Positions 1 to 64,000 of a stretch of 64,000 bases of DNA are shown piece by piece. The notes beneath the pieces were generated by a model. The model saw only the letters and a program-made list of their open reading frames with translations, ran no database searches and was not told the origin of the DNA. The number at the start of each line of letters is the position of its first letter. The first letter of the stretch is position 1. Origin of the DNA: Candidatus Eiseniibacteriota bacterium (lineage in GTDB: Bacteria > Eisenbacteria > RBG-16-71-46 > CAZAMP01); the NCBI GenBank assembly GCA_965224245.1, contig OZ245046.1, positions 3,808,001 through 3,872,000 of the forward strand, given 5' to 3'. A program made the position numbers and the translations under genes.

Positions 1-1342
1 TCCACGTCAGCGAGCAGTCCGACAGATAGCGACCGACCTCGAACCGGAGCGCCTCGAGCACGGACGGGGCGATCGCCGCGCCGTCGCGCTCGAGCGTGAT
101 CTCGAAGCGCGTCCAGTCGGTCTGGACGATCTGGAAGCGGCGCACGCCGGCCGCGCCGCGGAAGATCTTGTGGAAGACGTGCGACGACAGCGTCTCGCCG
201 CCGGGAAACACGAACACGTCGTTCACGCGTCCGATGATCTCGCGCACGAGCGGCAGCCCGCGACCGCAGGCACAGCCCATGCCCGGATCCTCGGGTCGTC
301 CGAGATCGCCCACGCGATACCGAACGAGAGGCAGCGCCCGGGACGTGAAGCTCGTGACGACGAGCTCGCCCACCTCGCCGGGTCGGACGGGTCTCCCGTC
401 GGCGGCCAGGAACTCCACGAGCGCCGCGTCGGACTGCAGGTGGAGGCGGTGTGCCGGATCGGCGCCGCACTCGTGCGCGATCACGCCGACCTCGGTACCG
501 CCGTAGCGGTTGAACACCCGGGCCCGAAACGCCCGCGCGATCAGCCGGCGCAAGGCCGGGCTCAGCGTCTCCCCGCCGCAGATGACCGACTCGGCCGTGG
601 CGTCCTCGATCCCGTTGGCCACGACGTGGCGCGCCAGCAGCGAGAGCGCGCTGACGTATCCCTCGATCACCCGCGGCCGGTGTGAGCGGATGCGGTCACA
701 CATCTCGGCCAGCCGGGCCTCGTCGAGCCGCGAGCGCTCGGGGCGGGTGGCGTCGTAGACCGAGAGCTCGACCAGACGGTGGAGGCGCCTGCGCACGCGC
801 TCGCGCGGACCGGCGGCGCCGTCGGTGCGCCAGAGCTTCACGTTCGGATCGCCGTCGTAGTATCCGGCGGCCTCGCGCGTGCGAAACGTGAGTGCACGAC
901 GCTCGCGCGCCGACTTCGCGTCCAGCGGGAACCGGAACGGCTCGCCGGTGGACCCGGTGGACGCCATCGGGTACACCGGTCGTTCGTAGCGATCCGAGAG
1001 CGCGGTTCCGGCCTCGAGCGCCTCGCGCAGCATCGACTTGTCGACGATCGGAAGCCGGCGGACGTCCTCGGGCCGCCGAAGGTCGCGCGGCGAGACCCCG
1101 TGCGCGGTCCAGAGCTCCCGGTAGAAGCGATTGTGCTCCCAGGCGAACGTGGTGATGCGAAGGAGGCGTTGCCACTGGAGCTCTCGAATCCGATTCGCCG
1201 GCCACCATTCCCGGGGCCGGATGGCCCGGTACTCCGACCACGTCCGCCGGTTGAACACCTGGACGGCCGCCCGCCAGAGGCGCGCGCCCGCTCCGGGCCG
1301 GACGGCGGTGCGGGGTTCGACGATCGATGGGGCCGTGGCCAT
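1..1342 (-). CDS. Phenylacetate-CoA ligase-like (CapK-type) adenylate-forming protein; 3' end runs off the window
   Basis: Not in the ORF track; translated by hand from ATG 1342 after a purine-rich SD-like run: MATAPSIVEP...RIRELQWQRLLRITTFAWEHNRFYRELW...LPIVDKSMLR...TGGSTGEP...LPLVRYRVGDL...IGRVNDVF. Confidence 0.85.
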   Translation of the reverse strand, partial: MATAPSIVEPRTAVRPGAGARLWRAAVQVFNRRTWSEYRAIRPREWWPANRIRELQWQRLLRITTFAWEHNRFYRELWTAHGVSPRDLRRPEDVRRLPIVDKSMLREALEAGTALSDRYERPVYPMASTGSTGEPFRFPLDAKSARERRALTFRTREAAGYYDGDPNVKLWRTDGAAGPRERVRRRLHRLVELSVYDATRPERSRLDEARLAEMCDRIRSHRPRVIEGYVSALSLLARHVVANGIEDATAESVICGGETLSPALRRLIARAFRARVFNRYGGTEVGVIAHECGADPAHRLHLQSDAALVEFLAADGRPVRPGEVGELVVTSFTSRALPLVRYRVGDLGRPEDPGMGCACGRGLPLVREIIGRVNDVFVFPGGETLSSHVFHKIFRGAAGVRRFQIVQTDWTRFEITLERDGAAIAPSVLEALRFEVGRYLSDCSLTW

Positions 1343-1495
1343 GGGGACCTCTCTCTCACGCGAGCGCGAGCCAGCGCGGCCCCATCCATGGGGCCCTCGA
1401 CGAGCCATCCCGGCCCGGCGCCTTCGGAAGTGAAGGTCGGCTGATGTCCGCCGATCTTTACGGGGAACTCGTTCCCGCGGGAGAAAGACGACAGG

Positions 1496-2359
1496 GTGCA
1501 CCCGATCCGCTTCGCGCTCCGAGACGACGACACGTCGGCGTTCACGACGCCCGAGAGCCTCGAATCGGCCTATGGCCATCTGTGGGACCGGCATCCGGTG
1601 TCGCTGGCCGTGATCCCGTTCGCCGTGGAGACGCGCCACCTCGGCGATCCCGCCCGCTTCGAGCAGGGTGACGAGGCGGTTCCGCTCGGGCACAATCGCC
1701 GGCTCGTCCGCTTTCTCCGCGACGCGATCGCGGCGGGCCACGTGTCGATCCTGCTGCACGGACATCGGCACCGGTACCGGAGGGGGACTCGCGCCGGCGA
1801 GTGGATCCCCGAGTTCGTGGCCGCGGACGATCCCCATCGGCTGATCGGTGAGGGACGCCGGTACCTCGAGTCCCTCCTCGACGTCCGGATCCGCACCTTC
1901 GTCCCCCCCTCCAACGCGATGTCGCCGGCGGCCTACGCGGCGGTCCGGCGGCACGGGCTGAACCTCACCCAGCTCCCTGCGCTCCGCGTCGCGCTGGCGT
2001 CGGCCTCGCCGTCGGCGTGGCCCACCCTCGCCCGCCGGATCGGGGCCCGCCTCGCCGGGAGCGACATGCCCGACGTGCTCCAGCTGGCGACGCACCGGGA
2101 ACTCGCCGCCATCCCGATCACGCCACGCACCCCGTTCGAGAGCGTCCGTGACGCGCTCGATCGACGGCGGAGGACGGTGTGTCTGGCCACCCATCACTGG
2201 GAGCTGGACCGCGCGGTGGATCCATCCGTCGCGCATCCCGGCGGTCCGGGCGTCACGGTGGGCGACGTGCTCGCCGGCGCCCTCGCCTGGCTCGACGCGC
2301 GGGGCGCGATCGGCGTGACGGTCGACGATCTCTTCGAGCCCGACTACGCGGCCGCCTGA
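1496..2359 (+). CDS. Polysaccharide deacetylase-like protein (DUF2334/NodB-like)
   Basis: FALRDDD, SLAVIP, LLHGHRH and FVPPSN motifs; lies among glycosyltransferase genes. Confidence 0.75.
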   Translation: MHPIRFALRDDDTSAFTTPESLESAYGHLWDRHPVSLAVIPFAVETRHLGDPARFEQGDEAVPLGHNRRLVRFLRDAIAAGHVSILLHGHRHRYRRGTRAGEWIPEFVAADDPHRLIGEGRRYLESLLDVRIRTFVPPSNAMSPAAYAAVRRHGLNLTQLPALRVALASASPSAWPTLARRIGARLAGSDMPDVLQLATHRELAAIPITPRTPFESVRDALDRRRRTVCLATHHWELDRAVDPSVAHPGGPGVTVGDVLAGALAWLDARGAIGVTVDDLFEPDYAAA

Positions 2360-3468
2360 GCCCCGAGCACGGCCTCGAGACGATCCACCGCTTCGGACCA
2401 GTCGTGAGAGGTGATGACGGCGGCGCGCGCGCGCCCCCCCATCGCGCGCCGGCGTTCGGGGCTCGCCACGAGGGAGGCGACGTGTGCCGCGAAAGCGGCC
2501 TCGTCGCCGGCCGGCGCGAGCAGGCCCGTGTCCCCGTGGCGGACCTGGTCCGCGAGCCCGCCGACGTCGAAGGCGACGACGGGCAGTCCCGAGGACATGG
2601 CCTCCAGCACGGCGTTGGGATAGTTGTCGAAGCTCGATGGGAGCACGAACACGTCGGCGGCGCGAAGGCGCCCCGCAACGTCGTCCGGGGAGAGGTGTCC
2701 GAAGAGCCGTACGCGCCCGGAGAGTCCCCGGCGGCGCACGTCCCGGGCGAGTCCCTCCCGAAGGGGACCGTCGCCGGCGACGTCCAGCCGGACGTCGTGA
2801 CCGCCGGCCAGGAGGCTCTCCAGCATCGGCAGCAGCCGGTGCACCGACTTGACGGGAACCAGTCGGCCCACGAAGACGAGGCGCGTCCGGCCCGACCGCG
2901 ACTCGCGTGCGGGATCGGGACGGAACCGCTCGGCGTCGACCCCCTTGCGCACCTCGACGACGTCGACCCCCAGGTGCTCGCGGATCGCGCGCACGTCGAA
3001 CCCGTCCGCGACGATCGCGTCCACCCCGCGGGCGGCCTCTTTCACGTCTCCGGGAGGCAATCCGCCCGAGCTCGCGACGACCACCCGGATACCCAGCCCG
3101 CGCTTGATGCGCCAGGCCAGGGGAAACAGGCCGAAGGTGAGCACGGCGTCGACGCCCGACCGGGCCCGCCCGGCACACGCATCGACCGCGCGGAACGCAG
3201 CGCGCTCGAAGAGTCGCTCGTCGAGGCGGACCAGGACACCTCGCCCCCGCGCCACGCGATACGACCAGTCGCGGAGATACGGTGCCTTCACCCCGACGCC
3301 CTCGATGCCGTCGGGAAAGGCGTACCGCGGCGGGCCCAGGAGGGGATGCGCGCAGACGAGCGTGATCGCGTGCCCGCGTGAGAGGAGCCCGTCCGCGAAC
3401 GCCAGCGTCCGGGTCTCGCCGCCGCCCCGCATCATCGCGAGGCTCTTGTTCACCACGATGATGTTCAT
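2344..3468 (-). CDS. Glycosyltransferase family 4
   Basis: GGGE near the N-terminus, FVGRLVPVKS, DVFVLPSSFDNYPNAVLEAMSSGLPVVA. Confidence 0.92.
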   Translation of the reverse strand: MNIIVVNKSLAMMRGGGETRTLAFADGLLSRGHAITLVCAHPLLGPPRYAFPDGIEGVGVKAPYLRDWSYRVARGRGVLVRLDERLFERAAFRAVDACAGRARSGVDAVLTFGLFPLAWRIKRGLGIRVVVASSGGLPPGDVKEAARGVDAIVADGFDVRAIREHLGVDVVEVRKGVDAERFRPDPARESRSGRTRLVFVGRLVPVKSVHRLLPMLESLLAGGHDVRLDVAGDGPLREGLARDVRRRGLSGRVRLFGHLSPDDVAGRLRAADVFVLPSSFDNYPNAVLEAMSSGLPVVAFDVGGLADQVRHGDTGLLAPAGDEAAFAAHVASLVASPERRRAMGGRARAAVITSHDWSEAVDRLEAVLGAQAAA

Positions 3469-3477
3469 GGGGGCGCC

Positions 3478-4827
3478 TCAGGCAGCCTGACTCGTCACGA
3501 GCGATCGGACGGCGCGGTGCTTGTCGCCGATCTCGGCGGCCGCGCGCCGCGTCTCCCGCCACGAGAAGCGGATCCCGGGGAAGCGTTCGGTCACCAGCGC
3601 CCGCACGCGGGCCAGCTCGCCCGGATCCATCCGGCCGTCCGGAATGACGAAGGTGACCTCGATCCGATCCGGATCGGTCTGGACGACCGTGAACCGATCC
3701 ACCGAGCGCAGATCGCGGAAGTAGATGTGCCAGACGTGCGAGAAGACGCGGCGCCCGTCGGGCAGGACGAACACGTCGTTGACGCGCCCGTGCACCGCGC
3801 GCAGCCGGGGAAACGGCCCGTGTGCGATCGGGTCCAGCTCCGCGAGGTCGCCGATCTCGTAGCGGATCAGCGGCATCGCGCGGTTCAGGAGGTCGGTCAC
3901 GAGCAGCCGTCCGGGCTCGCCCTCGCGCGAGGGCAGGATCTCGAGATGGTAGTAGTCGCTGAACGCGGTCAAGGACGTCTCGCCGGCGGCGTTGACGGCG
4001 ATCATGGGCGCCTCGGACGCGCCGTAGAGGTTGTGCACCGGACACCCGAACGCCTCGGTCAGGAGCGCCCGCTCGGCATCGCCGAGGTACTCGGCCGAGC
4101 ACACGACGCGCTGGGGCCGGATGCGATCGTCTCCGGCGCGAACGACGTGACGGGCCAGCGCCACCAGCGCGCTCACGTATCCGCGGACGATGTGTGGGTC
4201 GAAGCGGGCCACCTCGGTGGCCACGGCGGCCAGCGCCGCGTTCCCCATCGCGCTCTCGACCGGCCTGGTGACCTCGGTCACCGGAATCCACTGAAGGAGT
4301 CCCCGTGCGATGCGGCGCCGGTCGGCCGCGCCGTGCGACTCGTAACGTCGCCAGAGACGGGTCGTCCGTTTCCAGCCGGCGTGCCCGATCCACCGCTCGC
4401 CACGCGCCAGGAGTGCCCGGCGCCGCCACAGGCACCTTCGATCCTCGGCGAACCGGAGCGGGGTCCCGGTCGATCCGGTCGTCGTGCCGATCACGAGCTC
4501 GCGCGGCGCGAACGCGCGGGACAGCGCTCTCCCGTCGGCCAGGGCCTCCCGGAGCTCGTCCTTGGCCAGCGGTGGCAGGTAGGCGAGATCGGTGAGATCG
4601 CGGATGTCGTCGGGTCGCATCGCGGCCGCGAGCATGCGCTCGCGGTGGAGCGGCACCGTCTCGAACGCGTGCGCACAGAGCGCGCGAAGCCGCGCGATCT
4701 GGTACTCGCGCATGCGCTCGAGATCCCAGCGCTCGCGCGCGCGGGCGGCGAGGCGGTCGACGTTCGCGCGCGGGTTCCTCCAGGACAGCACCGGCGAGCC
4801 GATGCGAATGAGCGGAGTCACGTTCAT
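3478..4827 (-). CDS. Phenylacetate-CoA ligase-like (CapK-type) protein
   Basis: TTGSTGTP loop, YGASE, MPLIRYEIGD, GRVNDVF; start placed at the ATG overlapping the upstream stop codon. Confidence 0.88.
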   Translation of the reverse strand: MNVTPLIRIGSPVLSWRNPRANVDRLAARARERWDLERMREYQIARLRALCAHAFETVPLHRERMLAAAMRPDDIRDLTDLAYLPPLAKDELREALADGRALSRAFAPRELVIGTTTGSTGTPLRFAEDRRCLWRRRALLARGERWIGHAGWKRTTRLWRRYESHGAADRRRIARGLLQWIPVTEVTRPVESAMGNAALAAVATEVARFDPHIVRGYVSALVALARHVVRAGDDRIRPQRVVCSAEYLGDAERALLTEAFGCPVHNLYGASEAPMIAVNAAGETSLTAFSDYYHLEILPSREGEPGRLLVTDLLNRAMPLIRYEIGDLAELDPIAHGPFPRLRAVHGRVNDVFVLPDGRRVFSHVWHIYFRDLRSVDRFTVVQTDPDRIEVTFVIPDGRMDPGELARVRALVTERFPGIRFSWRETRRAAAEIGDKHRAVRSLVTSQAA

Positions 4828-5720
4828 GCCGCCACCCCGCGCGGCTGCGCGCCGGTCGAGGGGCCGCCGGTCGCGGCGGTCACCGGCTCGACGACCCCGG
4901 TGGCGGGGTCCCGTCGCCAGCGCCGCTCGCCGTTCGCCGGCGAGCGTTCGAGCTCGATTCGGGCATCGAGCCACTCGCGCACCTCTCGCTTGATCGCGCG
5001 CCATGGAGCCCTGGCCGGAGCCGGGATCGACGCCGTCAGACGGCGGCGAATCGACGTCATCGCCCCGGCCGGGCGTCCGAGATCACCGCGGGAGACGTCG
5101 GCCGCGGCCAGACGCACGACGACACCGCCCCGCCGGAGGCCGTCCGGACTCGGCTCGTCGACCTCGACCACCGATCGTCCGACCTCGTGGGGCGCGTGCG
5201 CGTCGCTGCCGGCGATCAGCGGAACGCGGGGCAGGTCCGGGAGACGGACCCGGAGACGGTCGAGCTCGGCGGGATCGCTCTTGGCGTTCGAGAGCTCGAT
5301 CAGGTCGATTGCGCTCAGCGCCGCCTCGACCTCGCGCGGGCCGTGGCGGTGCTCGTCCTCGGCGTTGGCCAGGAGACCGGTGTCCCGCCGGTACGGATGC
5401 GGGAGCGCGACCAGCCCCCCCAGGTCGTGGATCTCGTCGATGACATCGAGCAGCGACCGCGAACGAGGCGGCCGCGAGATCCACAGTCCGATGACGTGAG
5501 TCCGGCGATCGGTCGTGACCTCGATCCCGGGGACGATCTCCAGCGCCGCGCGTACCCGATCCACCTCGCGACGCACGGGGTCCACACCGGCCATCGTGTC
5601 GTGGTCGGTGATCGCCAGCGCCGCCAGGCCCCGGCCTACCGCCCAGGAGACGATGCGCCCCACGCGGGCGCTCGAGTCCGGCGAGAATCGCGTGTGGCAG
5701 TGGCCGTCGATGCGAAACAT
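4824..5720 (-). CDS. PHP-domain metal-dependent phosphoesterase
   Basis: DGHCHTRFSPDS, AITDHD, PGIEVTT, HPYR, GSDAH. Confidence 0.88.
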   Translation of the reverse strand: MFRIDGHCHTRFSPDSSARVGRIVSWAVGRGLAALAITDHDTMAGVDPVRREVDRVRAALEIVPGIEVTTDRRTHVIGLWISRPPRSRSLLDVIDEIHDLGGLVALPHPYRRDTGLLANAEDEHRHGPREVEAALSAIDLIELSNAKSDPAELDRLRVRLPDLPRVPLIAGSDAHAPHEVGRSVVEVDEPSPDGLRRGGVVVRLAAADVSRGDLGRPAGAMTSIRRRLTASIPAPARAPWRAIKREVREWLDARIELERSPANGERRWRRDPATGVVEPVTAATGGPSTGAQPRGVAA

Positions 5721-5924
5721 CCGGAACTCCTCGGTCGCGCTCGCGTTCCCCCGTCGAACGGCACGTCGGCTCGTGGGCGCGCGGCGTCCATTCTCAATCG
5801 GCTGCTCGCGCCCCTTCTGAAGTGGGCGGGCGCCGGCGCGGGACGACAAAAGCATCAAGGACGCCCATGGCGCTCCGACAATTGGGCCGAGGACGAACGC
5901 CGTCCCGGGGCCTCCGGGGCGCGG

Positions 5925-5953
5925 TTGTCGGGTCGCGAGGTCTCGGCTAGACT
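5925..5953 (+). promoter_or_regulatory. Putative sigma70 promoter for the radical SAM and GT4 genes
   Basis: TTGTCG-17 bp-TAGACT. Confidence 0.5.
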
Positions 5954-6117
5954 CGCACCTCGCCCGTCGTCATACCGGCAGGAGCATCATCGGCGGAGCG
6001 ACGCGCGGCGGTCGACGAGGCGTCGCGACCACTCACTCGAACCCCGACGCGGCGGATACGTGCAGGTCCATCGACCCGCACGACGTCGTTGGGTCGGGAG
6101 CAAACGAGAACGCATCC

Positions 6118-7251
6118 ATGGATCTGTCGGTCATCCTGACCTATCGGTGCGATTCCAGGTGTTCGATGTGCTACATCTGGAAGAATCCCACGCACCCCGA
6201 TGCCGAGGTCTCGCTGGAGACGCTCTCGAAGCTGCCGAGCGGCTTCGACTACCTGAACGTGACCGGCGGCGAGCCCACGCTCCGCAAGGATCTGATGGAC
6301 GTCGTCGACCTCCTGTATCCCAAGACGATGACGCTGGAGATCAGCTCCAACGGGCTGCACGCCGATCGTCTGGTTCCGATCGTCGAGAAGTACCCGAACG
6401 TCAAGGTCCGCATCAGCGTGGAAGGCTTCGAGGGCACCAACGATCGGATCCGGGGCGAGAAGGGCGGCTTCGAGAAGAAGATCGACACGATGAACCGGCT
6501 CATCGACGCCGGCGGCACCGACCTCGGGTTCGCGACCACGTTCCAGGACGAGAACGTCGACGAGATCGTGGACATGTACCGGCTCACGAAGAAGCTGAAC
6601 ATCGAGTTCGCGACCTCGGCGCTCCACAACGGCTTTCAGTTTCACAAGAACGACAACTACCAGTACGACCGCATGGCGGTGGCCAGACGCGTGGAGGACC
6701 TGATCACCGAGATGTTGAAGTCGAGCTCGGTGAAGTCGTGGTTCCGCGGCTACCTGAACATGGGGCTGATCGAGAAGATCCTCGGCCACGACCGGCTCAT
6801 GCCGTGCACCGCCGGGACCGACTTCATCTTCGTGGACCCGTGGAGCGACGTGTACGCGTGCAACGTCCGGCCGGATCTCCTGATGGGCAACCTCCGGGAG
6901 CAGGAGTGGACGGACATCCTGCACGGCCGCACCGCCTCCGAGCAGCGCGAGAAGGTGGCGGCGTGCGAGCAGAACTGCTGGATGGTGGCCTCGGCGAAGA
7001 CCGCGATGCGACATCCGAAGTACGCGAGGATCCCGAAGTGGGGACCGCTGGCCTGGGTGCTTCGAAACAAGATCCGGGCGACGCTGGGGATTCCGATCCC
7101 GTTTCACCGTTACATCGACTACGCCCACGTGAAGACGGACGACCCCGTGGTGAAGCGCATCAGCTTTCTCGACCGAAACGAGAAGCGGCAGGTCCAGCCG
7201 AAGGAGAGCCGTCGCTACGGGCAGTTCGGCGCCGGCTTCTTCAATCGATGA
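6118..7251 (+). CDS. Radical SAM protein with SPASM/twitch-like C-terminal cysteines
   Basis: CDSRCSMC, TGGEP, ISSNG, PCTAG...VYACN...CEQNCWM. Confidence 0.92.
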   Translation: MDLSVILTYRCDSRCSMCYIWKNPTHPDAEVSLETLSKLPSGFDYLNVTGGEPTLRKDLMDVVDLLYPKTMTLEISSNGLHADRLVPIVEKYPNVKVRISVEGFEGTNDRIRGEKGGFEKKIDTMNRLIDAGGTDLGFATTFQDENVDEIVDMYRLTKKLNIEFATSALHNGFQFHKNDNYQYDRMAVARRVEDLITEMLKSSSVKSWFRGYLNMGLIEKILGHDRLMPCTAGTDFIFVDPWSDVYACNVRPDLLMGNLREQEWTDILHGRTASEQREKVAACEQNCWMVASAKTAMRHPKYARIPKWGPLAWVLRNKIRATLGIPIPFHRYIDYAHVKTDDPVVKRISFLDRNEKRQVQPKESRRYGQFGAGFFNR

Positions 7252-8387
7252 GAGTGGCCGTTCTCGGCATCAAGACGAAGCCGGCCTCGGCCGGCGCCGA
7301 TCGCGTGGTGGAGAAGCTCCTCGAGGCCACCGGCGAGCCCGGTGCGCCGCCCGACGCGCATCACTACACGATCTACCTGATGGCGCGTCGCGGACCGCGA
7401 CTCCCGGACACGCCCACGCGGCGCCACGTGTACCTGCCGGCGCTGCCGGGGAAGCACCTCGCGGCGTCCAGCTACTTTCTCCTCTGCGCGCTGCACGCGA
7501 CGCTGATCGGCCGATACGACGTCCTGCACGTGCACAACTCGGACTTCGGCCTCTTCTGCCCGCTGCTGCGGCTGTGCCCCGGTCGGCGGATCGTGGGCAC
7601 GTTTCACGGGGATCCGTACCGGCGGGCCAAGTGGGGGCCGCTCGCTCGTCACATCCTCCACTGGAGCGAGCGGCTGTTCGTGGAGTGCGGCGACGTGCTG
7701 ACCTCGGTGTCCCGGCTCAAGGCCAGAGGCTCGGGAATCTGGCGGGAGAAGCCCGTCCGTTACATCCCGAACGGCGTCGACGACGACTGCGGCTTCGACC
7801 TCTCGGATGCATTCGACCACGCGGCTCACGGCACGCGCCCTCGGGGCTACCTCCTGTTCGCGTGCGGCCGGCTCGACCCGACCAAGGGGCTCCATCACCT
7901 GCTGGATGCGCACGCGCGCCTCGCCGGCGCGCCGCCGCTGGTCGTCGTGGGGGACTTCACCCACGACCGGGCCTACTCGGCCATGATCCGCACGCGGTGC
8001 GACACCGACGATCGCATCGTCCTCGTGGAGAGGCTCTTGCCGCGTGAGCAGCTGATCTCGATCGTGCGCGACTGCCTGGCGTTCGTGTTCCCGTCCGAGG
8101 TCGAGGCGATGTCGATGATGCTCCTGGAGGCGGTCTCCTGCCGCCGACCCGTCGTCTGCTCGGACATCCCCGAGAACCTCGCCGTCGTGGGCGAGGACTA
8201 CGCGTTCGCGTATCCGGTGACCGACCCCGGGGCGCTGGCCGAGCGCCTCGGGGCCGTGCTGGCCATGCCGGCCGTCGAGCAAGACACCGTCACGTCCGAG
8301 CTGTTCGATCGATGCATGGCGGAGTTCAGCTGGCCGCGGCTCCGCCGGGCTTACGGCGACGCGTACGAGACGGCGCTGGCCGCCTGA
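7248..8387 (+). CDS. Glycosyltransferase family 4
   Basis: ATGA overlap with the rSAM stop; MRVAVLG, YIPNGV, GRLDPTKG, FVFPSEVEAMSMMLLEA, SDIPEN. Confidence 0.9.
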   Translation: MRVAVLGIKTKPASAGADRVVEKLLEATGEPGAPPDAHHYTIYLMARRGPRLPDTPTRRHVYLPALPGKHLAASSYFLLCALHATLIGRYDVLHVHNSDFGLFCPLLRLCPGRRIVGTFHGDPYRRAKWGPLARHILHWSERLFVECGDVLTSVSRLKARGSGIWREKPVRYIPNGVDDDCGFDLSDAFDHAAHGTRPRGYLLFACGRLDPTKGLHHLLDAHARLAGAPPLVVVGDFTHDRAYSAMIRTRCDTDDRIVLVERLLPREQLISIVRDCLAFVFPSEVEAMSMMLLEAVSCRRPVVCSDIPENLAVVGEDYAFAYPVTDPGALAERLGAVLAMPAVEQDTVTSELFDRCMAEFSWPRLRRAYGDAYETALAA

Positions 8388-8401
8388 CGCCGCGCGAAGG
8401 A

Positions 8402-9289
8402 TCACTCGATCACGCGCTCCAGGACGTCGGAGATCCCGACACGCCCGGCTGCCGAGAGGCCGCCGGGCGGACCCAGCACGCCGACGCCGAGGCCCGACGC
8501 ACCGTCGACCGCGATCAGGATCGCCGCGCGCTCGCAGCCGCGCCGGCGGAGGTACTCCCGGACGCGCTCGAGGTAGAACGCGGTGGCCGACAGCTCGGAT
8601 GCGCGCGCCCCCCCGCCGAACCTCGCGTGCGCGAGATGGGGCGGCGTCGGCTCGGTGTGTCGCGCCCACACGAGGCGCCGCTCGTCGGCGGGCCGCTCCA
8701 GAATCCGGACCGTCTCCAGACCGACCCACGAGGCGTCCCCTTCGGTGAGGTACGACGTGACGTCGGGGACGTCGTCGTGCACGCCGTCCACGAACGCCGG
8801 AACGGCGCCCGCGGGATCCACGGGCGTCGAGGAGATCAGATCGCACCGCCAGCGTGGCCTGAGCGCTCCGGCATCGCCGTCTGCCGACCGGTCGCGCACC
8901 GTCTCGACCAGCGTCGCGAGGAGATCGGCGGCGGTGCACGGGCCTCCGTCGTCCCGCACGACCTCGACCGTGAGCGGTGCGGCGTTCCACTCGGGGGACG
9001 CTTCCAGCTCCTCGAGCGTCGTCCCCTGGACCTCCCAGACGACGATCGGGCACGGCCGCCCGGGCGTGACCGTGTCGAGGATTCGCTCGATCTCGAAGCG
9101 GTTGCGGCGAAACTCGTGCTCGCGCAACGTCAGGTAGCGCTCGCGGGCGAGCCGGTCGCCCAGCCCCAGCCGCACGCCCGCGATCACGAGAACGAACAGC
9201 GCGGCGGCGATCCACGACGCGCGCCGGCCCCGGCGATCCGCCGCGAGCGTCGCGTCGACCGCGACGTCCTCGCCCGGCGTGTCGACCAC
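8402..9289 (-). CDS. Hypothetical protein with an N-terminal membrane anchor
   Basis: Hydrophobic WIAAALFVLVIAGV segment; 10 nt downstream of the DUF6754 module; GC-rich third codon positions. Confidence 0.55.
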   Translation of the reverse strand: MVDTPGEDVAVDATLAADRRGRRASWIAAALFVLVIAGVRLGLGDRLARERYLTLREHEFRRNRFEIERILDTVTPGRPCPIVVWEVQGTTLEELEASPEWNAAPLTVEVVRDDGGPCTAADLLATLVETVRDRSADGDAGALRPRWRCDLISSTPVDPAGAVPAFVDGVHDDVPDVTSYLTEGDASWVGLETVRILERPADERRLVWARHTEPTPPHLAHARFGGGARASELSATAFYLERVREYLRRRGCERAAILIAVDGASGLGVGVLGPPGGLSAAGRVGISDVLERVIE

Positions 9290-9299
9290 GGCGAGTGCC

Positions 9300-10004
9300 T
9301 CAGAACGGCCCGGAGAGGGGGTTCCGGATCACGTTGATGAGATCGCCCATGCGTCCCGTCAAGAGCGAGATGCGGGCCATCACGGTGTAGCCGAACGAGG
9401 CGCCGAACGTGATCATCAGCACCCAGATCCCGATCCGGCTGGCGCCGCCGAGAGCCCCCTTGTGCGGGGCCGAGAAGAAGAAGTAGACGAGTCCCGTCAC
9501 CGTCCCCACGCAGACCACGATCGCGGTGAGGACGGGCATCAACGACATCGAGGTCGTCTGCACGAGCTCGACGGTGTTGTCGATCTGGGCCAGGAAGTCA
9601 GACTGGAGGAACCGGGTGAGGTTGGTCCCCGCGGCCCAGCCCACGATGAACGCCATCGCCCACCGCGACAGCCAGGCCAGCGGGTGGACGAGGCGCATCA
9701 GCATCAGAACGCCGAGGAGCGCGGCCAGCCAGTAGACCGGCTCCGACTCCGCCCCCGCCTCCAGGCCGACTCCCATGTCGGCGAACGTGCGCGCGGTCCA
9801 CTCCGGCGCCAGCTTCCCGAACAGGTTCGGGACCAGCGTGTTCCAGAATCCGAGCACCATCCAGTACGCGGCCGAGACCCCCACGAACAGGTGCTCGGCG
9901 AACTTGTAGAACGGATTGTCCCTGTACAGGAAGCTGAAGATCATCAGCGTCATCGCCGCCGCGGTCCAGGCCACGATGCGGTCGGCCCAGATTGCATCAG
10001 CCAT
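9300..10004 (-). CDS. Uncharacterised polytopic membrane protein (DUF6754 module, subunit D)
   Basis: About 6 TM segments; FSFLYRDNPFYKFAEHLFVG and LMITFGASFG. Confidence 0.85.
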   Translation of the reverse strand: MADAIWADRIVAWTAAAMTLMIFSFLYRDNPFYKFAEHLFVGVSAAYWMVLGFWNTLVPNLFGKLAPEWTARTFADMGVGLEAGAESEPVYWLAALLGVLMLMRLVHPLAWLSRWAMAFIVGWAAGTNLTRFLQSDFLAQIDNTVELVQTTSMSLMPVLTAIVVCVGTVTGLVYFFFSAPHKGALGGASRIGIWVLMITFGASFGYTVMARISLLTGRMGDLINVIRNPLSGPF

Positions 10005-10878
10005 GTCGCCGCTCCCGTCGCTTCGCCGCGATCATCGAGATGTTGCCGATCAGCACGAACAGCAGGATGACGATGTGCGCGATCGTCTGAGGACCCATCT
10101 TGGCCGTGGCCGCACTGACCTGGTCCCGGTCGAAGTCGGCCAGACGCCCGTACTCGCCGAGGAGCGCGGTCTCGTACTCCGCAGCTCCCTGGAGTCCTCC
10201 CATCAGACCGACGAGCTGGCTCGGGTAGTACGGGTAGAGCAGCGGCGCCTCGACGGCGGTCACGCCCCCGCCCACCGGCACGTTCGCCTGGTCGCCGCCG
10301 AACTGGACCCACTCCTTGAGCCCCGGCTTGCCCGATCCGATGCCCAGGATGAAGTCGAGATCACCGAGCCTGGTCAGGTCGCGCGTGATCGCGAACTCCG
10401 AGAGCGGGCGTCCCTCCCGGATGTCGGCGGTGAAGAACCCGAAGTCCGTCACCAGGGAGTTGATCACGCCCTGGTTCCCGACCTTATACCCGAGGTTGAT
10501 CCAGTCGACGCCGTACCGCTTGTCGGGATGCGTGGCCAGCTCGCCCAGGAAGACGCTCTCGATCGTGTCGTCGATCTGCGGAGGGCCCGTTGCCCACAGC
10601 GTCATCATGATCACGCGGATGCCCTTCTCCATGCAGTGCCGGACCAGCGCATCGGCCATCGGCTGGTTCTCGGGCACGGTGCCGGGACCGAAATCGAAGG
10701 AGATCAGGACGCGATCTCCTGCCTCGAGGTCCGACACCGCGTCGTACAGCCTCTGCACGATCGGCGTGGTCGGCATCTCGGCGCGCATCCCCAGCCACAC
10801 CGGGATGAACACCGACAGTCCGATGAAGAGAAAGATCCAGCGGCGATCGAGCTTTCCGAGGCGATCCAGCCACTGCAT
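9997..10878 (-). CDS. Uncharacterised membrane-anchored alpha/beta protein (DUF6754 module, subunit C)
   Basis: DRRWIFL N-terminal TM, DWINLGY, YPYY...GLQGAAEYE, C-terminal TM; start 1 nt after the upstream stop. Confidence 0.85.
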   Translation of the reverse strand: MQWLDRLGKLDRRWIFLFIGLSVFIPVWLGMRAEMPTTPIVQRLYDAVSDLEAGDRVLISFDFGPGTVPENQPMADALVRHCMEKGIRVIMMTLWATGPPQIDDTIESVFLGELATHPDKRYGVDWINLGYKVGNQGVINSLVTDFGFFTADIREGRPLSEFAITRDLTRLGDLDFILGIGSGKPGLKEWVQFGGDQANVPVGGGVTAVEAPLLYPYYPSQLVGLMGGLQGAAEYETALLGEYGRLADFDRDQVSAATAKMGPQTIAHIVILLFVLIGNISMIAAKRRERRHG

Positions 10879-10879
10879 G

Positions 10880-11560
10880 TCAGTCCTGCCCCAGGTACGA
10901 GCGCTCGAGCCCGAGTATGAGCTTGAGCGACGTCGAGATGATGCCGAGCGCGATCCCCATCTGGATGGCACGCTGGCCGGCCGTGTTGAACGCGGACATG
11001 ATGAACGCGGACAGGTTCGGGATCTCGAGCATGCTGAGCGAATCGGGCAGCCACGAGGTCAGGTAGTAGCCGACCGGCGTGCGTCCGATCAGGATCACGA
11101 ACGCGGCCCCCAGGAGCAGCGACGACTCCACGGTGCGAGCCCGGAACGCGCGAAACGCCGCCGAGGCCACGAAGAACGCGAGCAACGAGAACATCGTCGC
11201 GCCCAGCGGGTAGAACGTCGCCTCGTAGAGCCGATCGAAGAGACCGCCCGAGGCGTCGAACGCCTGACCCGGCTCCACTCCGATCCGGAACAGGCCGACG
11301 ATCAGCATCAACGAGAAGCCGAACAGCGTGACGATGCTGTAGAGCGCGTCGGGGTGCCGGCGCTGCACCTTCATCAGGTGCGCGCGCAGCAGGTTGCCGC
11401 CACCCAGGACGAACGCGAACGTGGCGATGATGTTGAAGAAGTCGCTGAGCTTGCTGTCGAGCTCGTTGAAGGGCTGTCGAGGAACGAAGTGCGCGATGAT
11501 CATGATGACGCCGGTCGCAAAGGCGATCATCAGGGGAACGTTGAGCTTCAACGCGCGCAT
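10880..11560 (-). CDS. Uncharacterised polytopic membrane protein (DUF6754 module, subunit B)
   Basis: 5-6 TM segments; PLGATMFSLLAFFVASAAFRAFRART, RAIQMGIALG, ILGLERSY. Confidence 0.85.
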   Translation of the reverse strand: MRALKLNVPLMIAFATGVIMIIAHFVPRQPFNELDSKLSDFFNIIATFAFVLGGGNLLRAHLMKVQRRHPDALYSIVTLFGFSLMLIVGLFRIGVEPGQAFDASGGLFDRLYEATFYPLGATMFSLLAFFVASAAFRAFRARTVESSLLLGAAFVILIGRTPVGYYLTSWLPDSLSMLEIPNLSAFIMSAFNTAGQRAIQMGIALGIISTSLKLILGLERSYLGQD

Positions 11561-11569
11561 GGCATCGCC

Positions 11570-12766
11570 CTAGTTGACCTTGAACAGCCAGTGAACGCCG
11601 GCGCTCACCGGCTCGATCCGGAACAGGACCGCCAGCACGCCCACCACGATCGCCGTCATGGCGACCAGCTTCCCGATGTCCTGGCCACGAAGACTTCCGA
11701 TCGTCTGCTGGTCTCCGGACAGGTAGGCGCTGGCGGCGAAGAGCTCCTCGCCGATCAGCGTGTAGTCGCAGGCGGCCACGAAGAACGGCAGCTGCGTCGG
11801 CATCGCCGTACCCGCGACCTGGATGGCGCCGATGGAGTTGCCGGTCTCGGCGAGCACGAGCGACTCGGCGAAGAAGGCACCGAGGTAGAAGCACGCGGCC
11901 GGCTTCTGGCGGACCATGATCCCGTCCACGGCCGCCACGTAGCCGAACTGCTCGTCGGTGACGTAGTGCACCATGTCCTCGTTGTAGAGGTCGGGGCGGC
12001 CCGCGGCGAGATAGGCCTCGCGCACCGACTCCCGTCCGGTGGACATGACCAGCGAGCGTGCGACCGGAACGTCGAGCGTGGTCTCGTACTGGGCGACCTT
12101 CGATGCGATCTGCGACAGGATGTTGAGCCCCGCGAGCGTCTGCACGTCGTCGAGATCGTTGATGCCGGGAATGAACAGCACCGCACGACCCATCTCGGTG
12201 GCCCGGCCGACCGCCTCGTCGATCGCCTCCAGCCCCGCGATCTTGCGAATGTAGAGCTGGCGTCCCCGCGCCGCCCAGGCCGTGAAGAAGCCGATCGCGC
12301 CCACCAGGATGGTCAGGATGATGAGCTGGTTGGTGCGTGTCGTGTTGAACCAGTTGGGTCTCGCGGTGATCGCGGTGCTCGGCGTCGAGCGAGCGCTGAT
12401 CGGTCCCGAGAAGAGCTCGACCACGTAGCGAACCGGGCCCTCGCCCGCGGCGGCGTCGTCGTATTCGCTCGCCGGTCCGATGAGCGTGGTCGCCAGCTCG
12501 GTGCCCGCGCCGGTCATGCGAAACACCTGCACACTGTCGACCGAGGCCGGATCAGGCAGCGTCCAGCTCACCCGGAGCGCGCCGCCGGCGTCTCCGGGAC
12601 GATCGACGGCGGTGACGTCGCTGGCGGCGCCGATCGACGTGGACGGGGTCTCGACGAAACGGGGAGGAGGAGCGTCCTGGGCACGAGCCGTCAGGACGGC
12701 CACACACGCGCCCGCGCACGCGACCAGGGTGACGCGCCGGACGGTATCGGAGAAGAGGGCTGTCAC
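11570..12766 (-). CDS. DUF6754-like protein with signal peptide and FN3-like N-terminal domain (module subunit A)
   Basis: Signal peptide ending ARA-Q; DRPGDAGGALRVSW; IRKIAGLEAIDEAVGRATEMG; QLPFFVAACDYTLIGEELFAASAYL; the GTG start is an estimate. Confidence 0.85.
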   Translation of the reverse strand: MTALFSDTVRRVTLVACAGACVAVLTARAQDAPPPRFVETPSTSIGAASDVTAVDRPGDAGGALRVSWTLPDPASVDSVQVFRMTGAGTELATTLIGPASEYDDAAAGEGPVRYVVELFSGPISARSTPSTAITARPNWFNTTRTNQLIILTILVGAIGFFTAWAARGRQLYIRKIAGLEAIDEAVGRATEMGRAVLFIPGINDLDDVQTLAGLNILSQIASKVAQYETTLDVPVARSLVMSTGRESVREAYLAAGRPDLYNEDMVHYVTDEQFGYVAAVDGIMVRQKPAACFYLGAFFAESLVLAETGNSIGAIQVAGTAMPTQLPFFVAACDYTLIGEELFAASAYLSGDQQTIGSLRGQDIGKLVAMTAIVVGVLAVLFRIEPVSAGVHWLFKVN

Positions 12767-12821
12767 GTCGGCGAACGGTACGAACGACGCCGGTCCGGCG
12801 CAAGCGTTATCTGGTCGCGGG

Positions 12822-14903
12822 CTAGGGGCGAGCGTTCCCGGCTTCCCGTGACCGGATGAACGCACGAGCCCCCTCCGCGTCGGGATCGTCGGGCGCCAGC
12901 TCGACGAACGCGCGAAGATGCGAGAGCGCCTCGGACATGCGCGCCGCGTCACGCGCCAGGAGGTTGCCGAGGTTGAGTCGGGTGAGCGCGTCCCGGGGAT
13001 CCACCTCCACCGCATGGTCGAGCAGCGCCTCGGCCTCGGCCGCCTCTCCGCGGTTCATCAGGAGGACCGCCAGCGCGTTGAGCGACTGCACCGCGTCGGG
13101 CGCGATCGCCAGCGAGTGCCGAAGCGCCTCCTCCGCGCGCGTCACGTCGCCGCGACGCGTGTACACCAGCGCCCTCAGCTGAAACAGCGCGCTGGAGCGG
13201 GGCGCGAAGTCGAACGCGTCTTGGATCACGGCCAGGGCGTCGTCGTCGCGTCCGTCGGCCACGGCGCGCTGCGCGGCGGCCCGACCGAGCTCCCCGTAGA
13301 GCCGGCGCACGATGGGAACCAGCGTGAACGGTCTCCGGTCGCGGCGCAGGAGCTGGTGCCCGGGGAGTCGGAACCGATAGGCGTCCCACCGCACCGGCGC
13401 CGGCTCGTCGGCGCCCCCGGTATCGGGAACCAGGCGGAACGTCAGCCCCTCGCGCCGGTACGTCAGTCCGTGACCGGCGGTCACCGGCGGGTCGTACTGG
13501 ATCGTGCAGAACGCGCGCCCCCGGAGCTCGGCCGGAGGATCGGCGGCCAGCCGCAGGATGTGGCGCCAGCGCTCGGTTCGCCAGTCTCCGGTGAGCTCGC
13601 GGAAGCCCAGGGTCTGGCGACGCACCTTTCCGGTCATGTCGACGATCGCCACGTCGTCGCGCTCGCCGAGGACGTCTCGATGGAAGACGAACGGCCCCAC
13701 CAGCGTCTCGGTGAGAAGGAACAGGGCGCCGCCCTCGGGTACGTCCCGCAGCACGTTGTGAACGAAGTCGTCCACGATGTGATCGCGCCGGCGCGAGCAC
13801 TCGGGCCGGTTCGCGACGGCCGCGGTCACCACGCACGCGAGGCCGAGCACGGTCGCGATCGCCCGCCGGCGCTCACCGAACACGGGATCGGCGAGCGCCG
13901 ACGCGCCCAGCGCTACCGCGAGCCACGTCGGCATCAAGAGGTAGTTCTCGACGTCGTGAATGGCGTACACGCTCGCGAACCCGAGAATCAACGGGATCGG
14001 CAGCGCGAGGAGCAGGAGTCGCTCCCGATCGCGTCGCCACGACAGCACGAGCCCGGCCATCGCGAGCAGCATCACCAGGAGCGTCAGCGGTCCGACGTCG
14101 GTGCGGGCGATCGACCCGATCAGCTCCCAGGTCGAGCGGACTCCGGCGCCGCCCTCGCTCAGGAGCTCGCTCCGGCTGGCGATGCCGAGCGCGTGATAGA
14201 AGAAGTCCCCCACCCCGCCGATCTGCGCGTAGTCCACCGCGGGCCGCGCGGCGCTCCGGATGGGCAGCAGCGCGAACGCGGTGAACGGAAGCACGAACGC
14301 TCCGATCGACCCCATCACGAGGCGCGGGTGCACCGTCCGCGCGAGCAAGCGGCGGGACACGAGAGCCACCACCCCGGGCAACAGCCACACCATCAACGGC
14401 TGATGCGAGACGGCCAGCCCTCCCACGTACGCCCCGATCACGAGCAAGCGCGGCGCGCCCGTGCGGCGCCAGCGGTCGACGAGGGACAGCGCCGCGAGTC
14501 CCAGGAAGAGCCCCATGGTGTAGACCTCGGCCACGAGTGCCTGCGACCACGTGCCGATCGAGAGGCCCGCCGCGATCGACCAGAGCCCCGCCGCGACCGC
14601 GCTCGAACCGAGCCCGGACAGGAGCAGTGCGAAGGACCCGCCGGCCAGCGCACCCGCGAGCGCCGAGACGAACGTGACCCGGGCCGCCGCCCCCCCCACG
14701 GGCACGAGCGACGCGACCCGGCCGATCAGCGTGTAGGTCGGGTAGCCCGGCTGGTGCGGGATGCCGACGGTGTGGGCCGCGGTGATCAGCTCGGGCGTGT
14801 CACCGCCCACGAGGCCGGGCGCGAGCGTGATCGCGTACGCGGCGAGCAGCACGGCGCTCGCGAGGAGCGCCGCACCGATCGCAGGTGAGGGGCGGGTCGT
14901 CAC
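12822..14903 (-). CDS. DUF2723/TMEM260-like GT-C membrane glycosyltransferase with C-terminal TPRs
   Basis: GDTPELITAAHTVGIPHQPGYPTY, AEVY, multiple TMs, C-terminal TPR-like helices. Confidence 0.85.
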   Translation of the reverse strand: MTTRPSPAIGAALLASAVLLAAYAITLAPGLVGGDTPELITAAHTVGIPHQPGYPTYTLIGRVASLVPVGGAAARVTFVSALAGALAGGSFALLLSGLGSSAVAAGLWSIAAGLSIGTWSQALVAEVYTMGLFLGLAALSLVDRWRRTGAPRLLVIGAYVGGLAVSHQPLMVWLLPGVVALVSRRLLARTVHPRLVMGSIGAFVLPFTAFALLPIRSAARPAVDYAQIGGVGDFFYHALGIASRSELLSEGGAGVRSTWELIGSIARTDVGPLTLLVMLLAMAGLVLSWRRDRERLLLLALPIPLILGFASVYAIHDVENYLLMPTWLAVALGASALADPVFGERRRAIATVLGLACVVTAAVANRPECSRRRDHIVDDFVHNVLRDVPEGGALFLLTETLVGPFVFHRDVLGERDDVAIVDMTGKVRRQTLGFRELTGDWRTERWRHILRLAADPPAELRGRAFCTIQYDPPVTAGHGLTYRREGLTFRLVPDTGGADEPAPVRWDAYRFRLPGHQLLRRDRRPFTLVPIVRRLYGELGRAAAQRAVADGRDDDALAVIQDAFDFAPRSSALFQLRALVYTRRGDVTRAEEALRHSLAIAPDAVQSLNALAVLLMNRGEAAEAEALLDHAVEVDPRDALTRLNLGNLLARDAARMSEALSHLRAFVELAPDDPDAEGARAFIRSREAGNARP

Positions 14904-15463
14904 GGATGCGAGGGCTCGGGCGGATCGGCCGGCACCGGGATGCCGAGCTTCGTCTCGGCCGTCTTGTGCGCCTTCAAGATCGTCTTGAACGCCGCGAACA
15001 GCACGCGGGTCCGCTCACGGACGCGCGTGTCGAGCTCGGCCTGCTCGTCGGCCGACCGCTCGTCCTCCGCGATCGCGTCGTCCAGCCACACCCCGAGCTC
15101 GGCGGCATCGCGCCGGGCCTGTCGGGCGGTCAGCGACATGCGCGCGACGTCGACCGAGATCAGCACCGCCTCCTCGTCGCTGATCACGTGGGTCAGCTCG
15201 TCGGCCCGGCGCTCGATCTCGTGGGCCAGCGTCTCCATCTCGAGCGCGTTGTCGCGGGCGAGCACGAGATTCCAGCCGGGCTCGGACAGCTCGTGATGAA
15301 GCATCGTGGCGTGCTTGGATCCCGCATACGCGCGGATGCCCATGTGGTAGTGGTGATGCGCGTGATTGGCGGTCGCCCACGCGCCGTTCGCGAGCAGAAC
15401 GCCCGCGACTCCCGCGATGAGGAGCGCGCGCCGGGGTCCTCGAGAGCTCGTCATGTACCGCAT
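14900..15463 (-). CDS. Secreted His-rich helical hypothetical protein
   Basis: GAGGAG SD, signal peptide ending AWA, NHAHHHYH; stop overlaps the next start. Confidence 0.7.
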   Translation of the reverse strand: MRYMTSSRGPRRALLIAGVAGVLLANGAWATANHAHHHYHMGIRAYAGSKHATMLHHELSEPGWNLVLARDNALEMETLAHEIERRADELTHVISDEEAVLISVDVARMSLTARQARRDAAELGVWLDDAIAEDERSADEQAELDTRVRERTRVLFAAFKTILKAHKTAETKLGIPVPADPPEPSHP

Positions 15464-15500
15464 CGTGGCCTCCTCGACTTGACGTCGTCGCACGCGATCG

Positions 15501-16286
15501 TCAATGGATCACCCGTCCGGCGCAGTCCTGTCCGTCGTCGAACGCGGCACGCGCTGGAGCCGGCACCGCCGCGCACGCGGGACAGTCGGGCCGGCGCTCG
15601 ATCGGGATGCGCGTGATCGCGAACCGATCGGTGTCGACGTGCACGAGCGTGCCCCACGGAACCGTCCCCCGGCCAGCCAGAATGCGAATGACCGAGAGCG
15701 CGGCCAGGTGGCCGACGATGGCCGAGACCGCGGCCAGCACCGGGAAGTCGGCCCGCCAGGGCGGCGGCTCGGGGGTCAGGCAGCGAAGACACGCGCTCCG
15801 GCCCGGACGCACACACACGAGATGGGCCTCGTCGGCATACATGGCCGCGTCGACGAACGGCTTCCCGGCAGCCAGGGCGGCGTCGTTCAGCGTCAGGCGC
15901 TCCTCGTACGTCGGCGCCGCGCCGATCGCGACGTCGTGCGTGGCCATCAGCTCTCTCGCTTCGGCCGGCGTGATGCGCCCATCCACGCCGCGCACGTCGA
16001 TGTCGCGCCCGTAGCGGCGCAACGCAGCCTCGGCCTGGGGAGCCCTCGGCCGTCCCACCCCGTCGGGGTCCATCAGGATCATTCGGTGCAGATCCTCGTC
16101 GAGGAGATCGCCCTCGTGATAGAACGTGATCCGTCCGACTCCGGCCACCGCGAGGCTCTGCGTCAGAGGGCCGCCCAGCCCTCCCACGCGCGCGATCAGA
16201 ACCGAGCTCGCCTGCAGGCGGGCCTGCTCGGCCTCACCGAGCCAGTCGAGGAGCTTCTGACGCCGGTATCGATCCGGTTGCGTCAT
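15501..16286 (-). CDS. HesA/MoeB/ThiF-family E1-like adenylyltransferase
   Basis: RYRRQ, VGGLGG, LAVAGVG, CLRC...CPAC zinc motifs. Confidence 0.9.
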   Translation of the reverse strand: MTQPDRYRRQKLLDWLGEAEQARLQASSVLIARVGGLGGPLTQSLAVAGVGRITFYHEGDLLDEDLHRMILMDPDGVGRPRAPQAEAALRRYGRDIDVRGVDGRITPAEARELMATHDVAIGAAPTYEERLTLNDAALAAGKPFVDAAMYADEAHLVCVRPGRSACLRCLTPEPPPWRADFPVLAAVSAIVGHLAALSVIRILAGRGTVPWGTLVHVDTDRFAITRIPIERRPDCPACAAVPAPARAAFDDGQDCAGRVIH

Positions 16287-16288
16287 GA

Positions 16289-16564
16289 TCACCCTCCCGC
16301 CACCGGCAGCATCAGCCGGATGGTCGTGGTCCCGTTCACCGGGACGTCGCGATCGTGACACACGACGCCGTCCACGACGACCAGCACGCTCGGGTGCAGT
16401 CGCCCCTCGCGCATGATGTGGCCGGATCGATCGCGCGGAAGCCGCGCGATCAAGGCCGCCAGCGCCTCGTTCACGGTGATGCCGCCATCGACGTCGACGT
16501 CGACGTCGATGGCGGCCGCGCCGAGCATGTCGGCCAGCCAGGGCGTCATTTCGAATCGAACCAT
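16289..16564 (-). CDS. MoaD/ThiS-family ubiquitin-like sulfur carrier
   Basis: 91 aa ending PVAGG; adjacent to the E1-like gene. Confidence 0.88.
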   Translation of the reverse strand: MVRFEMTPWLADMLGAAAIDVDVDVDGGITVNEALAALIARLPRDRSGHIMREGRLHPSVLVVVDGVVCHDRDVPVNGTTTIRLMLPVAGG

Positions 16565-16595
16565 GTCGGCTCACCTCCCCATTGCGGATCGCGGA

Positions 16596-17258
16596 TCATG
16601 TTGCGGTCACGATACGGCCCTCGACGATTCGGGTCACCGCGTCTGCGCGCTCGGCGGCCTCCTGGGCATCGTGCGTGATCTGCACGATGGCCGCTCCGCG
16701 CTCGTCGCGCCAGCGGGAAACCACGTCACCCACGAGGCGGCGCGTGTCGGCGTCCAGCGCGGACGTGCACTCGTCCAGAAGCAGCACGTCCACGTCGGTC
16801 ACGAGGGCCCGCGCCAGCGCGACGCGTTGCGCCTCCCCTCCCGAGATGCTCGTGATGGACCGCGACTCGAGGTGCGCAATCCCCAGCGCGTCCATCGCGC
16901 GGTCCAGCCGGGCGTCCAGGTCGGGACCGGCACCGCGGGCGCGGGCGCCGAACGCCACGTTGCGGCGGACCGAGAGGTGCGGAAACAGAAGATCGTCCTG
17001 CGGCACGTAGCCGAGGCGTCGCCCCTCGGGGGGAACGTCGGCCAGACTCCGGCCGTCGCGGCGAATGTCGCCCTCGGTGGGGCTCAGGAACCCCGCGGCC
17101 ATCTCGAGCAGCAGCGTCTTGCCCGCTCCGGTCGGGCCGACCAGGGCCCGCCACTCCCCCGCGCGCACGTCGATGGATACGTTCACGACCTTGAACGCGC
17201 CGAGATCCAGCGACACCGACTCCCAGCTCAGGCGTGGCGTGCCGTTCGGCGCGATCAT
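16596..17258 (-). CDS. modC: ABC transporter ATP-binding protein (molybdate/tungstate type)
   Basis: GPTGAGKT, ISGGEAQR, LLLDE; follows modB. Confidence 0.85.
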   Translation of the reverse strand: MIAPNGTPRLSWESVSLDLGAFKVVNVSIDVRAGEWRALVGPTGAGKTLLLEMAAGFLSPTEGDIRRDGRSLADVPPEGRRLGYVPQDDLLFPHLSVRRNVAFGARARGAGPDLDARLDRAMDALGIAHLESRSITSISGGEAQRVALARALVTDVDVLLLDECTSALDADTRRLVGDVVSRWRDERGAAIVQITHDAQEAAERADAVTRIVEGRIVTAT

Positions 17259-18055
17259 CCGAGCACCAGCTTCCCGCCGAGCCGCCGGATGCCCGAGAGG
17301 GCGATCGCGCCCAGGAGGACCAGGAGCACGCTCAGCGCCACACCGTTCTCGATCTCGCCGTTCGAGAACGACAGGAAGATGGCGATCGGCAGCACGTCGG
17401 TCTTTCCGCGGACGGCGCCCGCGAAGATCAGGATCGGGCCGAACTCGGCGATCGCGCGGGCCCACACGAGGATCGTGCCCGCGATGATCCCGTTCCGGGC
17501 CAGGGGCAGTGACACGCGCCAGAACGTCGCGGCCTCGCTCGCACCCAGCGAGCGCGACATCGTCTCCAGCCGGACGGGAACGTCCGCGAAGGTCGCGCGC
17601 AGGACCCGGACGGCCAGCGGCGCGGCGATGGTGAACTGCGCAAGCACGATCCCCGCTCGCGTGAACCGCAGATCGAGCCCCGCGGCGTCCAGCCGGCCCG
17701 TCCCCAGGACGCGTTCGAGAATGGCATAGGCCAGGAGCAGGCTGAAGCCGGCGACCAGCGGCGGGAGCACGATGGGCAGATCCAGGAGGACGTCGATGGC
17801 GCCCCGGAGCGGCACCCGATGCCGTGTCAGCGCGTAGGCCGCCGGGAGCGCGAGCAGCATGGCCAGTGACGTCGACAGCGAGCTCGTCCACACCGAGAGC
17901 CAGATCGAGCGTCGCGCGGCCTCGCTGGTCAAGAGATTCATCAGCCGCTCGGGCCCGGCGTAGAGGAAGTTCGCCAGCAGGAACGTCGCGACGAACGCCA
18001 CCAGCAGAACGAGCGCGCCGGCGAGAGTGAGCCGAAACCACGAGAGACGCTTCAC
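17255..18055 (-). CDS. modB: Molybdate/tungstate ABC transporter permease
   Basis: DLPIVLPPLVAG, EAA-like loop RSLGAS, WARAIAEFG. Confidence 0.88.
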   Translation of the reverse strand: MKRLSWFRLTLAGALVLLVAFVATFLLANFLYAGPERLMNLLTSEAARRSIWLSVWTSSLSTSLAMLLALPAAYALTRHRVPLRGAIDVLLDLPIVLPPLVAGFSLLLAYAILERVLGTGRLDAAGLDLRFTRAGIVLAQFTIAAPLAVRVLRATFADVPVRLETMSRSLGASEAATFWRVSLPLARNGIIAGTILVWARAIAEFGPILIFAGAVRGKTDVLPIAIFLSFSNGEIENGVALSVLLVLLGAIALSGIRRLGGKLVLG

Positions 18056-18879
18056 GGTGTCTCGGAGGCGAGCTGATCGGACTCCGCGCTCACCGGCTCG
18101 TACCCGTGGCGCCGGAAGATCGCCGCGCCGGCCTCGCTGGTCAGGAACTCCAGAAAGCGCCCGGCGGCCAGGGGCTCACGCGAGCATCCGAGGACGCCAC
18201 CGGTGATGATCGTCCGGAACGGGCGCCCGCTCGCGGGGGCAACCGCGTCGAGCGTTGGAAAGAGCTCGACCGTCACGTCCCAGACGATCGCGGCGTCCAG
18301 CGCGCCCAGCGCCAGCTGGCTCCCGAGCTCGTTGACGTTGATCGCGCGGGTCCGGACGTTCGCGTCGAGCCGCGCGCGGGTGGCCTCGTCCAGCTCGGAC
18401 TCGAGCCATCGCTCGCTCGCGACGCCGACCGCCACCGACGTCGGATCCCCGAGTCCCACCCGCACCCCGGGCTCGGCCAGATCGACGAGGTCGTGGATGT
18501 CGAGGGGATTGCCCGACGGCACGGCGATCACGGGCTGGAGATATGCGATGGAGACCGCGGCGTCGGCCAGTCCACGCTCGATCGCCTGATCGAGGTAGTG
18601 AACCTCGCCGGGAATGAAGACGTCGCCCTTGCCGGTCATCTCGGCCTGGGCGAGAAGGCAGCCGCTGCCGGCGAAGGTCACGTCCACGCGCACGCCCTCC
18701 TCGGCGGTGAACGCGGCCGCGGCCTCCTCGATGGGGAGCCGGAACCCGGCCCCGGCGAACACCATCATCTCGCACGCATCGTCACAGGCGTGGACGATCG
18801 GCGTGAGCGGCAGGGAGAGCGCCATGGTGACGACGGTGAACGGAAGCGCGCGACGGTCCTGCACGAGATGGGCGAGCAT
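18052..18879 (-). CDS. modA: Molybdate/tungstate ABC transporter substrate-binding protein
   Basis: FAGAG, FAGSG.LLAQ, DVFIPG, GNPLDI, DAAIVW, IFRRHGY. Confidence 0.85.
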   Translation of the reverse strand: MLAHLVQDRRALPFTVVTMALSLPLTPIVHACDDACEMMVFAGAGFRLPIEEAAAAFTAEEGVRVDVTFAGSGCLLAQAEMTGKGDVFIPGEVHYLDQAIERGLADAAVSIAYLQPVIAVPSGNPLDIHDLVDLAEPGVRVGLGDPTSVAVGVASERWLESELDEATRARLDANVRTRAINVNELGSQLALGALDAAIVWDVTVELFPTLDAVAPASGRPFRTIITGGVLGCSREPLAAGRFLEFLTSEAGAAIFRRHGYEPVSAESDQLASETP

Positions 18880-18962
18880 GTGATCGGGCTCCTTGCATGC
18901 GTGCGGGCATGGAGCGCGGGCGTACCGTCACGGTGACCGCCGCCGGTCGAGACGACCGTCCG

Positions 18963-19007
18963 CGATCGATACCCCAGGATTATAGCGATACGATCTCATT
19001 CTGTCAG
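18963..19007 (-). promoter_or_regulatory. sigma70 promoter of the mod operon with an overlapping ModE-like dyad
   Basis: Minus strand CTGACA (19007-19002)-17 bp-TATAAT (18984-18979); CGATCGATA-N7-ATTATAGCG overlaps the -10 element. Confidence 0.6.
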
Positions 19008-19097
19008 CGAATCATCGGCCCAGGACGCGCATCCGCCAGGTCAACACGCGCCCGGAGCGCTTCCCCGTCACGACGGTTGGTGTATGCTCCCCGCCGC

Positions 19098-21416
19098 ATG
19101 ACGACACACGATACACCAAACCCGGGCCGATCGGTCACCGCCGGGATCTTTCTCATCTCGGCGGCCGCGCTGTTGCTTCAGGTCACGCTGACCCGGATCT
19201 TCTCCGTCGCGATCTGGTATCACTTCGCGTTCCTGGTGGTGTCGGTCGCGCTGTTCGGATTCGGAGCCAGCGGGACGTTCCTGGCCCTCCGGCAGCGTCA
19301 CGCGCTGAGCCCCGAGCACCTGCCGTGGACCGCGGGGGGCTTCGGCCTCAGTGCGCTGGTCGCGTACGTCGGAACGAACGCCATCCCGTTCGAGCCGTTC
19401 CGCATCGCCGCCGAGCCCGTGCAGCTCGCGTACTTCCTCGCCGTCGACATCCTGCTGACACTGCCGTTCTTCTTCGCGGGGCTCACGGTGGCGCTGATCC
19501 TCCGCCTGTGGCCGGTCCACGCCGGCCGTCTCTACGCCTGGGATCTGGTAGGCGCCGCGCTCGGCTCGCTCCTCGTGTTCGCCACACTGCCCCTGGCCGG
19601 CGCGCGAGGCGCGGTCGCGGTCGCGGCCATGCTGGGCTTCGCGTCGGCGGGCACGTTCGCGCGCGGGGCCCGCGCACGCACCACGGCGGCGGCGCTGGCC
19701 GGCGCGTCGGCGATCCTGGTGGCCGCGCCGTCGGTCCTTCCGGACGTTCGGATCGATGCGAGCAAGCCCCTCGTCGTGGAGATCGCCAACCAGGGACGGG
19801 TGGTGTTCTCGAAGTGGAACGCCCTCTCGCGCATCGACGTCGTCGAGCGGCCCGGAGTGGATCCGATGATCCTGATCGACTCGGCGGCCAAGACGTCCAT
19901 CGCGAGACCCGCCGGGGCGTCCGGGCCGTATCAGCGGGACATCAGCACGCTGGCGTACCGCGTGGCCCAGGCACCGAAGGTGGCCATCATCGGGTCCGGC
20001 GGCGGCATGGACGTCCAGAACGCACTCGCGCTGGGCGCCCGGCACGTCACCTGCGTGGAGATCAACCCGATCATCATCGACCTCGTCACGACCCGCTATC
20101 GCGAGCACGTGGGCGCGATCTTCGAGGATCCGCGCGTGAGCCTGGTGCGCGACGAGGGCCGGAGCTTCATCGAGCGCACGCGCGACGCCTTCGACGTCGT
20201 GCAGCTGACGCTGATCGACACCTGGGCGGCGGGTGCGTCCGGCGCGTACAGCCTGACCGAGAACTACCTCTACACGACCGACGCCTTTCGCGCCTATCTC
20301 GATCGGCTGACGCCCGACGGGATGCTGGCCATCACGCGCTGGTACTACGAGGCGCCCCGCCTGGCGACCCTCGGCCGCGCGGCGCTGGAATCGATGGGTG
20401 TGGCCGAGCCTCAGCGATGCGCGCTGGTCATCGAGCGAGGGATCTCGACCGCGTTCCTGCTCAAGCGCCGGCCGTTCACGCCGGCCGAGGTCGCGTCCGC
20501 GCGCGCGTTCGCCGCGGAGATCGGCGCGGACGTCCTCTACGACCCGACGCGCCCCGGCATGGAGTCGTTCTACGACGTGTTCTTCGCCCAGCCCGATCCC
20601 GCGGAGCTGCTCGCGGCGATGCCCGAGCGGCTGGATCCGGTCGGCGATGACGACCCGTTCTTCTTCCTGATGGCGCGCTGGTCGAACATCGACCTCGGCG
20701 CGCTGTCGCGGGTGCCGAGGTCGAGCACGTTCCTCGAGCCGCTGGTCGTCCCGGTCGGACAGATCGCGCTGGCCGCCGCGCTCGTAGTGGGCGCCGTCCT
20801 GTCGGTGACGCTCCTGGCCATCGCGCTCGCGTCCCGGACGGTGCCCCACAGCGGGCGGTGGCGGTGGCTGACGTACTTCCTGGGGCTCGGGCTCGCGTTC
20901 ATCATCGTCGAGGTGGTGCTGATGCAGCGGTTCGCGCTCTTCCTGGGCCATCCGACCTACTCGGTCACGGTCGTGCTGTTCGCGATCCTCCTCTTCTCGG
21001 GGCTCGGCAGCGCGTGGTCGGGACGGCGCTCGGGCGCGCTCGCACACGTGGCCCGGCCGGTCGCGATCGCGCTTCCGATCGCGATCGTGTTCCTGACCTT
21101 CGTCGTGCCGCCGCTGACGAGCGCGCTCATCGGCATGTCCCTGCCCATCCGGCTGGCCATCGCGACACTCGTGATCGCGCCGGTTGCATTCTGCATGGGC
21201 ATGCCGTTCCCCATCGGCATCCGGGCTGCGGCCGCCGAGGACTCCGGCCTCGTCGCGTGGGCCTGGGCCGCCAACGGCTGCGCCAGCGTGATCGGATCGG
21301 TGGCCGCGGTGCTCGGCGCGATCACGTGGAGCTTCTCGGTGATGCTGCTCGTCGCCGGAGCGATCTACGTCCTCGCACTGATCCTCCTGACCCGCACGCC
21401 CCGCGCTCTCACCTGA
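19098..21416 (+). CDS. Membrane protein with a central spermidine-synthase-like SAM-binding domain
   Basis: N- and C-terminal TM bundles; IIGSGGGMDV, VEINP, DEGRSF, ENYLYT. Confidence 0.85.
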   Translation: MTTHDTPNPGRSVTAGIFLISAAALLLQVTLTRIFSVAIWYHFAFLVVSVALFGFGASGTFLALRQRHALSPEHLPWTAGGFGLSALVAYVGTNAIPFEPFRIAAEPVQLAYFLAVDILLTLPFFFAGLTVALILRLWPVHAGRLYAWDLVGAALGSLLVFATLPLAGARGAVAVAAMLGFASAGTFARGARARTTAAALAGASAILVAAPSVLPDVRIDASKPLVVEIANQGRVVFSKWNALSRIDVVERPGVDPMILIDSAAKTSIARPAGASGPYQRDISTLAYRVAQAPKVAIIGSGGGMDVQNALALGARHVTCVEINPIIIDLVTTRYREHVGAIFEDPRVSLVRDEGRSFIERTRDAFDVVQLTLIDTWAAGASGAYSLTENYLYTTDAFRAYLDRLTPDGMLAITRWYYEAPRLATLGRAALESMGVAEPQRCALVIERGISTAFLLKRRPFTPAEVASARAFAAEIGADVLYDPTRPGMESFYDVFFAQPDPAELLAAMPERLDPVGDDDPFFFLMARWSNIDLGALSRVPRSSTFLEPLVVPVGQIALAAALVVGAVLSVTLLAIALASRTVPHSGRWRWLTYFLGLGLAFIIVEVVLMQRFALFLGHPTYSVTVVLFAILLFSGLGSAWSGRRSGALAHVARPVAIALPIAIVFLTFVVPPLTSALIGMSLPIRLAIATLVIAPVAFCMGMPFPIGIRAAAAEDSGLVAWAWAANGCASVIGSVAAVLGAITWSFSVMLLVAGAIYVLALILLTRTPRALT

Positions 21417-21449
21417 TCCGAGCGGCGCTCTCGCCACCCCAACGAAGCA

Positions 21450-21478
21450 TTGACGCCCCCATCCGGAGCGGCTAAACA
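21450..21478 (+). promoter_or_regulatory. Possible sigma70 promoter for the OMP gene
   Basis: TTGACG-17 bp-TAAACA. Confidence 0.35.
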
Positions 21479-21520
21479 TGGCTCGCCTGAGTACACACTC
21501 ACCCATCGAGGAGACCACTG

Positions 21521-22132
21521 ATGAAGATGACGCGGATGACTCTGGCGGCCTTCGCCGTCGGACTGGCGATCTCGGCCCCCGTCGCGCACGCACAGGACGG
21601 CGAAGGCATGGGCTTCGGCTTCCACGGAATCGGGGGCCAGCTCGGGTTCATCTCTCCCGAGGATCCGATCGACAGCAGCTTCATGTTCGGTGTGCAGGCC
21701 AACCTCGGGACGTTCTCCCGGCAGGTGCCCCAGCTCCTGTTCGTGCCGTCGATCACGTACTGGTCGAAGTCGTACGACACGGGCACGCGGTCGGACGCCT
21801 CGATCTCCGAGCTGGGGTTCTCGGGCGACGCGCGCTGGATGTTCACGAAGGAAGGCGCGGCCCCGGACGCCGTACAGTTCTTCGGGTCGGCCGGGATTGG
21901 CTTCTACCGAGGCAAGTCGGAGTTCACCACCGAGGACATCGACACCGGGTTCGGCATCATCGAGGGCGAGAGCTTCGAGGACACGAACACCGACATCGGC
22001 CTCAAGATCGGCGGCGGCGCCCAGAAGCGCTTCGGCGAGAAGCTCGACGGCTTCGCCGAGGTGACGTTCAAGATCGGGGACATCGACTCGTTCCGGATCT
22101 GCGTGGGCGGGACCTGGGACACCTCCAGCTGA
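21521..22132 (+). CDS. Outer-membrane beta-barrel protein (OmpA/OmpW-like, small)
   Basis: GAGGAG SD, signal peptide AHA, amphipathic Gly/aromatic beta strands. Confidence 0.75.
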   Translation: MKMTRMTLAAFAVGLAISAPVAHAQDGEGMGFGFHGIGGQLGFISPEDPIDSSFMFGVQANLGTFSRQVPQLLFVPSITYWSKSYDTGTRSDASISELGFSGDARWMFTKEGAAPDAVQFFGSAGIGFYRGKSEFTTEDIDTGFGIIEGESFEDTNTDIGLKIGGGAQKRFGEKLDGFAEVTFKIGDIDSFRICVGGTWDTSS

Positions 22133-22244
22133 CCGTCGCGCGCGGATCCGGCGACCGGGCCCGCGCGATCGATCGAGCCCGCGCTCGGGGTTCCCCCGTC
22201 CGAGCGCGGCCGACGTCCCCCACCGGCCCTGGCGCCGCGTCGAA

Positions 22245-22273
22245 TTGACACCCCCCACGACGCCCCGTATCAT
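22245..22273 (+). promoter_or_regulatory. sigma70 promoter for ileS
   Basis: TTGACA-17 bp-TATCAT. Confidence 0.75.
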
Positions 22274-22342
22274 CCCTCAACTCGTTTTCCGGCGTTCGTT
22301 TACGAACGGCGCGCACGTCACGCACGACACGGGGATGAAGCC

Positions 22343-25300
22343 ATGTTCCGGACCGTCGACAGTGACGTCGCCTTCCCACGGCTCGAGGCGACGATTCTCG
22401 AATTCTGGCGCGAGCACCACACGTTCGAGAAGAGCATCGCCATTCGCGACGGCGCCGAGCACTTCGTGTTCTACGACGGCCCTCCGTTCGCGACCGGCCT
22501 GCCGCACTACGGCCACCTCACCGCCGGCGTCCTGAAGGACATCGTGCCCCGGTACTGGACGATGCGGGGGTACCGGGTCGAGCGTCGATTCGGCTGGGAC
22601 TGCCACGGCATCCCGGTGGAGAACGAGGTCGAGAAGGACCTGGGGCTCAACTCCAAGCGGGACATCGAGGCCTACGGCGTCGCGAACTTCAACGAGGTCT
22701 GCCGGTCGACCGTGCTCCGGTACACCAAGGAGTGGCGCGAGACCGTCGAGCGTCTGGGCCGCTGGGTGGACTTCGACCATGACTACAAGACGATGGAACC
22801 ATGGTACATGGAGTCGGTGTGGTGGGTCTTCCGTCAGCTCTGGGACAAGGGGCTGATCTACCTCGGCCACTCGGTGCAGCCCTACTGCCCGCGGTGCGCG
22901 ACCCCGCTCTCGAACTTCGAGGCCAACTCGGCGTACCAGGACGTGCAGGATCCGTCGATCACGATCCGGCTTCCCGTCCAGGACGAGCCCGATACGTTCT
23001 TCCTGGTCTGGACGACGACCCCGTGGACGCTGCCCTCGAACCTCGGCCTCGCCGTCGGGGCCGACATCGACTACGTGAAGATCCGCCGCGGCGACGAGCA
23101 CTTCTGGCTGGCCGAGGCCCGCCTCGGCGCGTACGACGAGGCGGGCGACGCGGCCGTGGTCGAGCGCGTGAAGGGCGCCGAGCTCGTCGGCCACCGCTAC
23201 ACGCCGCCGTTCGACTACTTCACGTCGCTCTCGACCGACACGTTCGTCGTGGTGGCCGCCGACTTCGTATCGACCGAGGACGGCAGCGGCATCGTGCACA
23301 TGGCTCCGGCCTTCGGCGAGGACGACCAGGCGGTCGGCAAGGCGCACGGCTGGCCGGTCGTGCTGCCGCTCGATGCCGAGTGCCGCTTCACCGACGAGGT
23401 GTCCGATTTCGCCGGTCAGTACGTCAAGGACGCCGACCGCGCGATCATGAAGGACCTCGATGCGCGCGGCTTCCTCCACGACCGGGCCACGGTCGATCAC
23501 GCGTATCCGCACTGCTGGCGCTGCGAGTCCCCGCTCATCTACCGCGGCATCCCGTCGTGGTTCTGCAAGATCGAGCCCATCAAGGCGCGCATGCTCGCGA
23601 ACAACGCCACGATCAACTGGGTCCCCGAGCACATCCGGGACGGCCGCTTCGGGAGCTGGCTGGAGAACGCACACGACTGGAACCTGTCCCGCAATCGCTA
23701 CTGGGGCGCGCCGCTGCCGATCTGGACCAGCGAGGACGGCGAGGAGACCGTGTGCGTGGGGAGCCGCGAGGAGCTGGAGCGACTGAGCGGCCAGACCGTC
23801 ACCGACCTCCACAAGCACTTCGTGGACGAGATCACGATCCCGTCGCAGACCGGCCGGGGTGAGCTTCGCCGGGTGCCGCAGGTGATGGACTGCTGGTTCG
23901 AGTCGGGCTCGATGCCGTATGCGCAGATCCACTACCCCTTCGAGAACGCCGACCGTCTCGACACGATGCTGCCCGGCGACTTCATCGCCGAGGGGCTCGA
24001 TCAGACGCGCGGGTGGTTCTACACGCTGTTGATCCTGTCCACCGCGCTCTTCGACCGGCCCCCGTTCCGGAACGTCATCGTGAACGGGATGCTCCTGGCC
24101 GAGGACGGCAAGAAGATGTCCAAGCGACTGAAGAACTACCCTGACCCGGTGCACATCCTGGACGAGTACGGCGCCGACGCGCTTCGCGCGTATCTGATCA
24201 ACTCGCCGGCGGTCAAGGCCGAGACCCTCCGGTTCAGCGAGAACGGCGTTCGCGAGGTGCTGCGCAAGGTGATGCTCCCGCTGTGGAACGCCTACTCGTT
24301 CTTCGTGACCTACGCGAACATCGACGGATGGACGCCCACCGCCGCGAGCACCTCGGTCCCGGTGACCCATCAGCTGGACCGGTGGGTCCTCTCGTCGCTG
24401 CAGACGCTGATCGCCGACGTGAACACGCACATGGACCGCTACCAGCTCCATCGCGTCGTGCCGCGCCTGGACGGGTTCATCGACGACCTGACGAACTGGT
24501 ACATCCGCCGATCCCGACAGCGCTTCTGGAGCGATGACGACCCGGCCGACAAGGCATCGGCGTACCGCACGCTCTACGACGTCCTGGTCACGTACGCGAA
24601 GGTGCTGGCCCCGGTGCTGCCGTTCGTGTGCGAGGAGATCTACCGGAACCTCACCGTCGAGGCCGGCGTCGACGGCCCCGAGTCGGTGCACCTGTGCGAC
24701 TACCCGCGGGCCGACGACGCGCGCCGTGACGAGACCCTCGAACGCGAGATGTCGCTGGCCCGCACGATCGTCGACCTCGGCCGTACGCTGCGCTCCCGGC
24801 ACAACCTCAAGATCCGCCAGCCGCTCTCGGACATCACGGTGGTGGCACGCACCGAGCAGGACCGCGACCTCATCCGGTTGATGGAGCCCATCATCCTCGA
24901 CGAGCTGAACGTGAAGGCGCTGGCCTTCACCGATCGCGAGGAGGAGCTGGTCGAGCTTCATCCCAAGGCGAACTTCCGCGTGCTCGGAAAGCGGCTGGGA
25001 CCGCGCATGAAGGAGGCCGCGGCCGCGATCGCCGAGCTCGATCTCGCGTCCCTGCGGGCGCTCGAGGAGGGTCGGACGATCGAGGTCTGTGGCGAGGCGA
25101 TCACGCTCGAGGACATCCTGATCGATCGCACCGAGCACGACGGGCACGTCACCGAGACCGGGAACGGGGTCACCGTGAGCCTGAACACGCAGCTCTCCGA
25201 GGCGCTCCTGGCCGAAGGCCTCGCGCGGGAGATGAAGAACCGCATCCAGTCGATGCGCAAGGCGGCCGGGTTCGACGTCACCGACCGGATCCGCACCCGG

Positions 25301-25474
25301 ATCTCGTCGTCGGACGCGGTGCAGGCCACGCTCCAGACCTACGCCGACTACCTCGAGCGCGAGACGCTCACCACCGAGCTCACGTTCGGCCGCGAGGACG
25401 AGAGCTGCGACGTCTGCAAGGACTGGGACGTCGGCGGTGAGCGGATCTGGGTCGGACTGTCTCGTGTGACGTAG
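22343..25474 (+). CDS. ileS: Isoleucine--tRNA ligase, type 2 (eukaryote/archaea-like)
   Basis: DGPPFATGLPHYGH, GWDCHG, WTTTPWTLPSN, EGLDQTRGWFY, KMSKR; long type 2 C-terminus. Confidence 0.97.
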   Translation: MFRTVDSDVAFPRLEATILEFWREHHTFEKSIAIRDGAEHFVFYDGPPFATGLPHYGHLTAGVLKDIVPRYWTMRGYRVERRFGWDCHGIPVENEVEKDLGLNSKRDIEAYGVANFNEVCRSTVLRYTKEWRETVERLGRWVDFDHDYKTMEPWYMESVWWVFRQLWDKGLIYLGHSVQPYCPRCATPLSNFEANSAYQDVQDPSITIRLPVQDEPDTFFLVWTTTPWTLPSNLGLAVGADIDYVKIRRGDEHFWLAEARLGAYDEAGDAAVVERVKGAELVGHRYTPPFDYFTSLSTDTFVVVAADFVSTEDGSGIVHMAPAFGEDDQAVGKAHGWPVVLPLDAECRFTDEVSDFAGQYVKDADRAIMKDLDARGFLHDRATVDHAYPHCWRCESPLIYRGIPSWFCKIEPIKARMLANNATINWVPEHIRDGRFGSWLENAHDWNLSRNRYWGAPLPIWTSEDGEETVCVGSREELERLSGQTVTDLHKHFVDEITIPSQTGRGELRRVPQVMDCWFESGSMPYAQIHYPFENADRLDTMLPGDFIAEGLDQTRGWFYTLLILSTALFDRPPFRNVIVNGMLLAEDGKKMSKRLKNYPDPVHILDEYGADALRAYLINSPAVKAETLRFSENGVREVLRKVMLPLWNAYSFFVTYANIDGWTPTAASTSVPVTHQLDRWVLSSLQTLIADVNTHMDRYQLHRVVPRLDGFIDDLTNWYIRRSRQRFWSDDDPADKASAYRTLYDVLVTYAKVLAPVLPFVCEEIYRNLTVEAGVDGPESVHLCDYPRADDARRDETLEREMSLARTIVDLGRTLRSRHNLKIRQPLSDITVVARTEQDRDLIRLMEPIILDELNVKALAFTDREEELVELHPKANFRVLGKRLGPRMKEAAAAIAELDLASLRALEEGRTIEVCGEAITLEDILIDRTEHDGHVTETGNGVTVSLNTQLSEALLAEGLAREMKNRIQSMRKAAGFDVTDRIRTRISSSDAVQATLQTYADYLERETLTTELTFGREDESCDVCKDWDVGGERIWVGLSRVT

Positions 25475-25965
25475 GCCTGCGGAGACGCGGGTCTCGATTC
25501 GCTCCGGGTCGGGGCAGGTCATCCCGGCTCAGACAGGCCCTCACGACGGGCGGACCTGTCCGAGCCGACGGGCCCCTCGCGACACCGACGCACCGGCGTT
25601 ACCCATCGAGTAGGCCCGTCCAGCTCACGCGAGCGCAGACGAGGAGGGCGGCGGCCCTGCCGATCGCGAGCGACCGGCAGGGCCCGGGCGGGGAGAGTGG
25701 GGCACCTCACGGCGTGGGAGGCGTGACGTCGCGAACGTCCGGTCCGGCGAGACGCGACCGGGGAAGGACGGTCGGTCGAGTCGCGCGAATGAAGGCACAC
25801 CGGCTGCACGCGATCGCCACGTCGATTGGCACGGACACGCGACCGTGAGATGCCCCGGGGGGCGGGTTCCGCGGGGCGAATCCTCGGATCGGATCCGCCA
25901 CCGAATGTCGGTCGAGCCGACGGCAAGCTCACCACCGCCGGGGAGCGACGGCGAGCGACATCCTC

Positions 25966-26721
25966 CTACAGACCCGGCGACGACCCGTCGTCCGACGTGA
26001 CGCCGTCGCCGGGATCCATGAAGTAGTAGAGCACCTCGGTCCACGTCATCGGGACGTCACGTGCGCCGGAGTCGGCCTCGTGCAGATCCCACTGCGACAT
26101 GATCTGCCAGCCGGCATCCTGTGACGACAGCGACGGGCCGCGGCCGAGGACGAAGCGAGCCGGGTCACCGGGCACGATGAACGTGTCGGTTCCACCGAAC
26201 TCCGAACGAACGGTCACCTCCAGCGTCGCCGCCACGACCGGAACCGCCACCCAGTCCGGATGGTCGAGATCGCCGGCCGGCTCCGCGGGTGCGAGCTCCA
26301 TCGAGAGCGAGACCATCTGCACGTCCGGGTGATCCAGCATGTAGTCCAGCGACGAGATCACCTCGCTCCGCGAGAACTCGGGCGGCAGCCCGAGAGGCGG
26401 ATGCGTGTGAAACGCGAACGCGCCGCCCAGGATCGTACCCAGGGCGCTCGCGTCCCGGTCGTTGTAGGCGCTCTCGAACGCGCGCACCGCGTCGATCGGA
26501 TCGGCGTATGCGATCGGATCGCCTGCGTCGTTCGTTCCACCGGTGTCCGGCGGGTCCAGGTCCGCGTCGGAGGACACCGTCGGGACGTCGGTCTGTCCCC
26601 GCCCGCGCGCCGAGGCGTCCGAGTCCGGAGACGTGAGGCCGTTACCGTCATCCGAGCAGCTCGTGAGGACGAGCGCGGCCGCCATGGCCACCGCGGAGAC
26701 GTGAAGTGTTCGGGTCGTCAT
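25966..26721 (-). CDS. Hypothetical lipoprotein, NTF2-like domain possible
   Basis: GGAGG SD, lipobox LTSC, AFESAYNDRD helix. Confidence 0.75.
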   Translation of the reverse strand: MTTRTLHVSAVAMAAALVLTSCSDDGNGLTSPDSDASARGRGQTDVPTVSSDADLDPPDTGGTNDAGDPIAYADPIDAVRAFESAYNDRDASALGTILGGAFAFHTHPPLGLPPEFSRSEVISSLDYMLDHPDVQMVSLSMELAPAEPAGDLDHPDWVAVPVVAATLEVTVRSEFGGTDTFIVPGDPARFVLGRGPSLSSQDAGWQIMSQWDLHEADSGARDVPMTWTEVLYYFMDPGDGVTSDDGSSPGL

Positions 26722-26936
26722 GTGACCTCCTCGGTCGGAGGGGCGAGGCTTCGTCCGAGCGGCCGGGGGTCATGCAGGAGCCGTACCTGGCACGCGGGCG
26801 CAAAGAGGCCAGCGGTGCGGGAAGCCGCTGCCCGGCAGAGCGTTGGTCCATCGGGGCCGCCACGGGGCGCCGGGCGGCGACGTCGCTCCACCCCGTCGGC
26901 CGGCCGCGACCAGCCTCGCATGGGGCAGGCCGACGG

Positions 26937-29290
26937 TCAGCGGGGCCGGGCGCGCGCGGTGTCGAGCTGTCGGGCCGCGGTGGTCTCGTCGATGTAGATC
27001 AGGGCGTCGAAGCGGCTCGACACGACCATCGGCGCGAACTGGTCGCTCATGGCGACCGCGCCGATGGAGCGCATCAGGCGTCGCTGGTTGACGAAGGCCG
27101 CGGCCGGGGCACGCCGGAGGTCGAGGATCGCCCGCTGGAGGTCGGCCGCGGAGAAGAAGCTCTCGATGCTGCCCGGCGGTGGCTCGGCCAGCGGGTTCTC
27201 GCCGAGACCGCTCTTGGCCCATGCGAAGTACGATCCCGCGCGCGTCGCGAAGCCGACCGGGAAGTAGTCGGCCCCGAAACGATCGGCGAGGTGCGCACCC
27301 ATCCACCCCGGGTCGCGCGCCACGTGGCCGTTGTGCGCCCACAGGACGATCTTCTGACCGGGATTCTGCTCGAGGATCCAGGCCACGTTCTCGGCCATGC
27401 TCCGGTCGCGAACGCCGAAGTCCGTCGACGCGCGCTGGCGCAGGCACTGGGACACGACGTGGGCGTTGTGGAGGACCCAGTCGACGTCGGTGCCGGCCGT
27501 CGCGTCTCGGCGCAGGCGATCGGCGTCGGCCATCAGCTCGCTGTTAGGGCGGTCACCAGAGCGGCGACCTCGGACACACTCACCGCCTCGGGCTCGGGCG
27601 CAACGCGGGAGATCAGGAGGCTCCCACCGCCCCTGCCGGCGGCCTCGTCGCTGAGCTCGGCGTGATATCCGTCCGCCCGCAGCGAGAAGCCCCGCAGCTC
27701 GGGGCCGTCGAAGCCGAGCTCGAGGGAGTCGCTGTCCGCGACCGCCTCGCCGTCCAGCTCGATCCGGAGATCGTCGAACCAGGCCCGGCCCGATCCGGAC
27801 ACGAGACATCCGAAGTTGATGTCGATCGTCTCGTCCGGCACCTCGAGCTCGATCACGTACGGCGTCCAGGCCGTCGTCCCGCGGGGCGCCCGCGCCTGCA
27901 TGTTGTCGAACGCCAGCGGTCCGGACTCGCCGTCGCAACGCCACCACATTGCCGCCCACGCCGACTCCGCGAGCTCGGTGCGAATGAGTCCCGACAGACG
28001 CAGGTGCTTGCCGCGGGCGTCCTCCACCGGGAACGTCGCGGTGGCCGATGCGAACCCCGCTCCGGACCGCCCGGCGGCGTACGCGCGCTCGTAGAGCTCG
28101 GAGACTCGCTCGGCACGCCCCGGATCCGTCTCTCTCAGGAACGAGACCACGATGTCGCCGGCCACCGTGGGCGTCTGCATGTCGAAGCCGGTGAACTGCA
28201 GCGGCACGTCACGGGTCGCGTTGGCCTCGCGCATCCACTCGACCATCGCGAGGACCTCCTCGGTGTTCCAGGTCCAGAAGTACATGCCGCCGATCAGGGC
28301 CTTCGGGTCGCCCGGTTCGCCTCGCACGTAGTCGTTCAGCCGGTACGCCTCGGGGGTGCTGGCCTCGATCGAGAAGATCGTGAAGCCCTTTCGCTCGACC
28401 AGGAACTCGAGCAGCCGGTGCTTCATCTGGAACACCTCACGCGATCCATGCGTGGGCTCGCCCAGCCCGACGATGCGCGCGTCGCCGATCATGTCTCCGA
28501 ACGGCTCCAGCTCGTCGAGGTCGCGTTCCGCGGTCACGTGATCGAACGCGACCGCATGATCCGAGAGCCATCCGATCGCAACGGGATCGGGAGCATCCGT
28601 CCGGTGCGGGAGCAGGTCCTCGGGGCTCGCCAGAGACGTGGACGTGACGGCAACGTCGTCGCCGACCACGTCGATCACGAGATCATCGGCCCACACGGTG
28701 CCCGACGCATGGAGGAGCACACCGAACGCGATCCGGGTGGCCACGTCCGGGACGTCGTGCACCACCTCGTAGCGCGCCCAGTCGGTGGTGCCCGTGATCG
28801 CCCGATCCTGCATGTTGTCGAAGGCCAGGGTCGTGCCGTGACCGTCGATCCGCATCCAGAGGCCCGACCCGACCCCCACGACCGAGTCGGTCTTCAGGAA
28901 GCCGGAGAGCCGGATGCGCTGGCCGTGAAACGGTGCGGCGTCGATCGCCTGGGTCACGGTTCCGAACGCGTCCGCATCGGCGTCGGCTCCGGGTGCGCCC
29001 TCGACCCGGGCCGACGCGCGGCCCCCGTGAGCGACCGCATCGTCCACCCCGATGGCGTACAGGTCGCCACGGGTCCGGGGCCGGTGATCCGGGTGGTCCC
29101 ATCCGACCGGCTGGCCGTCGCTGGCCACGCCGTTCTCGAAGTCGAGGTTGCGGGGCGCTCTCCAGGCCTCGGCGCGAGCCGCGCCGACGACCACCATCGA
29201 CCCGACCCCCAGGGCCAGCAGCCCACCTGCGTACCGCCCGCATGCCAGTGCCCGCATATCCGGACCCCCAGGCGTTGGTGGCGCGGACAT
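26937..29290 (-). pseudogene. Erythromycin-esterase-family protein with two CBM-like domains, frameshifted near 27545
   Basis: N-part (27533-29290): VGLGEPTHGSRE, FTGFDMQ; C-part in another frame: RDRSMAENV, VLWAHNGHV, FDALIYI. Pseudogene or sequencing indel. Confidence 0.8.
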
Positions 29291-29303
29291 CGACGACGCC
29301 GGC

Positions 29304-29681
29304 TCAGTCGTCGTCGCGCCGCGCTCGTTCGCGTTTCAGGGCGCCGCGCCGGCGCTTGTCCTCCAGGCGCTTTCGCCGCGACGCGGCGGATGCGCGGGTC
29401 GGCCGCCTCGGCGTCGGCCGGACGAGCAGCGCGGCGACACGCTCGCGGAGCCTCGCGAGCGCTTCGGCACGGTTCCGGTGCTGCGAGCGCTCACGACGGC
29501 CGATGACCACGATGCCGCTCGGACGGTGCCTGAGCCGCACCGCGGACTCGGTGCGATTGCGATGCTGACCGCCGGGGCCCGAGGCCATGAAGGTGGTCAC
29601 ATCGCACTCCGTCAGGAGCTCCTCGTCGGAATCGGGTAGGTGGTAGCCGTCGGGAAGGCTCGCGCCGGCGTCGGGGGTCAT
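29304..29681 (-). CDS. Peptidyl-tRNA hydrolase / release-factor-like protein (GGQ, ArfB-like)
   Basis: [24 protein letters not shown], basic C-terminal tail. Confidence 0.88.
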
Positions 29682-30190
29682 CCCGCGTCCGGGGATGCGG
29701 CGTCCGGGTCGATCTCGACCAGGAGATCCCCGAAGTCGACATTGTCCCCCTCCGCGTGGTGGACGGCACTCACCACGCCGTCGACCGGCGACGACACGTC
29801 GTTCTGCATCTTCATCGACTCGAGTACGAGCAGCGTGTCGCCGGTGGTGACGCGATCTCCTCGGGCCACCGCGACCGAGACGACCTTGCCCGGCATCGGG
29901 GTCGTCACGCGACCGTCGCGGCCCCCGCCTCCCCCGTCCGCGGCCCGGGTCTCGTCCGGTGACTGGAACGAGACGTGGCGACCCGAGCGGGCGAGATCGA
30001 TGACGTCGCGCGTGCGATGGTAGTGCGCGACCATCCGGTGCCCGCCGACCTCGAACGTGAGCCGTCCACCGGCGACCGCGGCGTCGGTGATCACGTACCG
30101 GCGCTCTCCGATCGTGGCCACCAGCCCGGCGTCGGTTCGCTCCAGGACGACCGATATCGTCGTGCCGCCCGACTCGTACGTGAACTCCAT
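29678..30190 (-). CDS. Biotin carboxyl carrier subunit with an N-terminal beta domain
   Basis: [16 protein letters not shown] biotinylation motif. Confidence 0.9.
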
Positions 30191-31746
30191 CAGGCGCCTC
30201 CCACGCGCCAGGCTCCGAGCGTCCGCCACGGCGAGGGGTGGTCGGTCCGCGCCTCGGCCCCGCGCGGAGCGTGCGCGTCGAGATGCTCGATCAGGGCCGC
30301 GGAGATCAGGTCCATGTCCGCCTCGACCGGATCGTGCGTGTCCGACCCGATTCCCAGCTCGCCGGCGTGGTGCTCCAGGAACGACGTGTCGATCTCGCCG
30401 CGCCGGAACGCCGGATGTTCGAGCACGTCGATCAGGTACGCGATCGAGTTCCGGATGCCCAGGATGACCGTGGAGCGAAGCGCCTCCACGAGACGACGCC
30501 GCGCGGCCTCGCGGGTCTCGCCCCATGCGATGACCTTGGACAGGATCGGATCGTAGTGGGTGGACACCTCGCCGCCCTCGGTGACGCCCTCGTCGACGCG
30601 AACGCCCGGCCCGCCGGCGTCGATCAGGCGCGTGATGCGTCCCGCGGACGGCATGAACCCGCCCGCCGCGTCCTCGGCGTAGAGGCGGGCCTCGATCGCG
30701 TGTCCGCGCTGCGCCAGATCGGACTGCTCGAACGTGAGCCGCTCGCCGCGCGCGATCCGGATCTGCCAGGCCACGAGATCCAGCCCCACGACCATCTCCG
30801 TCACCGGGTGCTCGACCTGGATGCGCGTGTTCATCTCCAGGAAGTAGAACTCGCCTGCCGGATCGAACAGGAACTCCACGGTCCCGGCGCTCACGTAGTC
30901 GACGGCCGTGGCCACACGCACGGCGGCCTCGCCCATCCGCGCGCGCAGCTCGGGATCCACGGCCGGCGACGGCGACTCCTCGATGAGCTTCTGGTGACGC
31001 CGCTGAATCGAGCACTCGCGCTCGAACACGTGCACGACGTTGCCGTGAGTGTCGGCGAGCACCTGGACCTCGACGTGCCTCGGGTTCTCCACGAAGCGCT
31101 CGACGTAGACCGTGCCGTTGCCGAAGGCCGACGTGGCCTCACGACTCGCGGACGCGATCGCGCCGGCCAGCGCGCCGCGGTCTCGCACGATGCGCATGCC
31201 CTTGCCGCCGCCCCCACCGGCCGCCTTGACCATCAGCGGAAGCGGGATCGCCTCTGCGGCGGCCACCAGGGCCTCGACTGCGCCGGTGGCGTCCGCGCCG
31301 CTGGCGTCCGCGCCGCTGGCGTCCGCGCCGCTGGCGTCCGCGCCCTCGGTGCCAGGGGCCAGCGGGACGCCGGCGTCACGCATGCGCGCGCGCGAGGCGA
31401 CCTTGTCACCCATGATCCGGATGGCGTCGGCGGACGGTCCGATGAACGTGAGCCCGGCCTCGGCGCACGCCTCGGCGAAGGCCGCGTTCTCGGACAGGAA
31501 TCCGTAGCCGGGGTGGACCGCGTCAGCGCCGGTCCGCCGGGCCGCATCGATCAGCGCCTCGATCGACAGGTACGACTCTCGAGGCGGCGCGGGTCCGATC
31601 GAGACCGCCGAATCGGCCATCGCCACGTGCAGCGCGGCCCCGTCGACCTCGGAGTGCACGGCGACCGTGGCCACTCCCATCTCACGACACGCCCGCAGGA
31701 TCCGTACGGCGATCTCGCCGCGGTTGGCAACGAGTACCTTCTTCAT
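30190..31746 (-). CDS. Biotin carboxylase subunit of an acyl-CoA carboxylase
   Basis: [54 protein letters not shown]. Confidence 0.95.
31287..31344. repeat. In-frame 15 bp tandem repeat (about 3.9 copies) encoding GADAS
   Basis: TGGCGTCCGCGCCGC repeated inside the biotin carboxylase gene. Confidence 0.9.
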
Positions 31747-31757
31747 CGTCGGCCGGC

Positions 31758-33365
<1,608 letters not shown>

Positions 33366-33416
33366 TGGGGACCCCTGTCACACGACGTTGTGCCTCGCCT
33401 CGACCGACGCCCGGCG

Positions 33417-33445
33417 ATGGTACAGAATTCACAACGCGCTGACAC
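33417..33445 (-). promoter_or_regulatory. Possible sigma70 promoter of the carboxylase operon
   Basis: Minus strand GTGTCA-17 bp-TACCAT. Confidence 0.4.
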
Positions 33446-33450
33446 CGGGA

Positions 33451-33557
33451 AAGCCCGCGTGAGGTGTGCCTCGCGCGAAGCCCGCGTGAGGTGTGCCTCG
33501 CGCGAAGCCCGCGTGAGGTGTGCCTCGCGCGAAGCCCGCGTGAGGTGTGCCTCGCGC
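33451..33557. repeat. Intergenic tandem repeat, 4 x 27 bp, each unit palindromic
   Basis: AAGCCCGCGTGAGGTGTGCCTCGCGCG at 33451, 33478, 33505 and 33532 (last copy 26 bp); no spacers. Confidence 0.95.
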
Positions 33558-33578
33558 CCTGACGCGACACCCGAGGGC

Positions 33579-33617
33579 AACAAAAACGCCCGCCGAGGTC
33601 CCTTGTCCGGCGGGCGT
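33579..33617 (-). terminator. Intrinsic terminator-like hairpin with U tract
   Basis: Minus strand ACGCCCGCCG...CGGCGGGCGT followed by TTTTGTT. Confidence 0.55.
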
Positions 33618-33868
33618 CGGTGCCGCGCGAGCACGACACTCTTGCAACACGCCGGTAAGTGTTGTCAAAGTCGGTCGATCGAGTCAAGGGAGAACGCGGC
33701 GGGGAGCGGCTCTCGCCGCGTTCGTGCGCGGGCCCGATGGAGAAATCGCTTGACAATTCGGGCCTCGGAGGGCGCTTCGACCGCGCGACGCGAGGCGCCA
33801 TTCACGCCATCGCACGGCGCGTTTCGCCGGAAAAAGACCCGGCCCGCGGTCCGATCCGAGAGGTGACC

Positions 33869-34429
33869 ATGTCGTTTCCCGATCGCGACGAAGCGTTGAA
33901 GCTGCTCCACGAATACACGCAGTCACCCGCGCTGCGGGCACATGCGCTGTCGGTCGAGGCCGCGATGCGACACTACGCGCGTCACTTCGGCCAGGACGAG
34001 GAGCGCTGGGGCGTCACCGGGCTCCTGCACGATTTCGACTACGAGCGCCATCCCGACCTGGCCGATCACCCGACGAAGGGTGCCGAGATCCTGCGCGAGC
34101 GAGGCTACGACGAGGAGCTCGTCACCGCGATCCTGGGGCACGCCCCGCACACGGGCGTGGCGCGCGACACGGCGATGGCCCGAACGCTCTTCGCGGTGGA
34201 CGAGCTGTGCGGCTTCATCAGCGCGGTGGCGGTCGTACGGCCTTCGAAGAAGGTCCGCGACGTGAAGGTCTCGTCGGTGAAGAAGAAGCTGAAGACGTCG
34301 GCGTTCGCGCGAAACGTGTCGCGCGAGGACATCCGGACCGGTGCCGAGGAGCTCGGCATCGACCTCGACACGCACATCCAGCACTGCCTGGACGCAATGA
34401 CCGAGGTGGCCGACTCGCTGGGGCTGTGA
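33869..34429 (+). CDS. HDIG/HD-domain metal-dependent phosphohydrolase
   Basis: GAGG SD, HALSVE, GLLHDFDYE, LFAVDELCG, FARNVSRE. Confidence 0.9.
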   Translation: MSFPDRDEALKLLHEYTQSPALRAHALSVEAAMRHYARHFGQDEERWGVTGLLHDFDYERHPDLADHPTKGAEILRERGYDEELVTAILGHAPHTGVARDTAMARTLFAVDELCGFISAVAVVRPSKKVRDVKVSSVKKKLKTSAFARNVSREDIRTGAEELGIDLDTHIQHCLDAMTEVADSLGL

Positions 34430-34496
34430 CCGGATCGAGCCGGCGGACCGGACGTCCCGGAGACGGTGAGTGGGCCGGGGCGACCGGCCGGGGCGA

Positions 34497-35054
34497 TCAG
34501 TCGATCGTGACGAGAAGGCTCAGCGAGGGGACGTTGGCCGCCACGTTGAACTCGTCCGAGTCGGCCACGACGAAGAGGTAGACGTCGCTGGCGGTGATCA
34601 GGTCGACGAAGGCGTCGAAGTTCGCGCCGTCGATCGGGTAGCTCCGCGCGTCGATCTGAACCGCCGACAGCGGCGCGACCCGGATCGCCTGGGTGATCGG
34701 GACGCCTTCGCGCACCAGCCGCGCCCGGTTGGCCAGCCGCTCGCGATGCGCGTAGACGGTCACGTCGGCCACCGTGTCGTCTGCGTTCTGAAGCTGCACG
34801 AACAGCGAGACCTCCTCGACGCCGACGACGCTCCCGGAGCGGAACTCGGGAATCTGCGAGCGGATCGGCACGAGCGACGCGATGAGCGTGTCGGGGTTCG
34901 TCTCCGCGCTCTGTCCCGCCCACGCCCGGAAGTCGGCCAGGTCCACGGTGTGACGCTGGAGGTCGCTGCCGAAGCACCCGGCGAGCGCCGGTACGAGGAC
35001 GGCGACGAGGATCGTGGTCGCCAGCGCGCGACCCCTGGTGGAGATCGTCGTCAT
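34497..35054 (-). CDS. Hypothetical lipoprotein
   Basis: Lipobox LAGC; start overlaps the OMP stop codon. Confidence 0.7.
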   Translation of the reverse strand: MTTISTRGRALATTILVAVLVPALAGCFGSDLQRHTVDLADFRAWAGQSAETNPDTLIASLVPIRSQIPEFRSGSVVGVEEVSLFVQLQNADDTVADVTVYAHRERLANRARLVREGVPITQAIRVAPLSAVQIDARSYPIDGANFDAFVDLITASDVYLFVVADSDEFNVAANVPSLSLLVTID

Positions 35055-35671
35055 CGGTAACCCAGATCGAACGAGAGCCCGGCCAGCACCGAGATGCTCG
35101 CGCGTGATCCGCCTTGCTCGAGCGAGATCCGCGTGGCCCGGGCCTGAACGTCCAGATGCAGCCCCGGGCGCATCTCGACGACGCCCCCGAGGCCGAGGTC
35201 CAGACCGATCCGGTCCGCGTCGGGGCTCTCGTCCTTGCGAAGAAAGTACAGACCGGCCCCGAGCGAGGCATACGGCGCGTACGCGCGGCGGTGCCCCACC
35301 TCACCCCCGACGACGACGGCGACGCGGGGGGCCGTGATGCTCCACTCCTGGACCTCCTGTGCGACACCCCGGACACGGTAGGGCCCACGGTCCATGTTGA
35401 CGTAGAGGAACTCGGCCTCGATCTCAGCGAGCGGGTGGACGGGAACGCGAACGCGAGCCCCGACGGTCACGTCGTCGGTGGCGTCGTCCTGCTCGAGCGG
35501 CTGGTGGTATCCGATGTAGCCGCCCAGCTCGACCGCGGTGGCCGCACCGGGGAGGGCGGCCGAGAGGAGCACGGCGGCCAGCGGCGCGACGACGGCGCCG
35601 AGCACCGGCCTTCGAGGTGCGGCGTCGAGACGCACCGCGTCGACGTCGTGTTCCCGAAGCGACCTCGTCAC
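35051..35671 (-). CDS. Outer-membrane beta-barrel protein
   Basis: Signal peptide, PYASLGAGLY, terminal strand AGLSFDL. Confidence 0.75.
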   Translation of the reverse strand: MTRSLREHDVDAVRLDAAPRRPVLGAVVAPLAAVLLSAALPGAATAVELGGYIGYHQPLEQDDATDDVTVGARVRVPVHPLAEIEAEFLYVNMDRGPYRVRGVAQEVQEWSITAPRVAVVVGGEVGHRRAYAPYASLGAGLYFLRKDESPDADRIGLDLGLGGVVEMRPGLHLDVQARATRISLEQGGSRASISVLAGLSFDLGYR

Positions 35672-35809
35672 CGCTCTCGTCCTCTCCCACTCTCGCCGAG
35701 CCGCCCGTCTGCGTCCGGCGGAGCTATACCATGCGTCCGGGGGCCGTGCCAGCCGCGTCGAAACGTCGACGGCCGGCGCCCCCGTTCAGAACGCCGGCCC
35801 GATTCGTGA

Positions 35810-35834
35810 GGTTCCCGCCCGCTGGGCGGGAACC
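35810..35834 (-). terminator. Perfect 11 bp stem-loop just after the 35840-36481 gene
   Basis: GGTTCCCGCCC-GCT-GGGCGGGAACC; no clear U tract. Confidence 0.5.
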
Positions 35835-35839
35835 CGGGA

Positions 35840-36481
35840 CTAGTAGAGCGCCTTGATCTGCGCCCAGGAGGCGTCGATCGTCGGAACCTCGCCCTCGCAG
35901 CGATCGCCGCACACGGGGACCGTGCCCGCGACGAGCGCGGCCGAGGCCAGGTTGTTCTCGCAGATCGTGTACAGGGCCGCGGCGCAGTCCGCCCACTGAG
36001 CCTCACCGATGCGCGGGTCGGTCGTGACCGCCATGTCGCCCGCATCCCCGTCGGCAACCGAGAAGAAGCCGACGCGCGCGGCGCCGCCGCTGGGCGCGTA
36101 GCAGCCTTCCGACCACGTGACGGCGTTCCCGCTGCCGGACGCCGGCCACGTGCCGTCGGGGATCTCCGAGCCGCCGGTGCAGAGCGTCCAGCCGTTCTGC
36201 GTCACGCCGGTGTACTCGATGCCGAACTGCGCGCCGCCGATGCCGCCGCCGGTGAACCCACCCTCGTGGGTGGCGACGATCCACACGAACGCGGTCCCGT
36301 CCAGGCCGGGCGTCGTCAGATCCGAGCATGCGGACGCGTCGATGAAGTCGAACAACGGGTCGCCGCAGCCCGAGTAGCTGGCGCCGGTGATCGCGAGGTT
36401 GAAGTTGGCCTCGACGTCGGTCTCCGCCATCGCGGAGCCGGCGAACGAGGCGAGCAGCCCGAGCGTTACCCATGTCTTCAT
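35840..36481 (-). CDS. Secreted Cys-rich protein with C-terminal SWAQIKALY motif
   Basis: GGAGG SD, signal peptide AMA, 8 Cys, ends PTIDASWAQIKALY. Confidence 0.85.
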   Translation of the reverse strand: MKTWVTLGLLASFAGSAMAETDVEANFNLAITGASYSGCGDPLFDFIDASACSDLTTPGLDGTAFVWIVATHEGGFTGGGIGGAQFGIEYTGVTQNGWTLCTGGSEIPDGTWPASGSGNAVTWSEGCYAPSGGAARVGFFSVADGDAGDMAVTTDPRIGEAQWADCAAALYTICENNLASAALVAGTVPVCGDRCEGEVPTIDASWAQIKALY

Positions 36482-36660
36482 CAGAGTACCTCCGAGGTTC
36501 TCGTCGAACCCTCGAGTGGGAATCGGTGCGAGCGAAACTCACACGTGCCGTCCTCTCGATCGATCGGCGACCCTGCGGGAAAACTGTATGTCTGGTCGCC
36601 TCCTCGGAGGGTCGAGCCCCGGGATGCGCGACGCGCAACCGGAAGCCCTACACGTATCAA

Positions 36661-36700
36661 TATGAAACGTATGTTCATTTCATGTGACTCACTATGAAAC
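36661..36700. promoter_or_regulatory. AT-rich dyad and direct repeat, candidate activator binding site
   Basis: ATGAAA-N10-TTTCAT (36662-36683); TATGAAAC at 36661 and 36693. Confidence 0.45.
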
Positions 36701-36796
36701 ATTGGATGGGAGACCCCGAGCTCCCTGCCCGAGCGCCTGATCACGCAATCACATTTTTCACAATGGGTTACACCGAACGGCCGATGCCGGAGACGC

Positions 36797-36814
36797 TTGG
36801 CACGCGTACTGCTT
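36797..36814 (+). promoter_or_regulatory. sigma54 (-24/-12) promoter upstream of hsp20
   Basis: TTGGCACGCGTACTGCTT with exact GG-N10-GC spacing. Confidence 0.65.
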
Positions 36815-36916
36815 TACCGATGGGCATGCGCGGCGCTCGAACGAGGGGCCGCTCAGATCAGCCAGACGAGTCAACGAACGGGATCGCGAGTCGATCCGCA
36901 ACGCAGGAGATAAGAC

Positions 36917-37342
36917 ATGCGCAGCCTCACGACCTACCGCCGTCCGAACGCGCTCCTCACCGACGTGGACCGCTTCATCGACGATTTCTTCTCGACCCCG
37001 GCCCACCGCTCGTCGAGCTGGGTGACCCCGCCGAGCGACGTCGTCGAGCGCGAGGACCGCTACCTCGTCCGGATGGACCTTCCGGGCGTACAGAAGGGCG
37101 ACATCACCATCACCGTCGAGAACGGGTCGCTCTTGATCAAGGGCACCCGTGCCAGCGAGGAGCGGAGCGACAGTGACAACGAGGTCCGGCTGGAGCGCTT
37201 CCGGGGCGAGTTCGCGCGGTCGTTCACCCTCGGAGACCGCGTGGATCCGGACAAGATCACCGCGAAGCTCGAGAACGGCGTGCTGGAGGTGTCGGTGCCG
37301 AAGGCCGAGACGGCCAAGGCCCGCCTGATCGAGGTGAAGTAG
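36917..37342 (+). CDS. Hsp20/alpha-crystallin small heat-shock protein
   Basis: AGGAG SD, DLPGV, ERFRGEFARSFTL, AKLENGVLEVSVPK. Confidence 0.95.
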   Translation: MRSLTTYRRPNALLTDVDRFIDDFFSTPAHRSSSWVTPPSDVVEREDRYLVRMDLPGVQKGDITITVENGSLLIKGTRASEERSDSDNEVRLERFRGEFARSFTLGDRVDPDKITAKLENGVLEVSVPKAETAKARLIEVK

Positions 37343-37354
37343 TCGGCCCCGGGT

Positions 37355-37375
37355 GCGGGCGCGGCCGGCGCCCGC
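37355..37375 (+). terminator. GC hairpin after hsp20
   Basis: GCGGGCGC-GGCCG-GCGCCCGC; lacks a U tract. Confidence 0.35.
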
Positions 37376-37496
37376 CCGACGAAGACGGACAACTCCCGGC
37401 TGATTGCCGGTTCGCGCGGTCGCGTCCGATCCCCCTCTCGGACGCGGCCGCTTTTTCGTGGCGCGCTGAAGCGCGACCCTCGCCGGCGTCGCGAGC

Positions 37497-38540
37497 CTAG
37501 AAGATCCGCTCCTCGGCGGCGGCGGAGATGGCGCTCAGCGCTCGATCCACGTGCGAGTCGTCGATGTGGCGATGAGTCACCAGCCGGATGCCGCGCCCCC
37601 ACAGATCGATCACGCGCACCTCGCGCGCGGCCAGGAATGCCACCAGCGCCTCGTACGCGGGCCGGATGCCGGCGAGCTTGAACACGACGATGTTGGTCGC
37701 GACGCGCTCGGGATCGATCTGGACGCCCTTGATGCCGGCCAGACCCTCGGCGAGCCGGCGCGCCCGCGCATGGTCGTCGGCCAGGCGCTCGATCATCTCG
37801 TGGATGGCGACCAGCCCCGCGGCGGCCAGGACGCCAGCCTGCCGCATGCCGCCACCCAGGCGTTTGCGCGCGCGGCGCGCCTCGGCGATGAACGCGTGGG
37901 TTCCGAACAGAAGCGATCCCACCGGAGCCGACAGTCCCTTGGAGAGACAGCTCATCACCGTGTCGGCCTGACGCGCGAACTCGCGGATGGGCGTGCCGGT
38001 CGCCACGTGCGCGTGCCAGAGCCGCGCCCCGTCCAGGTGGACCTTGACGCCCCGGTCCCGTGCGAGCTCGTAGAGCTCGGTCATCAGCGCGAGCGGAACG
38101 ATCGTGCCGCCCGCCATGTTGTTGGTGTTCTCGTAGATGATGAGCTTGGTGCGAGGGAAGTGGATGTTGTCGGGGCGGATGGTGTTCTCGAGCGCTTCCA
38201 GGCCCGGGATGCCCGCCTCGGAGGGAACCGTGCGCGTCTGCACGCCCGCGAACGCGCCGGCACCGCCGGTCTCGAAGTGGAACGAGTGGGCGTTCTCTTC
38301 GAGGAGGATCTCGTCGCCGGGCTCGGTCTGGACGAGGATCGCCGCGAGGTTCCCCATGACGCCGCTCGGCACGAACAGCGCCGCCTCCTTGCCGAAGAGC
38401 ACCGCCGCGGACTCCTCGAGCTTGATGACCGTGGGGTCGTCTCCGAAGACGTCGTCTCCCAGCTCCGCCGACGCCATCGCGCGTATCATCGATCCGGTCG
38501 GTCTGGTGACCGTGTCGCTGCGGAAGTCGGCGATCGTCAT
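37497..38540 (-). CDS. ltaE: Low-specificity L-threonine aldolase
   Basis: DFRSDTVTRPT, HLDGARL, CLSKGLSAPVGS, GGGMRQAG. Confidence 0.95.
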   Translation of the reverse strand: MTIADFRSDTVTRPTGSMIRAMASAELGDDVFGDDPTVIKLEESAAVLFGKEAALFVPSGVMGNLAAILVQTEPGDEILLEENAHSFHFETGGAGAFAGVQTRTVPSEAGIPGLEALENTIRPDNIHFPRTKLIIYENTNNMAGGTIVPLALMTELYELARDRGVKVHLDGARLWHAHVATGTPIREFARQADTVMSCLSKGLSAPVGSLLFGTHAFIAEARRARKRLGGGMRQAGVLAAAGLVAIHEMIERLADDHARARRLAEGLAGIKGVQIDPERVATNIVVFKLAGIRPAYEALVAFLAAREVRVIDLWGRGIRLVTHRHIDDSHVDRALSAISAAAEERIF

Positions 38541-38752
38541 CGGTCTCCCCCCAAGTCCCCTTGGCGGCCATGCGCGGGCGATCGGCCCGACCGCGTGCGA
38601 TCGGTCCGGCGGCGCGTGACCGGGGAGACTAACATGCTCGCACTCGGTGCGTTAGCGGCGCCGCCAGAATGTTCTGTCACCCGCCCGCGGGTCGCCTCTA
38701 TACTCCCCACCCTGAAATTCAGGCTCAACCCGGCTTCCTGGAGGAATGCTCG

Positions 38753-38938
38753 ATGCCGTCGACCGAACGCCAGCGTGAGATTCGCCGCCGCCGACACCGT
38801 CGCCGGAAAGCGCTCAAGCGCCGTTTGAAGCAGCTGATCGCCGAGGGTCGCAAGAGCAAGCGCAAGTCCGCGCCCAAGGCTCCGGCCAAGTCCGAGCCCG
38901 CGACGGCCCCCGCCGCCGACACCGAAGAGAAGTCCTAG
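38753..38938 (+). CDS. Small Arg/Lys-rich protein (DUF6800-like)
   Basis: GGAGGA SD; MPSTERQREIRRRRHRRRKALKRRLK; TATACT -10-like element at 38699. Confidence 0.7.
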   Translation: MPSTERQREIRRRRHRRRKALKRRLKQLIAEGRKSKRKSAPKAPAKSEPATAPAADTEEKS

Positions 38939-39082
38939 CGTCCACGCGCACCTCGCGCGTGGATCCCGCCCCCGCCGGCGGGGCGCCACACCCTCGCCGT
39001 CCGAACCGCCGCGATCACGCGGCGCACGGATCGCCTGTGCGGTCGCCGTGCCGGCGTCGCGCCCGGTCGCGAGGGAGAGTCC

Positions 39083-39658
39083 GTGAAGATCGCCTTCATC
39101 GGTACGCACGGCACGGGCAAGACCACCCTCTGCTTTCGACTGGCCGCGCACCTGAAGATGCTCGACCTCCGGGTCGAGCTCGTCAAGGAGGTCGCGAGGC
39201 GCTCCCCGCTGCCGCTGAACCGTGAGACGACCCTCGACGCGCAGCGGTGGATCCTCCACACGCAGATCGCCGCCGAGATCGCGGCGACCGACGGCCACGA
39301 CGTGGTCGTCTGTGACCGATCGGCTCTCGACAACTACGCGTACCTCGTCCACCGGGTCGGTCGGCTCGACGTGCTCGACGCCCTCGTATCCGAGTGGATG
39401 GACACGTACACCGCTCTGTTCCACATCCCCGTGTTGATGGGGCCGCGATTCGACGGCGTCCGCGACACGTCGCCGGCCTATCAGCGGGAGATCGAGAGCG
39501 TCATCGACACGCTGGTGGCCGACTTCGGCGTGACCGTGACCCGCCTCTCGTCGACCGATGCCGACACGTGGCTCCCGACGGTGCTCCGGACGCTCGCGCT
39601 CCCGCTCGAGCCCCCGCAACTTCGGCTCTTCGGCGACGCCCCCGAACCGACGGAGTGA
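39083..39658 (+). CDS. P-loop NTPase / nucleotide-kinase-like protein (AAA_28, NadR/Ttd14 type)
   Basis: IAFIGTHGTGKTT, VCDRSALDNYAY. Confidence 0.8.
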   Translation: MKIAFIGTHGTGKTTLCFRLAAHLKMLDLRVELVKEVARRSPLPLNRETTLDAQRWILHTQIAAEIAATDGHDVVVCDRSALDNYAYLVHRVGRLDVLDALVSEWMDTYTALFHIPVLMGPRFDGVRDTSPAYQREIESVIDTLVADFGVTVTRLSSTDADTWLPTVLRTLALPLEPPQLRLFGDAPEPTE

Positions 39659-39742
39659 CGGGACGCCCGGAGCAAGGTGCGCAGCGCCCGGTCACGAGAT
39701 CGGGAGGGAGCGGCCCACGACGGATGGGCGGACCGGCGCGGC

Positions 39743-41593
39743 TCAGGGAGCGATCGTGATCTTCCGGGTCGACTCGTGCCCGGCGGACCACACGCGAACG
39801 AAGTAGACGCCGGCAGCCGCGGCATCGTCGCGCGGTCGCGCGTCCCAGGTCAGCGGACGCCCCGCCGCCGAGTGAAGCTCGGACGACACACGCCGCCCCC
39901 GTGAGTCGAACACGACCGCGGTGACCGCGGCGTCGCCGGGCACCGCGATGGTCACCGCCCGCCCACGCGGCGACGGATTGGGATGAACGCGAAGCGCGAG
40001 CGGCTCTCCCGACGACGACGGCGGCGCGCCCAGGATGCCCTCCGCCTCCACGACGTAGACCGCTCCGGTGTCCGAGCCGGCGGCACCGTCGAACCCCGGT
40101 GCGCCCACGGCGAGATCGGTGGCGCCGACGCGCGAGACGTTCGTCACGAACGCGAGCGCGGTGCCCGCCTCGTCGCCGGCGCGGGTGCCCCGGTACTGTC
40201 GATCGGCCACCGTCCCCACCCCACCGCCGGCCGGGAACGATCCGCCGAAGACCAGGTAGACGACGCCGGCCGCCTCGCGGCCGGCGGGGCTCGCGCCGGG
40301 TGCGCCCAGTGCCAGGTCCTCGAGGCCGTCCGCGTCGAAGTCGCCGCCGGCGGCCACCCCGAAGCCGAGCACGTCGCCGTCGATCGCGCCGGTCAGCCGG
40401 GTCGCGGCGCCGGTGCGTGCGTCGAGCGAGATGGGTGAGCCCAGGGCGCGACCGGCGAACAGGTACACCGCGCCGCGGAACGTTCCCCCGGCGCCCACGA
40501 ACGGGGCGCCGACCGCCAGGTCGGCGGCGCCTCCGCCGTTCAGATCGGACTCCATCGCCAGCGCGTGACCGAACCCGTCGAAGTCGTTCGCGCCGGCGAT
40601 CGTGACGTCGGCGTCCCCCGTCGAGAGGTGAGACGGGAGGCCGGCGCGCCCGCGAAACACGTACGCAGCGCCCGCGCGAAACCGGGAGAGCGGGCTGTCG
40701 CTCGGCGCCCCCACCACGAGATCGTCGGTGCCGTCCCCGTCGAAGTCGCCGGTCGAGACGGCGTGACCGAATCCGCTCTCCGGCTCGGACGAGACGATGT
40801 GCACGTCCGCGTCGGCGGTGGTCAACGACGTGCCGGGGAGGAAGCCGGCATCGCCGAAGAACACGAACACCTCGCCGGTGGAGATGCCGCCGCCCTGGCC
40901 GAGCGGTGCGCCGATCACGAGGTCGTCGAGGCCGTCGTCGTTCAGGTCGGCGGTCAGATCGACCGCGGCGCCCGTGTGATCGACGGACTCCTCGCCGTCG
41001 ATGCGGACGTCCGCCCCGTCGACCGACAGCGAGTCGAGCCCGCCGCGCGCGTCCAGGAACACGAACACCGCGCCGGCATCGAACGCACCCGCCGGATCGG
41101 CGCCCCGTGCCCCGAGGACGAGATCGCGCCGCCCATCCCCGTCCAGGTCGCCGGCGGACACGTCGAACGCCAGGCGATCGCCCGCGGTCGTTCCGACGAA
41201 CGTGCGATTCGCTCCGGCGAGATCGTAGACGCCGGGCGCCACCGGAGGCTCCACGAGAAACGCAGCGCCCGCGGCCGAGAGGCCCTCCGGATCGGCCAGA
41301 TCCGCGCCGATCACGAGCGCGGCGTCGAGCGGGACGTGGAGCTCGCCCAGGTCGGCCACGGCCCGACCCACGGCCTTTTCCGCACCCGGGCCTTCGAACC
41401 GGAACGCGGCGTCGGACAGCTCGTCGGCGACGGCGTGCCGTCCCGACGCGCCGGCGAACGCGAGCGCCACACACAGTGCGACCCCTGCCGTGCGTGTCGG
41501 GGAGCCTTTCGTGCGCGACACGACGATCCCCGGGCGCAGGCGGCCGACCGGGCGCGGATTGGTCGATTCGGGGGACTCTGATACTCTGGTCAT
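39743..41593 (-). CDS. Secreted FG-GAP (integrin-alpha-like) repeat protein with FlgD/T9SS-like C-terminal domain
   Basis: About 7 GDxxGDGxxDLxxGAP-type repeats; HPNP...VFDSRGRRV...GVYFVRV; start approximate. Confidence 0.88.
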   Translation of the reverse strand: MTRVSESPESTNPRPVGRLRPGIVVSRTKGSPTRTAGVALCVALAFAGASGRHAVADELSDAAFRFEGPGAEKAVGRAVADLGELHVPLDAALVIGADLADPEGLSAAGAAFLVEPPVAPGVYDLAGANRTFVGTTAGDRLAFDVSAGDLDGDGRRDLVLGARGADPAGAFDAGAVFVFLDARGGLDSLSVDGADVRIDGEESVDHTGAAVDLTADLNDDGLDDLVIGAPLGQGGGISTGEVFVFFGDAGFLPGTSLTTADADVHIVSSEPESGFGHAVSTGDFDGDGTDDLVVGAPSDSPLSRFRAGAAYVFRGRAGLPSHLSTGDADVTIAGANDFDGFGHALAMESDLNGGGAADLAVGAPFVGAGGTFRGAVYLFAGRALGSPISLDARTGAATRLTGAIDGDVLGFGVAAGGDFDADGLEDLALGAPGASPAGREAAGVVYLVFGGSFPAGGGVGTVADRQYRGTRAGDEAGTALAFVTNVSRVGATDLAVGAPGFDGAAGSDTGAVYVVEAEGILGAPPSSSGEPLALRVHPNPSPRGRAVTIAVPGDAAVTAVVFDSRGRRVSSELHSAAGRPLTWDARPRDDAAAAGVYFVRVWSAGHESTRKITIAP

Positions 41594-41693
41594 CCGCACG
41601 CTCGAGACTCGGTCCGTGACGCGAACGCACCGAGCACCGGCCTCTGCGGTCGCGAATGCCGTCGGTGAGTGCCACACACGCTGGAACATCCGA

Positions 41694-43514
41694 ATGATAC
41701 CCGATTCGCCGACTTCGGCACGACCACGCCGCCCGCCCGCATGCCTGCACGCCGCGGGTCGGCGTGCGGCGCGTGAGCGTGCGGCGCGTTGGCGCGCGGC
41801 GCATGGGCGCGCCGTGCTCGGGCCGCTGGTCGGCGGCCTCCTGAGCACCGGCGTCGCGATCGGCGGCGACGAGATCTCTCCCCTCGGCATCGTCGAGCGT
41901 GACGACGTGGCCGGCGCGCTCTCGGTCCGGGCCGCGTGGATGCGCATGCCGGTGGAGTGGCGTTTCGTCGAGCCCGAGGACGACGTCTTCAACTGGGCGA
42001 GCGGCTTCAACGCCTGGTCGGACGAGGCCATCGAGAACGGCATCCGCCCCACGCCCGTGCTCTCGATCGGACGCATGTGGGCCAGCGGCTTCTCGACGCC
42101 GGCCTCCACGCCGTCTCATCCCCCGACCGATCTGTCCACGACGTTCGACCCCGCGTACGGGTACAGCGAGACGTACTACGACTTCGTGGCCAGCTTCGTC
42201 ACGCACTACCGCGATCGCCTGGACCGGATCACGATCGAGAACGAGGCCAACACGTTCGTGTTCTGGGCGGGCTCCATGGACGACTACTGGCGGGTCGTGG
42301 TCACCGCGGCGAAGGCGGTGGACGACGTCGCCCCGGCGATCCTCGTGTTCGACAGCGGGCTCGGGTCGGGCGCCTGGGGCGCCGCGGTCGCCCAGTGGAT
42401 GCTCGAGTCCGGTGACGTTCCCGATGCCGACGTGCTGCGCTTCGCGAACGACTACTATCAGCACGACGTCTACGCACCGCTGTCCTGGTCGAGCGTGCAC
42501 GATCTCCGCTTCTGGCTCTCGCAGCCGTTCGTCCAGGAGAACAACAAGCGTGTCGACTTCACGCTGGCCACGGTGCCGCCGTTTCTCGACGGCCTCAACT
42601 TCAAGTTCACCCAGAACTCGTGGGTGCTGCCGACGCTGCTCGACTGGATCGATCGCCGCATGGCCCAGCACGGACACGCGCCGCTGACCAAGGTCAACAA
42701 CGAGGCCTCGAACTGGCCGCGCGGCGGACCGGCGAACGAGGCGATGAACCTCTTTCGCATCGTGATCCTCGGGCTCGCCGGTGGCGTCGAGCAGACGCTG
42801 TGGTTTCCGCTCTCGAACGAAGTCACCGACACGCCGCGCCGGGGTCTCTACGACGAGAACGGCGAGTGGACGCTTCAGGCCGATGCGTACGTGACGCTCG
42901 CCACCGAGATCGGTGGCGACTTCCGCTTCGCCGACGCCGACACGCTGGGCGAGAACGTCCAGCGCTTCCGGTTCCAGCGGATCGACGAGAGCGAGCCCCG
43001 GCTCGACGCACTGTGGTGGGATGACGGCGGGCACGGCAACGGCTTCGAGCTCGTCTCGTTTCCGGTGCCGACCGACACCGACTCGCTGGTGATCATCGGC
43101 TTCGACGGGTCGCGCTCCAGCCAGGCCGTCGGCGACACCGCCACGGTCGCGATCTCGGCCGCGCCGCGGCTGCTCGCCTACGTGTCCACGTTGCTGGACG
43201 CCGAGGTCCCGGCGGACCCGACCGGCCGGCCGGCCCTCGCCGCCCGCCCGAATCCCTTCCGCGGCTCGGTCGCGATCTCGGCCACGGTCCCGGTCGGAGC
43301 GGACGGACACCCGTTCGAGGTGGCCGTCTTCGACGCCGCCGGCCGGCACGTTCGCGCCCTCACGTCGTCGTTGCCGGCCGTCACCGAGAGCACGGTCACC
43401 CTCGACTGGGATGGACGTGACGATCGGGGCCGGCGGGTCTCGCCCGGCGCGTACTGGGTCCGACTGGTGGCCGCCGGCGAGACCGTCTCGCGCCGCGTCC
43501 TGGTCGCCCCGTGA
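41694..43514 (+). CDS. Secreted clan GH-A glycoside-hydrolase-like protein with FlgD/T9SS-like C-terminal domain
   Basis: WRFVEPEDDVFNW, IENEAN (acid/base), NNEAS (possible nucleophile); PNPF...WDGRDDRG...GAYWVRL; start approximate. Confidence 0.75.
   Translation: MIPDSPTSARPRRPPACLHAAGRRAARERAARWRAAHGRAVLGPLVGGLLSTGVAIGGDEISPLGIVERDDVAGALSVRAAWMRMPVEWRFVEPEDDVFNWASGFNAWSDEAIENGIRPTPVLSIGRMWASGFSTPASTPSHPPTDLSTTFDPAYGYSETYYDFVASFVTHYRDRLDRITIENEANTFVFWAGSMDDYWRVVVTAAKAVDDVAPAILVFDSGLGSGAWGAAVAQWMLESGDVPDADVLRFANDYYQHDVYAPLSWSSVHDLRFWLSQPFVQENNKRVDFTLATVPPFLDGLNFKFTQNSWVLPTLLDWIDRRMAQHGHAPLTKVNNEASNWPRGGPANEAMNLFRIVILGLAGGVEQTLWFPLSNEVTDTPRRGLYDENGEWTLQADAYVTLATEIGGDFRFADADTLGENVQRFRFQRIDESEPRLDALWWDDGGHGNGFELVSFPVPTDTDSLVIIGFDGSRSSQAVGDTATVAISAAPRLLAYVSTLLDAEVPADPTGRPALAARPNPFRGSVAISATVPVGADGHPFEVAVFDAAGRHVRALTSSLPAVTESTVTLDWDGRDDRGRRVSPGAYWVRLVAAGETVSRRVLVAP
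41754..41813. repeat. Degenerate 15 bp tandem repeat x4
   Basis: gcgggtcggcgtgcg / gcgcgtgagcgtgcg / gcgcgttggcgcgcg / gcgcatgggcgcgcc. Confidence 0.6.
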
Positions 43515-44755
43515 CGCAGGCGGCCGTGCCGCGCACCGCACGCGCACCGCTCTTCACCGGGCCGATGTGGCGACTGTCCATCGCCCACTTCCTGGCCGCG
43601 CTGCCGATCCTGGGACTGAACTTGCTCCCGCTGTTCGTGCGCGAGCTGGGCGGCCGGCCACTCGACATCGGGCTGGTCATGTCGACCGCGTCCATCTCCA
43701 GCATCGTGTCGCGCCCGGGCATCGGACGCCTGATGGATCGGCGCGGGCGGCGGATCGCATTCGTCATCGCGGGTCTCTGCAACGCGGTCCCGCTCGCCGC
43801 CTATCTCCTCGTGAGCGACATCGGACCGCTCTTCTACGCGATCCGATTCGTGCACGGCATCGGCGCCGGCGCGATGTTCGCGACGTTCTTCACGGTGGCG
43901 GCGGACCTCTTGCCCTCGGACCGGCGCGGACAGGGGCTCGCGCTGTTCGGCATCAGCGGCATGGCGGGGGGCGGTATCGGGCCGTTCCTGGGCGAGCGCC
44001 TGCTCGCATCGGGTGGGTTCGACCGGCTCTTCGTCGTGTTCACGCTGATGGCGACGATGAGCCTCGCGATCACGCTGACCCTCCGGGACACGCGGCATCG
44101 AGCGAGGTCGGGAGACCGGCTCACGCGGTTCCGGGACGCCCTCACCGATCCGGGCCTGACGCGCCTTCTTCCCCTGTCGATCGCCTTCGGGTTCGCGGTG
44201 GGCGCGTTCGGGACGTTCCTCGCCGACTACGCGCACGCTCGCGGGATCGGACCGGTCAGCACGTTCTTCCTCACGTACTCCGCCACGTCGATCGCGTTGC
44301 GGCTCGCGTTCGCGGCCCGCGTGGACAGCTTCGGGGCCGAGCGCGTCGTGCGACGGCTGATGGGGTTCACGTCGGCGGCGCTGGTCCTGTGCGTGGCGTT
44401 CCCCTCGTCGTGGGGACTGGTCCTGGCCGGCGTGGCCGGCGGCATCGGGCACGGGTTCGTCTTCCCGAGCCTCGGATCGCTGGCGGCGAGCCGCTGCGCG
44501 CCCGAGCACCGCGGATCCTCGATCAGCCTCTTCACCGCGTCGATCGACGTGGGAATGCTCCTGTGCGGCCCCATCCTCGGAGAGATCGCCGAGCGCGCGG
44601 GCTACGGTCCGGCGTACCTGGTCGCGGCCGTGGTGGCGCTCGCGGGGCTCGCGCACTTCGCATTCGTCGAGCGGCACGGGGCACCGGTGCCGGGCAGGCT
44701 CGTCAGCGCGACGGTCCCCGATACACGCACCGCGCGTCACACGTCTCGTGGATGA
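43511..44755 (+). CDS. MFS transporter
   Basis: About 12 TMs; motif A GRLMDRRGRR; GTGA overlap with the upstream stop. Confidence 0.92.
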   Translation: MTQAAVPRTARAPLFTGPMWRLSIAHFLAALPILGLNLLPLFVRELGGRPLDIGLVMSTASISSIVSRPGIGRLMDRRGRRIAFVIAGLCNAVPLAAYLLVSDIGPLFYAIRFVHGIGAGAMFATFFTVAADLLPSDRRGQGLALFGISGMAGGGIGPFLGERLLASGGFDRLFVVFTLMATMSLAITLTLRDTRHRARSGDRLTRFRDALTDPGLTRLLPLSIAFGFAVGAFGTFLADYAHARGIGPVSTFFLTYSATSIALRLAFAARVDSFGAERVVRRLMGFTSAALVLCVAFPSSWGLVLAGVAGGIGHGFVFPSLGSLAASRCAPEHRGSSISLFTASIDVGMLLCGPILGEIAERAGYGPAYLVAAVVALAGLAHFAFVERHGAPVPGRLVSATVPDTRTARHTSRG

Positions 44756-45074
44756 CGACGGCCGTGAGTCCGGCCACGCTCGGCGCGAGCTGGCGCCACA
44801 GCCATCGCGCGAGCATCTCGGACGTCGGGTTCTCGAGCCCCTCGATCTCGTTCAGATAGTGGTGGTCGAGCCGCGCCCGGACCGGTGCGATCGCGGCGTC
44901 GATCTCCCCGAAGTCGACGACCCAGCCCATCGACTCGTCGATCGGCCCGATGACCGAGACCTCGGCGCGAAACGAGTGCCCGTGCAGGCGCCCGCACGGA
45001 TGTCCGTCGGGAACGTTCGGGAGCCGGTGTGCGGCCTCGAACGTGAACTCTCGAACGATCTCGGCGCGGTCCAT
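44703..45074 (-). CDS. queD: 6-carboxytetrahydropterin synthase
   Basis: FEAAHRL, CGRLHGHSF, LDHHYLN, NPTSE. Confidence 0.95.
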   Translation of the reverse strand: MDRAEIVREFTFEAAHRLPNVPDGHPCGRLHGHSFRAEVSVIGPIDESMGWVVDFGEIDAAIAPVRARLDHHYLNEIEGLENPTSEMLARWLWRQLAPSVAGLTAVVIHETCDARCVYRGPSR

Positions 45075-45087
45075 CGGAACTCCTCCC

Positions 45088-45804
45088 TCAGACGCCGCGC
45101 GTCTCGGCGCCCCAGATGAGCTTGTGCAGCTGGAGCTGGAGCCGCACCTCGAGCGCATCGTCGATGATCCAGGCCGCCAGCGTCTGCGGGTCGAGCTCGC
45201 CGTGTACCGGCGCGAACAGCACCACGTGACGTTCGGCGAGACGCTCGCGCGTGACGACGTCACGCGCCCACTCGTAGTCGGTTCGATCGGCCAGGACGAT
45301 CTTGATCTCGTCCCGCTCCCCGAGATGCGCGAGATTCTCCCAGCGGTTCGCGGCGCACTCGCCGCTGCCCGGCGCCTTCAGGTCCATGATCTTGACCACG
45401 CGCGGATCCAGCACCGACACGTCGCGATGGCCGCCGGTCTCGATCAAGACCTCGTACCCGGCGCTCAGGAGCTTCGCGATCAGATCGTGCACCCGCGTCT
45501 GGAGAAGCGGCTCGCCCCCGGTGATCTCGACGAGCCGACAGCCGAGCCGCGACACCTCGGCGACGACGTCGTCGAGCGTGCGCCACTCGCCTCCGGTGAA
45601 TGCGTACTCGGTGTCACACCAGCGGCACCGGAGGTCGCACGCCGTCAGACGTACAAGCGTGCATCGCCGGCCGGCCCGGCTGCCTTCGCCCTGGAGGCTC
45701 AGGTAGATCTCGTGGATCCTCAGCCGGTCGCGCGGAGCGTCGCGGCCGGCGTCGCTGGAGTCGCGGATGCCGGGGGCGTCGGGTCGGACGTCGGATGGCG
45801 TCAT
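45088..45804 (-). CDS. queE: 7-carboxy-7-deazaguanine synthase (radical SAM)
   Basis: EIYLSLQGEG, CDLRCRWCDT, TGGEPL, QLHKLIW. Confidence 0.93.
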   Translation of the reverse strand: MTPSDVRPDAPGIRDSSDAGRDAPRDRLRIHEIYLSLQGEGSRAGRRCTLVRLTACDLRCRWCDTEYAFTGGEWRTLDDVVAEVSRLGCRLVEITGGEPLLQTRVHDLIAKLLSAGYEVLIETGGHRDVSVLDPRVVKIMDLKAPGSGECAANRWENLAHLGERDEIKIVLADRTDYEWARDVVTRERLAERHVVLFAPVHGELDPQTLAAWIIDDALEVRLQLQLHKLIWGAETRGV

Positions 45805-46136
45805 GGACGTGACGAGCGCTCACTCGGTGGAGGGTGGCGGCGACACGGCGCGTCGCGCCGGCCTGTTCTCGGCCGGCCGAGTATAGCATCCCCGTCCGCC
45901 ACGGGTCGTGGCCGGGCACGATGGATCGAGCGGCGCGCCGACACGATCGGCTCGTGTCGCCGGCAACGCCGTGGACGTGGCCTCGATCTGCGCGCAGACT
46001 CCTCGCCGGTGCACGTCAGGCGGATCTCCGTGGGGGGTCCATGGCCATTCAAAGCAAGCGGGAAGCGCTGCATCGACGCGACGCCCGAGGAGCTGGCCGA
46101 GATCACGATCCTGGGCGCGCCGCGGGAGGTCGATCG

Positions 46137-47291
46137 TTGACACCCGGGAATCACATCGACGCCGGTCGTCTCCGCGCCAGAGTGAGCGAGCGAGCGCTCG
46201 TCGTCGAGCAGCCGCCGGACTGGTCGATTCGCCTGGACGCCGAGGGTCGCTGGTGCTCGTATCGCCGCGGCCCCGTCCTTCATCGCCGGTCGCTCGACGA
46301 CGACGTGGTCGTGCGGAGCGGCTCCGGCGTGCGCTCGGTCGATCGATCGGTCCGCGGACGGATCCTGGAGGAGATCGAATCGCACCTCCGCGACGTGCGC
46401 GCCCGGATCCAGGCCGATCCGGGGATCGTGTCGTTGCACGGCGAGCGCGGCACGGTGCGTGACGTCCTCGACCGCGTGGAGCGAGGCCTGACCTGGCCGG
46501 CCCCCGCGTACGCGGCCGATCGGCGGCTCTTCCACGATGCCTATCCCGAGCCGATCGGTGTGCTCCCCCCCGATCGGTATCGCGACGTGGTGGTCCTGCC
46601 GGCGTTCGGCTGCCCCCACGGTCGCTGTTACTTCTGCACGCTCTTTCCGCGGGGCGGCTTCCGGGTGCTGGAGTCGGCTGCGTTCGAGCGACACCTCGAG
46701 CGTGTCGTCGAGCTGTTCGGAGACTCCCTGGCGACCCGGGACGGCGTGTTCCTGGGGTCGGCCAGCGCCCTCTCGCTCTCCCGGTCGCGACTGATGGCGG
46801 TGCTCGGTCGCGTCCGGGACGTCCTCGGCCGGCGGCGGCGCGGCGTGGCCGCGTTTCACGACCCCGATCACGCGCCGCGTCGCGCGGCCGGAGACTTCGA
46901 GGCGCTCCGGCGAGCCGGGCTCCGTCACGTGACCGTGGGCCTGGAAACGGGACTGCCGCCGCTTCGCGAGGCGTTGGGAAAGAGCGGCGACGTGGAGGGC
47001 GTGATCCGCGCGGTGGTCGCGCAACGCGAGGGCGGGCTGCGTTCGGCGGTGACGCTCCTCGTCGGTGCGGGCGGGGTCGGGGCCCGCGACCTTCATCTCC
47101 GCGAATCGGCCGCCGCGATCGCGGCGATGTCGCTGAACGCCGACGACCGGGTGTTCGTCTCGCCGCTCGAGGGATCGCTCTCGCCGATGCAGATGGGCCG
47201 CGAGATCGATCGCTTTCGAGCACGGCTCGGCGAGGTCACTCCGGCGACGGTCGCTCCGTATCGCCTGGAGCGCTTTCGCTACTACGCGTAG
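46137..47291 (+). CDS. Radical SAM protein with a Cx4Cx2C motif
   Basis: PIGVLPPD, GCPHGRCYFC, VFLGSASAL, VGLETG; TTG start after GGGAGG chosen, ATG 46041 is an alternative. Confidence 0.8.
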   Translation: MTPGNHIDAGRLRARVSERALVVEQPPDWSIRLDAEGRWCSYRRGPVLHRRSLDDDVVVRSGSGVRSVDRSVRGRILEEIESHLRDVRARIQADPGIVSLHGERGTVRDVLDRVERGLTWPAPAYAADRRLFHDAYPEPIGVLPPDRYRDVVVLPAFGCPHGRCYFCTLFPRGGFRVLESAAFERHLERVVELFGDSLATRDGVFLGSASALSLSRSRLMAVLGRVRDVLGRRRRGVAAFHDPDHAPRRAAGDFEALRRAGLRHVTVGLETGLPPLREALGKSGDVEGVIRAVVAQREGGLRSAVTLLVGAGGVGARDLHLRESAAAIAAMSLNADDRVFVSPLEGSLSPMQMGREIDRFRARLGEVTPATVAPYRLERFRYYA

Positions 47292-48891
47292 ACCGGACCC
47301 CCGCGCCGTCCGGGCCGTCCGGGCCCGGCCACTCGCCGTCGGGCAGCTCGTACAGCGCGACCGACCCGATCCGCCGGAGCAGCCGCCAGCCGGCGGGCGG
47401 CCGCGCGAGCCAGGGCGGGATCTCGCCGGGTCCCACCAGACCGATCACGCGCTCCGATCGGAGGCTCATGTCCAGGAGCAGCTCGTCGACGATGAGGAGA
47501 CCGGCCGGCATCGGCTCTCCGGGCTCCAGGGATTGCACGTAGCGGTTGAGCGAGGATCGATCGACCCGATCCAGCCGTACCGCGTGGTACGGATCGTACC
47601 CCGACGGCTCGTATCCGCTCGTGTAGCGGAGGAAGTACCCGACGCGGGTGTTCCAGAGCCAGTGCATGACGTAGATCGGGCGACCCTCGTGCTCCCGGAC
47701 GACGTCGCGGATCTCGCGGATGTCTTCCCGCTGCTCGAGACCCCACTCTCGAACGCTCGCCATGGTGCGAACGGCACCGACCCCCACGGCGGCCAGCACC
47801 GCGATCGTCAGCGCGGCGGCGAGCGTGCCGTTCCGGAGTACGCGTCCCAGCAGCCGATTCAGCTCGGCCAGGCCGACCCCGGCCAGGATGGCTCCCGGCA
47901 CGGCGATCACGGTCACGTAGCGCACCTGCTTGAACAGCGGCCGGTACTCGGTGGCGCTCGACGACCCGAACTCGATCACGAGGTACGTGCAGACGAACCA
48001 CGCGAGCACGAGCAGCGCCCCGCGGTGCCGGCGGAGCAGGGCGGCGAGTCCACCGATGGCGGCGAAGTACAGGAGCCCTCCGTGGCTCGCATCCGGCTTC
48101 GCGAGCAGCCACAGGTAGAACAGCGGCTTGGGCGGAGAGTCCTCTGTCATCAGGACCTTCTGGGCCACGTCGACGTTCGCCATCGGATTGCCGGTGGAGA
48201 CAGCCTGATAGAGCGTGACGAAGGCGACGACGGCCGCCGCGCCGCCCGCGAGCGGCCAGTAGCTCAGGACCGGATGGCGTCGAAACAGGAGTACCGCGAT
48301 CGGAAAGAACACGCCGAACACGAGTCCCAGGTGTCCGGTCCACGGCATCAACGCGAAGGTGGCTCCGGAGGTCGCCATCCAGAGCGTCCGACGCGTCGGG
48401 CTCACCTCCGATCGCACGAACGCGAACGCCGACGTCGCGAGCACGACGTTCATGATGCTGCCGGGCAACACCCGCGTCGATTCGACCACGAGGACCGGCA
48501 GGAGCGCCGCCACGGCGGCCGCCGCGAGCCCCGCCGCCCGCGAGTAGAGCGTCGCCGCGATGCCGTAGACGAGCGCCACCGTGGAGAGCGATGCGATGAG
48601 CGGCCACGCCAGCGCGGTCGCCTCGGACACCCCGAACAGCCGGAACAGCACGGCGATCGGCACGAAGATGACCGGCCGCATGCCATGCCAGTACAGCACC
48701 TGGCTGAGATGGAACCGTCCGTCGGCCACCTCGGCGGCGTGACGCAGGTAGTTGAAGTCGTCGATGACGTAGACGCCGCTCACGTTCGCGAGACGGGCGA
48801 CGAGCGCCATGAGGAGGCACCCGACGAGCAACGCGACCGTCGTCAGCGGGCGTTCGCGAAGGGGCGGTCGCGCCGGGACATCAGTCGGCAT
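47236..48891 (-). CDS. ArnT/PMT-like (GT39/GT83) GT-C membrane glycosyltransferase
   Basis: DD motif after TM1, LFRLFGVSE, many TMs, KQVRY. Confidence 0.8.
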   Translation of the reverse strand: MPTDVPARPPLRERPLTTVALLVGCLLMALVARLANVSGVYVIDDFNYLRHAAEVADGRFHLSQVLYWHGMRPVIFVPIAVLFRLFGVSEATALAWPLIASLSTVALVYGIAATLYSRAAGLAAAAVAALLPVLVVESTRVLPGSIMNVVLATSAFAFVRSEVSPTRRTLWMATSGATFALMPWTGHLGLVFGVFFPIAVLLFRRHPVLSYWPLAGGAAAVVAFVTLYQAVSTGNPMANVDVAQKVLMTEDSPPKPLFYLWLLAKPDASHGGLLYFAAIGGLAALLRRHRGALLVLAWFVCTYLVIEFGSSSATEYRPLFKQVRYVTVIAVPGAILAGVGLAELNRLLGRVLRNGTLAAALTIAVLAAVGVGAVRTMASVREWGLEQREDIREIRDVVREHEGRPIYVMHWLWNTRVGYFLRYTSGYEPSGYDPYHAVRLDRVDRSSLNRYVQSLEPGEPMPAGLLIVDELLLDMSLRSERVIGLVGPGEIPPWLARPPAGWRLLRRIGSVALYELPDGEWPGPDGPDGAGVRSTRSSESAPGDTERPSPE

Positions 48892-49034
48892 GGCAACGGG
48901 CGGCCGGTGAGGATGGCATCACGGCGATCGGGCGCTCCGGGTTGGGGTCGCGGGTATCGTAGTGAGTCGCCTCTTCTTGCGCCACGCCGAATGGTGCGTT
49001 TACCCGTCTCCCCGGGGCGGCTATTCTGGCCTCG

Positions 49035-52000
49035 ATGCTCCGCATGGTCGCCGGCCCCGTGCTCGAGGTCCCACCGATGGCCACCGCTTCACGCCCCGAG
49101 CTCCGCATCGGCCTGCCGGCCCGATCCCGCGACGATCGGCTGGCGGGTGACATCCTCGGTGCCCTGGACGCCGATCCGACCCGGCGGGTCCTCGTCCTGA
49201 CCCCCACCGATCTCGCCCGCGAGCGCGTCGTCTCCGCCCTGCTCGCCCGTCGCCCCGACGGCGCGTGGCTCCCCGAGATCCAGCCCCTCGACGCGTTCGT
49301 GGCCCGGGCGCTCGGCCGCCACGTGGACGTGTTGCCGATCGGCGACGCCGCGCGGCTTGCGCTTCTGACCGAGCTGGTCCAGGCGCGCGTGGCCGAAGGC
49401 GAGCTCCCGCGCCTCGCGGGGGGACGCGACCTGCCGGGCCTGATCGGGGCGATCGATCACTTCTTCCAGGCCCTGGGGCGACAGCAGATCTGGGACGCCG
49501 ACCATCTCCGCGCGGTCGTCAGGGGATACCGGTCCGGCCGCGGACGCCGCATCGACGAGGACATCGCGTCGCTCTACGCCGCGTTTCGCCGGCACGTCCC
49601 GCCCCACGCCGGCGAGCTCGACGGCAACGGCACACCGGGCGGGACACGGCTCGCCACACGCGTCGAGCGCCAGCGGGCCGCGATCGCGCACCCCGAGGTT
49701 CTCGTCGAGGCTCTGGCCCGAACCTCGCTCGTGGTGGCGCTGGGCTTCGCCGAGCTGGGCCCTCTGGAGGCAGCACTGTTCGCGCGGATCGCATCGGCCG
49801 CGCCGGCGTTCGTCATGGCCGTCGATGCGGTCGAGCCGGCGCTCGCCGCGCCGGAGCCCGAGGACATCCCGGCGCTCACGGGCACCGCCGAGCTGATCGG
49901 TCGGCTCGGCGCCCGCGCCGTGGTCGAGCCGGTGGTGACCGACCCGCTGGCCCGGACCGCCCTCTCGCTGGTCGGAGAGACCCACGGGACCTCGATTGCG
50001 GGGTCGGGCTCCGAGGCGCCGGCGACGTCCGATCGGCCGGTGACCGCCCGGGTCGCCGTCGATCCGGCGGACGAGGTCACCGCCATCGCCGAGTCCCTGG
50101 CCCATGCGCTCGCCGAACGCCGTCCGTCGGATCTGGCCGTGGCGTTTCCGGACCCCGATCGGTATCTCCCTCTCGTGCGCGAGATCTTCCCCCGCTTCGG
50201 CGTGCCTTTTCATGCGTCGCGGGGCATCCCGCTTCTCAGCGTCCCACCGGTCGCGTTGACGCTCGCCGTGATCGACGCGGTGGCCAACGGGTATCGCCGA
50301 TCCGACATGGAGACGCTCCTGAAGTCGCCCTACGTCCGGGTGGATGGACTCGACGGCCTCGGTCCCGAGCGCATCGACACCTGGGCCCGCCGCGCCCGCG
50401 TTCGCGGGGGCGGCGGTCACCTGGAAGCCGAGTGGATCGAGCCGCTCGTCCGTGTGCGCGATCGCCTCCGGCGTCGCCAGGACGACGCGGCCGGAGCCGA
50501 TCCCGACGCAGACGCCGCGTCGGAGTCCGCCGAGCGGGATCGGGTCGAGCTGGACACGATCATCGGGGCCACGTCCGCGCTGTTCGATGCGCTCGGCGAC
50601 CTGGAGCGATGCCGGGATCGCGCCGTTCGCCTCGACGAGCTGGTGGCCGCGCTCGACGTCACCCTGGACCGCCTCGGGATCCGCGCCCGCCTTCGCGGAG
50701 ACGAGCACTTCGTGAACGCGGGCGTGGGCGCGCGAGATCCCGAGCTCTCGGTCGTGGTCCGGCGCGACGCGGCCGCGGAGGAGGCGTTCTTCGCGCGACT
50801 CGACGAGATCGGTCTCGTGCTCGACGCGTTGCCCCGCCGGAGCGCAAGCGCGCTGACGCTGGCCGAATGGCACGCGCGCCTCCGCACGCTCCTGGGCACC
50901 GAGACGATCACACCGATCGAAGAGGAGCGACACGGCGTGCCGGTGGTCGGCCTGGTCGAGCTGCGGCACGTGCCGGCCTCGGTGGTGTTCATCGGCGGGC
51001 TGACCGAGTCCAGACTCCCGCGCGCGCGGCGGCGCGACGTCTTCTATCCCCCGCTGCGAGATCCGGAGCGAGACTTCCTCCACGTGCCCGACACCGTCGC
51101 GGAGGACTCCGCGGCGCTCTTCGGCGAGCTGGTGCGACGCGACGCGATCCACCTGTCGTGGCCCGCACGGGATCGGGACACCGATCAGATTCCGTCGGTT
51201 CTCCTCGAACGGCTGGCGTCGGTGCACCCGCCGGGCCCTCCGCCCGCGAGGCGGCCCGGGGCGATCGCCGGCGAGGCGGCCGCGTTTCGCGCGGCGCTCG
51301 CCGAGCCGGAAGGGCTCGCCGAACACCTCGTCCCCCTCGACCAGACCACGTCGCCTGAGCGACGGGTCGACCTCCTCGCCGGTGTGCTGGCGGCGACCAC
51401 CCGACGGGCCGAGATGCCGTCCGAGACGACGGGATACGTGGGCGGCGGAGACTTCCTTGCGACGCGCGGCGCCCGGTACCGACCGGGGGGCCGCCACGTG
51501 TACTCGGCCACCGAGCTCGAGCGCTTCGCGCAGTGCGGCTTCGCCTACTTCGCCGAGCGCGTGCTGCGTCTGGGAGAGCTCGACGACGTCGAGGACGACA
51601 TGTCACCGCTGACGCGCGGGCGGCTCCTGCACGAGATCCTGTACCGCTTCCATCGCGCCCGGCTCGAGACCGGCGTCGACCCGATCATGGACGCCGCGCA
51701 TCGCGACGAGCTCATGGCCGACATGCGTCGCGTGGCCGCGCGCGTGCTCACCGAGCTTCCGTCGGGCGATCTCCTGGCCGATGCCACGCGCGAAACGATC
51801 GTGGCCGGTCTCGACCCGGCGGCGCCACCACCCCTGCGCGCGGGCGTGCTGGCCACGTTCATCGATGCCGAGATCGCCCGTGTCTCCGAGGGATGGCGGC
51901 CCGAGGCGCTCGAGTGGGCCTTCGGCTTCGCGGGCGGTCCCCCGGCGCTCGCGCTGGACACGCCGGCGGGCGTGGTGCGTGTGCGCGGGAAGCTCGACCG

Positions 52001-52469
52001 CGTGGATCGACACGACGACAGCTCGCGTCTCGTGATCGACTACAAGGGCGGGAGCGTACCCAGCGGACGCGACACCGAACGCGGGGTGCGGTTCCAGCTT
52101 CCGCTGTACGCGCTCGCGTATGCATCGGCCACGGCCGATCCGCGGGCACGCTGGGAGGGCGCCTACTACTCGCTCCGACCGCGCGACGGCTTCCGTCCCG
52201 CGGGCTTCGCGTTCGGCGGGAAGCAGTTCGTCTCCAGCGTGGAGCTGCCGCGCCGGATCCAGCCGATCGCCGAGCGCGCGGGACGGATCGCCGAGGCCGC
52301 CGGCGCGGGAGCGTTCCCGGTGACGACGTTGTCCGTGCGCCGGGCGCCGTGTCGGTTCTGCGCGTACGGCGCCGTTTGCCGCGTGGACATCGAGCGCGGG
52401 CGCATCCGCGCAGCCGCCTGGCGCGCCTCCTCAGTGCCGGCCTACCTGCCCGACACGGAGCCGACATGA
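49035..52469 (+). CDS. addB: AddB/RexB-like subunit with C-terminal PD-(D/E)XK nuclease
   Basis: SATELERFAQC, RGKLDRVD, IDYKGG, QLPLY, CRFCAYGAVCR (4-Cys Fe-S staple); start uncertain. Confidence 0.82.
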   Translation: MLRMVAGPVLEVPPMATASRPELRIGLPARSRDDRLAGDILGALDADPTRRVLVLTPTDLARERVVSALLARRPDGAWLPEIQPLDAFVARALGRHVDVLPIGDAARLALLTELVQARVAEGELPRLAGGRDLPGLIGAIDHFFQALGRQQIWDADHLRAVVRGYRSGRGRRIDEDIASLYAAFRRHVPPHAGELDGNGTPGGTRLATRVERQRAAIAHPEVLVEALARTSLVVALGFAELGPLEAALFARIASAAPAFVMAVDAVEPALAAPEPEDIPALTGTAELIGRLGARAVVEPVVTDPLARTALSLVGETHGTSIAGSGSEAPATSDRPVTARVAVDPADEVTAIAESLAHALAERRPSDLAVAFPDPDRYLPLVREIFPRFGVPFHASRGIPLLSVPPVALTLAVIDAVANGYRRSDMETLLKSPYVRVDGLDGLGPERIDTWARRARVRGGGGHLEAEWIEPLVRVRDRLRRRQDDAAGADPDADAASESAERDRVELDTIIGATSALFDALGDLERCRDRAVRLDELVAALDVTLDRLGIRARLRGDEHFVNAGVGARDPELSVVVRRDAAAEEAFFARLDEIGLVLDALPRRSASALTLAEWHARLRTLLGTETITPIEEERHGVPVVGLVELRHVPASVVFIGGLTESRLPRARRRDVFYPPLRDPERDFLHVPDTVAEDSAALFGELVRRDAIHLSWPARDRDTDQIPSVLLERLASVHPPGPPPARRPGAIAGEAAAFRAALAEPEGLAEHLVPLDQTTSPERRVDLLAGVLAATTRRAEMPSETTGYVGGGDFLATRGARYRPGGRHVYSATELERFAQCGFAYFAERVLRLGELDDVEDDMSPLTRGRLLHEILYRFHRARLETGVDPIMDAAHRDELMADMRRVAARVLTELPSGDLLADATRETIVAGLDPAAPPPLRAGVLATFIDAEIARVSEGWRPEALEWAFGFAGGPPALALDTPAGVVRVRGKLDRVDRHDDSSRLVIDYKGGSVPSGRDTERGVRFQLPLYALAYASATADPRARWEGAYYSLRPRDGFRPAGFAFGGKQFVSSVELPRRIQPIAERAGRIAEAAGAGAFPVTTLSVRRAPCRFCAYGAVCRVDIERGRIRAAAWRASSVPAYLPDTEPT

Positions 52470-55400
52470 GCGAGCGGACGGGAAGCCCCCGCTTCACGCC
52501 GGCCCAGGAGGCCGCGCTGGATCTGACGCGCGACGTGGCCGTGGTGGCCGGCGCGGGATCGGGCAAGACGCGCGTTCTGACCGAGCGGTATCTGCGCGCG
52601 CTGGATCGGGTGCGCCACGAGCGGGCTCCGCTCCCGCGCGTGGTCGCCCTGACCTTCACCGAGAAGGCCACCACCGAGATGCGCGAGCGCGTCCGCGCCG
52701 GTGTGCGATCCCGACTGCCGAACGCGCGGCGTGCGGGCGACGTCGAGCGCGTGGCGTTCTGGCGACGTATCGAGTCCGAGCTCCACACGGCGCGCATCCT
52801 GACCATCGACGCCTTCTGGGCGTCTCTCGTCCGGATGTTCCCGCTGGAGGCCGGGCTGGACCCGGACGTCGAGATCCTGGACGCGCCCACCGCGCAGCTC
52901 CTGGTGGCCGAGTCGATCCAGGCGGCGCTCGGCGACGTCGCCACGCGCGACCCCGGGGACGACGGCGAGGCCGCCGCGCTGGCGCGCCTCCTCGGCAGCT
53001 ATCGCCCCGTCGAGCTGCGCAACATGCTGGCCCGGCTCGGAAACGCGCGCGACCGGGCGCATCGATGGCGGCGCGCGCTCGCAATGACGACGGAGGCCGA
53101 CCGGATCGCGTCGGTCCGGCAGGACCACGAGGCACGGACCGCCGCGTCGATGGCCGCGATCCGGCGCGACGTCGACACCGACCTGCTGGTGTCGATCGCG
53201 CGGGGCGCCGATCTGAAGACCGTCGATCTCCTGGCCGATCACGTGCGCGCCGCCGCCCCCCTCGCCCAGGCGCTCCTCGCCGACGAGCCGCCACACCCGT
53301 CGGATCTCACCGCGGCCATCGACTCGCTGACGCGGCGCCACCGGGACGGGCCGCGTCGTTTCACCCGTGTGGGCCGAAAGGACGCGTGGCCGGGTGGCAT
53401 CGGTCCCTGGCGCGACGCGCTCGGACGGCTCGCGCCGGCGCTTCACGCGCATCTCGCGTGGTTCGAGCCCTTCGACGAGGAACGCGAACGGCTCACCGCC
53501 GCGCTCACGACCGATCTCGCGACGCTGAGCGCGGCGTGCGAGGACCGGCTGGTCGCGGCGACCGGCCACGGCCGCCGCACCGACTTCTCGGGTCTCTCGA
53601 TCGCGGCCGATCGCATCCTGGGGAACGCCGGCTGCCGGCGCCGGCTGCGTGCCGAGATCGACTACCTCCTCGTGGACGAGTTCCAGGATACGAACCCGCA
53701 GCAGTGGGCGCTGATCCGCGCACTCGTCGAGCACGAACGGGACGGTGAGCACGCCGGCGTGGCCGACCCGGCCACGTCGCCCACCGCGCACGAGGAGCCG
53801 CCCGGCGAGGACACCGTCCCGGTGAACGTGTTCATCGTCGGCGACGCCAAGCAGGCCATCTACGAGTTCCGGGGCGGGCGCGTGGAGGTGTTCCGCGAGG
53901 CCGAGGCGTGGATCCGCTCCCGGGGCGGCGCGGTCGTCGAGATGAGCACGAACTTCCGGAGCGCGACGGCACCGCTGTCGGTCGTCAACCACCTCTTCGA
54001 TCGGATCTTCGGCGGTGACGCGGGAGAACGCGCACCCTACGACGCCTCGCCACAGATACTCGAGCACGGGCGTCCCGACGGCTCGAGCGGATCGGTTCGT
54101 CTGCTCGTGAGCGACCCCGGCGACGGGTGGGCGACGGAGGCCGATCGGATCGCGCGCACACTGATCGACGCGCTCGAGGGGGGCCTCCCCATCCTCGATC
54201 CCGCCACCGGTGAGGCGCGGCCGGCCGCCTGGGAGGACGTCGCCGTCATCGTCCCGTATCGGCGCGACTTCGTGTACCTCGAGGATGCCTTCGCGCGGCG
54301 CGGCGTCCCTTACCACGTGCTGGGCGGTATGGGGTTCTTCCAGACGAACGAGGTCGGTGACGTGATCGCGCTCCTCGAGACGCTGACGGACCCGCGCCAG
54401 GACATCGCGCTCGTGGCCTTTCTGCGGTCGCCGTTCGCGAACGTCTCGGACGAGGTCCTGTGGCGTCTCGCCGAGCGGCCGGAGTCGGGCTTTCGCGCGA
54501 AGCTGGAGGCGGCCGTGCAGCTGGACGGGGCCGATCGACACGTGCGCGGGGCGACCGGCGACCGCATTCCGCCCGAGTCCGATGCCCTCGACGGCGCCAC
54601 GCGGCGCACGCTGGCACGGCTCTGGAGCCGGCTGTACCGCTGGCGTCGGCTTCTCGGGCGCGTGCCCACGAGCACCATCCTGTCGCGCGCGCTCGACGAG
54701 AGCGCGTACTCGGCGGTGAACGCCATCGTGCCCGGGGGCGGCCGCGCGGCCGCGAACCTCCGCAAGCTCCTCGACCTGGTACGCGAGTTCGAGTCGCATC
54801 ACGGCATCCGCCCCGCGCGCGTCGCGGCCTGGCTCCGGCAGCAGGCCGAGAACGTCTTCGACGAAGGCGAGGCCACCGACACCGGCGCCGGTGAGGGCGC
54901 GACCCTGATGACGATCCATCGCTCGAAGGGCACCGAGCATCCGGTGCTCGTGGTCGCCGGTCTCGGCGAGCGCACGACCGCGCCCGATCCGGTTCCGCTG
55001 GTGGTCTCGGACGACGTGGATCGGGTGACGGTGGCGCTGAAGGTCCCGTGCGCCCCCGACGAGGACGGACGGCCGCGCGACGAGCTGACCCCGAGCGCGC
55101 GGTACCGGCTCTGGAAGCTCGTGGACCGCCGGCGGCGAGAGGCCGAGTCGAGGCGCGTCCTGTACGTGGCGCTGACGCGTGCGCGCGATCATCTCGTGCT
55201 CTCGGGAGAGCGTCCGAAGTCCCTCTCCGAGTCGACCGCGCTCGGCCGGCTCGCCGCCGCCGACGAGGCGCTGGCCGGCGCGATCGCGGCGGGCGGCGAG
55301 ACGGACGTGACGATCGGGGTCACGCCGGTGCGGGTCGGCGCCGCCGGCCCCGCGGCCGAGCCGGCGGATGCCGTACCGGTGCGGGTGGCCGCGCTCCGAC

Positions 55401-56404
55401 ACGCGCTGCGAGAGGCCATCGGGCGACCGCCGGCCGCGCCGGCGAACACGCACGCGACCGAACCGACCGGACGCGCCGCCGGGGATGCATCCACGCGGCG
55501 TGTGACGATGTCGCCTCCGACGCTGACCGTCACCGCGCTGGCCGCGATCGCGGTTCATCCGACCCCACCCCACTCCCCGATCGTCGAGTCGTCCGCCCCG
55601 ACACCGGCCGCGACGCCGAGCGCGAGCGCGACCCGCGACGATCCGGGGTCGGCTCAGCTCACGTTCGACTTCGACGCACCGGCGCCCGCCGCGGCGCCGC
55701 CGGAAGCCGCGCGGGCGAGCGAACCCGCTGCCCCACGCGGCGTGCGATCGACCGACCGGCAGCGTGCGCGGGAGCGGGGCGAGAGCGTTCACGACGTGCT
55801 CGCGCGGGCCCGATCGATCGAGGATCTCGATCCCGGCGTCGACGCGCGCGTCCGGAGGCACGCCGAGACGTTCCTGCGATCTCGATGGGGCCGGGAGTCC
55901 GCGGAGACCGCCCGCACCGAGGTGGCGTTCGCGCTGCCGGTCGGGCGGGCACGGCTCGAGGGCATGATCGATCGGCTCTACCGCGACCCCGGCGGTGTCT
56001 GGACCGTCGTCGACTACAAGACGACTCGACTCGGCGACGACGCCCCGGCGGACGTCGTGCGCTCGGAGGGCCACGACGTGCAGGTGGCGCTCTACGCGCT
56101 GGCGTCCGCGGCGCTCCTTTGCCTCTCGCCCGAGAGCCGGATGAGAGCGGTCGTCTTCTTCACCGATCCCGACGCGCCGCTGGACGACGCAGCGCGAGCG
56201 GTCGTGTCGGAGGTGACGGTCGCGGACCTGCCCGGTCCATCCGGGCTGGGCGCGTGGCTCGGCGCGGGAACGTGGCCGCCGTTCGATCCGGCCGCGAGCG
56301 CGCGGCGCTCATCTTCTTTTGTGGAAGCCACTTCGACGGCCACCTACCGCGACGGGGTCACGGCCGCGCTCGAACGCCTTCGGCGGTCTCTCGAACCGGC
56401 GTAG
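52466..56404 (+). CDS. addA: AddA/RexA-like UvrD helicase-nuclease
   Basis: AGAGSGKT, LTFTEKA, VDEFQDTN, VGDAKQAIYEFRG, YVALTRARD, GMIDRL...VDYKT. Confidence 0.88.
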   Translation: MSERTGSPRFTPAQEAALDLTRDVAVVAGAGSGKTRVLTERYLRALDRVRHERAPLPRVVALTFTEKATTEMRERVRAGVRSRLPNARRAGDVERVAFWRRIESELHTARILTIDAFWASLVRMFPLEAGLDPDVEILDAPTAQLLVAESIQAALGDVATRDPGDDGEAAALARLLGSYRPVELRNMLARLGNARDRAHRWRRALAMTTEADRIASVRQDHEARTAASMAAIRRDVDTDLLVSIARGADLKTVDLLADHVRAAAPLAQALLADEPPHPSDLTAAIDSLTRRHRDGPRRFTRVGRKDAWPGGIGPWRDALGRLAPALHAHLAWFEPFDEERERLTAALTTDLATLSAACEDRLVAATGHGRRTDFSGLSIAADRILGNAGCRRRLRAEIDYLLVDEFQDTNPQQWALIRALVEHERDGEHAGVADPATSPTAHEEPPGEDTVPVNVFIVGDAKQAIYEFRGGRVEVFREAEAWIRSRGGAVVEMSTNFRSATAPLSVVNHLFDRIFGGDAGERAPYDASPQILEHGRPDGSSGSVRLLVSDPGDGWATEADRIARTLIDALEGGLPILDPATGEARPAAWEDVAVIVPYRRDFVYLEDAFARRGVPYHVLGGMGFFQTNEVGDVIALLETLTDPRQDIALVAFLRSPFANVSDEVLWRLAERPESGFRAKLEAAVQLDGADRHVRGATGDRIPPESDALDGATRRTLARLWSRLYRWRRLLGRVPTSTILSRALDESAYSAVNAIVPGGGRAAANLRKLLDLVREFESHHGIRPARVAAWLRQQAENVFDEGEATDTGAGEGATLMTIHRSKGTEHPVLVVAGLGERTTAPDPVPLVVSDDVDRVTVALKVPCAPDEDGRPRDELTPSARYRLWKLVDRRRREAESRRVLYVALTRARDHLVLSGERPKSLSESTALGRLAAADEALAGAIAAGGETDVTIGVTPVRVGAAGPAAEPADAVPVRVAALRHALREAIGRPPAAPANTHATEPTGRAAGDASTRRVTMSPPTLTVTALAAIAVHPTPPHSPIVESSAPTPAATPSASATRDDPGSAQLTFDFDAPAPAAAPPEAARASEPAAPRGVRSTDRQRARERGESVHDVLARARSIEDLDPGVDARVRRHAETFLRSRWGRESAETARTEVAFALPVGRARLEGMIDRLYRDPGGVWTVVDYKTTRLGDDAPADVVRSEGHDVQVALYALASAALLCLSPESRMRAVVFFTDPDAPLDDAARAVVSEVTVADLPGPSGLGAWLGAGTWPPFDPAASARRSSSFVEATSTATYRDGVTAALERLRRSLEPA

Positions 56405-56507
56405 CCACCGTGCGTCGACCCGGCGGCTCGTGTATACTCGGGAACCGTCATTTGCGCACCGACTCTCGCCCGTCGTCATCACGGCCGATTGCCGCCGGAG
56501 GAATCAC

Positions 56508-57800
56508 TTGCGCTCGTCGACCCTCGCTTTCGTCGCCCTGGTCAGCTCGACGCTCGCGTTCAAGTGCGGCCAGGAGGATCCCGATCTGAGCCTCTTCGAG
56601 GTTCCCGACGGCGTCCTCGAGATCACCGCACGCACTCCGGGCGGAGACGACGTCTCCGGCGCGGTCGTTCGCATCGACGGCGAGATCGACGATCCGACCG
56701 GCGCCGCGTGGGGCGACGCGCCGATCGCGGTCAGCCTCCCACCCGGCCGCTACACGGTGTCGGTGGACCTCGAGGGCTACGTCGCCACGCCGACCCAGCG
56801 AACCGTCGACGTGTTCGGCCGCGCGACCACGGTCGCGAGCTTCACGCTGGAGCCCGGCGAGGCGGTGCCCGCGCTCGTCGACGTCGTCGCCGACCTGTCC
56901 ACGCTCCGCGGCGACGGCATCGTCGGCCTGCCGGTGTGGCTCGACGGGGCACAGACGGAGCTCGTCACACCGGCCACCCTGGACGTGACGCCCGGCAACC
57001 ACGTGATCGCGCTCGGCGACTCGCTCGGTCTCTTCCTGACCTCCGAGCCCGAGGTGAGCGTCTCGGCCGTGCGAGGCGAGACGGCGACCGCGACGTTCAC
57101 GTACGAGCCGGGATACCGCCGGGTCACGATCGCCGAGGACTTCACCAACACGAGCTGCGACGGCTGCCCGGAGGCCGAGGACGTCCTCATCGCCGAGGCC
57201 GAGCGTTTCCCGAGCGACGAGGTGGTCACGCTGCACATCCACAACCGGATCCCCGCCACGAGCGATCCTCTGTGGCAAGCCAATCCGCTCGAGCTGAGCC
57301 AGCGCTCGGCGTTCTACGAGCTGCTCGGCAATCCGACGATCATCATCAACGGGACCACGCGCTGGTTCCAGGAGCCCGATCCCGGCGAGGTCGCGGCCGC
57401 GCTCCAGTCCGACGCGGACGGCAGCTCACCGGTGTACCTCGAGATCCGCTACTCGCGCAGCGGATCCACGATCACCGGCGAGACGCGTGTGCGAGCGGTG
57501 AGCGACGTGGCCGGCGATCACCGGCTGCTCGTCCTGTCGCTGCAGGACGAGATCTCGTATCCGACACCACCGGGCACGAACGGACAGACGCACTTCGTAC
57601 GCATCGTCCGCGACTACGTGCCCGACACCAATGGCCAGGCCATCACGATCAGCGCCGGCATGGACGAGACGATCCCGTTCTCGTTCGATCTGATCGACTC
57701 GGGCAACCCGCCCGACGACCCCGACAAGCTGATCTGCGTGGCCTTCATTCAGGAATTTGCGACGAGGTCGATCGTCCAGGCGGCATCGACCATCCCATGA
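56508..57800 (+). CDS. Probable lipoprotein with PEGA-like domains and an Omp28-like thioredoxin domain
   Basis: GGAGGA SD and TTG start; Cys after the hydrophobic leader; EDFTNTSCDGCP; GNPTIIING; VAFIQ. Confidence 0.8.
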   Translation: MRSSTLAFVALVSSTLAFKCGQEDPDLSLFEVPDGVLEITARTPGGDDVSGAVVRIDGEIDDPTGAAWGDAPIAVSLPPGRYTVSVDLEGYVATPTQRTVDVFGRATTVASFTLEPGEAVPALVDVVADLSTLRGDGIVGLPVWLDGAQTELVTPATLDVTPGNHVIALGDSLGLFLTSEPEVSVSAVRGETATATFTYEPGYRRVTIAEDFTNTSCDGCPEAEDVLIAEAERFPSDEVVTLHIHNRIPATSDPLWQANPLELSQRSAFYELLGNPTIIINGTTRWFQEPDPGEVAAALQSDADGSSPVYLEIRYSRSGSTITGETRVRAVSDVAGDHRLLVLSLQDEISYPTPPGTNGQTHFVRIVRDYVPDTNGQAITISAGMDETIPFSFDLIDSGNPPDDPDKLICVAFIQEFATRSIVQAASTIP

Positions 57801-57837
57801 CGCATTCCCCAGCCGCCGACGTGCGGGAGGAGACGTG

Positions 57838-58407
57838 ATGCGAGCGAGTGTCCTGGCGTGCCGCACAGCCGCCACCGTCCTGATGACCGGCTCCCTTCTG
57901 CTGGGCGCCGCCGTCGCCGGCTCCTCGAGGACGGACGCCGAGCAGTCCAAGGCGGTCGCCGACTTCACCCTCAAGGATCTCGACGGCAAGAGCGCGTCGC
58001 TATACGAGAACCTCGACACCGGGCCCGTGCTGATCTCGTTCTGGGCCACGTGGTGCAAGCCCTGTCTCCAGGAGATGCCGCATCTGGACGAGATCGCGGC
58101 GAAGTACGACGAGCACGGCCTGACCACGTTCGCGATCTCGATCGACAAGCCTCGCAACAAGAGCCGCGTGCGCTCCTACATCAAGTCGAAGAAGTACGGC
58201 TTCCGCACGCTGCTGGATCCCAACCAGGATGCGTACCGCGGCCTTCAGGGCCAGTCGGTCCCGTACGTGCTCCTTCTCGACGGGTCCGGTGAGGTCGTCT
58301 ACGTCAAGGTCGGCTATCGGCCCGGCGACGAGAAGAAGCTCGAGGAAGCGATCGCCACGCTTCTGGCGTCCGACCCGTCCGTGGAGACGGGAGGCGACGA
58401 GGGCTGA
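57838..58407 (+). CDS. TlpA-family thiol:disulfide oxidoreductase
   Basis: FWATWCKPC, cis-Pro SVP, export signal. Confidence 0.92.
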   Translation: MRASVLACRTAATVLMTGSLLLGAAVAGSSRTDAEQSKAVADFTLKDLDGKSASLYENLDTGPVLISFWATWCKPCLQEMPHLDEIAAKYDEHGLTTFAISIDKPRNKSRVRSYIKSKKYGFRTLLDPNQDAYRGLQGQSVPYVLLLDGSGEVVYVKVGYRPGDEKKLEEAIATLLASDPSVETGGDEG

Positions 58408-59948
58408 TGCACGCTCGAACAGCCTCGAGAGCGTGTGGCGCGGCGGCCCTCGCGCTCTCGTCTCTCGCTCCGCTCGCGCCCGCGTGGGGACAGGGTCTCA
58501 CGTTGCCGCGCGGTCTCTCGATCGTGAATCACATGGAGTACGCGTGGGAGTCCGACGGCGGTGAGCCCACGCTGGAGAACTGGACCGACGCGCGTTACAC
58601 CGAGGGCGCGTTCAACGCGGGCATCCGGCTCGTCGCGTTCCAGCCGCCCGACCCCACGATCTCCATCGAGGAGAGCAGCTTCTCGCAGAACTTCCGGTTC
58701 GTGGAGGCCGCGAGCGAGAACGGCTCGCTCCGGGCGGGCCACTACTACGCGCTGTTCGGACAGGGCCTCGCGCTGAACGCATACGAGGAGCGGGACGTGC
58801 GCGTGGACACGAATCTGGAGGGCCTGCGCCTCCAGGGTGCCTGGCGCGCCTTCACGCTGGATCTGCTCAGCGGCACCACCGTGAGCGGCACGTCCGAGGA
58901 CGCCGTTCGCGAGCGCCTCGACCGCCTCCACGGTGCCGACGTGGGCTGGGATGGATGGTTCGAGTCGTTCGACGGGCTCTCCGTGAGCGCCGGCGCCTCC
59001 GCGGTTCGACTCCAGAACGACGCGGCGCCGCCCCAGAACCTGCGCAACGTCCGGGCGGCGATCGCCACCGGGCCGATCACGCTGGAGGCCGAGCACGTCG
59101 CGATCGAGAGACCCGGACACGACGGCGACGGTCTCTACGCGTCGGCGTCGCTGGCCCTCGGCCCCATGCAGCTTCTGGGCGAGATCAAGGACTACGATCG
59201 GATCGCGCTGCGCGCGTCCGGCGGCACCACGTACAACCTCCCGCCGGCTCTGGTGCGCGATCAGACGTACACGCTCCTGAACCGGCACCCGCACACGCTG
59301 GACCCGGACGACGAGGTCGGCTTCCAGGTCGAGGGCGTCGTGACCGCCGGCGAGCACCAGCTCACCGGACACTACAGCGAGACGCGCAACCACGACGACG
59401 ACCTGAAGACGAACCACTTCGACGAGGCGTACGGCGAGCTCTTCCTGCATGCGGGCTCGGTGCTGGGCGCCGAGAACGTGGACGTCGTCGTGGCCGGCGA
59501 CTGGCAGAAGTCCTTCGAGGGGCTTCTCCCCGATCCGCGCACCGGCATTCTCAGCGTCCCGGCGTTTCTGGAGCTCTTCACGGACATAGCCGAAATCCGG
59601 GTGGTGGCCGACGACGTCAACAGCTTCCGGCTTCAGTACGAGCATCAGCACGCCGAATCGACCCTGGAGGGCGACTACGACACGTTCTTCGGGCTGCTCG
59701 AGTGGTCTCGCTCTCCCGATCTCTCGATCAACCTGGTCGGCGAGACGTCGAACCGATCGGACGCCCAGCTCGAGGAGGACGAGGCCAAGCACGCGGGCTA
59801 CGGCGTCGTCAGCTACACGGTGTCGCAGAACCACAGCGTCAGCGTGCTGTATGGCCGGCGACTCGAGGGCTTCGTCTGCGTGGGCGGCGTCTGCCGCTTC
59901 GAGCCCGAGTTCGAGGGTGTCGAGGTGCGTCTCTTGAGCCGATTCTAG
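58407..59948 (+). CDS. DUF6029-like outer-membrane beta-barrel protein
   Basis: Signal peptide; GHYYALFGQGL; C-terminal GFVCVGGVCRFEPEFEG...SRF. Confidence 0.8.
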   Translation: MHARTASRACGAAALALSSLAPLAPAWGQGLTLPRGLSIVNHMEYAWESDGGEPTLENWTDARYTEGAFNAGIRLVAFQPPDPTISIEESSFSQNFRFVEAASENGSLRAGHYYALFGQGLALNAYEERDVRVDTNLEGLRLQGAWRAFTLDLLSGTTVSGTSEDAVRERLDRLHGADVGWDGWFESFDGLSVSAGASAVRLQNDAAPPQNLRNVRAAIATGPITLEAEHVAIERPGHDGDGLYASASLALGPMQLLGEIKDYDRIALRASGGTTYNLPPALVRDQTYTLLNRHPHTLDPDDEVGFQVEGVVTAGEHQLTGHYSETRNHDDDLKTNHFDEAYGELFLHAGSVLGAENVDVVVAGDWQKSFEGLLPDPRTGILSVPAFLELFTDIAEIRVVADDVNSFRLQYEHQHAESTLEGDYDTFFGLLEWSRSPDLSINLVGETSNRSDAQLEEDEAKHAGYGVVSYTVSQNHSVSVLYGRRLEGFVCVGGVCRFEPEFEGVEVRLLSRF

Positions 59949-59979
59949 CCGTCGCGAACCCAGGAGTTCGACGAGCCCC

Positions 59980-61419
59980 ATGTCGACCGCACCGCTCGCC
60001 GGCAGCACGCTCTCGCGGCTGGGTCGCAACGTTCGGTGGCTCGCGTTCCTGCAGATCGTGCTGCTCGGCGTACGGCTGTTCTCCAACGGGTACCTGGCGC
60101 GCCTCTTCGGTCCCGACGGGCTCGGTCAGTACCTCCTCGCGCTTCTGTGGCTCGAGGTCCTCTCGGACGTGCACGGGCTCAGCCTCGAGGACGTCATCCC
60201 ACGAAACGCCGCACAGGAGCCGGCCCGGCGCGGGGAGCTGCTCTCCGCCAGCTTCGCGGTGTTCGCGCTCGTGACGCCGGTGCTCGTGGTCGCGACGCTC
60301 GGGCTCGGACTCTTCTACGCCGGACGCGGGATCGACTTCGTCGCGCTCCTCCTCGCCTCCATCGTCAGGACACCGACGCGGTATCTGCTCGCGTTTCCGG
60401 CCGCGGACGAGAACCTCCGCCCGTTCTCGCTCTGGCAGGCCGCCGAGCGAGCCGGCATCGCGATCCTGACCGTCGGGGTGCTCTTCGCCGGGGGCACGGT
60501 CGACGTGATCATCTCTCTCCTGGCTCCGTTCTATCTGCTGATCGGCGCCCCCTTCGCCGTGTCGGTGCTGCGGGCCACGCGGCCGCGGGCGATCACGCGC
60601 GACGACGTCTCTCGACTCGGTCGGCTGGGACTCGAGTTCACCGGGCTCAAGGCCGTGAGCATCCTGTATGGACGCGTCGACGCGCTTCTCGTGGATGCGC
60701 TGATGGGCCCCACGTCCACCGGGTTCTATCTCGGCGCCCGGCAGGTGCTGACGTTCCTTCGCAGCATTCCGCTGGCGATCTCGTCGGGGCTGTATCCGGT
60801 GCTCAGCCGCAAGGTATCCGAGGGCACCGCCGCCCTCGCCTCGGCGATCACCCGGTTCGAGAAGATGATGGTCGTGTACGCACTTCCGATCGTCGTGGGC
60901 GGCTCGCTGCTCTCGATGCCGCTGATCCACGCCTATCTGGGAGACGGCTTCGAGACCGCGGGGACGATCTTCGCGCCGATGATCTGGGCGCTGCTCGTGG
61001 GCTCGATGCGTCGCCCGGTGACGATCTACCTCACGGCGGTGCATCGGCAGAACCGGGCCACGCTGCTGCTGCTCGTCGGCGTGGTCGTGAACGTCGGGCT
61101 GATGGTGCTCCTGGTGCCTCGCCTGGGTCTCGTCGGTGCCGTGATCGCGCTCCTCGTCTACGAGACCATCTCGCTGGCGCTCATGCTCGCCGAGCTCCGC
61201 CGGGACGGACTGTCGCTGGGCTGGACCTCGATCGTGAGGGGGCCGCTCCTGGCGTCGGGCATCATGGGGCTGGGCGTGGCCCTGGCCCGCACCGCCTGGC
61301 CGCCGCTCGCGGTGATCGGGCTCGGGGCAGCGCTGTACGCGGGAGCGCTGGCGGGGCTCTCCGGACTCGATCCGAAGGAGCGACGCTGGCTGATGGAGAC
61401 CCTGCGGCCCGGCTCGTGA
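59980..61419 (+). CDS. Wzx-like oligosaccharide flippase (MOP superfamily)
   Basis: LARLFGPDGLGQY, RVDALL...GFY, about 12-14 TMs. Confidence 0.88.
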   Translation: MSTAPLAGSTLSRLGRNVRWLAFLQIVLLGVRLFSNGYLARLFGPDGLGQYLLALLWLEVLSDVHGLSLEDVIPRNAAQEPARRGELLSASFAVFALVTPVLVVATLGLGLFYAGRGIDFVALLLASIVRTPTRYLLAFPAADENLRPFSLWQAAERAGIAILTVGVLFAGGTVDVIISLLAPFYLLIGAPFAVSVLRATRPRAITRDDVSRLGRLGLEFTGLKAVSILYGRVDALLVDALMGPTSTGFYLGARQVLTFLRSIPLAISSGLYPVLSRKVSEGTAALASAITRFEKMMVVYALPIVVGGSLLSMPLIHAYLGDGFETAGTIFAPMIWALLVGSMRRPVTIYLTAVHRQNRATLLLLVGVVVNVGLMVLLVPRLGLVGAVIALLVYETISLALMLAELRRDGLSLGWTSIVRGPLLASGIMGLGVALARTAWPPLAVIGLGAALYAGALAGLSGLDPKERRWLMETLRPGS

Positions 61420-61456
61420 CGGGCCTCGCAGCGCCCCCCGCGAAACGCGTCGAGGC

Positions 61457-63298
61457 TCAATAGAAGTCGGCGAGCACGAGCCCGCGCTCGGTCCCGGAAC
61501 CGTCGACGATCACGATCTCGGTGCCGGGCGCTTGGTTGCACAGCTCACGCCACCGGGCCGCGTCGTCACCGAGCGTCCGTCCATCCACCGAGACGATCCG
61601 CTCGCCCGCCTTCCAGCCGGCCTTCTCCGCGGGACTCCCGGCCTGCACGTGCAGCACCTCGAGCGCGCCGTCGGCCGGGTAGGCCAGGAGACCGGTGCGG
61701 TTGCGCCGGAACGGCTCGTCGCGCGCGTCCGGCGACCTCTCGAGCAGGAGCCGCCCGCGGGGGTAGTCGAAGATCACGCGGAAGCGGCTCAGGATCCCCG
61801 CGCCGAGATTGCCCGCGATGTCCTTGGTGTCGAACGCCCCCCGGTTGGCCTCGACGTGGAAGTCGGCGGGGACGTCGGTCATCTCGTACCCCGCCAGCGT
61901 GAACGAGCGGAGCGTGGAGCACTTCTGAACCGTCGTCCCGCCCACGCCGCCGCTGATCGAGTCGGAGATCCGCGGGCGGCCGGCGAGGAGGTCGTTCTCG
62001 GTCGCGTAATGCGAGAAGATCGTCAGCGTCCCGCCCGATCCGGTGTCGAGCGCGAACAACGCGGGCTCGCGTCCCTCGATGGAGCCGTGCACGAGCTTCA
62101 GGCCGTTCTCGTCGGGCACCAGCGCGAGGACGTGTCCGGGGCCGTCGTACGCGAACGTGTCGGCATCCTCGAACGCGAGCCGCGCGTTCGGGTAGTCGAC
62201 GTCGACGACGACGTTGTTGAAGAGCTCCTTGCCCAGGATGACGGGCATCGAGACGCCATAGCGCTCGGTCAGCGCGCTCAGGTCGACGATGGCGACCGTC
62301 AGACCGTGGAGCTCCGCTCCGCCGATCGCGATCGTGACGTCGGACGCCAGCGACGCCTCGACCGAGCCGCCCGTCCCGGTGGCCGCGATCGCGCCGCCGC
62401 CGCCGAGGCCGATCTCGTCCGCGAAGCTCCGGTCCACGACGGTGATGCCGGCCCCGCTGTCGAGCACGATCTCGGTCTCGGCGCCGTTGATCCGTCCCGG
62501 GACGTACAGGTAGCGTTTGTGGACCAGGTTCACGTCGATCCACTCTCCCGCGCCGGATGTCCAGTGAACCAGCGAGCCCGCCTCCGGCCGTGCGAACCGG
62601 GCCGGATCGATCTCCGCGGGCGCGTCGATCGACGCCCACTCGGTCACCGTGTCCTGGATCGGCTCGGCGTGAAACGTGCTCTCGCGATGGGGCGTGCGGA
62701 CCCCGCCGACGGTGCGCCAGTCCTCGTTCTTCGTGTACGTCGTGTCCACGTCCTCGATCGAACGCGACCACACGAGTCGGCCGTCGTCCGGCGAGAGGAA
62801 ATCGTCGTACGTGTCGCCGTTGGGGGCACGGAAACGCACCACCGTCCACGTCTCGTCCTCGCGCTCCTCGGTCCCCAGGAGCGATCGTTCGAAGGACGTC
62901 GGATCGAGGAGATGCTCGCCGAAGCTCCTCCGGATCGCGGACGCCCGGCGGGTCCGCATCGCACGCCCCATCGGCTCGATCTGGCCGCTCTGGTTGACCA
63001 CCCACGCGTCGTCGGCGCCCACGACCTCACTTCCGGCGATCACGCCCAGGTCGTAGCGCTGGTGGTAGCGGCCGTCCCTCGTCATCTCCACCGCCACCTC
63101 GCCGTTCATGCCGGCGACCGAGAGCGTGCCGGTGAGCGTCATCGCCCGGCGCGCGGTCAGGGCATCACGCCCACCCAGCCACTCGATGTGGAGATCGATC
63201 AGCGTGTCGAGCACGGGGGCCTCCTCGGAACGTGCGGGGTGCACGGGGATCGCGGTCAACAGCGCGGCACACGCCGCGGCGATTCGTCGAGTCACCAT
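61457..63298 (-). CDS. Secreted aspartyl protease with two retropepsin-like domains and a PDZ domain
   Basis: LDSGA and LDTGS motifs, ILG and NLG motifs, GSPAEKAG. Confidence 0.88.
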   Translation of the reverse strand: MVTRRIAAACAALLTAIPVHPARSEEAPVLDTLIDLHIEWLGGRDALTARRAMTLTGTLSVAGMNGEVAVEMTRDGRYHQRYDLGVIAGSEVVGADDAWVVNQSGQIEPMGRAMRTRRASAIRRSFGEHLLDPTSFERSLLGTEEREDETWTVVRFRAPNGDTYDDFLSPDDGRLVWSRSIEDVDTTYTKNEDWRTVGGVRTPHRESTFHAEPIQDTVTEWASIDAPAEIDPARFARPEAGSLVHWTSGAGEWIDVNLVHKRYLYVPGRINGAETEIVLDSGAGITVVDRSFADEIGLGGGGAIAATGTGGSVEASLASDVTIAIGGAELHGLTVAIVDLSALTERYGVSMPVILGKELFNNVVVDVDYPNARLAFEDADTFAYDGPGHVLALVPDENGLKLVHGSIEGREPALFALDTGSGGTLTIFSHYATENDLLAGRPRISDSISGGVGGTTVQKCSTLRSFTLAGYEMTDVPADFHVEANRGAFDTKDIAGNLGAGILSRFRVIFDYPRGRLLLERSPDARDEPFRRNRTGLLAYPADGALEVLHVQAGSPAEKAGWKAGERIVSVDGRTLGDDAARWRELCNQAPGTEIVIVDGSGTERGLVLADFY

Positions 63299-63309
63299 AT
63301 CCTCCGGTA

Positions 63310-64000
63310 TCAGGTGCCGTCGTCAACGTCCCCGTGCATCTCGCCCGCCGTCGATCCGAATCGACGCTGGAGGGTGATCAGGCCCGGGGGATCGGTTCGT
63401 AGCAGAAGCGGTGCGCCGCCGGGCGGGTGGCCGGTCGCATCGCCGACATCCCGCCTGATCGCCTCCATCGACGCGCGCTCGAGGCGCGTCATCATGATCT
63501 CGCTGGCCACGTGGTTGTGGTGCATGCACGACAGGAACGTGCTGGCGCTCCAGACGGCCTGGTGCACGCGATCCAGTCCGGTCGACAGCAGTGCGAGCAG
63601 GTGCTCCTCGGCGTCCACGACCAGGCTCAGCTGCTGGCCGGGCCAGCGTTCGAGCACGCGCTCCGCGTCGGTGGCCTGCGTCCACTCGACGTACGACGGG
63701 CAGGGCGTCGTGCGCGTCGCGTCGTCCGCGTCGTCGGGGTCGTCGGGGTCGTCGGGGTCGTCCGGACGGCTCGCCCGGGCATCCACGCGATCGTAGGTCT
63801 TCACCGACACGGCGACGCCGCGCTCGGCGGCGCGCTCGAGGGGCTCGCGCAGCCGGGCCAGGGGCCGGGGGAACGCGTCCATCACGACCACCGTCGTGGC
63901 CCGATCGAGCATCGAGTGCGCGCGCTCGAAGACCTGCTCGACCGACCGGATCCGGTAGATCCGGTCATCGCCGGCGCCGGTCGCGATCCCGCTCAGGACC
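63310..64000 (-). CDS. TrmB-family transcriptional regulator; 5' part lies outside the window
   Basis: Frame open to the window edge: DDRIYRIRSVEQVFERAHSML...DAFP...ERGVAV...LVVD. Confidence 0.65.
   Translation of the reverse strand, partial: VLSGIATGAGDDRIYRIRSVEQVFERAHSMLDRATTVVVMDAFPRPLARLREPLERAAERGVAVSVKTYDRVDARASRPDDPDDPDDPDDADDATRTTPCPSYVEWTQATDAERVLERWPGQQLSLVVDAEEHLLALLSTGLDRVHQAVWSASTFLSCMHHNHVASEIMMTRLERASMEAIRRDVGDATGHPPGGAPLLLRTDPPGLITLQRRFGSTAGEMHGDVDDGT
63721..63765. repeat. In-frame 9 bp tandem repeat (PDD/ADD), about 5 copies
   Basis: GTCGTCGGG repeated. Confidence 0.8.

Follow-up and report, generated by a model that had tools for sequence, protein, structure and literature searches.

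A conserved four-gene DUF6754 membrane module in bacteria and its co-occurrence with a GlmL/MutL-like ATPase

Introduction

In group II ECF transporters, and in systems that rely on the MsiK-type shared ABC ATPase, one energising module serves several membrane units, and in FtsEX/MacB-type mechanotransmission and Tol-Pal a cytoplasmic or membrane motor is combined with periplasmic binding domains. The locus described here, a set of four genes (A to D) within a window of 64,000 nucleotides from Candidatus Eiseniibacteriota, recalls the first arrangement in that one cytoplasmic ATPase set per genome is found with scattered membrane units; there is, however, no sequence relation, A–D match no ABC or ECF family, and the candidate ATPase, whose contact with the module is a putative one, is of the ASKHA (actin/Hsp70/sugar-kinase) type and not an ABC protein. 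The second arrangement is echoed by the combination of a motor with periplasmic binding domains and by occasional Tol/Exb, TPR and FtsZ neighbours, but homology to A–D is absent and this neighbourhood is not general. With Rnf/Na+-NQR the module shares two six-helix subunits of ~200–230 residues in opposite orientation (here B and D), a TM-anchored subunit that has a domain in the periplasm, and a soluble partner that is NqrA-like at its N-terminus; in contrast, A–D contain no conserved cysteine or cofactor motif and lack PF02508, and Rnf/Nqr genes occur in only 9 of 26 relatives, as against 38 of 41 for DUF6754. The GlmL/MutL accessory proteins of glutamate mutase and ornithine degradation resemble the linked ATPase in its PF13941 match and ASKHA motifs, but the latter is ~150 residues longer and is encoded beside membrane genes, not a mutase. 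DUF6754 (PF20539) itself is a domain of unknown function, nearly the entire model of which is matched by A; it covers A alone, B, C and D being in no family, and neither its name nor its accession was found in the literature searched.

Results

All four genes lie on the minus strand, and the coupling described in the first-pass annotation is present at each junction: the TAG stop of A (11570..12766) is followed after 9 nt by the ATG of B (10880..11560), the TGA stop of B after 1 nt by the ATG of C (9997..10878), and C (TGA stop) and D (9300..10004, ATG start) overlap by 8 nt. Third-position G+C of 0.83–0.95 in all four frames is as expected for real genes in a genome of 70% G+C. The true start codon of A is uncertain. 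From GTG 12766, which has no Shine-Dalgarno sequence, the ORF encodes 398 residues; from the alternative GTG 12865, which has GGAGGG in front and begins 44 nt inside the upstream gene, it encodes 431, and this longer form is the version in the large protein collection. The upstream gene (12822..14903, minus strand) encodes a GT-C-type, TMEM260-like membrane glycosyltransferase with C-terminal TPR (PF11028 and TPR families); it ends 55 nt short of GTG 12766, but within A, by 44 nt, if translation of A begins at 12865. This neighbour recurs only at the two loci of the closest relatives (L024, L040), as does, after D, a homologue (39% identity) of the family-less 295-residue protein that is encoded at 8402..9289 (minus strand) and starts 10 nt after D. 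A single GT-C–DUF6754 fusion protein (P0253) was found elsewhere.

The family named for A in the first-pass annotation, DUF6754, is the right one: Pfam PF20539 matches residues 136–385 (11612..12361, minus strand) with 397.1 bits against a cut-off of 27, covering model positions 2–251 of 257; the whole-genome scan finds the match too. The region comprises a TM anchor, the cytoplasmic part and an acidic-hydrophobic stretch, and is preceded by a signal-like hydrophobic stretch at the N-terminus and an FN3-like periplasmic domain (approximately residues 31–135; 12362..12676, minus strand). The latter is a candidate FN3 domain: a profile of A and 23 relatives matches titin FN3 in the PDB (E 5.8e-11, profile positions 43–121), but the fn3 model itself (PF00041), with which homologues are annotated, is silent on the window copy at E≤1. 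In relatives this periplasmic part varies, consisting of several FN3 domains, a PQQ/BamB-like propeller, or RHS repeats. Hydropathy averaged over the alignment places the two TM anchors at residues 146–166 and 366–386, and does not call residues 289–352 transmembrane. The latter stretch, hydrophobic with a mean of 0.84 K+R and 6.4 D+E, is the best-conserved part of the entire module, with an identity of 0.72 among the genome's four paralogues; the two anchors have 0.26 and 0.34. Across 143 sequences, 56 columns of A are at least 97% identical, and its relatives in the large protein collection number at least 7996.

For B (226 residues, no cysteine), C (293 residues) and D (234 residues), sequence and profile searches gave no match in Pfam, NCBIfam or the PDB, and the profiles of A (beyond FN3), B, C and D found no credible chain of a solved membrane complex at E≤10. 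The relatives of C (n=2136) are all labelled "hypothetical", with a Pfam domain in none, and D is represented by 2754 clusters at 50% identity (E≤1e-3). C is the most divergent subunit, the paralogues being 30–36% identical as against 52–54% for A; Q264, H268 and N279 in its C-terminal helix are at least 97% conserved, and its C-terminal TM segment ends in a basic cytoplasmic tail. In D the first cytoplasmic loop and the last helix are nearly invariant, and the periplasmic loop L3 of B holds inserts in relatives, one of them an FG-GAP propeller. The alignments contain no conserved acidic residue inside the helices of B or D. A pattern check of A–D for Walker A, CxxCH and CxxC was negative and no corresponding Pfam match was seen, in agreement with the reported absence of Walker, heme, Fe-S and kinase motifs; ABC_tran, as a sign of an ABC or other P-loop transporter, was likewise absent. 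PADLOC anti-phage models gave no match at E≤0.01 for A–D or for the four linked genes discussed below (c4, c3, MutL-like, P375). The statement that the set has no assigned function stands: sequence comparison led to no relative with a name or a structure, and the family is not named in the literature searched.

TM segments were counted from hydropathy averaged over alignments and oriented by the positive-inside rule. The counts agree with the earlier ones: two clear anchors in A, six segments in B (five to six had been proposed), two in C and about six in D. B is placed N-in/C-in and D N-out, and C is N-in with its domain of ~230 residues in the periplasm and its C-terminus inside. The DUF6754 part follows the out-to-in anchor of A and is thus cytoplasmic, so that the earlier placement of A's soluble domain in the cytoplasm and that of C in the periplasm is borne out by the same rule. 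Natural C–D fusion proteins (P0408, P0413, P0456) each carry one extra TM segment in the linker, from which it follows, independently of the charge rule, that D must be N-out. Conservation differs between the two faces of the membrane, the inner, cytoplasmic face being conserved and the outer, periplasmic face variable: comparison of the genome's four paralogues gives identities of 0.28, 0.67 and 0.72 for the inner loops of B and of 0.05, 0.15 and 0.31 for the outer ones, and for D of 0.74, 0.47 and 0.51 inside and 0.22 and 0.23 outside. Basic residues prevail in loops L4 of B and L3 of D (K+R ~3, D+E ~0), acidic ones in the conserved stretch of A.

The proposal that A/C and B/D are distant paralogues found no support in hhalign comparisons, which gave probabilities of 1.3% and 0.3% with 23–24 sequences and 2.3% and 0.3% with 119–143, and at most 7% for halves and sub-regions; the true inverted pair NqrD/NqrE, as positive control, gave 100%. 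Against NqrA–E, A–D reached at most 12%; B and D against NqrD and NqrE reached at most 1.4%, with no PF02508 match at E≤1.

Across at least 14 named phyla the four genes stay together in the same order, A–B–C–D being found in 113 of the 114 DUF6754 copies with enough downstream DNA (at least 3.3 kb after A). A script scored 112 of these; the window copy is the 113th, missed by the script because of the 8-nt C/D overlap, and the sole exception (L081) is interrupted by a run of N. Within the window genome and its class the order was kept in 23 of 23 loci. The window genome contains four full modules and other genomes one to nine (six in a WOR-3 genome of 2.3 Mb), some as three tandem sets; such triple arrays occur in Zixibacteria, Ignavibacteria and others. 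Entire modules are paralogous to each other, and a FastTree phylogeny built from 144 DUF6754 domains assigns the array positions to old clades. DUF6754 was detected in 38 of 41 genomes of the window's class, 115 of 125 genomes of the phylum sample (including the unpublished G072), 16 of 61 sampled Planctomycetota, 2 of 51 sampled Acidobacteriota and none of 14 control genomes, related genomes inside these counts not being independent samples.

A new observation is that the module co-occurs with one GlmL/MutL-like ASKHA ATPase and a 375-residue partner protein (P375). In the window's class PF13941 is present in the same 38 of 41 genomes as DUF6754, the same three being without PF13941 and C. 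Among Planctomycetota a strong MutL-like match was found in 14 of 16 DUF6754-positive genomes (G187 and G190, for which completeness is not given, lack one) versus none of 45 negative genomes, where one partial match of 102 bits and one below the cut-off were seen. In both DUF6754-positive Acidobacteriota the ATPase gene adjoins the module; these genomes, like that of Gimesia, have a single module next to it. MutL-like and/or P375 genes accompany 41 of 105 loci, the usual cluster order being c4, c3, MutL-like, P375, A, B, C, D, and in many genomes the ATPase gene lies directly upstream of one module. Usually there is one MutL-like gene per genome versus one to nine modules; in the window genome one module belongs to such an eight-gene cluster and the other three stand outside it, and there is no ATPase gene near the module of the window itself. 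In one WOR-3 genome and one Zixibacteria genome the MutL-like gene lies 33–80 kb from the nearest module. MutL–P375 fusions occur at two loci (L094, L097), and in hhalign P375 is similar at its N-terminus to the barrel-sandwich part of NqrA (79.6%, E 1.5e-5, 85 columns).

The linked ATPase matches PF13941 with 412–430 bits, above the cut-off, but falls below the NCBIfam cut-offs for GlmL (229–239 versus 475) and the ornithine-pathway form (211–219 versus 600) and below that of TIGR01319, and it is thus a relative of GlmL and not GlmL proper. Its ASKHA phosphate-binding motifs are kept, the mean column identity across phyla is 71%, and no solved relative was found by sequence. Glycine-cleavage genes stand beside MutL/P375 in 11 of the 41 loci with MutL-like and/or P375 genes, among them a WOR-3 locus with no module adjoining, and in none of the 64 others. 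On account of these neighbours the ATPase set could serve metabolism, sharing with the module only an ancestry of gene order.

Discussion

The conserved order in many phyla, together with a single ATPase of the actin/Hsp70 type, makes the module look like an undescribed membrane machine. We tentatively favour, at somewhat less than an even chance, the reading that A–D form one energy-coupled inner-membrane complex that is served by the shared ATPase. A, B, C and D would then be four subunits of one complex, itself one of several paralogous membrane units per cell, and the hetero-oligomeric assembly proposed at the outset, taken as a single one of fixed stoichiometry, fits the invariant gene order, the coupling and the C–D fusions. 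B (N-in) and D (N-out) would form the membrane body, and C and the N-terminus of A would place variable domains in the periplasm. The conserved cytoplasmic face, to which A contributes the DUF6754 part, including the acidic-hydrophobic stretch, and B and D their arginine-rich inner loops, may dock a single-copy cytoplasmic module of the GlmL/MutL-like ASKHA ATPase, P375 and two small proteins, which in the window genome is encoded beside another copy of A–D. ATP turnover would be passed through A–D and would power either substrate transport across the inner membrane or envelope work by the periplasmic domains; the logic would be that of one motor with several membrane units. That these parts together constitute a new class of ATP-driven membrane machine is a bolder claim, and on the unlikely side.

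It can be argued that the complex transmits force or acts as an envelope scaffold without passage of substrate, as FtsEX or Tol-Pal do, its FN3, propeller and C domains holding or activating cell-wall or outer-membrane partners in growth and division. The periplasmic additions are indeed modules of the binding type (FN3, PQQ/BamB-like and FG-GAP propellers, RHS repeats), and modules of the window genome neighbour the GT-C enzyme with TPR, FtsZ and a TPR protein (L006), or OmpH (L007). ExbB/TolQ-type genes are present in 10 of 105 loci, and in a Zixibacteria genome MutL and P375 are followed by a TolQ-TolR-TonB_C-TolB run. However, these neighbourhoods vary by lineage, none being general, Tol/Exb genes are common in such genomes, and the strongest conservation is cytoplasmic, which a scaffold accounts for only when driven by the ATPase module; in that case this reading, by itself unlikely, merges with the favoured one. 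As a bare consequence of descent, with four neighbouring genes whose products act separately, the module is scarcely credible, given that its order has survived repeated duplication of entire modules and persists in 113 of 114 copies, that its start and stop codons are coupled and that C–D fusions exist.

A self-contained, ATP-independent transporter or signalling complex built from two inverted pairs, as first proposed, would accord with the lack of nucleotide-binding, heme, Fe-S or kinase motifs in A–D, with the opposite placement of the soluble domains of A and C and of the N-termini of B and D, and with a window copy that stands apart from the ATPase gene. The profiles of both supposed pairs are nevertheless unlike, nothing points specifically to signalling, and the co-occurrence with the MutL-like ATPase, often encoded directly upstream of one module, undercuts ATP independence, so that this alternative is decidedly improbable. 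A complex that translocates H+ or Na+ along the acidic residues of A and the polar last helix of C, with a flow perhaps coupled to MutL-like/P375 and glycine cleavage in the manner of sodium-pumping decarboxylases, would make use of precisely the best-conserved stretch of A, with its roughly six acidic and fewer than one basic residue, and of Q264, H268 and N279 of C; the NqrA-like N-terminus of P375 and the glycine-cleavage neighbours point the same way. Yet residues 289–352 are not transmembrane by hydropathy, the helices of B and D offer no conserved acidic residue, resemblance to NqrA–E is low and no Rnf-Nqr Pfam match was obtained, and for a bioenergetic pump it would be odd to occur in as many as nine copies in one genome, with periplasmic binding domains that vary; we consider such an ion path highly doubtful.

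If the bolder claim of an ATP-driven machine held, this would be the first case of an ATPase of the actin/Hsp70 fold, as opposed to ABC, P-type or AAA+ proteins, powering inner-membrane transport or force transmission, with up to nine interchangeable membrane units per motor and the target set by the periplasmic domains. If the ATPase link is real, the energising principle would be new for bacterial membrane complexes. Even without that link, the module, present in nearly every sampled genome of the window's phylum (115 of 125), is widespread and under strong sequence constraint, yet three of its four proteins have no family and none has a solved relative by sequence; it marks a large gap in the cell biology of groups from soil, sediment and water, namely Gemmatimonadota, Zixibacteria, Ignavibacteria, Planctomycetota and many candidate phyla.

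Gene Order, Conservation, and Spread of the Module

The A-D module is a real and old set of four coupled membrane-protein genes that evolves as a unit. On the minus strand of the window, A (11570-12766) lies head to tail with B (10880-11560), C (9997-10878) and D (9300-10004), and the junctions can be read directly from the DNA: between A (stop TAG) and B (start ATG) lie 9 nt, between B (TGA) and C (ATG) 1 nt, and the end of C (TGA) runs 8 nt into the start of D (ATG), exactly the spacing from which the first-pass annotation had proposed four coupled genes. Third-position G+C of the four frames is 0.83-0.95, the window overall having ≈ 70% G+C. A fifth minus-strand gene with a GTG start (8402-9289) begins 10 nt after the TGA of D. 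Two GTG codons are candidates for the start of A: that at 12766 gives a plausible signal peptide and has no ribosome-binding site, while that at 12865 is preceded by GGAGGG, would make A overlap with the gene upstream, and yields the 431-residue form present in a large protein collection.

The genome of the window contains four complete A-B-C-D sets in identical order, the other three showing 52-54% (A), 36-45% (B), 30-36% (C) and 39-45% (D) identity to the window copy. The same order was found in 23/23 loci drawn from the genome of the window and 20 others of the class. A scan with one genome per species returned 583 A relatives. Names of 14 phyla appear on the best 79 loci, and 23 are without a named phylum. 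The co-occurrence of A-D in other genomes was borne out by a neighborhood survey, in which B, C and D lie downstream of A, in the order kept, in 113 of the 114 A copies with at least 3.3 kb of downstream sequence, the window copy included (31 further copies too near a contig end were left out of this count). In the sole exception, L081, a run of N interrupts the locus. Copy number varies from 1 to 9 modules per genome, and twelve-gene tandem arrays of three modules occur in Zixibacteria, Ignavibacteria and other groups. In a FastTree phylogeny of 144 DUF6754 domains, array positions 1, 2 and 3 are separate old groups, and the window copy belongs to a starred group (55 rows) that also contains position-2 copies and the single copies of Planctomycetota. 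DUF6754 is present in 38/41 genomes of the class and in 115/125 of the phylum sample (including the unpublished G072), the genomes in these counts being related and the samples thus not independent; it is found in 16/61 genomes of Planctomycetota and 2/51 of Acidobacteriota, whose completeness is not stated, and in 0/14 control genomes. Gene starts in high-G+C loci are approximate.

Upstream of the module on the same strand (15501-18879, minus) lie a ThiS/MoaD-like gene, a ThiF/MoeB-like gene, and genes for a solute-binding protein and an ABC ATPase. The only promoter-like site between positions 8000 and 19200 is an 11-of-12 match at 19007-18979, and the transcript may therefore be long. No riboswitch or RNA leader matched Rfam at the gathering score in 8 loci (145 kb in total), and positions 1-25000 of the window gave only matches far below threshold on a palindrome; this perfect-looking palindrome (16483-16514) lies inside the ThiS-like gene, and both its strands score, likewise far below threshold, with unrelated Rfam hairpin families. 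On the plus strand, a radical SAM/SPASM gene (6118-7251) stands beside GT4 glycosyltransferase genes in the second-lowest G+C stretch of the window (0.658), with first- and second-position G+C clearly below that of its neighbors. The second GT-C-type (PMT_2) membrane glycosyltransferase of the window is encoded at 47236-48918 (minus).

Family Assignment and Relation to Known Systems

The first-pass assignment of A to DUF6754 proved right, residues 136-385 matching the Pfam family with 397 bits, and the N-terminal part of a profile built from A and its relatives matches titin FN3 domains (E 5.8e-11). Residues 14-17 of A, LVAC, are lipobox-like; as the hydrophobic run preceding them is too short, we presume a type I signal peptide to be the likelier reading. 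B, C and D gave nothing above noise against Pfam and NCBIfam, and profiles of all four subunits found no match among solved structures besides the FN3 part of A. Weak Pfam matches of B to Nucleos_tra2_N (E 0.0065; 17 bits, cut-off 27) and of D to Chloroa_b-bind (E 0.093) were discarded as below threshold. In large protein collections, relatives of A are labeled "fibronectin type III domain-containing", "DUF6754 domain-containing" or "hypothetical", and those of C are "hypothetical" without exception. A structure search of the Atlas with the C homologue P0112 returned unnamed clusters only, among them Chloroflexota proteins of 468 and 876 aa that carry, with a TM-score by query of 0.77-0.79, a C-like part behind Zn-ribbon domains; the C fold thus occurs in other architectures as well. 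A literature search found no paper on DUF6754/PF20539.

The suggestion that A/C and B/D are distant paralogues received no sequence support in any comparison. BLASTP of A against C and of B against D gave no match, and hhalign remained at a probability of ≤ 4.8% for all six subunit pairs with small and large alignments, at ≤ 7% for the N-halves against the C-halves of B and D, and at ≤ 7% when the soluble and hydrophobic portions of A and C were compared. Kinship of A-D with Rnf/Nqr was rejected, the control pair NqrD/NqrE scoring 100%. PADLOC offered no match that would make A-D a known anti-phage defence system.

Membrane Topology

Of the inverted arrangement proposed along with this paralogy, the opposite orientation of B and D is real. 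Mean K+R counts of the B loops (1.8, 0.6, 3.7, 1.1, 3.1, 0.8 and 1.1) alternate, and therefore six helices with both termini inside are assigned; in D, loop charge places the N-terminus outside and loops L3 and L5 inside. C is oriented by the same measure with its N-terminus in, its domain out and its C-terminus in. The soluble domain of C is periplasmic and that of A cytoplasmic, as had been anticipated. In three natural C-D fusions (579-598 aa) the linker contains a single additional hydrophobic helix, as is required where the inside end of C is joined to the outside N-terminus of D.

The module has a constant cytoplasmic and a variable periplasmic face. In the four paralogues of the genome, cytoplasm-facing loops are far more conserved than periplasm-facing ones. 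The two clear transmembrane helices of A are poorly conserved anchors, which enclose the cytoplasmic part and residues 289-352, an acidic-hydrophobic stretch that is the best-conserved piece of the whole module. On the other side of the membrane, the N-terminus of A bears, depending on lineage, FN3 domains (one or several), a PQQ/BamB-like propeller or RHS repeats; in some lineages loop L3 of B holds an FG-GAP propeller and D has long N-terminal or loop inserts.

The Linked ATPase Set

By presence, and often by position, the module is linked to one cytoplasmic ATPase set, which was found by clustering the flanking open reading frames of all loci. Upstream of the module and on the same strand, it comprises c4 (≈ 150 aa, a two-helix protein), c3 (≈ 135 aa), a GlmL/MutL-like ASKHA ATPase (≈ 620 aa; PF13941, 412-430 bits) and P375, a protein of ≈ 375 aa without family. 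The MutL-like ATPase and/or P375 are present in 41/105 loci, and the two are fused in two. The genome of the window has exactly one c4-c3-MutL-P375 set, directly before another copy of the module (L005, G000:C1:1475001-1495000, genes ≈ 4800-11674), forming an eight-gene cluster c4-c3-MutL-P375-A-B-C-D at G000:C1:1479824-1486623 that directly follows gcvT and gcvH. Within the class, module and MutL-like gene occur together in 38 of 41 genomes, and both are missing (as is C) from the other three. A strong MutL-like match occurs in 14/16 DUF6754-positive genomes of Planctomycetota versus 0/45 negative ones, the exceptions being the two positives without a strong match and one negative with a weak, partial match; both positive genomes of Acidobacteriota have the MutL-like gene and the module adjacent. 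Not every genome shows such adjacency: a WOR-3 and a Zixibacteria genome, with six modules each, possess a single MutL-like gene 33-80 kb from the nearest module.

The MutL-like ATPase is conserved across phyla with 71% mean column identity, and its scores lie below the cut-offs that NCBIfam sets for true GlmL. A second PF13941 relative (≈ 300-340 bits, open frames of 869-1046 aa) is a separate paralogue, seen in several genomes of the class (e.g., G001:C30, G006:C80, G013:C19, G033:C10) and in G043:C68. PADLOC had no match for c4, c3, MutL-like or P375, and a literature search found nothing on PF13941, GlmL as ASKHA, or glutamate mutase MutL in Planctomycetes.

Possible Function

A-D probably assemble into one complex, whose conserved cytoplasmic face would be the site where the shared MutL-like/P375 module acts; one motor would, on that account, serve several membrane units. 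A role of C in specificity would be in keeping with its higher divergence among paralogues. The complex may either move a substrate or drive the periplasmic domains.

A metabolic or ion-coupling reading is kept alive chiefly by the glycine-cleavage genes, which stand beside MutL/P375 in 11/41 loci versus 0/64 others; besides the L005 cluster, Fermentibacteria and WOR-3 loci show this arrangement. Some loci have envelope neighbors, namely a GT-C enzyme with TPR, FtsZ with TPR, OmpH, and Tol/Exb genes. In L133 (Zixibacteria G045; 2409-9870, minus), the MutL-like gene, a 273-aa gene without family and P375 are followed on the same strand by ExbB/TolQ, ExbD/TolR, a TonB_C protein and TolB. In L006 (G000:C1:1288001-1308000; 2814-11891), a module copy follows murC, ftsZ and the gene for a TPR protein of 571 aa. 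The stretch that separates murC from ftsZ leaves no room for ftsA, and a search of the whole genome for the FtsA domain gave one weak match only (45 bits), far away. Because the periplasmic domains are of binding type and such envelope neighbors are scattered among the loci, we lean toward work in the envelope as the role of the module.
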